Origin: an uncultured Candidatus Peribacteria bacterium
Lineage (GTDB): Bacteria > Patescibacteriota > Gracilibacteria > Peribacterales > Peribacteraceae
DNA length: 40,823 nucleotides
Direction of reading: 5' to 3'
NCBI GenBank assembly: GCA_964541635.1
Contig: CAZIQM010000003.1
Span: forward strand, 1-40,823
Under the pieces are notes generated by a model. The model had not been told where the DNA came from, did not search any database, and worked only from the letters and a program-made list of their open reading frames with translations. Of this stretch, positions 1-40,823 are shown piece after piece. The stretch's first letter is position 1. Each line of letters begins with the position of its first letter. Position numbers and translations under genes: made by a program.

Positions 1-1
1 T

Positions 2-358
2 TTCCCGGGCGAATACTTCACCCTCAAGGTCAGCCAGATCGACGCGTCGTCGACCGACCGCGACGGCGTCTCGAAGTACCGCGTGCGCCTCGACTTCCTC
101 GACCAGAAGGAAAGCGAGCGCGTGAAACTCGGCATGACGGGCGACGCCATGATCATCACGGGCTTCACGAATGACGTCACGTACGTTCCCATCCGCTCGG
201 TCCTCGAGCGCGACGACGGCACGAAGTACGTCCGCGTCCTGAAGGACGGCGCCATCGAAGAACGCACCGTGCAAACGGGGATGGAAGGCGAAGGCAGCAC
301 GATCGAAACTCTCGGCGTCCAGGAAGGGGAAACCGTCATCGTCCTCGTCAAAGAATGA
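2..358 (+). CDS. Efflux adaptor (MacA/HlyD-type membrane-fusion protein), C-terminal fragment; 5' end outside the window
   Basis: Frame 2 is open from the window edge to TGA 356-358. The translation (FPGEYFTLKVSQID...VKLGMTGDAMIITGF...YVPIRSVLERDDGTKYVRVLKDG...ERTVQTGMEGEGSTIETLGVQEGETVIV) looks like the C-terminal beta-barrel/membrane-proximal end of efflux adaptors. The stop overlaps the ATPase start (ATGA 355-358). Confidence 0.55.
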   Translation, partial: FPGEYFTLKVSQIDASSTDRDGVSKYRVRLDFLDQKESERVKLGMTGDAMIITGFTNDVTYVPIRSVLERDDGTKYVRVLKDGAIEERTVQTGMEGEGSTIETLGVQEGETVIVLVKE

Positions 359-1101
359 TGAAGAACAACGACGCGCCGCTCATCAGCCTCAAGAACCTCA
401 CGAAGTCGTACGACAACGACGGCGTCGTGACGGACGTCCTCTTCGGTATCAACCTCGACATCAAGAAGGGCGAATTCGTCGCGATCATGGGCCCGTCGGG
501 TTCCGGCAAATCGACTCTCATGCACATCATCGGGTTCCTCGACAGCCAGACCACGGGTGATTACCTGTTCCAGGGCGAGCCCACGCTGGCGTTCGACGAC
601 GACGAACTCGCCAAGATCCGCGCCACGCGCGTGAGCTTCGTGTTCCAGGCGTTCAACCTCCTGCCGCGCACGACGGTGCTCCAGAACGTGCTCCTGCCGC
701 TCCTGTACCACCCGACGATTCCCGCGAAGGAGCGCATGACGCGCGCCCTTAACGCCATCGAAACGGTCGGGCTCACGCACCGCAAGGACTACCTCACGAG
801 CCAGCTCTCCGGCGGCCAGAAGCAGCGCGTCGCCATCGCGCGCGCCCTCGTGACCGATCCCGACGTCATCTTCGCCGACGAGCCGACGGGCAACCTCGAC
901 TCGACCTCCGGCGTGGCGGTCATGGAAGCGCTGCAGAAGCTGCACGCGGACGGCCACACGATCATCCTCGTCACCCACGAACGCACGACCGCCGAGCATG
1001 CCGAGCGCATCATCAAGATCCGCGACGGCCGCATCGAGAGCGACACGCGCGACTTCAAGCGCGTCATCGCGACGGAGAAGGAATCCGATTCCCTCAAGTA
1101 A
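355..1101 (+). CDS. ABC transporter ATP-binding protein, MacB/LolD type
   Basis: Walker A GPSGSGKST, Q-loop, ABC signature LSGGQKQRVAIARAL, Walker B VIFADEPTGNLD, H-loop VTHE. High GC3 in frame. Confidence 0.92.
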   Translation: MMKNNDAPLISLKNLTKSYDNDGVVTDVLFGINLDIKKGEFVAIMGPSGSGKSTLMHIIGFLDSQTTGDYLFQGEPTLAFDDDELAKIRATRVSFVFQAFNLLPRTTVLQNVLLPLLYHPTIPAKERMTRALNAIETVGLTHRKDYLTSQLSGGQKQRVAIARALVTDPDVIFADEPTGNLDSTSGVAVMEALQKLHADGHTIILVTHERTTAEHAERIIKIRDGRIESDTRDFKRVIATEKESDSLK

Positions 1102-1104
1102 CCC

Positions 1105-2328
1105 ATGAGGATCGCCGATACCCTCACCGCCGCCGCCAGGGGAGTGTCGGGCAACCCGACGCGGTCGCTGCTGACGATGCTCGGCATCATCATCGGCGTC
1201 GGCGCCGTGGTGCTCATGAGTTCCGTCGGCCAGAGCATGACGGGCGTCATTTTAAGCCAGATCAGCAGCCTCGGCCCGAAGAGCATGGTCATTTTCCCGG
1301 GCCAGGAAGGCGGCGCGGGCCAGATCGCCGCCGGACACGACAGCCTCACGTTCGACGACCTCAACGAACTCGAGAAGCTCTCGTCGATCGAAAGCGTCGC
1401 CCCGCTCATTTTCATCAGCGGGCGCGTGAGCTACGGGCGCGAGGAAGCGTCCTCGCAGGTCATGGGCGTGACGCCGGAATTTTTCTCGAACCAAACCATC
1501 GTGGCGACCGAGGGGCGGATCATCGGCCCGGAAGACAACGATGCCGCCGCGTCCGTCGCGGTGCTCGGTCCGGACGCCAAGGAAAAACTCTTCGGCCAGC
1601 AAGACCCGATCGGCAAACGCATCAAGATCGGCGAGAACCACTACGCCGTCATCGGCGTGACCAAAGCGCTCGGCTCGCAGTTCTTCCAGAACGCGGACGA
1701 CCGCATCTACGTGCCGTTCACCAAAGCCAGGCAAGTCACCGGCCAGAAGTACCTGAACCAGGTCACCATGCTCGCGACCGATTCGTTCGACCTCGCGTTC
1801 GCCGACGTGAAGTTCCTGCTCAGGCGCCAACACGGCATCGACAACCCGACCGATGACCCGAAGAAAGACGATTTCGTCACGCACTCGTCCGCGGAAGCCG
1901 CGACGATCCTCGGGTCGGTGTCGCTCGGCCTCACGCTTTTCATCACCACCGTCGCCGCCATCTCGCTCCTCGTGGGCGGCATCGGCATCATGAACATCAT
2001 GCTCGTGTCCGTGTCCGAACGGACGCGCGAAATCGGCCTGCGCAAGGCGATCGGCGCGCGCAAGCAGGACATCCTCCTGCAGTTCCTGCTCGAGGCCATT
2101 TTCCTCACGCTGCTCGGCGGCCTCATCGGCCTCGCGTGCGGCGTGCTCCTCGCGTTCGTCATCGCGATCTTCGCGCAAACGGTCCTTTCCACGTATTCCT
2201 TCGCCGTGTCGGTGCCGTCGGTGGTCGTGTCGGTCATGATGGCCGGCTTCACCGGCATCATCTTCGGCGTCTCGCCCGCGCGCAAAGCGTCCGAACTCAA
2301 GCCGATCGAAGCCCTCCGTTACGAATAA
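1105..2328 (+). CDS. ABC transporter permease, MacB/FtsX type (paralog 1)
   Basis: N-terminal TM (LLTMLGIIIGVGAVVLM), a large periplasmic domain, and a C-terminal FtsX-like 3-TM bundle with GGIGIMNIMLVSVSERTREIGLRKAIGA. Ends ...IEALRYE. Confidence 0.88.
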   Translation: MRIADTLTAAARGVSGNPTRSLLTMLGIIIGVGAVVLMSSVGQSMTGVILSQISSLGPKSMVIFPGQEGGAGQIAAGHDSLTFDDLNELEKLSSIESVAPLIFISGRVSYGREEASSQVMGVTPEFFSNQTIVATEGRIIGPEDNDAAASVAVLGPDAKEKLFGQQDPIGKRIKIGENHYAVIGVTKALGSQFFQNADDRIYVPFTKARQVTGQKYLNQVTMLATDSFDLAFADVKFLLRRQHGIDNPTDDPKKDDFVTHSSAEAATILGSVSLGLTLFITTVAAISLLVGGIGIMNIMLVSVSERTREIGLRKAIGARKQDILLQFLLEAIFLTLLGGLIGLACGVLLAFVIAIFAQTVLSTYSFAVSVPSVVVSVMMAGFTGIIFGVSPARKASELKPIEALRYE

Positions 2329-3542
2329 TGCTCACCCGCGACCTCATCCAATCGGCCACAGCAGGACTCACCGCCAACAAGGGCCGGGCGTTCCTCACGA
2401 TGCTCGGCGTCATCATCGGCGTCGCGTCGGTCGTGCTCATGGTGTCGATGGGCCGCAGTTTCCAGAACTACATCCTCACGCAGATCGAATCCGTCGGCAC
2501 CAACATGGTCGAGGTGATCCCGACCGGTCTCCAGAAGTTCGGCGGCAACCTGGAATCGATCACGTTCGAGGACTACGAGGCCGTGAGCAAACTCTCGACG
2601 GTCGAACGCACCACGCCGATCATCCTCATTTCCAAGACGGTGAGTTACGGGAACGAAGAGGTGTCGCCGATGGTGTTCGGCGCGTACCCCGTCTTCGCGG
2701 CCAACTACGGCCTCGTGCTCGGCGAGGGGCGCATGATCGACGATTCCGACGACGACGGCGCGCGCTCGGTGGTCGTCATCGGCCCGAAGACGGCCGAAGA
2801 CCTGTTCGGCAACGTGGATCCGCTCGGCAAACGCATCGACGTGGGCGGCAACTCGCTCACGATCGTCGGCGTCTTCTCGTCGAAAGGATCGGCGCTCACG
2901 GAGGATTTCGACAAGCTCCTGCTCGTCCCGTTCTCCACCGCCAGGTCCATCAGCGGCCAGAAGCACCTGAGCTTCATCAACATGCGCGCCGTCGGCGACC
3001 CGGATCTCGCGGTGCAGGACGTGAAATCGGTGCTGCGCCAGCGCCACCGCATCGACAACCCCACGGACGATCCGGACAAGGACGACTTCATCGCCCGTTC
3101 CGCCGAGCAAGTGACGGCCATCGTCGGTTCGGTCACGCTCGGGCTCACCGTGTTCCTCTCGCTCGTCGCGGCGATCTCGCTGCTCGTGGGAGGCATCGGC
3201 ATCATGAACATCATGCTCGTGTCGGTGACGGAGCGGACGCAGGAAATCGGCCTGCGCAAAGCGATCGGCGCGAAGAAAAAGGACATCTTGTGGCAGTTCC
3301 TGCTCGAATCCGTTTCGCTGACCCTCACGGGCGGCATCATCGGCATCGTCATCGGCGTGTCGTTCGGGTGGTTGCTCTCGAAAGTGGCCGACAAGGTCCT
3401 CGGCGGGTTCGATTTCGTCCTCAGCGGCACCGCGATTATCCTCGCGCTCGCGATGGCCATCGGCACGGGTCTCGTCTTCGGCCTGTACCCCGCGCGGAAA
3501 GCCGCCAACCTCCACCCGATCGAGGCGCTCCGGTTCGAGTGA
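2328..3542 (+). CDS. ABC transporter permease, MacB/FtsX type (paralog 2)
   Basis: Start trimmed to ATG 2328 (TAATG overlap with the upstream stop); the track ORF from 2136 is an out-of-frame run through the previous gene. Same architecture and motifs as paralog 1 (GGIGIMNIMLVSVTERTQEIGLRKAIGA ... IEALRFE). Confidence 0.88.
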   Translation: MLTRDLIQSATAGLTANKGRAFLTMLGVIIGVASVVLMVSMGRSFQNYILTQIESVGTNMVEVIPTGLQKFGGNLESITFEDYEAVSKLSTVERTTPIILISKTVSYGNEEVSPMVFGAYPVFAANYGLVLGEGRMIDDSDDDGARSVVVIGPKTAEDLFGNVDPLGKRIDVGGNSLTIVGVFSSKGSALTEDFDKLLLVPFSTARSISGQKHLSFINMRAVGDPDLAVQDVKSVLRQRHRIDNPTDDPDKDDFIARSAEQVTAIVGSVTLGLTVFLSLVAAISLLVGGIGIMNIMLVSVTERTQEIGLRKAIGAKKKDILWQFLLESVSLTLTGGIIGIVIGVSFGWLLSKVADKVLGGFDFVLSGTAIILALAMAIGTGLVFGLYPARKAANLHPIEALRFE

Positions 3543-3545
3543 GGA

Positions 3546-3860
3546 TCATTCCATCTGCGCGAAGCACGCTTCGACGAAGGGTTTGTCTTGCTCGTACTCC
3601 GACGCTTCGGGGCGCGTGATCATGAGCCAGTTCTTCATCACGCCGTCGCCGGGGTTGAAGTGCGCGTACACGGCCGGATCGGTTTTGATTTTTTGCAGCA
3701 CGATTTTCGGGTGGCACTTGATGCCGAGCGCGTCCTCGTAAAGGAACGCGAACATCTTCTTCCCTTTGTACCACGACGGGCATCCGAACGTTTTCTTTTG
3801 GGGCAGGCCCAGCTCGTAGCCGAACCAGCGTTCGCCGAGGTCGAGGAGGTCGTCGCGCAT
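3546..3860 (-). CDS. Small conserved hypothetical protein (possibly YjbR/MmcQ-like fold)
   Basis: 104-aa ORF with good GC3, 9 nt downstream of cfa on the same strand. The pattern KGKKMFAFLYEDALGIKC...NWLMI...ASEYEQDKPFVEACF resembles YjbR/MmcQ-type small proteins. The functional call is weak. Confidence 0.5.
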   Translation of the reverse strand: MRDDLLDLGERWFGYELGLPQKKTFGCPSWYKGKKMFAFLYEDALGIKCHPKIVLQKIKTDPAVYAHFNPGDGVMKNWLMITRPEASEYEQDKPFVEACFAQME

Positions 3861-3869
3861 GCAGATATC

Positions 3870-4994
3870 CTACCGCACGGGCGCGAACCCGCCGCGGATG
3901 CCGTAGGGCGACAGCACCAGCTGCCACAGCTGGATGTTGCGCGACCGGAATGATCCCGCGCAACAGAGGAGGTAGTACCGGAACATGCGTTCGAACCGCT
4001 CGCCGTAGCGCTCCCGGAATTTCGGCCACGCGGCGGCGAAATTCGCGTGCCACGCGAGTAGTGTTTTGTCGTAGTAGGCGCCGAAGTTGTGCCAGTCTTC
4101 GATCACGAAGCGCGTGTCGATCGCGTGCGCCATCGCCGCTTGCCCCGGCAGCGCAGAGTTCGGGAAGATGTGCGCTTCCAGCCAGGGGTCTTCCGAGACC
4201 GCGTCGGCGCCGATCGTGTGGAGCAGGAAGCGTCCGTCCGGCTTGAGAAGCGAGCGGGCCTTCTCCATGTACGTGACGTAGTTTTTCGCGCCGACGTGCT
4301 CGAACATGCCGACGGACACGATTTTGTCGAACTGCCCCTCCATGTCGCGGTAGTCGCATTTCACGATGTCCACGGGCAAACCGGCGGTGAACGATCGGGC
4401 GAACGCGATTTGCTCGTCGCTGATGTTGATGCCCGTGACGCGGCACCCATGGTGTTCCGCGAGGTATTTCGCGAGCCCGCCCCAGCCGCAGCCGATGTCG
4501 AGCACCCTTTCGCCCGGCTTCACGTCCAACTTCCGCGCGATGAGGTCGAGTTTTTGGCGTTGCGCCGTCGCGAGATCGTCGGTGTCCTTGAAGTACCCGC
4601 AGGAGTACTGACGGTAGGGATCGAGCATCGCGCCGTAGAACTCGTTGCCCAGGTCGTAGTGCTCCTTCGCGACTTTCGTCGCCTTGCGCCGGGTTTGCTG
4701 GTTGAACATCCGCACGCGCAGGATGTGCGCGACCTGGCGCAATTGGGTGGGCAAGTGGCTGCCGATCCTCGCCCTGAGCACCCGGTCGAAGAACCCGTCG
4801 AGCGCGTCGCAGTCCCACCAGCCGTCCATGTACGAATCCCCGAGGCCGAGGGATCCTTCCGCGAGGATGCGGTCGAACAGCCGTTCGTCGTGCACGCGGA
4901 TGTCCCACGGTCGGTCGCCGTCGACGCGTACGTCGGCGCCCGCGAGCAGCGGCTCCAGGAACGATCGGCCCGTGTCGGTGGCGGCGTGTTTCAT
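3870..4994 (-). CDS. cfa: Cyclopropane-fatty-acyl-phospholipid synthase (SAM-dependent methyltransferase)
   Basis: Characteristic CFA-synthase blocks: GLGDSYMDGWWDC, HYDLGNEFYGAMLDPYRQYSCGYF, SAM motif VLDIGCGWGGLAKYLAE, FDKIVSVGMFEHVG, YYLLCCAGSFRSRNIQLWQLV. Start set at ATG 4994 (MKHAATD...). Confidence 0.88.
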   Translation of the reverse strand: MKHAATDTGRSFLEPLLAGADVRVDGDRPWDIRVHDERLFDRILAEGSLGLGDSYMDGWWDCDALDGFFDRVLRARIGSHLPTQLRQVAHILRVRMFNQQTRRKATKVAKEHYDLGNEFYGAMLDPYRQYSCGYFKDTDDLATAQRQKLDLIARKLDVKPGERVLDIGCGWGGLAKYLAEHHGCRVTGINISDEQIAFARSFTAGLPVDIVKCDYRDMEGQFDKIVSVGMFEHVGAKNYVTYMEKARSLLKPDGRFLLHTIGADAVSEDPWLEAHIFPNSALPGQAAMAHAIDTRFVIEDWHNFGAYYDKTLLAWHANFAAAWPKFRERYGERFERMFRYYLLCCAGSFRSRNIQLWQLVLSPYGIRGGFAPVR

Positions 4995-5119
4995 GCGAAG
5001 GGAAAGTATACACCCGTCGACGGACGAAGCGCCCGAACATGACAAAACGGGCCCCCCGAGGGGTTCCCGTCGTCGTTGCCAACTCCTCGCGGGGCTGGCC
5101 GATGGTTGATCCGAACGCC

Positions 5120-5806
5120 TTACGGCTTCGCGGAGAACGCGTGGAGCTCCTGTCCGAAATCGGCTTCGAGTTCCGCGAAGACGTCACAGTCGACGCCGCA
5201 TTCCTCGGGGTCCGTCCCGACGAAGAAGTCGGGAAAGTCCTTCCGCAATTTCGCCAGTTGCTGTGCCGCCGCGAGCAATTCCGCCCGGGGCGCCTTCGTC
5301 ATCTTGAGGCGGCCGTAGAACTGGAACCGGTGCCGCGCGGCGGCCTGCCAATGCGCGAGCGCGTCGGCGACCTGGCCCCGTTTCTTCAGCCACTTCGCGA
5401 CGTTGTAGTTCAGGTGGCCGAGCGCTTCGTCGCGTTCGCCGTCCGGAAGTTTCAAGGCCACCTCCGCCGCGCGCTGGAACAGTCCGGGGACTTTCGCGTC
5501 GTTCGGCGGGCCCGCGTTGCGGGCGCACAGGAGCATGTAGTTCGGTAGGTAGAACTCCAGTTCCGGCGTGATGGGATCCACGACGCTGAATGCCGACAGG
5601 AGATCGATCCAGATGATCGCGTCATTCGTGTTGGCCTTCACGGCGTAGCTGTACCGCAGAACCGTTTCAAGGAACGTGAATTGCGGATCCACTTCCGATT
5701 GGGGGTCTACCGTCCTCAGGTCATCCAAGGCTTGGCGTAGTGTTCCTTGGCTGATGAGGCTTTGGCGGATGCGGACGAGTTCGCGCAAGTCGAGCATGTT
5801 GCTCAT
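5120..5806 (-). CDS. Hypothetical, predicted all-helical cytoplasmic protein
   Basis: 228-aa ORF with ATG start and consistent GC3. It has its own AT-rich upstream region with a promoter-like element. I recognise no family. Confidence 0.6.
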   Translation of the reverse strand: MSNMLDLRELVRIRQSLISQGTLRQALDDLRTVDPQSEVDPQFTFLETVLRYSYAVKANTNDAIIWIDLLSAFSVVDPITPELEFYLPNYMLLCARNAGPPNDAKVPGLFQRAAEVALKLPDGERDEALGHLNYNVAKWLKKRGQVADALAHWQAAARHRFQFYGRLKMTKAPRAELLAAAQQLAKLRKDFPDFFVGTDPEECGVDCDVFAELEADFGQELHAFSAKP

Positions 5807-5889
5807 GCCATATTCTCCGTGGTGATGTGGAAGAACGGTCGGATCGGGGATTCACCCTTTTCGAACGTTCCGGGGTGAAATCCGGACAT

Positions 5890-5917
5890 AGTATACAATA
5901 TAAGAAAATATTATCAA
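5890..5917 (-). promoter_or_regulatory. Sigma70-like promoter for the 5120..5806 gene
   Basis: On the minus strand, TTGATA (5917-5912), a 16-nt spacer, then TATACT (5895-5890), in the only AT-rich stretch upstream of the gene. Confidence 0.35.
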
Positions 5918-5955
5918 TATTCGTCAAATAGCCCCGATCGGCGATCGAAGACCAA

Positions 5956-6040
5956 TGGTGGGCCGGGAGGGACTCGAACCCCCGGAGCCGTGAGGCACCG
6001 CGTCTACAGCGCGGCGGAATTGCCACTATCCGACCGACCC
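5956..6040 (-). tRNA. tRNA-Tyr (anticodon GTA), class II with long variable arm, CCA encoded
   Basis: The reverse complement folds as a cloverleaf: acceptor GGGTCGG/CCGGCCC, anticodon stem CCGCG/CGCGG with loop CTGTAGA, T-arm GGGGG-TTCGAGT-CCCTC, 3' ACCA. Confidence 0.9.
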
Positions 6041-6090
6041 ACGTGAAAAAGCCCGCAGAGCGTACCGTCGGGACGTCCGGTTTGCAACGA

Positions 6091-6903
6091 TCAAACCTTC
6101 CGGAAGGCGCCCATCGTGGCCACGTAGAGCGCGGCGACGCTGCATCCGAGCACGATCCAGACCGCCGGACCGCTGTCCGCTTGCTTCGTTGGCTTGTGTT
6201 CGGTGACGCCCGGTTTCCTCGACGAGCTCGATTTCGCGCCCACGACGTGCGGGTTCACCGCGATGACGTTCGCGCCCACCGGGCTCGGCCCGACGGAGCT
6301 CGATTGCTGCGTGGGGAAGGGGACCGCGGACAAGGACGACGATTGCGCGATCGGCGCGGCGGACGACGTGACGGGCGCGAGCGACGTCGCCGAAGCGACC
6401 GACGACTGGCTCGATGCCGCGCCCCCCGTCGCGGAAATAACGATCTGGCCGCTGAAGTCGGGGGAGGTTTGCGAGATGTAGTCGTACGTTCCTTCGGGTG
6501 CGCCCGCCGGCGCCGTGTAGAAGGCGTCGTCGTTCGGGAACACGCTCGGCGTGCTGAACGGCTTTCCGTCGGACGTCGGGAGCGTGGTCGACGTCAGGAC
6601 GTGGGGGATTTGATCGTCGTTCACCCAACGTATCGTTTGCCCCGGCTTGATCGTGGCAGGGGTGGGATCGGGTCCGTCCTGCTTGAGGTGCACGGTGACG
6701 TCCGGCGTGGGGTTCGTGAGCTGGCCGATGAGGTCGCCGAGGCCGCCGAACGAATAGGCGACGGCGCCGACCATGAGGGCGATGCCCACGGCTGCCGCCG
6801 GCGCGCGCGACACGCGGATCGGGCGGCGGTCATCCGTTTTCGCGCGGACGGGAACGATCTGCTCGTCCTCGGTGGATTGCCAGTGCGGATGCATGGGCGT
6901 CAT
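6091..6903 (-). CDS. Membrane-anchored surface protein with a degenerate cupredoxin-like domain, a Ser-rich linker and a C-terminal sorting-signal-like tail
   Basis: Start chosen at ATG 6903 (ATGA overlap with the upstream stop); the track start at 6930 is also possible. N-terminal TM AAVGIALMVGAVAYSF. Cupredoxin-like strands IKPGQTIRWVNDDQIPHVL ... PEGTYDYISQTSPDFSGQIVI. C-terminus DSGPAVW + TM + FRKV. Confidence 0.6.
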   Translation of the reverse strand: MTPMHPHWQSTEDEQIVPVRAKTDDRRPIRVSRAPAAAVGIALMVGAVAYSFGGLGDLIGQLTNPTPDVTVHLKQDGPDPTPATIKPGQTIRWVNDDQIPHVLTSTTLPTSDGKPFSTPSVFPNDDAFYTAPAGAPEGTYDYISQTSPDFSGQIVISATGGAASSQSSVASATSLAPVTSSAAPIAQSSSLSAVPFPTQQSSSVGPSPVGANVIAVNPHVVGAKSSSSRKPGVTEHKPTKQADSGPAVWIVLGCSVAALYVATMGAFRKV

Positions 6904-8267
6904 CGGGGAAGGGCGGAACTGGCCGTCCATTGGCGGCGGAAGGCGAAGGCCGTGCCGAGGACCGCGGAGACGCCGACCATGGCGGCGACCCAGGATCCCG
7001 GTCCGGATTCACCCGACACCGAACCGTCGGTGTAGGGGGCGTTGCCCTGCGGGCCTTCGATCAGGTTGCCGGACAAGGGCGACGTCGACGTCGCGGGATT
7101 GCCGATCGTGACGGCCACTTCCTGGCTGAAGTCGCTCTCGGCGCCCGAAGCGTTCACGGCGCGGACGGCGAAGTAGTAGGTCATGCCGACAGGCAACGCG
7201 CGGATCGTCACGGTTTGCGCTTCCTTGTCGACGCTGCGCTGCTGGAGGTAGCGGCCGGAGATGGAGCCGTAGTAGAGCTTGTAGCCGGTCACTTCGGCGG
7301 AGGGCAGCGGGTTCCACGCGAGGAAGGCGGAGCTGCCTTCGGTGGTCACGCGCAGGGCTTGCACTTGGAGCTTCGAGAACACGACCGGCGCCGCCGGGAC
7401 CGACGACGAGGAAGACGACGCCGAGGAGACGGCGGGCTTCGAGGAGGTCGCGGCGGTCGACGAGGGAGCGGACGATGCCGGCGCGGACGAGACCGCCGGC
7501 GCGGCGGAGGACGCCGTGGCGCCCGTGGAGGTCGCGACGACCGGGACGACCGGGACGACCGAGGCGACGGACGAGGCGGAGGAGCCCGACGCGGCGAAGC
7601 GGACGGCGAGCGCGCCCTGGACCGCGGAGGCGACGTTACGTTCCTTGTCGCCGTCTTTCGCGAACGCGCCCGTGTGGGCGGTGTCGGCTGCGATGGCGTC
7701 GTAGTACGAGAGGACCGTGCCGTTCGCCGGGACGGATTTCACCGTGAGGGTGATGCGCGCCAGGACGACTTTTTCGTCTTTCACCGGTTCCGTCGAGGAA
7801 GCGCTGACCTTGATGTAGTTGTCGGCGCTGGAGAAATCGCCTTCGCCCGGGACCGGAACGGCGAACGCCTTCGACAGTTCGAGCGTCTTCCCTTCGAGGA
7901 CGTTCGAATCGTAGCCGATCCACACGCGGTAGCGCGTGATCGCTTCCTTCTTGGGATTGTGCATCACGAGGTCCATGTCGAGCGTGTCGCCCACTTTCAG
8001 GACCGGCGTTTGCTTGCTCAGGGGGTCGCGCACCTCATAGCTGGGGCACGGCAAGGCGGAACCTTCCGTCAGGACCGTGATGCCGTCGATCTGCGGGATC
8101 TCGCCGCCGAACGTTTCGCTCGCGGCCGCGTGGTCGGCGTCGACGCAGTGCGGGCGCAGCTCGAACACGGTTTCGCCGGGCGTTTGCGCCGAGGCCGCCG
8201 CGGGGGCGAGCGGGAGCAACGCCACGAGGGCGGAGAGGCCGAGCCGGAGCGCGTGGGTGTGTTTCAT
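6900..8267 (-). CDS. Secreted/anchored cohesin-like + fibronectin type III protein with a C-terminal sorting-signal-like tail
   Basis: Start trimmed to ATG 8267 (MKHTHALRLGLSALVALLPLAPAAASAQ is a signal peptide). Cohesin-like block at about aa 85-225 (KVGDTLDMDLV...RVWIGYDSNVLEG...VVLARITLTVKSVPANGTVLSY). S/A/P/V linker. FN3 at about aa 296-388 (AFLAWNP...GYKLYY...LPVGMTYYFAVRAVNASGAES). Tail ESGPGSW + TM + FRRQ. Confidence 0.65.
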   Translation of the reverse strand: MKHTHALRLGLSALVALLPLAPAAASAQTPGETVFELRPHCVDADHAAASETFGGEIPQIDGITVLTEGSALPCPSYEVRDPLSKQTPVLKVGDTLDMDLVMHNPKKEAITRYRVWIGYDSNVLEGKTLELSKAFAVPVPGEGDFSSADNYIKVSASSTEPVKDEKVVLARITLTVKSVPANGTVLSYYDAIAADTAHTGAFAKDGDKERNVASAVQGALAVRFAASGSSASSVASVVPVVPVVATSTGATASSAAPAVSSAPASSAPSSTAATSSKPAVSSASSSSSSVPAAPVVFSKLQVQALRVTTEGSSAFLAWNPLPSAEVTGYKLYYGSISGRYLQQRSVDKEAQTVTIRALPVGMTYYFAVRAVNASGAESDFSQEVAVTIGNPATSTSPLSGNLIEGPQGNAPYTDGSVSGESGPGSWVAAMVGVSAVLGTAFAFRRQWTASSALPR

Positions 8268-8286
8268 TGTGTGTGCGTGTGTGTTG
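8268..8286. repeat. Imperfect GT/CA dinucleotide tract filling the dockerin-cohesin intergenic spacer
   Basis: tgtgtgtgcgtgtgtgttg on the plus strand, CAACACACACGCACACACA on the coding strand, immediately 5' of the ATG at 8267. No Shine-Dalgarno. Confidence 0.8.
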
Positions 8287-8610
8287 TCAGCGCGAGAGGA
8301 TTCCGCGGAGGACGCGAATGGCGTCGTCGACGCCCAGGATGCCGTTGCCGTTCGGGTCCGCCGCCAGTTCCTGGGGCGTGGCCGTCCGGTAGCCTTGCGC
8401 GATTTCGAGGATGACGATGGCGTCGGCGGCATCCACGGTGCCGTCCGCGTTCACGTCGCCGCGCGGGGCGTCCGTGGCGAGGGATCCCGCGATGGTCCGG
8501 AGGTTGCCCGCCGTTTGCATGCCGAGCGCGAACGACGCCGTCACCGCGAGAAGGCCCAGCGGAAGCAGGGTGGTGATGCGTTTGCGCAGCGTCGTGGGGA
8601 GTGTGGACAT
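8287..8610 (-). CDS. Small dockerin-domain protein with an N-terminal signal peptide or anchor
   Basis: 107 aa. Hydrophobic N-terminus RITTLLPLGLLAVTASFALG, then two EF-hand-like dockerin repeats: GDVNADGTVDAADAIVILEIAQG and ADPNGNGILGVDDAIRVLRGIL. Confidence 0.7.
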   Translation of the reverse strand: MSTLPTTLRKRITTLLPLGLLAVTASFALGMQTAGNLRTIAGSLATDAPRGDVNADGTVDAADAIVILEIAQGYRTATPQELAADPNGNGILGVDDAIRVLRGILSR

Positions 8611-8736
8611 TTCCCATCATTGTACCCAAAAATCGCGTTTTCTTCAATCCGCGTGTCATTGACGGGATTTGAATATGGTTCCTAGTCTTATCCTTGTTTT
8701 GCCCGTGTCGAAGCCACGAACGCGTATACTGGCGCT

Positions 8737-9702
8737 GTGACCTCGATCACGCTCATGACCGGCGAGAACGCGTACGCCATCCGCGCCGAAAAACGCCGTT
8801 GGATCGAGGAGTTTTCGAAGAAGCACGGCCCGGACAACATCGTCCGGCTCGACGGGAAGGGGCTCACCGTCCGCGATCTGCTCGACGAAGTCGGCGTGAT
8901 GCCGTTTTTGTCCGAGAAACGTTTGGTCATCGTGGACGGCGTCCCGAAGGCGACGAAGGAGGAGATGCAGGCCCTCGAGACGTCGATCCACCCGGCGACC
9001 GTGCTGCTCTTCGTCGATCCGTCGCCCGACAAACGCTTGGGCGGTACCAAGCAACTGCTCGCCATGGCCGCCTCAAAGGAATTCCCGGCCGTGAAAGGAC
9101 CGAAGTTGCAGCAGTGGATCGCGGGCGAGGCCCAGCGGCTCGGCATGGCGCTCGAACGCGGCGCGGCGGAGACGCTCGTGGAACGCTTGGGCGATGACCA
9201 AGGTGCGATCGCCACCGAACTCGAGAAACTGTCGCTGGCGGTGGCCGGGCGTCCGCTGTCCGCCGCTGACGTCGACCTGCACACGATCCCGACGGACGAA
9301 GGGGTCGTATGGACGATGACGGACCTCGTGTCGGCGGGAAAGAAGAAGGAAGCACTGGCCTACGCGAAACGTTTGCTCGAACGCGGCTCCGACGCCTACG
9401 GGCTGTGGGCGATCCTCTTGTCGATGCTCAAGAACGTGCTTCTGGTCCGTGCCGCCGTCGACGACCGCCTGTCGTCGCCCAGGGACATCGCGGAGCGCAC
9501 GGGCGTGCATCCGTTCGCGCTACGGTCGCTCCAGTCGTACGCGGCGTCATGCCCCCGCGCGGAGTTGGAGCGCGCCGTGCGATGGGCCGTGGAAGCGGAC
9601 GTGCGTCTCAAGACCGGCGGCTACCGCGCCACCGACGAATCGCCGCAGGAATTGCACGCGCTCATCGACCGCTTCCTCGCGCGCATGCCCGCGAACCGTT
9701 AA
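8737..9702 (+). CDS. holA: DNA polymerase III subunit delta
   Basis: GTG start. Layout typical of HolA: ITLMTGENAYAI...MPFLSEKRLVIVDG..., a second domain with LQQWI...A.RLGMALERGAAETLVERLGDDQGAIATELEKLSL, and a C-terminal helical domain. Confidence 0.7.
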   Translation: MTSITLMTGENAYAIRAEKRRWIEEFSKKHGPDNIVRLDGKGLTVRDLLDEVGVMPFLSEKRLVIVDGVPKATKEEMQALETSIHPATVLLFVDPSPDKRLGGTKQLLAMAASKEFPAVKGPKLQQWIAGEAQRLGMALERGAAETLVERLGDDQGAIATELEKLSLAVAGRPLSAADVDLHTIPTDEGVVWTMTDLVSAGKKKEALAYAKRLLERGSDAYGLWAILLSMLKNVLLVRAAVDDRLSSPRDIAERTGVHPFALRSLQSYAASCPRAELERAVRWAVEADVRLKTGGYRATDESPQELHALIDRFLARMPANR

Positions 9703-10103
9703 GCCTGGTTGATCTGGTCGAGGAGTCCCTCCGCGGCCTGCACCTCCGTGGCGCGCGCTTCGGCTTCGGTCGTTTGCCGCGCCTCCGAGCGCTGTTTTCG
9801 TTCCTCGCTCGTCTGTTCGACGCTCTTCGCCGGTTCTTCTCCGGACGCGGGCGTGCCCGAGTATTTGGCGTCGATGGCGGCGAGCTGCTCTTTTTCGCGC
9901 GAGAGGATGTCCTGCAGCTTCGCGAGCTGCTCCGGCGTCATCACCGGCAGGATTTCGATCCAATACTTCCGCTCGTCGTCGTTCATGCTCTCCGAGGCCA
10001 CGATCAAATCGACGAGCCCGCCGAATTTCGCCCGGACGTCGTCGGGGACGACGATGGGGATCGGTCCTGAGCCCGTTGAAGACGCGTCATCGGCCATGGG
10101 CAC
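9699..10103 (-). CDS. Hypothetical acidic protein with a C-terminal charged coiled region
   Basis: 134 aa downstream of greA on the same strand. Motif NDDERKYWIEILPVMTPEQLAKLQDILSREKEQL. I recognise no family. Confidence 0.55.
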   Translation of the reverse strand: MPMADDASSTGSGPIPIVVPDDVRAKFGGLVDLIVASESMNDDERKYWIEILPVMTPEQLAKLQDILSREKEQLAAIDAKYSGTPASGEEPAKSVEQTSEERKQRSEARQTTEAEARATEVQAAEGLLDQINQA

Positions 10104-10141
10104 AGCCTAAAGCCCCGTGCCGTTCGAAACAAGCGCGCGGG

Positions 10142-10708
10142 TCAGGCGACTTTGACGATTTCGTATTCCACCACGCCGGATGGCGTCGAGACCTTCACCG
10201 TGTCGCCCTTCACGTTGCCGAGGACGGCTTTGCCGATGGGGGACTCGTTGCTGATCTTGAACTCGAACGGATCCGCTTCGGTGGCGCCGACGATCGTGTA
10301 GCTCTCCGGTTCGTCGCTGGAACCCGCTTTGACGACCGTGACGTGCGAACCGATGTTCACTTCCTTGCCCGTCTTCTTCGCGTCGTGTTCCGAGATGATC
10401 TTCGCGTTCTTGATCTTGCGCTCGAGCTCGATGATGCGGCCTTCGACGAACGCCTGTTCGTTCTTCGCTTCCTCGTACTCCGAGTTTTCGGAAAGGTCGC
10501 CGTACGAAATGGCTTCCTTCAGGCGCTGGGCGACTTCCTTGCGGCGGACGTTCTTGAGGTTCTCGAGTTCCTCCTTGAGGCGCTTCAAGCCTTCCTTGGT
10601 GACGAGCGTTTCCTCGTCGTCCGTGAAGCTCGCGCCGGAACCGGCGGAACCCGACGACGACGCGTCGTCCATCGAGAGGTCTCCGAAATCGTCAGATGTG
10701 GCAAACAT
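10142..10708 (-). CDS. greA: Transcription elongation factor GreA, with a short acidic/Ser-rich N-terminal extension
   Basis: Start trimmed to ATG 10708. LVTKEGLKRLKEELENLKNVRRKEVAQRLKEAISYGDLSENSEYEEAKNEQAFVEGRIIELERKIKNAKII, followed by the FKBP-like C-terminal domain (SPIGKAVLGNVKGDTVKV). Confidence 0.9.
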   Translation of the reverse strand: MFATSDDFGDLSMDDASSSGSAGSGASFTDDEETLVTKEGLKRLKEELENLKNVRRKEVAQRLKEAISYGDLSENSEYEEAKNEQAFVEGRIIELERKIKNAKIISEHDAKKTGKEVNIGSHVTVVKAGSSDEPESYTIVGATEADPFEFKISNESPIGKAVLGNVKGDTVKVSTPSGVVEYEIVKVA

Positions 10709-10799
10709 AGGCCCGCGAAGTATAGGCGGGCGCCCGACGGGGCGCAATGCGTCTTTCCGCCTCGAAGAGCCGTTTGTGGCTTCCGGAACGCCTGGTACG

Positions 10800-11657
10800 A
10801 TGCGGTCCATGCATCGCGTGTTTTCCGGCGCCCTGGCGGCGCTCTGCATGGTTTGTCCCTTGGCCCACGCCGCGTCGGGCATCACGTTGCCGGACCTGTC
10901 GGCGGCGCAACGCGCGGTGGACGACCTGGGATCGGACCTTGCCCGCGACGAAGCGTCGGCGTCATTTTACGAAGACCAGGAGCTGTTCCCGGTCGTCGAG
11001 ACGCAGGCGGATTCCGCCATCGAGGAACAACGCGACGGCCGCACCGCGGAATTTTTGACGATCCGCGTCGGCGCGAAGGACGTGACGTTGCGCGACGTCC
11101 CCACGAAGGAGTGGTTCGCGCCGTACGTCCGCGACATCGCGGAGCTCGGTCTCGTCTCGGGCTACCGCGACGCGCTGGGCATGCCCACGGGGCAATTCGG
11201 CCCCGCCGATCCCGTCACGCTCGAGCAGGTCGCGAAAGTCGCGGTGCTCGCGTCCGGCGTCGACGCCACCGCGTGCCCGCTCCCGCCCGCGAACCTTTCC
11301 GCGTCCGGCGCGTGGAGCGCGTCGTACGTTTCGTGCGCCGAGAGGGCGCAGTGGGCCGTGTTCAGCGATCCCGCCGCCGACCTGCGCCGGCCCGCGACCC
11401 GCGAAGAAGTCGTCATGACGATGCTGCAGGCGTTCAAGAGGGAATTCGACGTCGACACGGCGTCGCTCACGTTCGCCGACGTCGAAAAAACGTCCGCGTT
11501 CGCGCCGGCCATCGCCAAGGCGGCGACCGACGGGATCGTGTCGGGCTACACGGACCGGGAGGGGAACCTCACCGGGCTCTTCGGGCCGAAGAACGACGTG
11601 ACGCGCGCAGAGTTCTCGAAAATCGTCAGCATCGTGCTGCAGCTGTACGCGAAGTGA
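10800..11657 (+). CDS. Secreted S-layer-homology (SLH) domain protein
   Basis: Start trimmed to ATG 10800 (MRSMHRVFSGALAALCMVCPLAHA is a signal peptide). SLH-like repeats: WFAPYVRDIAELGLVSGYRD...GQFGPADPVTLEQVAKV, a weaker central one, and FAPAIAKAATDGIVSGYTDREGNLTGLFGPKNDVTRAEFSKIV. Confidence 0.7.
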   Translation: MRSMHRVFSGALAALCMVCPLAHAASGITLPDLSAAQRAVDDLGSDLARDEASASFYEDQELFPVVETQADSAIEEQRDGRTAEFLTIRVGAKDVTLRDVPTKEWFAPYVRDIAELGLVSGYRDALGMPTGQFGPADPVTLEQVAKVAVLASGVDATACPLPPANLSASGAWSASYVSCAERAQWAVFSDPAADLRRPATREEVVMTMLQAFKREFDVDTASLTFADVEKTSAFAPAIAKAATDGIVSGYTDREGNLTGLFGPKNDVTRAEFSKIVSIVLQLYAK

Positions 11658-11660
11658 ACG

Positions 11661-12650
11661 TCAGCGGTGCCGCTGTCGCACGTGGTGTTCGAGCGCTTTT
11701 TCGTTCGGATGCGTGCCGACGAGTTCGAGGAGCAGCGTGCCCGTGACGAGGAACGCGCCGCCGAGGAAGTGGTACCACGCGATCGGTTCGCCGAGCATCG
11801 CCCACGCCATGACCGTGCCCAGGATGATGTCGACCGCGCCCGTGAGCGTGATGGTCGAGACCGGGAGACGTTCGAGCGCTTCGTAGAACGCGACGCTGTT
11901 CACGAAACGCGAGATGAACCCGAAGCCGATGAGGGCGGGGATCAACGCGAGGGGGAACATCCGGATTTCGGACTCCAGGCCGTGGTGCACGAAGGGGGAA
12001 ACCGCGACGAGCGCCACGATGGCGGTGAGGGATCGGGCGCCGAGGAGGAGGTGCGGCTTCAGGTGCGACGCGAACTTGCGGCAGAGCACGCTGCCCACGG
12101 CGAACGACAGCGCGGCCGCCACGATCACCATGTCGCCCGTTTGGATGTGGTCGAGGCCTTGCGTGAATCCCTTGAGCGAAATGATTGTCATGCCGGCCAG
12201 GATCGTGCACATGGCCATCACGTGGGTGCGGGTGACGCGCTCCTTGAGGAACAGCGCCGCGCACGTGAGGAGGAACACCATTTCGACCTTCCCGAAGAAC
12301 CCCGCGTTCACGGCGGAGGTCATCGCGAGGCCCGTGAACCACAGGCCGGGTCCGATGAGGCCGTTGATGGTGCCGATGACCAGCAACCACCCGGCGTCCT
12401 TCCGCGTGAGCTCTTTGCAGCTGCGCACGATGGGGACAGCGCCGAACGACACGAACACGAACAGCAGGACGAGGAGTTCGCTCACGAACACGAGCGAAAG
12501 GGGCGAAAGCGACGGGGACAACACCTTGGCGAAGGAGTTGTAGGTCGCGCCCGCCATGATGCTCGTCGAAAGCGCCAGCCAGCCGATTCCCGCGTCCGTG
12601 AGGGCGCGCTGCCGCCATGCGAAGGGCCGAAGTGTCAGGGGGTTCAGCAA
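11661..12650 (-). CDS. EamA/DMT-superfamily transporter
   Basis: 329 aa with about 10 TM segments in two repeated halves, as is typical of EamA-domain permeases. Confidence 0.65.
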   Translation of the reverse strand: MLNPLTLRPFAWRQRALTDAGIGWLALSTSIMAGATYNSFAKVLSPSLSPLSLVFVSELLVLLFVFVSFGAVPIVRSCKELTRKDAGWLLVIGTINGLIGPGLWFTGLAMTSAVNAGFFGKVEMVFLLTCAALFLKERVTRTHVMAMCTILAGMTIISLKGFTQGLDHIQTGDMVIVAAALSFAVGSVLCRKFASHLKPHLLLGARSLTAIVALVAVSPFVHHGLESEIRMFPLALIPALIGFGFISRFVNSVAFYEALERLPVSTITLTGAVDIILGTVMAWAMLGEPIAWYHFLGGAFLVTGTLLLELVGTHPNEKALEHHVRQRHR

Positions 12651-12730
12651 ATCCTGTCATTATAGCGAAAAAGCGGGTTTTCCGCCAGTGCTACGCCAGG
12701 TACGATGGTATCGATTTTCCTCATAACTTC

Positions 12731-13630
12731 ATGTTTTTGACGTTCGTGTACGCCTTCCTCAGCGTGGCCATCGTGAGCCTCGTATCCCTCGTGGGAGTGA
12801 TCGTCCTGACTGTCCGCACCGACGTCGTCTCCAGGGTCCTGCTGTACCTCGTGAGTTTTTCGACCGGCGCCATCCTGGGCACCGTGTTCTTCCATTTGCT
12901 CCCCGAAGTCATGGAGCACGCGGGTGATCCCGTCATGGGGTCTGCCTGGATCCTCGGGGGCATGATGCTCGCGTTCGTCATCGAGAAATTCATCCACTGG
13001 CACCACTGCCATCGGACCGAGCACGACGACGCTGGCGGTCACCACAACCATCCGCTCGGCGCGCTCATCCTCATCGGCGACGGCATCCATAACTTCCTCG
13101 ATGGAACGCTGATCGCCGCCGCCTATATGGTAAGCGTTCCGGTCGGCATCGCGGCGACCGTCGCGGTCGTCCTCCACGAAATTCCGCAGGAGCTCAGCGA
13201 CATTTCGTTGTTGCTCCACAGTGGATTTTCGCGAAACAAGGCCATCCTGTGGAATTTTCTTTCCGCGTGCACTGCGATCGTCGGCGCGGGCGCGGCGTTT
13301 TTCTTCGGGACGCACATGCACGGCATCGAGTTCGTGCTGCTGCCCATCGCCGCGGGAAACTTCCTCTACATCGCGACCACTGACCTGATCCCCGAGCTGC
13401 ACAAAGAGACGCGCGTCGGCAAGAACGTAGTGCAAGGATTGTTGCTGCTGGCGGGCATCGGGCTCATGGCGTGGCTCTCGCTCGCTGCCAATCACGAGGA
13501 CGTCGAACGGGCCATCGACGAACACCAAGACGCGACGTCATCGAACGGCGGCATTTTGCAGATGCGCGTGCTGGACGCGGACGGCAACCCAGTCGACGAT
13601 TCAGTGCGCGTGAACGTGCGCACCCGGTGA
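12731..13630 (+). CDS. ZIP-family divalent metal (Zn/Fe) transporter
   Basis: Start trimmed to ATG 12731. His-rich loop HWHHCHRTEHDDAGGHHNH, motifs GDGIHNFLDG and HEIPQELSDISLLL; 8 TM-like segments. Confidence 0.8.
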   Translation: MFLTFVYAFLSVAIVSLVSLVGVIVLTVRTDVVSRVLLYLVSFSTGAILGTVFFHLLPEVMEHAGDPVMGSAWILGGMMLAFVIEKFIHWHHCHRTEHDDAGGHHNHPLGALILIGDGIHNFLDGTLIAAAYMVSVPVGIAATVAVVLHEIPQELSDISLLLHSGFSRNKAILWNFLSACTAIVGAGAAFFFGTHMHGIEFVLLPIAAGNFLYIATTDLIPELHKETRVGKNVVQGLLLLAGIGLMAWLSLAANHEDVERAIDEHQDATSSNGGILQMRVLDADGNPVDDSVRVNVRTR

Positions 13631-14707
13631 GCCGTCGCCGCGCAGGAAGCGGCAGGCGAACCACGTTGAGATCGGCACCGCAAGCGTGAGCGTCATGCTG
13701 CCCACGAGCGTGCGGACGATTTCCTCGACGATCGATTCGTTGTTGAGGATCACCCACCACGGCACGTCCACGCCGCTCCAGAACAACAGGAGGAGCGGAA
13801 GCGATGCGCCGACGTAGGCCAAGGCGAGCGTGTTCACCAGCGACGCGATGTGTTCGCGGCCCACTGACAAGCCCGCCTTGTAGAGTTGCGCCTTGCCGAT
13901 GCGCGGATTCGCCCGTTTGATTTCGTTGATGGCCGCCGTCTGGGTCGTGGTGATGTCGTCGAGCACTCCGAGCGCGCCGATCACGATGCCCCCGAGGAGC
14001 AGTCCGCGCAGGTTCACCGATTGCAGCGGACCGAGCTGCAGGTAGAGGGCCTCTTCCGCGCCGTTGCCCGCGAGTTGCGTGAGTCGCACTGCGACGATCG
14101 AAAGGAGCAGCGAGAGCGCGAGCGTGGTCAGTGTGCTGAGCAACGCGATCGTGGTGCGGTACGAGAACCCGTGCGCGAGGTAAAGCGACGTGCACGCGAT
14201 GGCGACGGCTCCTGCCAGGGAAACCATCAGCGGATTTTGTCCGCTTCCTATCATGGGCACGACGAACAGCGCGAGGATCATGATGCTCACGCAGAGTCCG
14301 ACGATCGACGTGAATCCCGTGCGACCCGCGAAAACGATCGCAAGGACGAAAAACGCCACCCCGAGGCCGAACACCGACGGCAAGCGGTACGGTTCGCGTC
14401 CGAGCAGCTGCACCGTTCCGTCGCTTTTGGACAGTATCTCGACGACGACGCGCTGGCCGGGCTTCAGCAGGGACGTTTGCAAACCTTCGACGGCGGCGTT
14501 TTCCATCGTCTCCTGCGTTCCGTCATCGAGCCGCACGAGCAGTTGCTGCACCGTGCGGTCGAAACCCGACGAATCGTCGTGCTCAGTCGAAAGCACGCGC
14601 ACGACGGTGGCGGTCGCGTAGGTATCGGAGACGTGGGCGGGCGCTTCTTGCGCGAACGCCGAAAGCGGGGCGAGTACGAGGATCGCGAATCCGAGCGTAT
14701 TCATCAT
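13601..14707 (-). CDS. YibE/F-like integral membrane protein with an N-terminal extracytoplasmic domain
   Basis: Signal-like N-terminus, a soluble domain of about 110 aa, then 6-7 TM segments with GLSVGREHIASLVNTLALAYVGASLPLLLLF, which resembles the YibE/F family. Confidence 0.5.
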   Translation of the reverse strand: MMNTLGFAILVLAPLSAFAQEAPAHVSDTYATATVVRVLSTEHDDSSGFDRTVQQLLVRLDDGTQETMENAAVEGLQTSLLKPGQRVVVEILSKSDGTVQLLGREPYRLPSVFGLGVAFFVLAIVFAGRTGFTSIVGLCVSIMILALFVVPMIGSGQNPLMVSLAGAVAIACTSLYLAHGFSYRTTIALLSTLTTLALSLLLSIVAVRLTQLAGNGAEEALYLQLGPLQSVNLRGLLLGGIVIGALGVLDDITTTQTAAINEIKRANPRIGKAQLYKAGLSVGREHIASLVNTLALAYVGASLPLLLLFWSGVDVPWWVILNNESIVEEIVRTLVGSMTLTLAVPISTWFACRFLRGDGSPGAHVHAH

Positions 14708-14722
14708 GCGGTTACTTTACCA

Positions 14723-14808
14723 TGGTGCCGTCGGCTGGACTCGAACCAGCAAGCCCGTGAGGGCTAGGGATTTTAAGTCCCCTGCGTATGCCATTCCGCC
14801 ACGACGGC
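14723..14808 (-). tRNA. tRNA-Leu (anticodon TAA), class II, CCA encoded
   Basis: The reverse complement has acceptor GCCGTCG/CGACGGC, anticodon stem GGGGA/TCCCT with loop CTTAAAA, a long variable arm, T-loop TTCGAGT, 3' ACCA. Confidence 0.9.
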
Positions 14809-14870
14809 ACGATGTTCGGAAAAGAACGGTCCAAGTGTACCGCTCCTGTTCGCGCGGAACAGGGGGCGGC

Positions 14871-16139
14871 TTAGATCGGTAAGGCTTCCAGCTTGATCGC
14901 CGGGCGATCCTCCTGCTTCTGGTGCTCCCCGACGTCCATGTCTTCGCCCGTCGCCGCGTCGATTTCCTTCGCGGAGATGATGAGGCGGCGCAGGGTGGTG
15001 CCCACCGGCGTGCAGGTCATGAGCGTCGCGATGCGTTTATTGAGCGGTTGGTCGAGGACCGTCACGTCGCTCGGGAGGATTTCCTTCTTCGTTTCGATCA
15101 CGTAGCGGTATTTGTCGCCGCCGTGGTACACCCAGAATTCGTCGCCCACCTGCAATTCCCCGAGGCGCGCGAAGATCGATTTGTATCCGCCGGGCGCCCA
15201 CGGGAAGTACGAGCTGTGGCCCGTGAGGAAGAAGTTGCCGGCTTGGCCCGGCTCCGCCGTTCCCGGGTAGTGGACGACGCCTTGTTCGAGTCCGTGCTGG
15301 ATGTCGGTTTCGAGCTGCTTCCAGTCCTCGCGCACGAGGGAATCCGTCGGCAGGGTCACGATCGGCGCGCGCAGGTCGAGGCCCGGGATGATGAGGATGT
15401 CTTCGGGCGGGCCCACGAGCGGCAGGTGCGCCGCCAAACCTTCGTCGGCGTCGCCCGCCGTGGGCAGCACCGGGACTTGGCGGAGTTTTTCCGCGAGCGA
15501 CTTCTGCGCGGAAGCGGAACGGTCGAGGTGCGTGAATTCGAGGATAGGTTCGATGCGCGCCGACGCGATGGCGCCGAAGCTTTCGTAGTTCATCGCCGAG
15601 AAGAGCACCGCGAAGATCGCGGCGAAGGTGCCGCCGAAGCGCACGATGTCGAGCGCGAAGAGCGTCCCGCGGCTGTACTGCTTCACGCGTTTGCGGCTGG
15701 CCGGCACGAGCACGGGCTGCGTGAGGAACCGCCCGAACGAGCGGATCGCCGTCTTGAAATCGCCGAGGATGGTGGACGAAGCGTCGAAGCCCCCTTCGAG
15801 GCTCGCGCGCAATTGGCGTTCGCCTTCCTGCAGCACGCCCTTGGCGGCGACGAGCGTGCCGCGCTCGGCTTCGGCCAACGCTTCGGCGCAGGACTCGCGC
15901 ACCGCGCGGAGGTTCTCGCCGATGCGCAGGGCGGCGTGTGCGCGCTGCACCGAGGGGAGTTCGGAAATGTCCTCCGCCGGTTCGTCCGGCAAGCCCCACT
16001 GGATCGCGTCGAAAGCGCTGGTTTCTTCCTCGATCGGCATCGCCGGCACGGGCTTTTCCGCCGGCGTGTCCGACGGAAGGATGATGTTGCCGTCGGAGTC
16101 GTATCGGGCGCGCTTCATGCGGGTCGGATCGTGGTTCAT
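14871..16139 (-). CDS. Sortase-family transpeptidase with a long N-terminal cytoplasmic extension
   Basis: Catalytic His in FFLTGHSSY, Cys in ATLMTCTP (TLxTC motif), Arg in LRRLIISA. A single TM (FGGTFAAIFAVLFSAM) follows about 170 residues with no recognisable family. Confidence 0.8.
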   Translation of the reverse strand: MNHDPTRMKRARYDSDGNIILPSDTPAEKPVPAMPIEEETSAFDAIQWGLPDEPAEDISELPSVQRAHAALRIGENLRAVRESCAEALAEAERGTLVAAKGVLQEGERQLRASLEGGFDASSTILGDFKTAIRSFGRFLTQPVLVPASRKRVKQYSRGTLFALDIVRFGGTFAAIFAVLFSAMNYESFGAIASARIEPILEFTHLDRSASAQKSLAEKLRQVPVLPTAGDADEGLAAHLPLVGPPEDILIIPGLDLRAPIVTLPTDSLVREDWKQLETDIQHGLEQGVVHYPGTAEPGQAGNFFLTGHSSYFPWAPGGYKSIFARLGELQVGDEFWVYHGGDKYRYVIETKKEILPSDVTVLDQPLNKRIATLMTCTPVGTTLRRLIISAKEIDAATGEDMDVGEHQKQEDRPAIKLEALPI

Positions 16140-16227
16140 GGAAATCCCATTATTGTAGCAGATTTCGGCTTCCGATGCACGCCGAAAGGTTGCTCATCCT
16201 AGCGCAAATCCCCCTCGTCCGGGAGGG

Positions 16228-17331
16228 TCACGCGGGCAGTTCCATCACGCCGCCGCCGACCACTTCCTCGCCCCGGTAGAGCACCAGCGATTGGCCCGGC
16301 GCAAGCGGCGAAACCGGCTCGGAGAACGAGAACGTCGCTTCCGACCCCCGCACGCGGACGGTGCCTTTCAGCCGGGTGCTCAACGACCGGACGCGGCACT
16401 CGAAGGGCTCGTCGACGCCGTCCTCCGGTTTCCACGACACCCAGCGGACGTCCGAGAGCGCGATCGCCCCCACGCGTTCCGTCTCTTTCGGTTCCACGAC
16501 GATTTCGTTGGTCGCCGCGCGCTTCTCGACGACTTCCAGCGGGATTTTCAGCCCGCCGATGCCGAGGCCGCGCCGCTGCCCGACCGTGTAGAGCGGCAGG
16601 CCCTTGTGGGCGCCCACGACGGTGCCGTCGCGGCGCACGATCGTCCCGGGCGAGATCGCGTCCGCGAGGTAGCGCTTCAGGAATTCCTCCGGGTGTTTTT
16701 CCGGGAAGAAACAGAGGTCCATGCTCTCGGAATAGGTCGTTTCCTCGTACGGCACGCCGAAGTCCTTCGCGAGGCCGAAGACGTCCGCCTTCCGCATGGC
16801 CCCGAGCGGGAACAGGACGCGCGAGAGTTGCGCCTGCGTCAGGCCGTAGAGGTAGTAGCTTTGGTCCTTCGTCGCGTCGGCGGCTTCGAGCAGGAGGTGC
16901 CGCGACGCGCCGCCCGCCAGCTCTTCCTTCGCGACGCGCGCGTAATGCCCCGTCGCGATGCGTTCGCAGCCGAGTTCGTCAGCGAGCTCCAGCAGCTTGC
17001 CGAATTTGATGGAGCGGTTGCAGCCGATGCACGGGTTCGGCGTGCGGCCCGCGGCGTATCCTTCCAGGAACGGTTTGACGACGTTTTCGTGGAAGTCGTG
17101 TTCGAGATCGACGATGCGGTAGGGGATCCCGAGCGCGTCTGCGGTCGCCTTCGCGCGCATGGCCGTCTGCGCGTTGCAGCACTTGCTGGGGAGGACTTGG
17201 GCCAAACTCGGCGCGAGGGGATCGCTCCACAGCGTGAAACGCACGCCCACGAGTTCGTGGCCCTCCCGCTTGAGCAGGTGGGCCACGGTCGAGGAGTCGA
17301 TGCCGCCGCTGAGGGCCACGAGGATTTTCAC
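16228..17331 (-). CDS. mnmA: tRNA-specific 2-thiouridylase MnmA
   Basis: GTG start. PP-loop ALSGGIDSS, CCN..., NPCIGCNRSIKF, ATGHYAR, KDQSYYL; C-terminal barrel domain. Confidence 0.92.
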   Translation of the reverse strand: MKILVALSGGIDSSTVAHLLKREGHELVGVRFTLWSDPLAPSLAQVLPSKCCNAQTAMRAKATADALGIPYRIVDLEHDFHENVVKPFLEGYAAGRTPNPCIGCNRSIKFGKLLELADELGCERIATGHYARVAKEELAGGASRHLLLEAADATKDQSYYLYGLTQAQLSRVLFPLGAMRKADVFGLAKDFGVPYEETTYSESMDLCFFPEKHPEEFLKRYLADAISPGTIVRRDGTVVGAHKGLPLYTVGQRRGLGIGGLKIPLEVVEKRAATNEIVVEPKETERVGAIALSDVRWVSWKPEDGVDEPFECRVRSLSTRLKGTVRVRGSEATFSFSEPVSPLAPGQSLVLYRGEEVVGGGVMELPA

Positions 17332-17338
17332 CGAGGCA

Positions 17339-17899
17339 TTATAGCCTATAGGTTTTGCCGCCTTTGTCGGACCATTCGTAGATCAGTTCGGAATCGAGGC
17401 TTATGAACAGTTTTTTCACGGACAGTTGGATCGTATCGGCCACGGCTTCGTCATCATTCGTCATCGTGATCGGACCGATATCGATCAGCCCTTTTACCAG
17501 CATCCGCTTATCGCCTTGTTCACAGCGGAATCCCTCCAAAGGAATGGGGGATTCGTAGATATATTTTTGGCCTGCTTTGAAGACGCGCAGGTTCGTGATG
17601 TCGATCCGATCATCCCTGCAGAGATCCATGTATATTTTGACATCGCCGTTTTCCGCGAACAGCAATCGCGAATTCGCGCCACGGTAGTAGGGTTTGGCGC
17701 CTTCGAGTTCGAAATGCCAATCGAGCTGTACGTCCTCGCCGTCGATGTTCGCTTCGCCGCCGGATACCACCGGTTGGATAGCTGGGAATACGTGGCTCGG
17801 CGAGGTCCTGGGGGCGAAGTGCAGATTGAAAAGGTATGCGATCGGCAACGCGACCAACACGATCCCGGCAGCCGTGTTCATGAATTTGTCGATCGTCAT
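17339..17899 (-). CDS. Small membrane-anchored hypothetical protein (candidate immunity/partner of the upstream giant protein)
   Basis: 186 aa. The ATG overlaps the stop of the upstream gene (ATGA 17896-17899). One N-terminal TM (AAGIVLVALPIAYLF), then a domain of about 150 aa. About 50% GC in my sample counts. Confidence 0.6.
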   Translation of the reverse strand: MTIDKFMNTAAGIVLVALPIAYLFNLHFAPRTSPSHVFPAIQPVVSGGEANIDGEDVQLDWHFELEGAKPYYRGANSRLLFAENGDVKIYMDLCRDDRIDITNLRVFKAGQKYIYESPIPLEGFRCEQGDKRMLVKGLIDIGPITMTNDDEAVADTIQLSVKKLFISLDSELIYEWSDKGGKTYRL

Positions 17900-20800
17900 A
17901 GCTTTTTCGTAAGGAATGAAACCAGTTCGTCGAGCATGAGTTTGGATTGTTCCCTGTCGGAGTCATCGATGCTCAGGTGATGTACCCCGTCGAATGTCAT
18001 TTCCTTTTGGTCTTCGTACGCCCAATTGCGACCGAGGATATAGGTTCCATGGGCGGGTACGCCATGTTTCATGAGCAGGTCGATGTTGTCTATGAGGCTA
18101 CCGTCGTCGAACGGTGTCAGGCCCAGGAGCACACTTTCAGCCACTTGTTCGATCGTGACCGTAGAACTCAACTGATACCTGTTGAAGAGCGCGTCCACCG
18201 ATCCTGCGGCCAGTGCCGGCTGGCTCATGCCCGCGTATCCGAGTTGCACCGCGTCGATCACGCCCAGTTTCACGGGAATGCCCGCGTACGTCGGATTGTT
18301 TTCCAGCTCGCTCGCCATGTCGATGGCGGTGCCTCCACCCCAACTGTACCCCGCCATGTCTATCTCGTTCACAGTTCCGGAATTTGGCGAGATGCCTTGG
18401 TTCTTCAGTCGCTCGAACACCACCTCCAAGGTGAGTTGAATGATGAGGAACGTGTTGTGCAGCAGCGGCTCGAACGCCAGGACGACGCGGAATTGCAGGA
18501 TCTCGTATCCCGCGAGTTTCGATTGCACGTATTCCATGCCTATTTTCTTCACGTCTCCATCGATCGTTTGCAAATGGCCGTCGATCAAGATCACCAATTT
18601 CCCGGGGTGCGTGCCGTTTCCGGGTTGGTACTCCATGAGCCCAGCTTGTTTCATGATTTCGTGCTTCAGGGCGTATTCCTGCCCGGACGCGACGGCTTTC
18701 AGCATCGGGATGACCGGCTGCATGCGGTTGATCGTGAGGTCGGCGAGTGCGTCCACTTTCTCGTTCGCGACGTTCACGACTTCCTGGCCGACATCGTACG
18801 CGACGGTCGCGGCCCATACCGCCTTGCGCTTGATAGCCGTGACTTCGCGGACGAGGGACGCCGACAGGCCCACTATTTTGTCTTCGATCCAGTCATCGAC
18901 TTCTGCGGCGATGAGCTTGTTCACCTCGTTCTCGATGCGCACCCACGGGTTCTCCTCCGGCGGAATCGTCGGGATGTAGGATTCGATGACCTGGTCGAGG
19001 ACGCCCTTGCCCGGTTTGATGAGCGGGACCGTCGACTGGTTCACGTTCGGCTTGAAATCGAGGGGCTCGAGTTCCATCTGCGCGCGACCGAACAAGTGTT
19101 CGAACATTTGGTCGAACGTTCCGAACGAAACGTCCGTCGACGCGATTTGGTACGCGCCGAGGTTCATAAATTCTTCTTCCGTTTTCAGCAGGTGGATGTA
19201 GTGGGCTTTCCCGCGGGCGCTGAGGTACGTGTTCATGAATTGCTCGGGCGAAACTGATGTCGCGATCCGCTCCATCGTTCCCGCGAACTCCCCTTCGCCC
19301 GCGTTCGTCCCTTTGTCCCTGTCGTTCGTCGGATCCTGGTCTGTGTCCGCCATGATCGCGTCCACGGCTTTCTCGTACGTTTCGCGGGCGATCGATTCCA
19401 AGCCCGGGCGCCCGAGCGCTTCGCGCGCGGCCACGATCTGCGGGTGGTTCGACGCCATGAGGGCGTCGACCGCGCGCCGGTTCACCGCGGCCAAGCGGTC
19501 CCGATCCGAGGCCGACGAACCGTCGGGATCGTGGCGCGCGAGTTTCCCGAGGCGGCTGTTCGATTCGGTTTGGCCGCCCGCGAACCGCGTGACGATCGAC
19601 ACGATCGGGCGGTCCGACGTGGCATCGGCGGGTGTGCTCGGCGCGCGCACATTCGCGGAGAGCATCAGCGACTGCCCGCCGCCGATCGACGCGGTGAGCG
19701 TCTTTTGCAACGTGCCGCGTTCAGGCTGGCCCGCGTACCAACCCGCGTACACGTCGAACCACAGGGTGCCTCCGCCCATCGCTTCGTTGCGCACCTGGTA
19801 CTTCACGTTCGCGATGTGCCCGGGCGCGGAGAAGACGGGCGATTCGCCCTCGCGGATTTCCGTCACGCCGGGGAAGACGCCTTCCGTTTGGTGCTGTTCG
19901 TACATCTTGAGCATCGACACGTCGACTGTCTCGGGACCCATGGCTGCCGGGGGCAGCACCGATTCCATCGTCGCGCCTTGCTTGGTGCTCACGGATCCCG
20001 TCGCGCCGACCATCCACGTGCCGAACGAAAGGAGCCGCGGTGCCCCCGGCGCGATCACGACCGTGTTCGGGTCGATCTGTCGCACGTAGCCTTCGGGGAA
20101 CCCGGACGTGGTCACGGTTTCGCGCCCCATGTAATCGACCCCCGTCTTCATGATCGTTCCCACCCACGCGATGCTCCCGGATCCCTTCGTGTAGTTGATG
20201 CGGACCATCGTGTATTGGCTCGGGTCCCGCTCTATGTAAAAACGCTTGTCGCCGTTGCCGCTGGGGCTCGAGAGCAAATTCAGCGTCTTCGCCGCCGCGG
20301 CGACGTTCGTCGCCATCGGCACCGACGGCGCAGCCGCGAGCGCGTAGGACGGCGAGGTGAACTGCGTGAGCGCGTCCGGCGAGGCGTCCTGCATCGAGGC
20401 GAGTACCGAGGCTTCGAGGCCTGTCACCTGGACCGGCGTCCGATCCGACGGGCGGAAGAGCACGTCGGTGAACCCGATGTCGTTCTCGTACGTGAAAACC
20501 CCCGCCGCCGGGACGGGCACCGTCGCGATGATGTCGTTGCCGCGGAACACGGTCGCCGACACCGTCATCGCCGGGTTCGCGGGCGTCACGGTCGCACGCA
20601 CGCCGCGCACCATGCCGTCGAAACCCCGCAGGTTCACGTGATTCGCGTAGCTTTGCAGGTTCGCGCTCGTCGCTTCGGCGCCGACAGGAGCCCTCCAGCC
20701 CGCGTCCGGCGCGGTGAGCGTGATCACGTCCTGGATGAGCGTCCGGATTTCCGGAGGGATGGTGGTATCCGCGGCGGCGACCTGCCTGCCTTCCAACGTT

Positions 20801-20985
20801 TCGTACGAGAGACTGCGCGTGGATCGTTCGGGCATGCGGGGTGGGGGAAGATGCGAGCACATCCAACCCCGATCGGAGGTCGCCGACGCGGCGGTGCTTT
20901 GTCCAGTGCCGCGCGCATGCCCACCGATAGGGCTCGCGGGCGTTCCTTCCGCACGAAGCGCGGCTTGAGAATGTTTTATGGTCAT
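17896..20985 (-). CDS. Giant hypothetical protein (about 1029 aa) with a C-terminal alpha/beta-hydrolase (lipase/esterase-like) module
   Basis: The track ORF (to 21243) is trimmed to ATG 20985 so that it does not run through the divergent gene. A later start (ATG 20835) is possible. In-frame GC3 is consistent throughout. Nucleophile elbow IDMAGYSWGGGTAI (nt 18337-18351). I see no signal peptide. Confidence 0.7.
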   Translation of the reverse strand: MTIKHSQAALRAEGTPASPIGGHARGTGQSTAASATSDRGWMCSHLPPPRMPERSTRSLSYETLEGRQVAAADTTIPPEIRTLIQDVITLTAPDAGWRAPVGAEATSANLQSYANHVNLRGFDGMVRGVRATVTPANPAMTVSATVFRGNDIIATVPVPAAGVFTYENDIGFTDVLFRPSDRTPVQVTGLEASVLASMQDASPDALTQFTSPSYALAAAPSVPMATNVAAAAKTLNLLSSPSGNGDKRFYIERDPSQYTMVRINYTKGSGSIAWVGTIMKTGVDYMGRETVTTSGFPEGYVRQIDPNTVVIAPGAPRLLSFGTWMVGATGSVSTKQGATMESVLPPAAMGPETVDVSMLKMYEQHQTEGVFPGVTEIREGESPVFSAPGHIANVKYQVRNEAMGGGTLWFDVYAGWYAGQPERGTLQKTLTASIGGGQSLMLSANVRAPSTPADATSDRPIVSIVTRFAGGQTESNSRLGKLARHDPDGSSASDRDRLAAVNRRAVDALMASNHPQIVAAREALGRPGLESIARETYEKAVDAIMADTDQDPTNDRDKGTNAGEGEFAGTMERIATSVSPEQFMNTYLSARGKAHYIHLLKTEEEFMNLGAYQIASTDVSFGTFDQMFEHLFGRAQMELEPLDFKPNVNQSTVPLIKPGKGVLDQVIESYIPTIPPEENPWVRIENEVNKLIAAEVDDWIEDKIVGLSASLVREVTAIKRKAVWAATVAYDVGQEVVNVANEKVDALADLTINRMQPVIPMLKAVASGQEYALKHEIMKQAGLMEYQPGNGTHPGKLVILIDGHLQTIDGDVKKIGMEYVQSKLAGYEILQFRVVLAFEPLLHNTFLIIQLTLEVVFERLKNQGISPNSGTVNEIDMAGYSWGGGTAIDMASELENNPTYAGIPVKLGVIDAVQLGYAGMSQPALAAGSVDALFNRYQLSSTVTIEQVAESVLLGLTPFDDGSLIDNIDLLMKHGVPAHGTYILGRNWAYEDQKEMTFDGVHHLSIDDSDREQSKLMLDELVSFLTKKL

Positions 20986-21031
20986 ATTCCGCCGCTTCGA
21001 CCGTCTTCGGAAGCGGTGTACACTCGCCCAT

Positions 21032-22111
21032 ATGCAAAACCCCTCACTCCAGCACTTCATCGCCCACGCCCGCTCGAAGGGCATGGACCACCAGACGATC
21101 CGGATGTTGCTCCTGTCGTCCGGGTGGAAAGAGAAGGACATCGTCGAAGCCCTGACCGAAGCCACGCTCGACATGCCGGTGCCCGCGCCGGAAGACCGTG
21201 GCGGCGCCCGCGAAGCCTTCTTCCACTTGCTCGCCTTCGTCACGCTCTACGCGAGCGTCATCAGCGTGCTGTTCCTGCTGTTTGAATTCCTCAACCGCCT
21301 CTTCCCCGATGCCGCCTTCGACTACACGTACTACGACGATTCGTCGTCCATCCGCTGGTTCATGGCGGTGATCATCGTGTCATTCCCTATCTTCGTGTGG
21401 ATGTCGCGCATCATCCAGCGCGAGATCGCGAAATCGCCGGAGCGCGCATGGAGCCCGGTCCGCCGATGGCTCACGTACCTCACGCTCTTTGTCACGGCCG
21501 GCGTGCTCGTCGGGGACGGGATCACGTTGCTTTTCTATTTGCTCCAGGGCGAAATCACGGTCCGCTTCATCCTGAAGGTGCTCGCGGTCCTCGGCGTCGC
21601 GGGCATGGTGTTCAGTTACTATTTCCTGGCGCTCAAGTCATCCGCGAACCGACTCCAAGCGTCGAAGCTCAACCGCGCGTACGGCGCCCCCGCGTGGGTC
21701 ATCGCGATCGCGGTGGTCGTGTGGGGAATGATCGTGGCCGGAACGCCGATGGAACAACGTTTGGTTCGCCTCGACGAGCGCCGCGTGAACGATATGCGCT
21801 CGATCCAGCAGGAAATCTACAACATCGCGTACGAAGGCTCGGATCGCTATAACAACGGCAAGCCGTACACCAGTTTGCCCCATCCGTTGCCCGCGACCTT
21901 GGACGACGTCGTCGCGAAAGCAGTGAACGTCCGGCCGTCTATCACCGATCCTTCGACCGGAGCGGCGTACGAATACGAACCCAAAGCGACGTCGTTCTCG
22001 CTGTGTGCCACGTTCGACACGGCGCAGGACAAGGATTACGACGTCTTCTGGAACCACCCCCTTGGGCGCCATTGCTTCGTGTTCAACGCGCTGGACCCGA
22101 TGACGAAGTGA
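21032..22111 (+). CDS. Multi-pass membrane protein (DUF5671-like) with an N-terminal helical module and a C-terminal extracytoplasmic domain
   Basis: Start trimmed to ATG 21032. N-terminus [33 protein letters not shown], then about 6 TM segments and a tail of about 110 aa with two Cys. 4 nt upstream of prfA. Confidence 0.6.
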
Positions 22112-22115
22112 GCGC

Positions 22116-23165
22116 ATGAAGGACAAGCTCCAGCCGCTCATCGAGGAACACGCGGCCCTGCAACGCTCGTTGCAGGATCCCGTCGTGTACTCGAATCCCG
22201 CCGAGGTCGCGCGCATCGGCAAACGGCTTGCTGAATTGGCGCCGGCGGTCGACGTGCACGACCAACTTACGTCGGCGCAACAATCGCTGATCGATGCCCT
22301 GGACGCGAAGAACGATCCCGCGATGGCCGACATCGCTGCAGAGCAGGAACGCGATGCGAAAGCGGCAATCTCGGGGCTCGAAGCACGTGCTAAAGAGATC
22401 CTGAGCTTCAAGGATCCGCTCGACGCGAAAGACGCGATCCTGGAAGTGCGCGCCGGCACGGGAGGAGAAGAGGCGTCCCTCTTCGCGGCGGAGTTGGTCC
22501 GCATGTATTTGCGCTACGCGGAGCGTAAAGGGTGGAAAGCCACGCTCCTCGACCGTTCCGACGCCGACCAAGGAGGCATCAAGGAAGCGGTGATCCGCAT
22601 CGACGGCCCCGACGCCTACGGGCACCTGCGCTACGAGGGCGGCGTCCACCGGGTGCAGCGCATCCCCGCCACCGAAACGAAGGGCCGCATCCACACCTCG
22701 GCCGCGTCGGTCGCGGCGTTGCCCGTCGCCGAAGAGCAAGACGTCGCGATCCGCAACGAAGACCTGCGTATCGACACGTACCGCAGCGGCGGCGCCGGCG
22801 GCCAGCACGTGAACAAAACGGAGAGCGCCGTCCGCATCACGCACGCCCCGAGCGGGATCGTCGTCGCGTGCCAGACGGAGCGAAGCCAGATCCAAAACCG
22901 CGTCCGCGCGATGGAAATGCTCCGCAGCAAATTGGCGGAGCATGAACGCGAAAAGCGTTCCGCGGCCGAAGGAAACCTCCGCGCGAGCCAGGTGAAATCG
23001 GGCGACCGCAGCGACAAGATCCGCACGTACAACTTCCCGCAGGACCGCCTGACGGACCACCGCCTCGGCGAGAATTTCCACAACCTGCCGGGGATCATGG
23101 AGGGGGACATCGACGACGTCGTCCAGGCGCTCCGGGCATGGGGAGCGTCGTCCGATGATGAATAA
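22116..23165 (+). CDS. prfA: Peptide chain release factor 1
   Basis: GGQ motif [20 protein letters not shown] and the RF1-type PxT tripeptide ([14 protein letters not shown]). Confidence 0.93.
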
Positions 23166-23302
23166 AAAATGTATACAGTAAAGAGGGGAGGAATGAAGCG
23201 AAGCATCTGAATCGTTTATTAGATAGTTTTTAGGACCCCTACGTAGGGAAAACCAGTCATCTTGCATCCCGAGGTCAGGGGCGCAAGAGTGACGGGGTCC
23301 CT

Positions 23303-23827
23303 ATGGAACACCCCGTGGCGGTTGCCACAGACATCGCGCCGAATGCCGTCGATCCCGCCAAGGAATCGCCGTCGCTTTCGTCGACGACCGTCCAACGCTG
23401 CACGGACGATTGCAAGCGGTGCGTGGTAAGGGTGATCGCCGAGCGCATGGCGGAGAAAGAAAGGCTCCGGCACGCCGAGGCGTCCGAGTTGCAGGATCGT
23501 TTCGACCGCCAAGCCTTCGGCTTCCTTCGCCCGGGCGACGAACACGTGCGCACGCTGCCGCAGATGGAAGCGTCGCTCCACGAGATCGCGACGAACATCG
23601 CCGGGTGCGACAAGGCGACGGGCGGCGCCCGCCTCATGACGGTGTCGATGCTGGGCGATGCCCGCGCCCACATGAATGAATTGGTGAAGGCGGCACGCGC
23701 GTTGTACATCTCCGACGCGGGCGAGGGAGCGCACCGGGCCGCGCCGAAAGAAGAACCCCCTTTCGTCCCGCCCGTCCCCTGGACGTTCATGCAGCGCTTG
23801 CTGCGTTCGTGGGGGATCAAGATTTGA
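23303..23827 (+). CDS. Hypothetical protein
   Basis: 174 aa. Of the three overlapping ORFs here, this frame has the genome-typical G/C-rich third positions. CxxC pair CTDDCKRC near the N-terminus. I recognise no family. Confidence 0.5.
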   Translation: MEHPVAVATDIAPNAVDPAKESPSLSSTTVQRCTDDCKRCVVRVIAERMAEKERLRHAEASELQDRFDRQAFGFLRPGDEHVRTLPQMEASLHEIATNIAGCDKATGGARLMTVSMLGDARAHMNELVKAARALYISDAGEGAHRAAPKEEPPFVPPVPWTFMQRLLRSWGIKI

Positions 23828-23857
23828 CGCTCGATGCGGACATCGGGATGTGGCCGT

Positions 23858-24709
23858 TCAGGATTCTGCCTCGATTTCCTCCGCTGCATCGACGACGTTG
23901 GAGAGCAGCCACGCCACGGTCAGCGGCCCGACGCCCCCCGGTACCGGTGTGATCGCCGACGCTTTTTTCGACACCGCATCGAAATCGACGTCGCCCGTGA
24001 GTTTACCGTCCACGTGGGTCGTGCCGATGTCGACGACCACCGCGCCGTCCTTCACCATGTCGGCGGTGATGAGTCCCGGTTTGCCGACCGCCGTCACGAG
24101 GATGTCCGCCGTGCGGGTGATGTCAGCGAGGTTTTCCGTTTTGCTGTGGCACACTGTGACCGTCGCGTCGCGATTGAGGAGCATGAGCGCGAGCGGTTTG
24201 CCGACGAGGTTGCTCCGTCCGACCACCACGGCGTGTTTGCCGGCGATCCGGATTTTTTCGCATTCAAGGAGCCACACGACGCCGGCGGCTGTCGCGGGCG
24301 GCAGGAATTCGCCGATGCCGTTGAGAGCCATGTCGCCGAAGTTTTCGGAGGTGAAGCCGTCGACGTCCTTATCGGGGTGGATTCCCGCCGCGATTTGGTC
24401 GAACGCGTCCCAGAGGTGGTCGGGAACCGGCAATTGCACGATGTATCCCGTAACATCGGGATCGCGGTTGAGGCTGTCGAGTTCATCGAGTAACGACACG
24501 AGCGACGTGGATTCGTCGAGCTTCAGATGGCGCGCCTCGATGCCGATTTTCTCAGCGGCCTCGATCTTCTTGCGGATGTACGTCGCGCTCGCGGGATCGT
24601 CCCCAACCTGCACGATCGTGAGGACGGGATTCAGTTCGGCGGCGATCGGCGCCAGCTCGGCAAGGAGCGCGTCGGCGTGGGGTTTGCCGTGGAGGATGCG
24701 TGCGGGCAT
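23858..24709 (-). CDS. folD: Bifunctional methylenetetrahydrofolate dehydrogenase/cyclohydrolase
   Basis: VQVGDDPASATYIRKK, VVVGRSNLVGKPLALMLL, ATVTVCHSKT, PGGVGPLTVAWLL. Confidence 0.93.
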   Translation of the reverse strand: MPARILHGKPHADALLAELAPIAAELNPVLTIVQVGDDPASATYIRKKIEAAEKIGIEARHLKLDESTSLVSLLDELDSLNRDPDVTGYIVQLPVPDHLWDAFDQIAAGIHPDKDVDGFTSENFGDMALNGIGEFLPPATAAGVVWLLECEKIRIAGKHAVVVGRSNLVGKPLALMLLNRDATVTVCHSKTENLADITRTADILVTAVGKPGLITADMVKDGAVVVDIGTTHVDGKLTGDVDFDAVSKKASAITPVPGGVGPLTVAWLLSNVVDAAEEIEAES

Positions 24710-24725
24710 GGGGAGAGTGTAGCGG

Positions 24726-25322
24726 TCAGCGCGTCGCGAGGAACCCGTCGACGATCCCGGCTATGCGGGCGGCGACGGGGGCGATGTCGCCCGAGGTGTC
24801 GACGAGCACGTAATCGGGATGTTCCTGCATCCGGCGCGCGTACGCGGCATGGACTTTCTTTTGGAGGCTGTCGCTTTCGAGCAGGTCGCGGTCGCGGATG
24901 CCCAGGCGCTCCGCGCACACCTCGAACGGCGGCATGAGGACGAGCATGAGGTCCGGCACGACGAAGGTCGAGTTCATGTTTTCCAACCAGGGGAGGTCGA
25001 GACCCAGCGCTTCGCCGTAGACGAACGTCGAGAGGTGGCACCGTTCGCCGACCACGTTCTTGCCGCTTTCGAGGGCGGGGCGGACGACCTTCGCCATGTG
25101 CCACGCGCGGTCGGCGGAATAGAGCATCTGGAGCGCGTCCGGCGGGATGCCTTTCCCCCGCAGTTCCGCGCGGATCGTCGTGCCGATGGGGCCGGTCGTC
25201 GGTTCTGCCGTTTGCACGAATTCCACGCCGCGCTCGGCGAGGTGTTCGCACAGGAGTTTCGCATGGGTCGTGGAACCCCCTCCGTCGGGGCCTTCGAGGA
25301 CGATATAGGCTGGTTTTGGCAT
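24726..25322 (-). CDS. tmk: Thymidylate kinase-like protein with a non-canonical P-loop
   Basis: YIVLEGPDGGGSTTH, EPTTGPIG, SADRAWH, GERCHLSTFVYG, PDLMLVL all align with Tmk blocks. The Walker A Lys is replaced by Ser. Confidence 0.75.
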   Translation of the reverse strand: MPKPAYIVLEGPDGGGSTTHAKLLCEHLAERGVEFVQTAEPTTGPIGTTIRAELRGKGIPPDALQMLYSADRAWHMAKVVRPALESGKNVVGERCHLSTFVYGEALGLDLPWLENMNSTFVVPDLMLVLMPPFEVCAERLGIRDRDLLESDSLQKKVHAAYARRMQEHPDYVLVDTSGDIAPVAARIAGIVDGFLATR

Positions 25323-25365
25323 GCCTCGCCATCATAGCCGTTTTCTGCTATACTCAGAAGATTTC

Positions 25366-27921
<2,556 letters not shown>

Positions 27922-27939
27922 TTTATTTCCCTCCAGTTT

Positions 27940-30246
27940 ATGCGGTATTCCTTCTCTACCCGTGCTTGGCTCGCACTCGCGGTCCTCGCGCTCTCGCTCC
28001 CCGTCGGCTTCGCCGGCCTTGGCCAGCTTTTGACGCCGACGCCGATCGTCATCGACGACGGCGCCTCCGCGCCCGCGTTCCAGACCACGGGAACGTGGGT
28101 ATCGCTCCCGATAGGCAATGCCGAACGCTCTTCCTTGCGCTACAGCAGCAAGGGCACGGCCACGTGGACCGCTTCCGTGGCGCCGGGCACCTACGCGGTC
28201 GACGTGTCGGTTCCTCCGCTGCTTCGCGTCGTGCAGCAAACGTATTCCGTGACGGACGGAAGCTCCGTCATCGGCACGTTCATCGTTCCCCGCTACGTGC
28301 CGGGCGATAAGAAGGCGCAGTCGAATTGGATTTCCGGCGTGACCGTGTCGACCGCGAACGGCACCATCGCCGTGACGCTCTCCGTGTCCGCAGGCATCGG
28401 CGTCGCCGATGCCGTCAGGATCACCCCCGTCGCAGGAACTTCCTCGTCTTCCTCCTCGTCGTCGTCCGCGCCCGTCTGCGGCAACAACGAAGTGGAAGGC
28501 CAGGAACAGTGTGACTTCGGCGCGATGAACGGGCAGCCCTGCATGGCTCCCGCCGGCGTGTCGTGCACGTATTGTTCCGCGTCCTGCACGCGAGTCGTCG
28601 TCGACGGAGTCCGCCCCTGGTCCGGCTCTAGCTCGTCACCGGCGCCGGCATGCGGCAATGGCATCGTGGAAGGCCAAGAACAGTGCGACGACGGCGTCGC
28701 GAACGGCACGATGTGTGAATCGGTGATCGGTGGTTCCTGCAGCTATTGTTCCGCGTCGTGCACGCGCGTCATGGTAGGCGGTCGGAGTTCCTCCTCGTCT
28801 TCCGTCTCCTCGTCCGTTTCTTCTTCTTCTTCTTCTTCTTCTTCTTCTTCGTTCGTTTCCTCCTCGTCGTCTTCGATCGCGGGAACGTGCTCGGACGGCA
28901 TCGACAACGACGCCGACGGTGGCGCCGATGTTGCGTCCCTGACGCAGGCGGCTCCGACGGGATCCAAACACCGCAGCACGTTCGTGTCGCGTGATGCATT
29001 CAAGGGCGTTTCGTACATCATGTACCAGGACGAATCGAACGCCGCCCAGACCATCGAGGCGCGCGACGCGAGCAATTCGCTCGTCGCTTCCAAAACGTTC
29101 GATACCACAACCGTGCGGCGCGACGTGTTCGGCTCGCCCGCGATCGACTCGTGGACCCGGATGTTCACGAAACCGTACTATTCCGATTTCACGACGGCGA
29201 ACGCTGACGCCGTGTTCGGGCTCGTCGCCGACAGCACAGTGGCCACCGTCGCGGTCGGCACGGCGGGCACACCGGCGTCTCGCACGGTCAAAGAGTCGAA
29301 AGTCGTACGCTATTCCTCCGACTTGTCGAAGATTGAGGCCGTCCTTTCTACGGGTACGGATCGTTTCCCACATGGTCGCATGTTCGCCACGCCTGACGGC
29401 ACATCGCTCGTGTTGTTCGCGGTCGGCACCGTCAAGCGCATGGAGGTGCCAAATGCCGCGAATGAGTATTCATCGCCGTTCATCCTCGTGATCGATGCCG
29501 CCACCTTCGCGGTGAAGGCCCGTTATGCGGTCGATACGCCCGACATGGCGATCCCGTATCCGTTGTACGTCGGGAACGACAAAGTCGTGTTCGCGCTCAA
29601 CCGCATCAAACAGCCTTTCTACAGCGTCGGCATCTTCGCGAACGCCGAACGCCTGCCCGTCCAGATCGTCGAGTTCATTCCGTCGACGGGCGCCGCTCGC
29701 ACCGTTGACCAGGGCTATAACATCGTCGTGGGCGTCCCGGGCGATCCTCGCGCCCTCTCCGATGGATCCTTTGCGTACCTGACGGTCGCGCAGGAAACAA
29801 AGCAGCCCAACGGACAAAAGACGCAGGTGCCGTATCTCGCCAAGATCGACGTGTCCACGCTTTTGACCGCTGGCGCCGTTCGGCTGCCCTCGGATTACGG
29901 ATTTGGCACGAGGATCATCAAGCTCCTGCCCAACGGATACCTCGCGACGCTCCGCACGCGCCTCGTCGCGCAATCGAACACGCTCGACGAGGAAGTCGTG
30001 CTCTATAAGGCATCGGGTATTTCCGGCATCGTCGCGGAGCAGGCGGCGACTGTTGCCGAAGGAATCATGATGCGATCGCCCGATGCACTTTTCGTTCGCA
30101 CGAACAACGCCGTGCCGCGCAGTCAGCACATGAGTTTCGATCAGACGACCGGAACGTTCTATGACTTCGACGGAGTCAACTTCTCGATGCTCGTCCGAAC
30201 GTTGCGGTCCGATGCGCAGTGCGTCTCGGCCGCGACGCCCGAATGA
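27940..30246 (+). CDS. Secreted mosaic protein: golvesin-C-like N-domain, 2 Cys-rich repeats, poly-Ser linkers, a DNDxDG motif, and a large beta-rich C-terminal domain
   Basis: Signal peptide MRYSFSTRAWLALAVLALSLPVGFAG. N-domain ending GVADAVRITPV. Repeats CGNNEVEGQEQCDFG...CTYCSASCTRV and CGNGIVEGQEQCDDG...CSYCSASCTRV. GTCSDGIDNDADGGAD. About 420 aa of C-terminal domain. Confidence 0.75.
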   Translation: MRYSFSTRAWLALAVLALSLPVGFAGLGQLLTPTPIVIDDGASAPAFQTTGTWVSLPIGNAERSSLRYSSKGTATWTASVAPGTYAVDVSVPPLLRVVQQTYSVTDGSSVIGTFIVPRYVPGDKKAQSNWISGVTVSTANGTIAVTLSVSAGIGVADAVRITPVAGTSSSSSSSSSAPVCGNNEVEGQEQCDFGAMNGQPCMAPAGVSCTYCSASCTRVVVDGVRPWSGSSSSPAPACGNGIVEGQEQCDDGVANGTMCESVIGGSCSYCSASCTRVMVGGRSSSSSSVSSSVSSSSSSSSSSSFVSSSSSSIAGTCSDGIDNDADGGADVASLTQAAPTGSKHRSTFVSRDAFKGVSYIMYQDESNAAQTIEARDASNSLVASKTFDTTTVRRDVFGSPAIDSWTRMFTKPYYSDFTTANADAVFGLVADSTVATVAVGTAGTPASRTVKESKVVRYSSDLSKIEAVLSTGTDRFPHGRMFATPDGTSLVLFAVGTVKRMEVPNAANEYSSPFILVIDAATFAVKARYAVDTPDMAIPYPLYVGNDKVVFALNRIKQPFYSVGIFANAERLPVQIVEFIPSTGAARTVDQGYNIVVGVPGDPRALSDGSFAYLTVAQETKQPNGQKTQVPYLAKIDVSTLLTAGAVRLPSDYGFGTRIIKLLPNGYLATLRTRLVAQSNTLDEEVVLYKASGISGIVAEQAATVAEGIMMRSPDALFVRTNNAVPRSQHMSFDQTTGTFYDFDGVNFSMLVRTLRSDAQCVSAATPE
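28818..28850 (+). repeat. Perfect (TTC)11 trinucleotide microsatellite, read as TCT = Ser in frame
   Basis: ttc x 11 read directly at 28818-28850, inside the poly-Ser linker of the 27940..30246 gene. Confidence 0.95.
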
Positions 30247-30271
30247 CGCCGACGTGACTATCGCAACGCCA

Positions 30272-30303
30272 AAACGCCGGTCCTTGGGATCGGCGTTTTC
30301 TTA
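30272..30303 (+). terminator. Rho-independent terminator of the 27940..30246 gene
   Basis: AAACGCCG (30272-30279), an 11-nt loop, CGGCGTTT (30291-30298), then a T-rich tail TTTCTTAT. Confidence 0.6.
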
Positions 30304-30326
30304 TCCCGCGCGTGCTCGGGGAGCGG

Positions 30327-30354
30327 TTGACGGAATCGCGAACCGGTGAATAAT
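30327..30354 (+). promoter_or_regulatory. Sigma70-like promoter for the 30421..30888 gene
   Basis: TTGACG (30327-30332), a 16-nt spacer, AATAAT (30349-30354); about 65 nt upstream of a GGAGG-preceded ATG. Confidence 0.35.
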
Positions 30355-30420
30355 GCCCGGGTCTTTTCGCCGCCGTGGCGGAAGGAAGCGTATCAGCCTT
30401 GTTCATTTCAGGAGGATGGC

Positions 30421-30888
30421 ATGAATGCCAAGCTCAATGCCCTCGGATTGCAGGCGCTGCGGTCCGAGGTGGTCGTCAAGCAACTGTTGCCCGACGATTT
30501 GCCGCTCGAGCAGCTGCTCGCCGTCGCGGTGCTCTCCGCGGCCAACGCGAAGATGCGGTTGGAACGACGGAAGCAGATCGAAGAGAAGGGGCGCGAAGAC
30601 ATTCTTCCGCACTACTTCTTCCACTTTCCGCCGGACGTCGTCGCGCAATCCGTGTTGAACCTCGTCGTGTGCGCGTACCAGAACGTCGGGTGGACTCACA
30701 CGCGGATCGTCGGCACCACGCTCGTGATCGCGCGCGAACCCTACGCGGTTCCCGTGGGCCGGGGCGGGGAAGTCCAATTGGATTTCCTTTCCGGGTCCCC
30801 CGCAGAAGCCGTCGACGATTACCTCGTCGGGCACCATGGCGGAGGGTACTCCGCCCAGCAGTCGGTCGCCGCGGCGCCGGGAAGCTGA
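30421..30888 (+). CDS. Hypothetical protein
   Basis: Start trimmed to ATG 30421, preceded by GGAGG (30411-30415, 5-nt spacing). 155 aa with good GC3. I recognise no family. Confidence 0.55.
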   Translation: MNAKLNALGLQALRSEVVVKQLLPDDLPLEQLLAVAVLSAANAKMRLERRKQIEEKGREDILPHYFFHFPPDVVAQSVLNLVVCAYQNVGWTHTRIVGTTLVIAREPYAVPVGRGGEVQLDFLSGSPAEAVDDYLVGHHGGGYSAQQSVAAAPGS

Positions 30889-30965
30889 TGGGAGCACGCC
30901 TCCTGGAAACCATCGCCGCCCAGTCCTCGCGAGGGGATTGGGCGGCAACCATGCTTGACGGCTAC

Positions 30966-30993
30966 TTGACAAAAACATCATTTAACATATGAT
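30966..30993 (+). promoter_or_regulatory. Strong sigma70-like promoter of the small-ORF unit
   Basis: Consensus TTGACA (30966-30971), a 16-nt spacer, TATGAT (30988-30993), in an AT-rich patch. Confidence 0.5.
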
Positions 30994-31062
30994 AAGGGCA
31001 CCCTCCAGCGAGATGATCGCTGAGTCAGGGATGACGATTTTTCCACCCATAGGAGCATTGCC

Positions 31063-31254
31063 ATGATTCGGCACATGCGCGACGAGACGCAGCGGACCCA
31101 GAACCAGTTGATGCACGGAGCCGCCTCGGCGCCCCCGCCCCCGGCTCCCAAGCCGGACAAAGGCGGAGGAGCCAAAGGCAAATCCCGCATCACCCCCGGT
31201 CCCTTCGGGAACCGCAGCGCCTTCTCGCCTCGGACGTCCAACGCCCCCTACTAG
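31063..31254 (+). CDS. Small Pro/Gly/Lys-rich hypothetical protein (63 aa)
   Basis: ATG preceded by AGGAG (31051-31055, 7-nt spacing). G/C-rich third positions. Bracketed by the promoter at 30966 and the terminator at 31285. Sequence MIRHMRDETQRTQNQLMHGAASAPPPPAPKPDKGGGAKGKSRITPGPFGNRSAFSPRTSNAPY. Confidence 0.45.
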   Translation: MIRHMRDETQRTQNQLMHGAASAPPPPAPKPDKGGGAKGKSRITPGPFGNRSAFSPRTSNAPY

Positions 31255-31284
31255 GGAGCACGCGGATGCCCACGATCGTCACCG

Positions 31285-31332
31285 CCGCCCGGACCCCACG
31301 CATTCAGATGCATGGGGACTGGGCGGTTTTTT
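31285..31332 (+). terminator. Rho-independent terminator of the small-ORF unit
   Basis: CCGCCC-GG-ACCCCA ... TGGGG-ACT-GGGCGG, an interrupted stem with an inner GCAT/ATGC helix, followed by TTTTTT (31327-31332). Confidence 0.6.
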
Positions 31333-31835
31333 AACCCGTGGGAAAACCAAGGTTTCCCCACGAACCCCATCCTTCGAGGAGCGCTCAGTTTCGGCAAAGC
31401 CTTACTTCGCGCGATCCGCTCGGCAAGCTCGCGGTAGTTTGTCGCTACGGCAAAGCCTCCGCGTTTATAATTATGGCTTGCAAATAAATTGTTAAATTTA
31501 AATGAATCCATACTATTTATATCGTCATCATAAAGAACCCCCGCCATTTCTGACGGGGGTAAGCGATGATGAGCATTGGGAGAGGAATTTATTTCTTCTT
31601 CCCTTTGCTTGTGCGCGGATTGCTCCGTGCGTGGCCATGAACAGTTTCCCACTTACCGTTTCGTTTTCTGCGGTACTTGGGAATCCTGTTATATTTTTGA
31701 CCCTTTTTTGTTTCGGCCATAAAAATATAAATTTACGATGGGGCGGCCAAAACCGCTGGGGATAAAACACCGCCAGAGGGAATGCACATACATGCCCTCT
31801 CTCCGAATGTGTTATCTGTGTTTTAAATGAGCGAT

Positions 31836-31860
31836 ACAAAAACCCCCGCTTGCGCGGGGG
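31836..31860 (-). terminator. Rho-independent terminator of groES-groEL
   Basis: On the minus strand, CCCCCGC-GCAA-GCGGGGG (7-bp GC stem, GNRA loop) followed by TTTTTGT, starting 8 nt after the groEL stop. Confidence 0.85.
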
Positions 31861-31867
31861 TGAGTGA

Positions 31868-33502
31868 TCAGAAGTCCATGCCGCCGCCCATGCCTCCCGG
31901 AGGCATCGAGGGTTCGTCTTTCTTCGGGATGTCCGTGACGGCCACTTCGAGCGTCAGGAACATCGCCGCGACGGAGACCGCATTCTCAAGCGCGGAGCGC
32001 GTGACCTTCTTGGGGTCGATGACCATGTCCTTCGTGAGGTCGCCGTAGGTGTCGGTCAGGGCGTTGTAGCCGAAGCCGTCCTTGCCCTCCTTCACCTTCG
32101 AGACCACCACGTCGCCCGCGATGCCAGCGTTCTCGGCGATGTTCTTCGCGGGGGCCGTGAGCGAGTTCATGACGATCTGGATGCCGATCTGCTCGTCTTT
32201 GTTCTTCGTGGCCTTCAGGAGCTTCTCGAGCGATTCGAGCGAGCGGATGTAGGCCGTGCCGCCGCCGGGGACGATGCCTTCCTCCGCGGCCGCGCGGGTG
32301 GCGGAAAGGGCGTCTTCCACGCGGTGCTGCTTTTCCTTCTGCTCGACTTCCGTCGCGGCACCGACCTTGATGACGGCTACGCCGCCGGTCAGCTTCGCGA
32401 GGCGTTCCTGGAGCTTCTCGCGGTCGAAGTCGCTCTTGATGTTCTCGATCTGCGCCTTGATCTCGTTCACGCGGGCGGCGATCTCCTTTTTGTCGCCGTT
32501 GCCGTCCACGACGAGCGTCGCGTCCTTCGTCGAGACGATCTTGCGCGCCTGGCCGAGGTCGGCGAGGGTCGTCGATTCGAGCTTCAAGCCCACTTCCTCG
32601 CTGATCACACGCCCGCCGGTGAGGGCGGCGATGTCCTTCAGGATCTCCTTGCGGCGGTCGCCGAAGGCCGGGGCCTTCACCGCGAGCGCGCTGAACGTGC
32701 CGCGGATCTTGTTGAGGATGAGCGTCGCGAGCGCTTCGCCTTCGATCGACTCGCAGATGATGACGATTTCCTTGCGGCCTTTCTGCGCGACCTGCTCGAG
32801 GACCGGGAGGATTTCCTGGATGCTCGAGATCTTCTTGTCGGTGATGAGGATGAACGGCTTGTCGTACACAGCCTCCATGCGGGCGGCGTCCGTGACGAAG
32901 TCGGGCGAGATGTAGCCCTGGTCGAATTGCATGCCTTCGACGAACTCCTTCTCGATGCCGAGCGTCTGGCCGGCTTCGACCGTCACGACGCCGTCCTTGC
33001 CGACTTCGTCGATGACCTCGGCGATCATGTCGCCGATTTCGCTGTCCTGGGCCGAAATCGTGGCCACCGCGGCGAACTCGGATTTCTTCGTGACGTCCTT
33101 CTTCAGCTTTTCGAGGAACGCCGAGACGTCGGCGGTCGCCATCTCCATGCCCTTCTTGATGAGGATCGGGTTGCTGCCGGACTTCAGGTGCTTGAGGCCT
33201 TCTTCCATCATCGCGTGCGCCAACACCGTCGCAGTCGTCGTTCCGTCGCCCGCGGCGTCGTTCGTCTTCGTGGCGGCTTCCTTCACGAGCTGTGCGCCCA
33301 TGTTCTCGAACGGATCCTCGAGTTCGATTTCCTTCGCGACGGTGACGCCGTCCTTCGTGACGGTCGGGCCGCCGTACTTTTTATCCAGCACGACGTTGCG
33401 GCCCTTGGGGCCCATCGTGGCGCGGACCGCCGCGGCGAGGATCGAGACGCCCGAGAGGATCTTCTGGCGAGCTTTGTCGCCGGTGAGGAGTTGCTTGGCC
33501 AT
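31868..33502 (-). CDS. groL: Chaperonin GroEL (60 kDa)
   Basis: Full-length GroEL: [40 protein letters not shown]-terminal [11 protein letters not shown]. Confidence 0.97.
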
Positions 33503-33536
33503 AAGGAAAAGAGGGGAGTGGTGAGTGGAAAGGGGA

Positions 33537-33866
33537 TTACTTCACGAGGCCGAGGACCGAATCGAGGTGGAGGATTTTCACTTCGACGTCCTTGCCGTCC
33601 TTGTCCTTGAGCTTCACTTCGTCGCCGGCGTACTTGCCGAAGAGCACCTTGTCGCCGACCTTGAGGAATTTCGACGGGTCGACTTTGTCTTCGCCGATGC
33701 CGCCCTTGCCGAGTGCGAGGACGACTCCTTGCTGGGGCTTCTCGCCCTTGGCCGTGTCGGGGATCACGATGCCGGAGGCGGTGACCTGTTCGGCTTCGAG
33801 CGGCATGACGACCACGCGGTCGCCGAGGGGTTCGATCGAGACGGACAATTTCGGTACGGAAGACAT
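33537..33866 (-). CDS. groS: Co-chaperonin GroES
   Basis: Start trimmed to ATG 33866. [45 protein letters not shown] ... [16 protein letters not shown]. 34 nt upstream of groEL. Confidence 0.92.
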
Positions 33867-33912
33867 AGAAAGGAAAGGGAAATGGTTGAGGGAAAGCGGT
33901 GTTACCCCCATG

Positions 33913-33939
33913 TTATCACTCAAACGGCCCGAGTGCTAG
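33913..33939. promoter_or_regulatory. CIRCE (HrcA operator) inverted repeat upstream of groES
   Basis: TTATCACTC-N9-GAGTGCTAG compared with the consensus TTAGCACTC-N9-GAGTGCTAA (2 mismatches), 47 nt upstream of the groES start. Confidence 0.8.
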
Positions 33940-33989
33940 ACCGACACGTTGATTGAATTCACAAATGATGTCCCGTATAACGGAAAGCC

Positions 33990-34229
33990 ATGGTCCGACC
34001 CATCGTCAGCATCGGCCTCGCGCTCGCCATCGCCCTCACTCCGTCCGTGGCCTTCGCGCAAAACTCGTCGCGCCACGCCACGTTCCTCGAGATGTTCCCG
34101 CGCGAGCAGATGACCTGCGGCAACAAAGGGTGGACGTTCCCGGGGTTGCTCAACGGCCACGTGCCGCTGTACGCGTGCGTCTTGAAGTTCAAGAACAACG
34201 CGGGCGTCAGTCCGTTCGGGCCGCTGTGA
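33990..34229 (+). CDS. Small secreted protein (79 aa, 2 Cys)
   Basis: Signal peptide MVRPIVSIGLALAIALTPSVAFA/Q, strong GC3, mature part of about 55 aa with two Cys. Confidence 0.55.
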   Translation: MVRPIVSIGLALAIALTPSVAFAQNSSRHATFLEMFPREQMTCGNKGWTFPGLLNGHVPLYACVLKFKNNAGVSPFGPL

Positions 34230-34232
34230 ACG

Positions 34233-35156
34233 TCACGCCGCCTCCCGCACGAGCAACGCCGCCAGCATGTCGTGGTACTGCTCGAATTCCGGCACGCCGC
34301 CGTGTTCGATGAGTCCCGGGGGCGCGTTCAACTCGATGACGTACCACCGTCCGTTTTTGCCGCGGCACATGTCGATCGAATAGATGCGCGAGGGGAACCG
34401 CGCGAACTTCGCGTCGACCGCCCGCGCGAGGGCGAGCTCCTCGGGCGGGATCTTGTCCTTCGGGATCGGGAAGTACGACCCGCCGAGCGACACGTTACTC
34501 ACGAGCGAGCCTTTTTTCGGGATCTTGTATTCGCAGTAGGAAAATTCCCCGCCCACCACGACGAGCCGCGAGTCGTGCGTGCCTTTCATGATGCCGGGAA
34601 TGCCGTCGGACGTGTCGATGAATTCCTGGAGGAGCAGGGGATAGGCGTGGTTGTGCGAGAGCACCGTCGCGCGCGGCCCGATGATCACGTCGCGCCCGAG
34701 CGCGCCGTGCGGCGGCTTCGCCACCACGAAGTCCGACGGGATTTCGCCGATGCGCCGTTCGAGCTCTTGTTTCGAGGACACGAGGATCGCGCGGGGCATG
34801 ACGTCGGCGAGGATGTCTTGCGTGAGTTCCTTCTTGAAGCAGATCTCGTCGAACGCGGGATCGTTGATCACGCCGTCGAAATCGTCGAAGTGGAGGTCTT
34901 CGCCCTTGTTCAGCAGGACGTCCGGTTCGAGGATGTCGTTTTTCCCGGCGAAATCCGCGCCGTCCAATTCCCAGTACTTCGAGAACCGGCCTTTGCCGAG
35001 GTACGTCGTGGGGCCGCGCGCGATGCAGAAACGCGCCCCCAGCGCCGCGACCTTCGCCGCGAGCTCGCGGTAGGAACGCGCGTACTCGCCGCCGTTCTCG
35101 ACGAACGGCGCCCCGTCGGGTTCGGGATCGGTGAAGTAGACGGCGACGGTCTTCAT
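34233..35156 (-). CDS. ATP-grasp ligase family protein (paralog A; RimK/YheC-D-like)
   Basis: 307 aa. ATP-grasp core pattern: FVVAKPPHGALGRDVII, YPLLLQEFIDTSDGIPGI, HDSRLVVVGGEF, KGSLVSNVSLGGS, YSIDMCRGKNGRWYVIELNAPPGL. Confidence 0.7.
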   Translation of the reverse strand: MKTVAVYFTDPEPDGAPFVENGGEYARSYRELAAKVAALGARFCIARGPTTYLGKGRFSKYWELDGADFAGKNDILEPDVLLNKGEDLHFDDFDGVINDPAFDEICFKKELTQDILADVMPRAILVSSKQELERRIGEIPSDFVVAKPPHGALGRDVIIGPRATVLSHNHAYPLLLQEFIDTSDGIPGIMKGTHDSRLVVVGGEFSYCEYKIPKKGSLVSNVSLGGSYFPIPKDKIPPEELALARAVDAKFARFPSRIYSIDMCRGKNGRWYVIELNAPPGLIEHGGVPEFEQYHDMLAALLVREAA

Positions 35157-36094
35157 CCGTTGGCTGCGGAAACGAGCGCTTCAACGAGCAAGTCCTGGTA
35201 ACGGGGGTACGTGACGCCGTAGTCGCGCACCGAAAGCCCCGGCTTGCTGTTGAGTTCGATGATGTACCACCGTCCGGAGACGTCGCGCCCGAGGTCGACG
35301 CAGAACACGCGGTGCTTCGACATCGGCTTGAACCGCTCGTCGACCGCCCGAACGATTTTCATCGCGTCGGCCGGCCGCTGCTCGGGCAGCACTTCGATTT
35401 CCTTGCCGCCCTTCGACACGTTCGAGATCAACGAGCCTTCCTTCGCCTTGCGCGCGTACGTGAGCGCGATTTCGCCGTCGACGAGGATCGTCCGCAGGTC
35501 GCCGACGCCGTCGATGATGCCGGGAATCCCGCCGGACGTGTCGACGTACTGCTGCACGATGAGCGGGTATGCGTGTTCGGCGCGCAGCACCTCCTCGGGC
35601 GGACCGATGACGACGCCCTTCGCTTCGGCGCCGTCGACCGGTTTGGCGACCGCCATGGGCGAGGGCCAGTTTTCCAACGCCGCCTCCAGCCCCGCGCGGT
35701 CCTTCACTTCGAGCGTCTTCGGCGACAGGTCGGGGAACATCGCGACCGTCGCCCTCTTGTCGACGCAGATGCGGTTCATCTCGGCGTCATTGAGGAGTTT
35801 CGAGCCGGCGTCGCCGACGAAGTAACCCTTGTCGTAAATGAGATCGAGGTCGATCTCTTCCTCGTGGCGGACGAATTGCCCGTCCTCGAATTCCCAGTAG
35901 CCCTTGAAACGGTTGCCGCCGAGGAAGGTCCGCTGTTCGCGGACGATGCAAAACCTCGCGCCTTTTTCCTCGACCAACCGCGCCACTTGGTCGTACGCGA
36001 TGCGGAATTCCTCGATGTTGAACGGGTAATCCGTCAGCTTCGGGGCGTCGAAAAAAACGCCTATTCGTTTCCGGGTCTGTTCGTGCGCTGGCAC
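35153..36094 (-). CDS. ATP-grasp ligase family protein (paralog B)
   Basis: GTG start. 313 aa, collinear with paralog A: MAVAKPVDGAEAKGVVI, YPLIVQQYVDTSGGIPGI, GDLRTILVDGEI, EGSLISNVSKGGK, FCVDLGRDVSGRWYIIELNSKPGL. The stop overlaps the start of paralog A (ATGA). Confidence 0.7.
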   Translation of the reverse strand: MPAHEQTRKRIGVFFDAPKLTDYPFNIEEFRIAYDQVARLVEEKGARFCIVREQRTFLGGNRFKGYWEFEDGQFVRHEEEIDLDLIYDKGYFVGDAGSKLLNDAEMNRICVDKRATVAMFPDLSPKTLEVKDRAGLEAALENWPSPMAVAKPVDGAEAKGVVIGPPEEVLRAEHAYPLIVQQYVDTSGGIPGIIDGVGDLRTILVDGEIALTYARKAKEGSLISNVSKGGKEIEVLPEQRPADAMKIVRAVDERFKPMSKHRVFCVDLGRDVSGRWYIIELNSKPGLSVRDYGVTYPRYQDLLVEALVSAANG

Positions 36095-36239
36095 CGGAGC
36101 ATTCTAGGAGCCGGCGGGCCCGAAACAATTGACACGTTCCAGCGCTTCGAAACCGCTCCCCGCTGCGGTTTCCACGTTGTCCTTGCGCACGGGTTCCTTT
36201 TGGAGTTTGGCAGCGCCGGGCATCGCTACACTGCCCGCG

Positions 36240-36866
36240 ATGACCCTGCAGTTCGGATCGATCCTCGCGTCGTCGTTCCTCGCCTTCGCCTCGCCGGCGT
36301 TGGCCGCCGACGGCGGTTCGTGCGTGACGATCAACGTCCAGCAACCTCCCGCGAACGTCGACATGCAACGCGTCCGCGACGCGTGGTTCGGGTGGTACAA
36401 CGACTATCGCGCGCAGTCCGGGCTTCTTCCTTATTTGTCCGATCCCACGCTCGAGCGCACCGCGGGTAACTGGTCGTACTACGCGGTGAAGCGGGGCACG
36501 ATCGACCACAAGCGCGCGTGGCAGGCGCCGTACTACGATTATCCCGCGGTCGAACGGTGGTTCGGCAATTTCGGCGTCACGTTCGAGAACGTCCGTGGCA
36601 AAACGTTCACGGAGAACATCGGGTGGGGTCCCTACCGCTGCGACGAGGACGATTGCACCGACGAACTCATCGCGGCGATCCGCACGACGTTCGAGTTCTT
36701 CCTGAGCGAAAAAGGAAAGTCCTACAGCCCCCACTACAACGCCATCGTCAGCCCGGCCTTCACGCGCATGGGCATGGGCATCGGCATCGATCCGGCCACG
36801 AAGAAGTACTACCTCACGGCGCACTTCGCGACGGCGTTGGCCTCCGAGCCCGAGATCTGCCGCTAA
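36240..36866 (+). CDS. Secreted CAP/SCP (PR-1-like) domain protein
   Basis: Start trimmed to ATG 36240 (MTLQFGSILASSFLAFASPALA is a signal peptide). CAP blocks: YRAQSGLLPY..L...A..W, ENIGWG, SPHYNAIVSPAFTRMGMGIG, YYLTAHF. Confidence 0.65.
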   Translation: MTLQFGSILASSFLAFASPALAADGGSCVTINVQQPPANVDMQRVRDAWFGWYNDYRAQSGLLPYLSDPTLERTAGNWSYYAVKRGTIDHKRAWQAPYYDYPAVERWFGNFGVTFENVRGKTFTENIGWGPYRCDEDDCTDELIAAIRTTFEFFLSEKGKSYSPHYNAIVSPAFTRMGMGIGIDPATKKYYLTAHFATALASEPEICR

Positions 36867-36914
36867 GCGGGTGGACGGCGCCGCGGGGTCCGCTACAATT
36901 CGCGGGCGTTCGTT

Positions 36915-37001
36915 GCCCAGATGGCGAAATTGGTAGACGCGCACGCTTCAGGAGCGTGTGGGAGCAATCCCTTGGAGGTTCGAGTCCTCTTCTGGGCACC
37001 A
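36915..37001 (+). tRNA. tRNA-Leu (anticodon CAG), class II, CCA encoded
   Basis: Acceptor GCCCAGA/TCTGGGC, anticodon stem CACGC/GCGTG with loop TTCAGGA, long variable arm, T-loop TTCGAGT, 3' ACCA. Confidence 0.92.
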
Positions 37002-37017
37002 TTCACGAGTATTCCGC

Positions 37018-37167
37018 ATGACAAACACTTCCTCCTACGTCTCCGCATCGGCCCCGGTCGGCATCACGGTCGAGTATTTCCGCGGGCTCATCGCGCAATT
37101 CGGCTCGGAAGACGACATCCCGCTCAGCGAAATCGACATCGTCGAATACCGACGGGCGACGGCCTGA
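37018..37167 (+). CDS. Possible small acidic protein (49 aa)
   Basis: ATG lies 17 nt after the tRNA. Moderate GC3. MTNTSSYVSASAPVGITVEYFRGLIAQFGSEDDIPLSEIDIVEYRRATA. No SD, and I recognise no family. Confidence 0.3.
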   Translation: MTNTSSYVSASAPVGITVEYFRGLIAQFGSEDDIPLSEIDIVEYRRATA

Positions 37168-37170
37168 GCG

Positions 37171-37566
37171 TCAGGCCTTCGGCGGATCCTGCCAGAGCCC
37201 GATGACGTTGCCGAAGGGGTCTTTCATGTAGCAGTAGAACCCCATGCCCATCATGTCCGTTTTCGGCATGACGACGGTGGCGCCCTTGGCTTCCATCTGC
37301 GCGACGCGCTCGTCGATCGATTCGACCTGCACGGCGAAGACCGGCGCCTGGACTTTGTCGTTCTTGAGGATGATGCCGCCGTTGATGGCGCCCGGCTTCA
37401 GCGGCACGCGCGTCGTTTCGTCGATGGGCGTCGTGTGGACGCCGACCATGGTCGAACCATCGGGCATCGGCCAGTCCTGGAGCTTCCAACCGAAGATCGG
37501 CGCGTAGAAGTCGCGGGCCTGCTGCAGGTCGGTGACGGGGAGTTCGAAGTGGACGATGGGATCCAT
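37171..37566 (-). CDS. VOC (glyoxalase/bleomycin-resistance/dioxygenase) superfamily protein
   Basis: IVHFELPVTDLQQARDFYAPIFGWKL ... FYCYMKDPFGNVIGLWQ is the typical paired beta-alpha-beta-beta-beta module. Confidence 0.8.
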   Translation of the reverse strand: MDPIVHFELPVTDLQQARDFYAPIFGWKLQDWPMPDGSTMVGVHTTPIDETTRVPLKPGAINGGIILKNDKVQAPVFAVQVESIDERVAQMEAKGATVVMPKTDMMGMGFYCYMKDPFGNVIGLWQDPPKA

Positions 37567-37672
37567 GTGCGAGGGGGGACAGGCGAAGCCTACGCAGCGC
37601 GAAAGAAAGGTCCAAATCCAGCCGTCGCACGTCGTGTTGACCGGATTTCAATCGATAGTACGATACTAAACC

Positions 37673-38260
37673 ATGGAATTCCGGGAAGTCATCGACGGCA
37701 TGAAAGACCGCGTCTACGAGTCGCTTCCCCGCCGGCACGAGGCGTGGGAGAACGATGTCTGGGAAGGCATCGCCCGCCCGAGCTCCGCGCAGGCCTACCG
37801 GACGGCGCTCGTGAAACACGTGAACGGCGACCTCGCGAGCGACGCGGGGATCAGCGCGTTCGAAACCGTCCGTACCGATCTCTTCGGGCGGAGGGTGCTC
37901 GACGCGGTGGACGCGAGCCTCGCGCGGTTCGTCCCGGCCCCCGAAGGCGCCGATCCGTTCGACGTGGTCGAAGTCCTCGAACTCATGCGCGAGCACGCCG
38001 GCTACAAGTTTTACAAATGGGCGTCTCTCACGCAGCTCGGCGAACTCGTCGCGCTGTGCGAACGCATCCCGCGGGAGCACGCCGAATCGTACGCCGCGAC
38101 CGTGAACGGAACGGTCGGCCTCCTGGCGCATTCCGCGGCCGTGCTCGAATGCGACGTCGACTCGAAACCGAATTTTTCGACCATGCGGCACCGCGTCAGG
38201 CTGTATTCGCAACTCAAAACGTTCGGGGAGCGGATATTCGCCGCTTTCGACGATCGTTGA
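37673..38260 (+). CDS. Hypothetical cytoplasmic protein
   Basis: 195 aa with ATG start and a consistent coding frame. I recognise no family. Confidence 0.55.
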   Translation: MEFREVIDGMKDRVYESLPRRHEAWENDVWEGIARPSSAQAYRTALVKHVNGDLASDAGISAFETVRTDLFGRRVLDAVDASLARFVPAPEGADPFDVVEVLELMREHAGYKFYKWASLTQLGELVALCERIPREHAESYAATVNGTVGLLAHSAAVLECDVDSKPNFSTMRHRVRLYSQLKTFGERIFAAFDDR

Positions 38261-39007
38261 TCAGCGGCGCGAAGGCCCGGTGGCGAGCCCGAATCCCGCG
38301 GCCGGGATGCAGCCCGATGCAAGGATCCGGATGCCCGCTTCGACGTCGCGGACGCGCATGCGGGCATCGAAGAGCATGCCGAGCGGCGCGTCGTCCGGTT
38401 GCGGCCACGCGGGGTGGAGCACGAACTCCACGACGTCCGACGTGTGCCTCGCGAGCTCCGCCCCGAACTCCTCCGGCGTGAGCGGTTCGCGCTTCGTGTC
38501 GCCGATGTTCCAACTGTATGCGTTGTGGCGGATCACCGGCGCTTCCCATTGCATGGGCGGGGGATTCCCGCCGAAAAGTTCGGCCATCAATTCGTCCCAC
38601 CACGGCATGACCGTGCCCGAGGCATCGAGATGGAAATCGCCGTGCGTGCTCACGTGCGCAGGATCCTTCCCGAGCGCCCCACGGAACGTCGCGAGTTGGC
38701 GGCGCGCGTCGTCGCACGCTTTCCGCCGGATGTCCGGTTGTTCGCCGAGCGTCGTCCCTTTCGCTTTCAGGTCGCGCGTCATCGCCACGCGGTCGGCGTC
38801 GGAGATGCCCGAGAGCTCGAGGTGGATCCCGACAGACACGAGCGGGTGCGCGGACATGGCCTTCGCGCGCTCAACGGCGCCGTCGCCGTCGATAAGGTAT
38901 TCCGCGAAGACATGCACGCCCGTCCGTTCGACCAGGAGAGCGATGCCGCGATCCACCGAAGCGAATCCGGCGTCGTCGCAGACGATGAGGAGTTTCTTGG
39001 CAGCCAT
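38261..39007 (-). CDS. ChbG/HpnK (YdjC-like) carbohydrate deacetylase family protein
   Basis: Start trimmed to ATG 39007. N-terminus LLIVCDDAGFASVDRGI and VSVGIHLEL match the metal-binding blocks of YdjC-like proteins. Confidence 0.55.
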   Translation of the reverse strand: MAAKKLLIVCDDAGFASVDRGIALLVERTGVHVFAEYLIDGDGAVERAKAMSAHPLVSVGIHLELSGISDADRVAMTRDLKAKGTTLGEQPDIRRKACDDARRQLATFRGALGKDPAHVSTHGDFHLDASGTVMPWWDELMAELFGGNPPPMQWEAPVIRHNAYSWNIGDTKREPLTPEEFGAELARHTSDVVEFVLHPAWPQPDDAPLGMLFDARMRVRDVEAGIRILASGCIPAAGFGLATGPSRR

Positions 39008-39087
39008 GCGAACGTTGACGAGTGTACTCCCGTAACTTTTCACCGCTTCGGACGTTATAGAAGTGTTTTCTCCTCCTTTTCCTCCGC

Positions 39088-39414
39088 ATGAATACGAAAC
39101 TCCTCGCCACGGCCGCCCTTTGCTTCTCCTTCGCGGCATGCGCTCCCGTCGGCACCGACGGCGCGAATGGGTCTTCATCCTCGCGCGCGGCGGAACGCTA
39201 CGTGTCGGGCGATTGCCAGGTCGGAGGTTGCAGCGCGGAAGTCTGCGGCGAAGCGGGCGACGAACCGATCGCGAGCAATTGCATCTACAACCCGACGTTC
39301 GCGTGCTATCGGGCCGCGCGATGCGAAAAACAGGCGAACGGCCTCTGCGGATGGACGATGACCTCCGACCTCAGCGCGTGCCTGATGGATCCGCCGACAC
39401 AGGAACGAACTTGA
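39088..39414 (+). CDS. Small Cys-rich lipoprotein (8 Cys in the mature part)
   Basis: Lipobox-like LCFSFAAC, Gly/Ser linker, then 8 spaced cysteines (GDCQVGGCSAEVCGE...SNCIYNPTFACYRAARCEKQANGLCGW...SAC). Confidence 0.6.
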   Translation: MNTKLLATAALCFSFAACAPVGTDGANGSSSSRAAERYVSGDCQVGGCSAEVCGEAGDEPIASNCIYNPTFACYRAARCEKQANGLCGWTMTSDLSACLMDPPTQERT

Positions 39415-39763
39415 TCGACAGCGAGTTCACGCAGTGGCGCGTGTTTTTGTCGGTCAGGCGTTCGCCCATGAAGACGTGGCCGAGGTGGCCGCCGCAGTTC
39501 GAGCAGGTGATCTCGGTGCGGAAGCCGTCGGGATCGGGATGCAATTCCACCGAATCGCCGATGAACTCGTCGAACGCCGGCCACCCGCACCCGGCGTCGA
39601 ATTTCGAGGCGGAGGAAAAGAGCTTTTGGTCGCAGCGGCGGCACGCGTACGTCCCTTCTTTGTAGAAGTTGTCGTACTCGCCAGTGAACGGCGCTTCGGT
39701 TCCTTTGTGGACGATCACGCGTTCTTCGTCCGGCGTCAGTGGGTTCAGCGTCATGCGTGCCAT
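39371..39763 (-). CDS. msrB: Peptide-methionine (R)-S-oxide reductase MsrB
   Basis: Start trimmed to ATG 39763. Zn-binding CxxC pairs (CRRCDQKLF, CSNCGGHLGHVF), GCGWPAF, and catalytic RHCVNS. Confidence 0.92.
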   Translation of the reverse strand: MARMTLNPLTPDEERVIVHKGTEAPFTGEYDNFYKEGTYACRRCDQKLFSSASKFDAGCGWPAFDEFIGDSVELHPDPDGFRTEITCSNCGGHLGHVFMGERLTDKNTRHCVNSLSIKFVPVSADPSGTR

Positions 39764-39809
39764 CGTACCATGCGTCAGAGCCGCTTCGTTCGATCGTCTA
39801 CCTTCCCGT

Positions 39810-40445
39810 ATGCAGTACCTCGCATCCGTGTTCACCCTGGCGCTCGTCGCGTGCGTCGCTTCCCCCGAAGCGTCGCAACCCTTGGATCACGCGACCAACC
39901 GTCCGACGCCGCTCCACTTCGGCCTGCACGTGACGCCGGATTCCGCGGAAAACCCCATCGATCCGCCCGAGCGGTTCACCGGCTACCACGTCGCGACCGA
40001 TTACGAAGTGTCCGCCCAGGAGCTGGACGCCCCGGTCCCCGTGTACGCCATCTGCGCGGGAAGGATCGTCTACAGCGGCTATGCCGAAGGCTACGGAGGC
40101 CTCCTGATCCACCGTTGCACCCTGGACGGCCAACCGGTGTCCGTCATCTACGGACACCTGTCGCGCAACGGACTCCTCGAAGAGGGCACCACGCTGAAGT
40201 CCGGCCAGCAGATAGGGTTCTTGGCCGACGCCCACAGCACGGACAGCGACGGCAACCGCAAGCACCTGCACCTCGGCATCCACAGGGGGAAGGCGCTGGA
40301 TATGCGCGGGTACGTCCAGACCGAAGCGGAAATAGCCGACTTCATCGATCCGGCGACCGTCCTGCCGCAATTGGACGTGGAAGGCGTTCTTCCGAACATG
40401 AAGGCGTACTGGGACACCTCGACCGGCGCGATCGCGCTGCCGTAA
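39810..40445 (+). CDS. M23/LytM-family metallopeptidase lipoprotein
   Basis: Start trimmed to ATG 39810 (MQYLASVFTLALVAC is a lipobox). HxxxD in GYHVATDY and HxH in HLHLGIH, with GQQIG between them. Confidence 0.75.
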   Translation: MQYLASVFTLALVACVASPEASQPLDHATNRPTPLHFGLHVTPDSAENPIDPPERFTGYHVATDYEVSAQELDAPVPVYAICAGRIVYSGYAEGYGGLLIHRCTLDGQPVSVIYGHLSRNGLLEEGTTLKSGQQIGFLADAHSTDSDGNRKHLHLGIHRGKALDMRGYVQTEAEIADFIDPATVLPQLDVEGVLPNMKAYWDTSTGAIALP

Positions 40446-40493
40446 GTAGAGTCGCCTTGTCGTCGACGAGCGTTTGACACTACACTGGCTGCG

Positions 40494-40823
40494 ATGTCCA
40501 GAATGCCCAGCGCCCAACGGATCGCCGAGTCGTTGCTGCTCCTCTTCGTGGCCGCGAGCATCCTGTGGCGCGGGGGCAAGAGCGTCGACGCGACGTGGGC
40601 CCTCGGGATCGTGATGCTGGCGGTGGTGTTCGCCGCGTGGTGGTATCCGGCGTTGCGGCTGGTCGGTTTCCCGAAGCAGGACGCGAGGACGCAACCGATG
40701 ACGGTGCCGCTCGGCATCTGGGGCACGCTGCTCTTTTTCCTCGTGTGGAGCGGACTCAGTTACCTGTCGTCGTCGACGCGCACCTACGGCCTCGACGAAA
40801 TCCTCCGCGACGGCGCGTGCATC
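40494..40823 (+). CDS. Integral membrane protein, N-terminal fragment (possibly O-antigen ligase/Wzy-like); 3' end outside the window
   Basis: ATG 40494 opens a frame with no stop to the window edge (110 codons), strong GC3 and at least 3 TM-like segments. It is not in the ORF track because it is unterminated. Confidence 0.45.
   Translation, partial: MSRMPSAQRIAESLLLLFVAASILWRGGKSVDATWALGIVMLAVVFAAWWYPALRLVGFPKQDARTQPMTVPLGIWGTLLFFLVWSGLSYLSSSTRTYGLDEILRDGACI

Follow-up and report, generated by a model that had tools for sequence, protein, structure and literature searches.

Three adjacent genes in a Peribacteria genome encode a stand-alone dockerin protein (g1), a cohesin-FN3 protein (g2) and a copper-less cupredoxin-like protein (g3), and probably specify a complex of the cell envelope that has nothing to do with breaking down cellulose. 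In the Peribacteria class the trio belongs to the core genome, where it is single-copy, strongly conserved and located beside holA and GreA. Peribacteria are ultra-small, uncultured bacteria of the Candidate Phyla Radiation. Our leading reading, held with about even confidence, is that the three genes are one operon and that their products would form a core complex in the envelope of a single cell, in which a Ca-dependent cohesin-dockerin pair acts as the lock outside the membrane. The window, by which we mean the whole 40.8-kb stretch of DNA analysed, lists the three as adjacent open reading frames on the minus strand, preceded by a promoter-like site:

8287-8610, minus strand: g1, 107 aa, a stand-alone dockerin protein with a basic N-terminal stretch, one hydrophobic helix and one dockerin
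6900-8267, minus strand: g2, 455 aa, with signal peptide, cohesin, Ser/Ala/Pro linker, FN3 domain and C-terminal helix
6091-6903, minus strand: g3, 270 aa, a cupredoxin-like domain between two terminal transmembrane helices
8619..8647, minus strand: promoter-like site TTGAAG-17-TACAAT, from a consensus scan and a pattern match only

The stop codon of g1 begins at 8287 and the ATG of g2 (MKHTHALR...) lies at 8267, leaving a spacer of 19 nt. The g2 stop occupies 6900-6902 and g3 starts at 6903 (MTPMHPHWQ...), its ATG overlapping the g2 TGA as ATGA. This start is supported by homologues that begin with the same M-x-x-x-HPHW, and the same 4-nt overlap occurs in the gene calls of three other loci (L002, L003 and L005). 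Both g2 and g3 have a GC3 of 0.87, a coding signal. The coordinates thus confirm the initial annotation, which described three co-directional genes separated by a 19-nt spacer and an ATGA overlap. The promoter-like site lies just upstream of g1, inside the 126-nt divergent spacer that g1 has in common with holA; the consensus scan found four such sites in the region against 0.4 expected.

Relatives of g2 are encoded in 187 GTDB species representatives. Of 80 species-level loci, 77 have g1-g2-g3 in the same order and orientation, even where g2 identity has fallen to about 30%, and g3 is present in every locus that extends far enough. The larger block GreA-hyp134-holA-g1-g2-g3 is kept in 69-77 of the 82 loci compared. 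The features of the trio are far beyond chance. Absence of synteny in relatives had been named at the outset as a finding that would speak against a dedicated pair, and the genes proved strictly syntenic.

The g1 protein consists of a membrane anchor and one dockerin, with the following features:

8518..8577, minus strand: residues 12-31, transmembrane helix or signal anchor, after which comes the conserved juxtamembrane motif S-F-x-x-G-I-Q-T-A-G-D
8299..8463, minus strand: dockerin module, residues 50-104, with two Ca-loop repeats
8422-8457, minus strand: Ca loop 1, DVNADGTVDAAD, canonical, followed by the helix AIVILEIAQG
8323-8358, minus strand: Ca loop 2, DPNGNGILGVDD, canonical, followed by the helix AIRVLRGIL

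Residues 51-91 match Pfam Dockerin_1 at 24.4 bits, just above the curated cut-off of 22.9, and 32 of 41 members of the g1 family have Dockerin_1 as their best-matching model. When the family profile was compared with the PDB, the top matches were dockerins (8ajy_B with an E-value of 2.6e-7, 2y3n_B, 6kgc_B and 4uyp_B), and g1 itself aligns with 4uyp_B and 2y3n_B. As in dockerins generally, the module is built from a tandem pair of ~22-residue segments, each with a D-x-[DN]-x-[DN]-G-x-[IVL]-x-x-x-D loop and a helix. In the loops, D52, D63, D85 and D96 are each retained by 76-79 of the 80 sequences. The two repeats are conserved differently (ILEIAQGY versus DDAIRIL), which argues against a symmetric dual-binding mode. 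In the anchor region F27 and G30 are invariant in all 80 sequences, and conservation of T33, A34 and G35 exceeds 75%. Because a Gly is invariant at position -1, the N-terminus could instead be a signal peptide cleaved after G30, which would change the topology of the protein.

The g2 protein has a longer, modular architecture:

8187..8267, minus strand: signal peptide, residues 1-27, ending ASA|Q, assigned by eye from the n-h-c pattern
7584..8045, minus strand: cohesin, residues ~75-228, from Pfam, AF2 and Foldseek
7380..7583, minus strand: low-complexity Ser/Ala/Pro/Val linker, residues 229-296, AF2 pLDDT <50
7092..7379, minus strand: FN3 domain, residues 297-392, more conserved than any other part of g2, pLDDT ~90
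6903..7025, minus strand: C-terminal module, residues 415-455, V-S-G-E-S-G-P, a transmembrane helix and then AFRRQ

The Pfam Cohesin match (residues 91-195) is marginal, at 26.3 bits against a curated cut-off of 24.1, and 17 of 32 family members match the model at E <= 0.01 (best 3.3e-9); no competing Pfam family was found over this region among the 32. The AF2 model of residues ~72-225 has a pLDDT above 90. Its best Foldseek match is 2w1n, the cohesin-FN3 module of Clostridium perfringens GH84C (E-value 6.4e-11), and it superposes on the cohesins 5lxv, 4ums, 2vn5 and 2ccl with TM scores of 0.61-0.68. Model and matches agree on the nine-stranded beta-sandwich (jelly-roll) fold of cohesins. Upstream of this domain are an N-terminal strand, FELRPHC (residues 33-39), and an invariant Cys41/Cys74 pair. 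Linker length differs among family members, and in one aligned homologue (P0113) the linker contains long Cys-rich insertions. Other long homologues match DUF4215 (P0116-P0118) and EB (P0115), which suggests that they have similar linker insertions. The FN3 domain (residues 302-386) is matched at 37.5 bits against a cut-off of 25 and found in 30 of 32 family members, with invariant columns that include Y329, Y332, Y333, G338, Y340, R369, E377, S381 and E383. In the C-terminal module G438, A442 and Q446 are invariant, and A435, T439, R444 and R445 are nearly so. Profile searches thus bear out both the dockerin of g1 and the cohesin of g2, and the domain compositions first assigned to these proteins hold: an anchor with one two-repeat dockerin in g1, and signal peptide, cohesin, linker, FN3 and C-terminal anchor in g2.

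We considered whether the two domains might not pair at all, with g1 being a small EF-hand-like Ca2+-binding membrane protein and the trio joined by its helices alone or not at all. EF-hand models do match 22 of the 41 g1 relatives, and about six lineages lack g1 or have a degenerate copy: the divergent loci L064 and L069 have no g1 between holA and g2, the g1 of L076 is without dockerin repeats, and the first Ca loop is degenerate in L045, L047 and L067. All six keep nearly all of the family-conserved g2 residues, visibly unchanged, and we infer that g2 and g3 can persist without an intact neighbouring dockerin. Co-variation points the same way, being no stronger with the cohesin than with g3. 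With holA/GreA divergence controlled, g1-dockerin distances correlate at 0.37 with the g2 cohesin, 0.41 with the g2 C-terminus and 0.37 with the g3 cupredoxin domain, against -0.04 with the neighbour hyp134; these values are descriptive, come without a valid significance test and are not specific to the dockerin-cohesin pair. On the other side, Dockerin_1 outranks other families in most g1 relatives and solved dockerins head the profile matches. It is also improbable that a solitary dockerin and a solitary cohesin would stay adjacent and translationally coupled in so many species without interacting, and to our knowledge all characterised cohesins bind dockerins. We consider this non-pairing alternative very unlikely.

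The genomic context is not that of a cellulosome, in agreement with the initial annotation. Pfam scans of the 38 other ORFs of the window found no glycoside hydrolase or CBM. A cellulosome was rejected, as g2 has a single cohesin and no CBM, g1 has no catalytic module, and no dockerin-bearing enzyme was found in the window. The pair also looks self-contained, as first proposed: each locus has a single dockerin and a single cohesin, 985 kb of Peribacteria sequence surrounding the locus yielded no further dockerin loop or ORF resembling a cohesin, and all close g1 homologues from a word-based search stand alone, with lengths of about 107 aa. In an exhaustive profile search, 88 of the 149 top-ranked matches with sequence are full-length small g1-like proteins. 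Among the top-ranked matches the median dockerin-domain score is 76 bits for g1-like proteins versus 36 bits for poly-dockerin proteins of other lineages; the large poly-dockerin matches are Lys-rich and one is from Clostridia.

These searches bear on the possibility that g2 is a minimal scaffoldin, whose cohesin would recruit dockerin enzymes encoded elsewhere while g1 serves as a placeholder, competitor or regulator. Recruitment of this kind is the canonical use of cohesins, and enzyme complexes outside cellulosomes exist, for example that of the C. perfringens GH84C cohesin-FN3 module, our top structural match. However, no dockerin-bearing enzyme was found in the window or in the 985 kb of related loci, the word-based search found small stand-alone g1 proteins only, and the Lys-rich poly-dockerin proteins score far lower per domain. 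We regard a scaffoldin role as extremely improbable.

The third protein, g3, has conserved modules at both ends and a folded domain between them:

6745..6903, minus strand: predicted cytoplasmic N-tail and transmembrane helix 1 (residues 34-53), from the family alignment
6430..6711, minus strand: cupredoxin-fold domain, residues 65-158, AF2 pLDDT 94-97, no copper site
6094..6198, minus strand: C-terminal module, residues 236-270, H-K-P-x-x-Q-A-D-S-G-P, transmembrane helix 2 and then RKV

Residues 64-156 match Cupredoxin_1 at 15.8 bits, below the curated cut-off of 27, and 21 of 29 g3 relatives match the model. Foldseek placed the AF2 model with amicyanin and plastocyanin (TM 0.67-0.75, rmsd 1.7-3 A), so the predicted structure confirms the cupredoxin Greek-key fold despite the sub-cut-off score, and g3 is, as first described, a membrane protein with a cupredoxin-like domain. 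A type 1 blue copper protein was rejected, as the His-Cys-His-Met ligand set is missing across the family: Ser replaces the ligand Cys in 75 of 78 sequences, none has His at the C-terminal His position or Met at the Met position, and the N-terminal His survives in 41 of the 78. Judged from these substitutions, the domain is a predicted scaffold or binding domain, not an electron carrier. The N-tail has the consensus M-x-x-x-H-P-H-W-Q-S-T-[DE]-D-E ... V-P-V ... S-R-x-P-A-A, with P6, W8, E14, R33, A36, A37 and G40 invariant in alignment A2.

The C-terminal tails of g2 and g3 are alike, as previously noted from the sequence. Both have [ED]-[ST]-G-[PA], a hydrophobic helix and a basic tail, the hydrophobic stretch being 20 residues followed by RRQ in g2 and 21 residues followed by RKV in g3. 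These anchors may instead be sortase-type sorting signals that are cleaved, which would change the topology. In that case g2 and g3 would be cut after [ST]-G and linked covalently to peptidoglycan or polymerised, and docking of wall-linked g2 by membrane-bound g1 would create a membrane-to-wall tether. Within the window such tripartite tails are confined to these two proteins, and the family consensus is LPXTG-like (V-P-G-E-[TS]-G for g2; [QN]-P-E-[TS]-G-P for g3, in fuller form K-P-x-x-[QN]-[PTA]-E-[TS]-G-P, then the helix and R/K). A sortase gene is located at 14871-16139 on the minus strand, 6.3 kb from the trio (Pfam Sortase, 80.6 bits, TLMTC motif), and sortase A was reported in Candidatus Peribacter riflensis genomes (PMC4736985). 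Against this, the window copies at the LPXTG position, SGESG in g2 and QADSG in g3, have neither the L nor the P, no NCBIfam sorting-signal model matched at E <= 1, and a sortase is near the trio in just 1 of the 82 loci compared, without synteny. In addition, the g2 helix and AFRRQ are nearly invariant, which is odd for a discarded signal and suggests that the helix is retained and functional. We therefore consider a sortase route unlikely.

In the same-cell complex that we prefer, g1, g2 and g3 would all insert in the cytoplasmic membrane: g1 by its N-terminal helix with the N terminus inside, g2 by its C-terminal helix after export by the signal peptide, and g3 by a helix at each end. The g1 dockerin would bind two Ca2+ and insert into the one cohesin of g2, which lies at the membrane-distal end. 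Since this dockerin is only ~20 residues from the g1 membrane helix, docking is expected on the same cell, where it would pull the distal head of g2 back to the membrane via the flexible Ser/Ala/Pro linker. The third subunit would be g3, a copper-less cupredoxin on a similar Ser-rich tether, with the only conserved cytoplasmic motif, HPHWQSTDDE. Conserved small and polar helix residues suggest that the subunits pack within the membrane, and a membrane complex is supported by the invariance of residues in or near the helices (F27 and G30 of g1; G438, A442 and Q446 of g2; R33, A36, A37 and G40 of g3). The role we propose is a constitutive structural or morphogenetic one in the envelope; the complex would not serve to degrade polysaccharides, and host-specific adhesion is improbable.

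Attachment to other cells had been suggested in the initial annotation and now appears less likely. As an attachment device, g2 would be a stalked surface cohesin and the pair would mediate cell-cell, host-cell or appendage attachment. Peribacteria are inferred symbionts with many surface proteins (PMC4736985), envelope proteins with dockerin and FN3 domains are essential in the epibiont Southlakia (PMC10633639), and the long g2 linker tolerates inserted Cys-rich modules. However, the sole dockerin would sit close to the producer's membrane, underneath the wall and scarcely accessible to a cohesin on another cell, and the trio has no recognisable host-binding or lectin module. Strain variation in these bacteria is localised in large exported proteins proposed for attachment (PMC4736985), whereas the trio is single-copy and strongly conserved, unlike a variable adhesin. 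The short g1 tether, the invariant transmembrane residues and the conserved core trio beside holA and GreA thus fit a same-cell structural complex better, and we consider attachment decidedly unlikely.

A more specific form of the same-cell complex, to which we give only a slim chance, is a clasp in the envelope. Docked g2 and g3 would each form a long flexible loop with both ends in the membrane, the Ca-dependent cohesin-dockerin closure could trap peptidoglycan strands or another envelope polymer in the protein loop, and the cytoplasmic HPHW motif of g3 would link to an intracellular partner. If true, this would be a non-covalent membrane-to-wall tether or morphogenetic scaffold for ultra-small wall-bearing cells, and a new cellular use of the cohesin-dockerin pair, in assembly of the cell's own envelope and not in enzyme recruitment.

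Our literature search found no paper describing the Peribacteria trio, and we compared it with known systems. C. perfringens GH84C (2w1n) has the same cohesin-then-FN3 tandem as g2, and there cohesin-dockerin pairing is used outside cellulose degradation, as we propose for the trio. However, its modules are on large secreted glycoside hydrolases and assemble enzymes, whereas the trio has no enzyme, its dockerin is a stand-alone 107-aa membrane protein, and each partner has its own transmembrane helix. With the cellulosomal type I pairs (C. thermocellum 1ohz/2ccl and R. flavefaciens 5lxv) g1 shares two EF-hand-like repeats with D-x-N-x-D-G-x-V-x-x-x-D loops and g2 the same beta-sandwich (TM 0.61-0.68), but the trio has a single cohesin, no CBM and no dockerin-bearing enzymes. 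LPXTG sortase substrates resemble the g2 and g3 tails in [TS]-G, hydrophobic stretch and basic tail, with a sortase gene in the window; they differ in that the window motif is not LPXTG, the helix and tail are conserved in sequence, and no sorting-signal model matches. Cupredoxin_1/amicyanin-type blue copper proteins (1id2 and B. anthracis 4hci) have the same Greek-key fold as g3 (TM ~0.72-0.75), but the g3 family lacks three of the four type-1 copper ligands.

Closer in lineage is Southlakia epibionticum, a Saccharibacterium and thus also a member of the Patescibacteria, in which the envelope proteins SEML1_0315 (dockerin) and SEML1_0890 (FN3) are essential in Tn-seq (PMC10633639). Dockerin and FN3 envelope proteins matter for growth there, and the likeness to g1 and g2 is at the domain level: the two Southlakia genes are not adjacent and no cohesin is mentioned (PMC10633639), whereas the trio genes are adjacent. 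A catalogue of cohesin- and dockerin-like modules outside cellulosomes spans all three domains of life (Peer et al., 2009; ref. 52 in PMC6461901), and a hypothetical "planctosome" has been proposed (PMC6461901). These cases resemble the trio in that the modules occur in organisms that do not degrade cellulose and their function is inferred from context only; they are scattered multi-domain proteins, whereas the trio is a fixed three-gene set in the core genome of a whole class. The trio is a variant within the known non-cellulosomal cohesin-dockerin kind.

The three co-directional genes of the initial annotation, with their 19-nt spacer and ATGA overlap, were confirmed as real ORFs, all on the minus strand. 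They encode a small dockerin membrane protein (g1), a cohesin-FN3 membrane protein (g2) and a cupredoxin-like membrane protein (g3), together defined as the "trio." The features of the locus are:

8287-8610, minus strand: g1, ORF of 107 aa
ATG at 8267, stop at 6900-6902, minus strand: g2, ORF of 455 aa beginning MKHTHALR
Start 6903, end 6091, minus strand: g3, ORF of 270 aa
8647-8619, minus strand: sigma-70-like site TTGAAG-17-TACAAT directly upstream of g1 (pattern match)
5956-6040, minus strand: tRNA-Tyr (GTA), about 50 nt downstream of g3

The 19-nt spacer separates g1 from g2, and the ATG of g3 overlaps the TGA of g2. The same 4-nt overlap of g2 and g3 occurs in the database gene calls of three related loci (L002, L003 and L005). 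GC3 is 0.87 for g2 and g3, like that of other genes of the window, which has 63% G+C. The sigma-70-like site lies in a 126-nt spacer shared by g1 and the divergent gene holA. A scan downstream of g3 found no clear intrinsic terminator. As the tRNA-Tyr gene begins only 50 nt past g3 on the same strand, it may be co-transcribed with the trio or mark the end of the operon.

We identified a g2 relative in 187 species by scanning one genome per GTDB species, and the best 80 of these are almost all titled Peribacteria or Peregrinibacteria. Among 134 database relatives of g2, the single organism name given is Candidatus Peribacteraceae. HMMs were built for g1, g2 and g3 and run against all ORFs of the best 80 loci. 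Gene order and orientation are kept in 77 of the 80, so the synteny in relatives that was to be checked does exist. Of the three loci without g1, one (L031) is cut off at its start, and the other two (L064 and L069) have both holA and g2, and the interval of about 200 nt between these genes (L064:5785-5992, L069:5921-5971) contains no g1 ORF. The g3 gene is absent only at contig ends (L072 and L077). A larger block, comprising GreA, a 134-aa protein, holA on the opposite strand and the trio, is kept in 69-77 of 82 loci compared, and the genes downstream of it vary between loci. Given the conserved order and orientation and the kept block, we conclude that the trio is a core, single-copy operon of the Peribacteria class.

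Several other genes of the window were noted. The 134-aa protein (9699-10103, minus strand) has no Pfam family, contains the motif ERxYWIxxLPxMTPxQ, and sits between GreA and holA in 71 of the 82 loci compared. An S-layer homology (SLH) domain protein with a signal peptide (about 10800-11657, plus strand) adjoins the GreA-holA-trio block, and in 14 of the 82 loci such a protein is found 6 kb or less from the trio, on either side. A 1115-aa ORF (17896-21243, minus strand), negative in a Pfam scan, has a lipase-like G-Y-S-W-G-G motif in its C-terminal part and is followed by a 186-aa ORF without a Pfam match (17339-17899, minus strand); both are directly upstream of mnmA and a sortase gene. Two adjoining RimK/YheC-type ATP-grasp genes (307 and 313 aa; 34233-36094, minus strand) are located beside a tRNA-Leu. 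A secreted protein of 768 aa (27940-30246, plus strand) has long poly-Ser runs, two Cys-rich repeats and a weak DUF4215 match, and resembles the cysteine-rich large extracellular proteins of Ca. Peribacter riflensis (PMC4736985).

The identification of g1 as a dockerin held up. It scores 24.4 bits against Pfam Dockerin_1 (cut-off 22.9), both Ca loops are canonical (DVNADGTVDAAD and DPNGNGILGVDD), and its best PDB sequence matches are solved dockerins (4uyp_B at E 5.6e-4, then 2y3n_B and 6kgc_B). A profile of 41 g1 relatives, 32 of which individually match Dockerin_1, retrieved 8ajy_B from the PDB at E 2.6e-7 and, ranked after it, a series of dockerins. From a basic N-terminus (LRKR) the protein runs through a single hydrophobic segment of 20 residues, a juxtamembrane motif S-F-x-x-G-I-Q-T-A-G-D and about 15 further residues to the dockerin. 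F27 and G30 are invariant in all 80 sequences. Because only these 15 or so residues follow the juxtamembrane motif, the dockerin would be held close to the outer side of the membrane of the cell that makes it, the only exception being cleavage by signal peptidase after the invariant G30.

The cohesin and FN3 assignments for g2 are likewise borne out. The protein scores 26.3 bits against Pfam Cohesin (cut-off 24.1) and 37.5 bits against fn3, and these families are matched by 17 (best E 3.3e-9) and 30 of 32 relatives, respectively. In an AlphaFold2 model based on 32 sequences, pLDDT exceeds 90 over residues ~72-225 and 300-390, and the linker between the cohesin and FN3 domains is disordered. 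The best PDB match of the model (Foldseek) is 2w1n, the cohesin and FN3 double module of C. perfringens GH84C (E 6.4e-11), and the single cohesins 5lxv, 4ums, 2vn5 and 2ccl align at TM 0.61-0.68. A typical signal peptide ending ASA|Q is followed by a conserved N-terminal strand, FELRPHC, ahead of the cohesin, with invariant Cys41 and Cys74. Within the cohesin, R112, R114, W116 and D120 are nearly invariant and alternate along one strand, a pattern suggestive of a conserved, exposed surface that the acidic dockerin could contact. The linker comprises about 70 residues and varies in length across relatives, some of which (P0113 and P0115-P0118) reach 500-560 aa. P0113, the one aligned, owes its extra length to a long Cys-rich sequence inserted between cohesin and FN3, showing that additional extracellular domains can be accommodated in the linker; for P0115-P0118 there are precomputed matches to EB or DUF4215. 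The FN3 domain is very strongly conserved and is followed by the motifs GNPATSTSPL and V-x-G-E-[ST]-G-P. In the C-terminal helix G438 and A442 are invariant and A435 and T439 nearly so, and after it come the nearly invariant R444 and R445 and the invariant Q446.

For g3, the window protein scores only 15.8 bits against Cupredoxin_1, under the cut-off of 27, yet the proposed cupredoxin-like domain is upheld by its relatives, 21 of 29 of which match this family, and by its fold. Residues 70-155 are modelled at pLDDT 94-97, and structural alignment of the model with amicyanin and plastocyanin gives TM ~0.7, the lowest rmsd being 1.7 Å. We rejected a blue copper protein since the copper ligands are absent: Ser replaces the copper Cys in 75 of 78 relatives, the second His and the Met are missing in all 78, and the first His is kept in 41. 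A conserved cytoplasmic tail (M-x-x-x-HPHWQSTDDE ... VPV ... SRxPAA) precedes transmembrane helix 1. Beyond this helix are the cupredoxin fold, a Ser-rich linker, a conserved IPxNPYTVG motif, the sequence K-P-x-x-[QN]-[PTA]-E-[TS]-G-P, transmembrane helix 2 and then R/K.

The family consensus tails of g2 (VPGE[TS]G) and g3 (QPE[TS]G) resemble sorting signals, and the window encodes a sortase (14871-16139, minus strand; Pfam Sortase 80.6 bits, TLMTC motif), which is a candidate processing enzyme for both. However, the window's own tail motifs, SGESG and QADSG, lack the L and P of LPXTG, no NCBIfam sorting-signal model matches either protein, and the conserved g2 helix plus RRQ is atypical for a sorting signal. 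Moreover, synteny between the sortase gene and the trio does not extend to other species. Because residues in and beside the helices are invariant, these segments are probably retained and functional, rather than discarded targeting signals. In the sortase itself, the membrane segment is preceded by ~240 aa of N-terminal sequence, an unusually long extension.

Across the window and related loci (985 kb), the dockerin Ca-loop pattern was found only in g1 proteins, and the cohesin-domain HMM matched only g2 proteins, even at E <= 10. A word-based homologue search with g1 retrieved only small stand-alone proteins, mostly of 103-116 aa. An exhaustive profile search over 1.84 billion representatives gave 2459 matches at E <= 1e-3 and 201 at E <= 1e-10. 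Among the top 149 were 88 small proteins (<=180 aa), nearly all aligned along most of the profile, transmembrane segment included, with a median best dockerin-domain score of 76 bits. The remaining 61, all large, have 3-13 tandem dockerins and a median of 36 bits per domain. We rejected these as additional partners in Peribacteria, given that they are Lys-rich, the sole named one is from Clostridia, and their per-domain scores are about half as high. Two matches of the g1 profile search, P0214 and P0187, which come from unrelated, Lys-rich (probably low-GC) organisms, begin with a type IV pilin signal (KKGFTLIELLAVIVIL...) followed by 3-7 tandem dockerins, and look like dockerin-bearing pilins unrelated to the trio locus. 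As regards Rosetta-stone fusions, PF00404 does not occur on the g2 homologues listed, and the dockerin is the sole domain of the small g1-like proteins.

Pfam scans of the 38 other window ORFs detected no glycoside hydrolase or CBM, as the initial annotation had stated. If g2 were a minimal scaffoldin, its cohesin would serve enzymes encoded elsewhere; we found no supporting evidence for this in the 985 kb of loci or in the word-based and profile homologue searches. The trio is not a cellulosome, as it has a single cohesin, lacks a CBM and has no dockerin borne on an enzyme; its placement outside any cellulosome context stands.

We compared the evolution of the trio proteins by mirror-tree analysis, correlating distance matrices after regressing out holA and GreA divergence. 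The partial correlations of g1-dockerin distances, for which there is no valid p-value, were 0.37 with the g2 cohesin, 0.41 with the g2 C-terminus, 0.37 with the g3 cupredoxin and -0.04 with the 134-aa protein. The trio co-varies beyond its housekeeping neighbors, as a co-evolving unit would, but this does not single out the dockerin-cohesin pair. The main caution is that the g1 dockerin and g2 cohesin may not be partners. Beyond the two loci without g1, the g1 of L076 (5645-5914) lacks dockerin repeats and the first Ca loop is degenerate in L045, L047 and L067. In all of these about six lineages g2 and g3 stay intact, and g2 keeps nearly all family-conserved residues. The lack of correlated g2 decay gives no support for pairing and is a mild counter-indication. 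These natural variants are useful controls for any binding study.

The best-supported reading is that g1, g2 and g3 would form a tripartite membrane-anchored envelope complex. The g1 dockerin would bind the g2 cohesin of the same cell in a Ca-dependent manner, as an extracytoplasmic lock, and the third subunit would be g3, which alone of the three carries a conserved motif on the cytoplasmic side. Attachment to other cells by the dockerin-cohesin pair is possible in principle, and dockerin- and FN3-domain envelope proteins are essential in Saccharibacteria (PMC10633639). However, a dockerin beside the membrane counts against binding between cells. In Ca. Peribacter riflensis, strain sequence variation is localised in large exported proteins proposed for attachment (PMC4736985). 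The strong purifying conservation, single copy and housekeeping neighborhood of the trio favor a constitutive structural role over host-specific adhesion; these features and the dockerin position disfavor the cell-cell or host attachment suggested initially.

A class-wide core operon of three membrane proteins points to a housekeeping envelope role for a cohesin-dockerin module. To our knowledge, almost no envelope components have been characterized in the uncultured Peribacteria, and the trio offers a concrete way to test how their cell surface is built. The small natural pair may also be orthogonal to known pairs, and thus may serve protein engineering.

Cohesin-dockerin pairs are best known for holding together cellulosomes and a few secreted enzyme complexes. 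Full-text literature searches found no description of the trio operon. By both sequence profile and fold, its domains fit the families assigned here. New features are the stand-alone mini-dockerin, the predicted membrane anchoring of every partner, a copper-less cupredoxin protein as fixed partner, and the place of the operon in the core genome of an entire class within the Candidate Phyla Radiation. Only the bare minimum of a pair remains, one stand-alone dockerin and one cohesin, built into three membrane proteins. In combination, the trio, with its putative pairing, would work like known non-cellulosomal cohesin-dockerin systems, the closest of which is the cohesin-FN3 module of C. perfringens GH84C.

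Follow-up and report, generated by a model that had tools for sequence, protein, structure and literature searches.

On a stretch of 40,823 nucleotides from an uncultured Candidatus Peribacteria bacterium (GCA_964541635.1, CAZIQM010000003.1:1-40823; hereafter the window), a long gene whose product carries no recognisable export signal overlaps a gene for a small membrane protein, which raises the question of what such a pair does. A preliminary description of this DNA had proposed a polymorphic toxin and its immunity protein. The defining logic of polymorphic toxins is the recombination of toxin-immunity cassettes (Zhang, de Souza, Anantharaman, Iyer, Aravind 2012, PMC3482391). Here, we followed up this proposal by computational analysis. 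The large protein, P0001, has 979 residues and is modular. It is composed of a leader, a β-sandwich body of about 480 residues and a replaceable C-terminal cassette, which in the window consists of a linker of about 230 residues and a 249-residue α/β-hydrolase with an invariant Ser831-Asp861-His953. In relatives, the equivalent body bears other cell-attacking enzymes and the small ORF that follows changes accordingly. We consider it probable that the two genes specify an exported polymorphic effector and a cognate protein for self-protection, of a family in which all named members are Peribacteria, in the candidate phyla radiation. For the pair itself, we infer toxicity, a lipid substrate, neutralisation and a route of export. 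The carrier is undescribed and has no known export machine, and the joint exchange of the tip and the small protein is a hallmark of toxin-antidote systems.

Table 1 Features of the P0001 locus, in window coordinates.
Feature	Position	Strand	Basis
Effector gene P0001, 979 aa	17896..20835	-	start set by homology
Leader L-S-Y-E-T-L-E-G-R, residues 9-17, non-hydrophobic, preceded by basic residues	20785..20811	-	homologue N-termini
Family core, residues 22-500, β-sandwich array with C-terminal helical hairpin	19336..20772	-	alignment, profile search, AF2
Cassette-specific linker, residues 501-730	18646..19335	-	BLAST ranges
α/β-hydrolase module, residues 731-979 (249 residues)	17899..18645	-	alignment, AF2, Foldseek
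Ser831 codon (AGT), nucleophile in G-Y-S-W-G-G-G	18343..18345	-	invariant in 9/9 sequences
Asp861 codon, candidate catalytic acid in (I/V)-D-A-(V/I)	18253..18255	-	invariant in 9/9 sequences
His953 codon, candidate catalytic base in H-x-x-I-D	17977..17979	-	invariant in 9/9 sequences
186-aa ORF, candidate immunity protein with N-terminal membrane anchor	17339..17899	-	ATGA overlap, homologues
Low-GC cassette: linker, hydrolase and small ORF	17339..19300	.	GC 0.49-0.62
Divergent intergenic region common to the P0001 and DUF5671 genes	20836..21031	.	alignment of family loci

The maximal minus-strand ORF of the effector gene spans 17896..21243. It contains an in-frame ATG at 20985, from which a protein of about 1029 residues had been proposed; the frame and this ATG are real, but the N-termini of homologues point to the ATG at 20835. 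All 10 homologues open with a conserved M-P-x-R...L-x-[FYL]-E-x-L-E-x-R that aligns to this codon, and the start was therefore placed there. By this comparison of sequences, translation probably begins at 20835 rather than at 20985, and the in-frame ATG at 20862 is a possible alternative. The protein had been described as lacking a signal, and hydropathy agrees: the Kyte-Doolittle 19-residue mean stays at or below 0.52 within the 200 N-terminal residues of the maximal ORF, a stretch that includes every candidate start, and it does not rise above 1.43 anywhere in the protein. Other surface proteins of the window, unlike P0001, have classic hydrophobic signals. In the intergenic region upstream, family loci keep the elements TGGACAAA (TTGACA-like) and GTTGGATG...GCATCTTCCCC. 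The start of the DUF5671 gene on its far side was put at about 21032, as deduced from the orthologue in L001.

The C-terminal module is predicted to have an α/β-hydrolase fold with a nucleophile elbow and a conserved nucleophile-acid-His triad. Its AF2 model has a pLDDT of 73.5 and a pTM of 0.78; the structure-prediction alignments were shallow (9 and 10 sequences). In module numbering, the modelled elbow is formed by strand 94-100, Ser101 and helix 102-116. Asp131, which corresponds to Asp861, directly follows strand 125-130, while His223, which corresponds to His953, is in a low-confidence loop (pLDDT below 50 at module residues 219-229). In a Foldseek search of the PDB, all 50 matches listed are proteins of α/β-hydrolase fold, comprising esterases, lipases, thioesterases and related enzymes, and the top matches have a probability of about 1, E of about 1e-4 and TM scores of 0.3-0.46. 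The module thus models as an α/β-hydrolase. Nine module sequences, with identities down to 27%, all keep Y-S-x-G-G-G, D-A-(V/I) and H-x-x-I. The three residues named in the preliminary description are each invariant in this alignment and occur in the order Ser-Asp-His: the serine of the proposed elbow is Ser831, the acid in KLGVIDAV is Asp861, and the histidine is the second of GVHHLS, His953, the only invariant histidine of the nine sequences. By our own estimate, chance alone would produce about 0.4 G-x-S-x-G motifs in 979 residues, so the catalytic assignment was weighted on conservation and fold rather than on the motif.

The name lipase, which the module had also been given, goes beyond the evidence, and the fold alone is established. 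By sequence, the module matches no Pfam family and no PDB entry, and it has no significant match to any lipase family. The pancreatic-lipase family PF00151 matches none of the nine module sequences (0/9), and an hhalign comparison of the module with the lipase tips found on other members of the carrier family was not significant (probability 7.5%). In pancreatic lipase, the nucleophile and the acid are about 24 residues apart. The spacing is 30 residues here and 27 in the sister lipase tips, and in the module, as in pancreatic lipase, the acid comes directly after a strand, shortly past the nucleophile helix. PF00151 does match the sister tips, unlike the window module.

No family had been recognised over the first ~850 residues. 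This holds for Pfam and NCBIfam, which have no match in P0001, but residues ~22-500 form the core of a carrier family for which a profile search returned 68 protein clusters, including 13 close ones. All named members of the 68 clusters are Candidatus Peribacteraceae. The AF2 model of the core (pLDDT 81.7) matches, by Foldseek, the non-catalytic β-sandwich domains of GH2 enzymes and RbmA, and the bodies of the family comprise β-sandwich, β-propeller and LamG domains. A conserved helical hairpin (about residues 442-498) ends the core, just ahead of the point where relatives diverge. The linker that follows was found by BLAST only in relatives with the same hydrolase (P0002, P0003 and P0020), and it lies within the low-GC part of the gene.

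The tips of this family are exchanged. Only residues ~22-500 are common to the ten first-round homologues, which have three C-terminal types. Furthermore, P0019, P0020 and P0010 have identities of 84-93% through their first ~860-880 residues and of less than ~25% beyond them, where P0019 has an M23-like domain, P0020 the window-type hydrolase and P0010 a PF00151-like lipase. The C-termini of the family comprise the window hydrolase, pancreatic-lipase/PLA1-like, M23-like peptidase and CHAP-like amidase domains, and an EndoU nuclease. The lipase-like tip has a Pfam E-value of 8.5e-5, below the cut-off, and matches hornet PLA1 (4qnn) with E 7e-7 by profile. The M23-like tip has a weak Pfam match and source annotations of M23 metallopeptidase or MepM/NlpD, and the CHAP/Amidase_6-like tip has a weak match. 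The EndoU tip of P0033 matches EndoU_bacteria (PF14436) above the cut-off, with E 4e-18. In the window, GC drops from ~0.67 to ~0.56 exactly across the variable half and the small ORF. The change at ~19300 falls at residue ~510 of the protein, where the conserved core ends, and the flanks of the cassette (the core on one side, mnmA on the other) have a GC of 0.64-0.71.

The small ORF changes together with the tip. Among the relatives examined, wherever the contig of a full-length one continues beyond the gene, a second ORF overlaps the gene or begins at most 41 nt downstream, and three partner families go with three tip types. Lipase-type relatives have a Cys-rich anchored family downstream, and M23-type relatives a family whose N-termini look, by eye, like lipoprotein signals in 3/4 loci. 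The proposal that the N-terminal part is conserved while the tip and the downstream gene are swapped is thus borne out by P0019, P0020 and P0010 and by the partner families, with a conserved body of ~480-500 residues and not of ~800. In the window, the overlap of stop and start (ATGA, 17896-17899) reads AAG CTA TGA / ATG ACG, as first described. The 186-aa protein has, also as described, one hydrophobic segment near its N-terminus (residues 5-24); at its C-terminus, YEWSxKGGxTYRL is conserved. The protein has no Pfam or NCBIfam family match and no PDB sequence match; the sole Pfam match up to E = 1, Permuted_GreAB-C with 12.9 bits, is irrelevant. Its homologues occur only directly after the same hydrolase module, in L001 as a tandem pair, where the locus matches that of the window, and in L017 as one copy, at a different locus, downstream of a different N-terminal architecture and again with a 4-nt overlap. 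The partner family has four known members. Of the full-length loci with this hydrolase tip that were examined, 3/4 have a member of the family after the hydrolase, and these loci occupy two chromosomal positions. The synteny is broken by P0003 (L002), in which the same module precedes an unrelated 322-aa anchored protein. The short or fragmentary module copies P0014 and P0016 have other neighbours. Finally, in L008 a 5'-truncated module and an anchored ORF of its own adjoin a lipase-type partner gene, on a contig that stops before any main gene; there is no displaced or orphan toxin-immunity cassette in the window.

Tight coupling, an N-terminal anchor and co-variation with the enzyme type would be equally expected if the enzyme were exported and the small ORF encoded a folding, secretion or anchoring partner, like the Lif foldases that follow lipases in Pseudomonas and Burkholderia. 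We regard this as unlikely. The 186-aa protein has no relevant Pfam match, hence none to the Lif family, and by eye it looks β-rich; Lif is about twice its size. Peptidase-type as well as lipase-type tips have co-varying partners of their own, and we know of no foldases with partners that co-vary across enzyme types. Immunity genes often occur as tandem duplicates, as the partner does in L001, and in L008 a partner-like gene adjoins a truncated module. It is still less likely that the family consists of the bacteria's own envelope-remodelling enzymes, such as autolysins and lipid-remodelling esterases, with downstream membrane regulators. M23, CHAP and amidase domains are those of classic autolysins, and these bacteria invest heavily in envelope biosynthesis (PMC4736985), but unrelated enzymes sit on near-identical bodies, one member bears EndoU, an RNase toxin with no role in the envelope, the GC of the cassette is atypical, and swapping at one locus among close relatives is abnormal for housekeeping enzymes. 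That P0001 stays in the cytoplasm and hydrolyses an intracellular substrate, as the lack of a Sec, Tat or lipoprotein signal and of secretion genes found nearby would allow, is scarcely credible given the peptidoglycan-acting sister tips, the anchors or lipoprotein-like signals of the partner proteins, the body domains typical of extracellular proteins and a conserved leader that resembles one on very large secreted-type proteins. The first three of these features point to an extracellular destination.

The preferred reading, an exported effector with a self-protection protein, has known counterparts. As in the polymorphic toxins CdiA-CT/CdiI, Rhs and LXG, a constant N-terminal body carries recombining C-terminal toxin domains, with a separate candidate immunity gene behind each of them, and L008 may hold an orphan cassette; one family member bears a catalogued toxin domain, EndoU. 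The tip swap, the co-varying downstream gene, the α/β-hydrolase with its invariant triad and EndoU in a family member support the toxin-immunity grammar recognised at the outset. Lipase-like tips of α/β-hydrolase fold are a recognised toxin class, Tox-ABhydrolase-1 (PMC3482391). Within the family, EndoU (P0033) and the lipase tips (hornet PLA1) belong to recognised toxin classes, and the window tip is assigned to the α/β-hydrolase fold only. However, the family body is not recognised as TpsA/FHA, Rhs/YD, LXG/WXG, PAAR/VgrG, MuF or PVC, P0001 has neither a signal peptide nor a known secretion system nearby, and the hydrolase, linker and partner match no Pfam family. The hosts of the family also differ, as they are ultra-small and probably episymbiotic, and for this reason the effector may be aimed at the host cell instead of kin. 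In Staphylococcus aureus, a single-membrane bacterium, TslA is a type VII-secreted phospholipase A and TilA its extracellular immunity lipoprotein (PMC10730906). The window pair resembles TslA/TilA and T6SS Tle/Tli in its GxSxG hydrolase, proposed to be antibacterial and to attack membranes from outside, and in its candidate immunity protein, predicted to be membrane-tethered and externally exposed, whose gene can multiply in tandem. It differs from them in that P0001 has no LXG-like helical targeting domain, helper proteins or T7SS/T6SS genes and carries the enzyme at the C-terminus of a β-sandwich body, and the pair is not similar in sequence to TslA, the Tle families or DUF576.

The effector could work as follows. 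P0001 would be exported independently of Sec, through a route that recognises its N-terminal leader. The body would present or deliver the tip to a second cell, which could be a competitor or the host of the probable episymbiont, and the hydrolase would cut ester bonds in the envelope of that cell, most likely in membrane lipids. The 186-aa protein would be anchored in the membrane of the producer, expose its ~160-aa domain on the outer side, bind the hydrolase and shield the producer and its kin. New tip-plus-antidote cassettes would be gained by recombination just after the conserved hairpin.

Export of P0001 itself is something that we infer, since there is no secretion system among the window ORFs scanned and no signal peptide in the protein; the route may be new, as the preliminary description suggested for a toxin. 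Judged from its sequence, the leader may be the sole lead. The motif is N-terminal in most family members that look full length, with variants such as LETLEPRLP, ESLEPRTTL, DRLEDRSML and EPLEDRRPL. Like LEPR-XLL proteins, the family has a short basic N-terminal stretch followed by L-E-P-R-x-L-L-like residues, on very large proteins without a hydrophobic signal. The LEPR-XLL motif is common in Planctomycetes and has, to our knowledge, no established function. The corresponding NCBIfam model, NF012209 (named LEPR-8K, 24 positions, cut-off 17 bits), reaches sub-threshold scores on two homologues, P0002 (12.7 bits) and P0005 (14.7 bits), whereas P0001, which reads ETLEGRQV, has no match to it. Tentatively, the leader and body could represent an unrecognised Sec-independent route of export and delivery, which would place interchangeable lipases, wall hydrolases and nucleases on or into host cells and might work with type IV pilus machinery. 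Peribacteria do not synthesise fatty acids, and their genomes code for many large extracellular proteins (PMC4736985), and no mechanism of lipid uptake or breakdown has yet been identified in these bacteria (PMC11665869). If real, such a route in single-membrane CPR bacteria would serve as a weapon and, at the same time, supply the missing way to harvest lipids from the host.

The neighbourhood agrees with the initial statement that no known secretion system is nearby. Among the 24 window ORFs scanned, up to position 33923, there are no T6SS, T7SS, TpsB or Rhs genes. In P0001 and these ORFs, there is no PAAR/VgrG/DUF4150, LXG/WXG100/EssC, FHA-repeat/TpsB or YD-repeat element and no Pfam or NCBIfam domain of the trafficking modules (T2, T5, T6, T7, PVC, MuF, PrsW). 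The genes mnmA and sortase, with which the pair had been noted to share a co-directional run, are incidental neighbours; most relatives are at a different locus. A PilT-like ATPase gene adjoins most family loci.

For the effector (P0001), searching 5.8 billion proteins returned only ten relatives, which have residues ~22-500, the core, in common and then end in one of three C-terminal types. The first type is the window hydrolase, carried by P0001, P0002 and P0003. The second is related to pancreatic lipase and venom phospholipase A1 (Pfam Lipase E 8.5e-5, below the cut-off; profile against 4qnn, E 7e-7). The third is M23-like, by a weak Pfam match and by its NCBI and IMG annotation as M23 metallopeptidase or MepM/NlpD; a PDB sequence search gave no confirmation of this assignment. 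In free combination with these tips, the proteins have a beta-propeller, a ~200-residue module or nothing added at the N-terminus. When a profile of the core was searched against 1.84 billion representatives, 68 clusters came up; further tips among them include one that is CHAP/Amidase_6-like by a weak match and, in P0033, a clear EndoU_bacteria nuclease (Pfam, E 4e-18). The full-length cluster member P0086 has an EndoU tip behind the same type of leader. In P0033 and P0086, a Gly-rich stretch (GLTPVGWAGDVRD...GFVPGIGDIGKA) comes before EndoU and is reminiscent of the pre-toxin TG domain that other polymorphic toxins have; a toxin of this type would need entry into the target cytoplasm. The window-type hydrolase is also found on the distant bodies of P0029, P0037 and P0059. 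The named relatives belong to Candidatus Peribacteria / Peribacteraceae, within the candidate phyla radiation.

The exchange of tips can be followed in P0019, P0020 and P0010, which are 84-93% identical over their first ~860-880 residues, less than ~25% identical beyond, and carry three different enzymes. The GC content of the window is ~63%, and complete Peribacteria genomes are likewise high, with an average of 58.5% (PMC4736985). Within the window it is 0.64-0.71 over the core (19300-20835) and mnmA, and 0.49-0.62 from 17339 to ~19300, which comprises the linker, the hydrolase and the small downstream ORF. The boundary falls near residue 510, just past a conserved helical hairpin that closes the core, and the relatives diverge there too. 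We infer that the hairpin is a homology anchor for recombination, in which case its role would resemble that of the conserved motifs found ahead of variable tips in other polymorphic toxins. That the architecture is polymorphic is almost certain.

The effector locus has a single long minus-strand ORF. The ATG at 20985, taken as the start in the preliminary description, is in frame, but all homologues begin at a conserved N-terminus, which reads MPERSTRSLSYETLEGRQV in the window protein, and the start was therefore placed at 20835, giving a protein of 979 residues. Two conserved DNA elements precede the gene, with a possible role as promoter, leader or regulatory element. The second includes an ATG, which at some loci is in frame (20862 in the window) but in locus L003 is out of frame, for which reason an in-frame N-terminal extension from it was rejected. 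A DUF5671 membrane protein gene is divergent from the effector. Its orthologue in locus L001 suggests a start at ~21032 (MQNPSLQHF...) rather than at 20978, and the apparent overlap with an effector start at 20985 would then vanish.

The C-terminal module, residues 731-979, aligns with eight other sequences at identities down to 27%. Tyr-Ser-x-Gly-Gly-Gly, Asp-Ala-Val and one His are invariant in all nine, and the serine codon proposed earlier proved to be that of Ser831. In the AlphaFold2 model, made on the nine-sequence alignment (pLDDT 73.5, pTM 0.78), the serine lies in a strand-Ser-helix elbow and the Asp directly follows the next strand, while the loop with the His is poorly modelled. 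The best matches by Foldseek in the PDB are all alpha/beta-hydrolases (probability ~1, E ~1e-4, TM 0.3-0.46), comprising thioesterases, esterases, lipases, cutinases/PETases and dienelactone hydrolases. The module has no significant match to a Pfam family or to a PDB sequence, also when its profile was searched against the PDB, and for the nine sequences the Pfam matches, to the Thioesterase and Cutinase elbows, were no more than marginal. The tip is thus, by its predicted fold and invariant residues, very probably an alpha/beta-hydrolase with a Ser-Asp-His triad. Of the lipase-like module described earlier, the fold and the triad are supported, but the name lipase is not. A lipid is a plausible substrate, at slightly less than an even chance.

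The stop codon of the effector overlaps the start of the 186-residue ORF, as had been reported (AAG CTA TGA / ATG ACG). This ORF has one hydrophobic segment, residues 5-24, and neither it nor the effector has a Pfam, NCBIfam or PDB sequence match. Its homologues were found in two other places only. In L001, which is syntenic with the window (prfA, DUF5671, effector, partner, mnmA), two of them stand in tandem after P0002. In L017, a different chromosomal locus, one homologue (E 2e-15) follows P0020, an effector with a different N-terminal architecture, and overlaps its gene by 4 nt; it has the C-terminal YEWSxKGGxTYRL in common with the window ORF. Effectors of the lipase type are followed by a Cys-rich anchored family, and those of the M23 type by a family ending AYAFCAEKDGKAVAICIQQMTDDEAMAKQIFESFRWTD, whose N-termini look, by eye and without a predictor, like lipoprotein signals in three of four loci. 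The sole exception among full-length proteins is P0003, which carries the hydrolase (40.6% identical to the window module) but has an unrelated 322-residue anchored protein downstream. It is moderately likely that the partner is an immunity protein. At the start of the L008 contig, a lipase-type partner-like gene lies beside a truncated hydrolase module and an anchored ORF. The GC content is low, 0.42-0.54, over most of this stretch, which may be a displaced or orphan cassette array; the contig ends near by.

The core was modelled with AlphaFold2 on a ten-sequence alignment (pLDDT 81.7) as two long helices preceded by several beta-sandwich domains. Foldseek matched it to GH2 glycosidases, over ~260-310 alignment columns of enzymes of 800-1200 residues and at TM <0.2, and to the biofilm matrix protein RbmA. 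With such short coverage at this TM, a glycosidase was rejected. The GH2 matches are read as non-catalytic beta-sandwich accessory domains, not the catalytic barrel, and the modelled architecture is what an extracellular region acting in binding or as a stalk, rather than an enzyme, would be expected to have.

The absence of a signal peptide noted earlier was confirmed for all candidate N-termini: the 19-residue hydropathy mean does not exceed 0.52 anywhere in residues 1-200 of the maximal ORF. In contrast, other surface proteins of the window carry ordinary signal peptides. Two large surface-type proteins have classic hydrophobic ones; one has fn3 and cohesin domains, and the other (768 residues) only a weak DUF4215 match. 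It also holds that no secretion system is recognisable near by, in the 24 window ORFs scanned, which cover the window up to its last ~7 kb. The sole candidate export signal is the N-terminal motif, which is present in most seemingly full-length family members and, at protein N-termini, is restricted to the effector family in 211 kb of related loci. This leader resembles NCBIfam NF012209 (LEPR-XLL), to which two homologues match below threshold and the window protein does not; in the literature searched, LEPR-XLL is mentioned merely as a listed annotation. A type VII YxxxD/E signal was rejected because the Tyr is not conserved, and so was a sortase substrate, as the protein ends ...SFLTKKL, with no C-terminal LPXTG, anchor or charged tail. 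The chances of leader-dependent, non-Sec export are evenly balanced, and the conserved leader may mark a new export route.

Taken as a whole, the locus likely encodes an exported polymorphic effector with an alpha/beta-hydrolase tip and a cognate protective protein. The grammar of such a locus is already known: the family's comparative pattern has the features by which polymorphic toxin systems are defined (PMC3482391), although here the system is known from that pattern and has no recognised trafficking module. A precedent for a lipase-type toxin with a tethered partner is TslA/TilA, in which the immunity protein is externally tethered, in a single-membrane bacterium (PMC10730906). No description of the carrier body, leader, hydrolase family, partner family or lineage was found in the family libraries and literature searched, and our literature search turned up no account of polymorphic toxins in candidate-phyla-radiation bacteria. 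To the toxin catalogue the locus would contribute a carrier body and a candidate immunity family, both new, as well as an unclassified alpha/beta-hydrolase module. It also offers a family of effectors, all named members of which come from a single lineage, with tips putatively aimed at membranes, cell walls and RNA, and with matched protective proteins. Since fatty-acid synthesis is absent from Peribacteria (PMC4736985) and lipid acquisition is unexplained in the candidate phyla radiation (PMC11665869), the host cell may be a target no less than competitors are. The family bears on how these bacteria breach hosts and get lipids that they cannot make.

Coordinates of the effector locus, its conserved elements and neighboring genes
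Feature	Locus	Position	Strand	Remark
Effector ORF, maximal	window	17896..21243	-	
Ser831 codon	window	18343-18345	-	invariant in module alignment
Asp861 codon	window	18253-18255	-	invariant in module alignment
His953 codon	window	17977-17979	-	invariant in module alignment
Region of upstream elements	window	20836-20960	-	also L001-L004, L010, L012, L013, L015, L016
Upstream element 1		~70-85 nt before ATG		TTGACA-like TGGACAAA / TTGACAAAA; cross-locus conservation
Upstream element 2		10-35 nt before ATG		GTTGGATG...GCA(T/C)CTTCCCC; cross-locus conservation
Partner ORF	window	17339..17899	-	
DUF5671 gene	window	20978-22111	+	
Surface-type proteins	window	6900-8432	-	
	window	27940-30246	+	
Sortase-domain protein	window	14871-16139	-	
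CMAS homologue	window	3870-5045	-	Pfam CMAS E 4.5e-80
MacB-type ABC system	window	355-3542	+	
MacB-type ATPase	window	355-1101	+	
MacB_PCD/FtsX permeases (two)	window	1105-2328, 2136-3542	+	
Cassette stretch	L008	1-2499		contig start
Lipase-type partner-like gene	L008	446-1105		
5'-truncated hydrolase module (P0014)	L008	~1154-1750		
248-aa anchored ORF	L008	1753-2499		
PilT-like ATPase gene	L004	21344-22372		
	L010	12593-13621		
	L013	357-1385		
	L015	10422-11450		
	L016	5829-6857		
	L017	10567-11631		
330-950-aa neighbor	L004	18068-20356		
	L010	4896-7754		
	L012	3563-5743		
	L015	2868-5705		
	L017	3593-5737		
	L003	20320-22515		
	L008	2556-3551		

A functional tie of the effector to mnmA and the sortase was rejected, because most relatives sit in a different locus. 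The sortase-domain protein, whose catalytic domain comes after an exceptionally long N-terminal region of ~250 residues, and the effector are probably unrelated, because the effector lacks a sorting signal for sortase. A PilT-like ATPase gene and a large HTH-domain protein adjoin most relatives, but not the window effector or that of L001; as the locus is syntenic among those relatives, this adjacency is weak evidence. The gene for the PilT-like T2SSE ATPase (342-354 residues, 78-96% identical between loci) immediately adjoins the effector-partner pair; in some loci it lies downstream in convergent orientation, in L013 and L014 upstream in divergent orientation, so the pair has moved relative to this gene yet stayed adjacent. 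A protein of 330-950 residues, absent from the window, adjoins most family loci. By eye its N-terminal region is like a winged-helix DNA-binding domain (no Pfam match is on record), and after this region come internal repeats, which also have a likeness to the sensor part of a nearby histidine kinase gene product; the protein might regulate the effector. The window also has a MacB-type ABC system, ~14 kb from the effector, for which no link to the effector was found. Finally, the lineage, which is reported to lack fatty-acid synthesis, encodes a cyclopropane-fatty-acyl-phospholipid synthase homologue in the window; this suggests that lipids are scavenged and, once taken up, modified.
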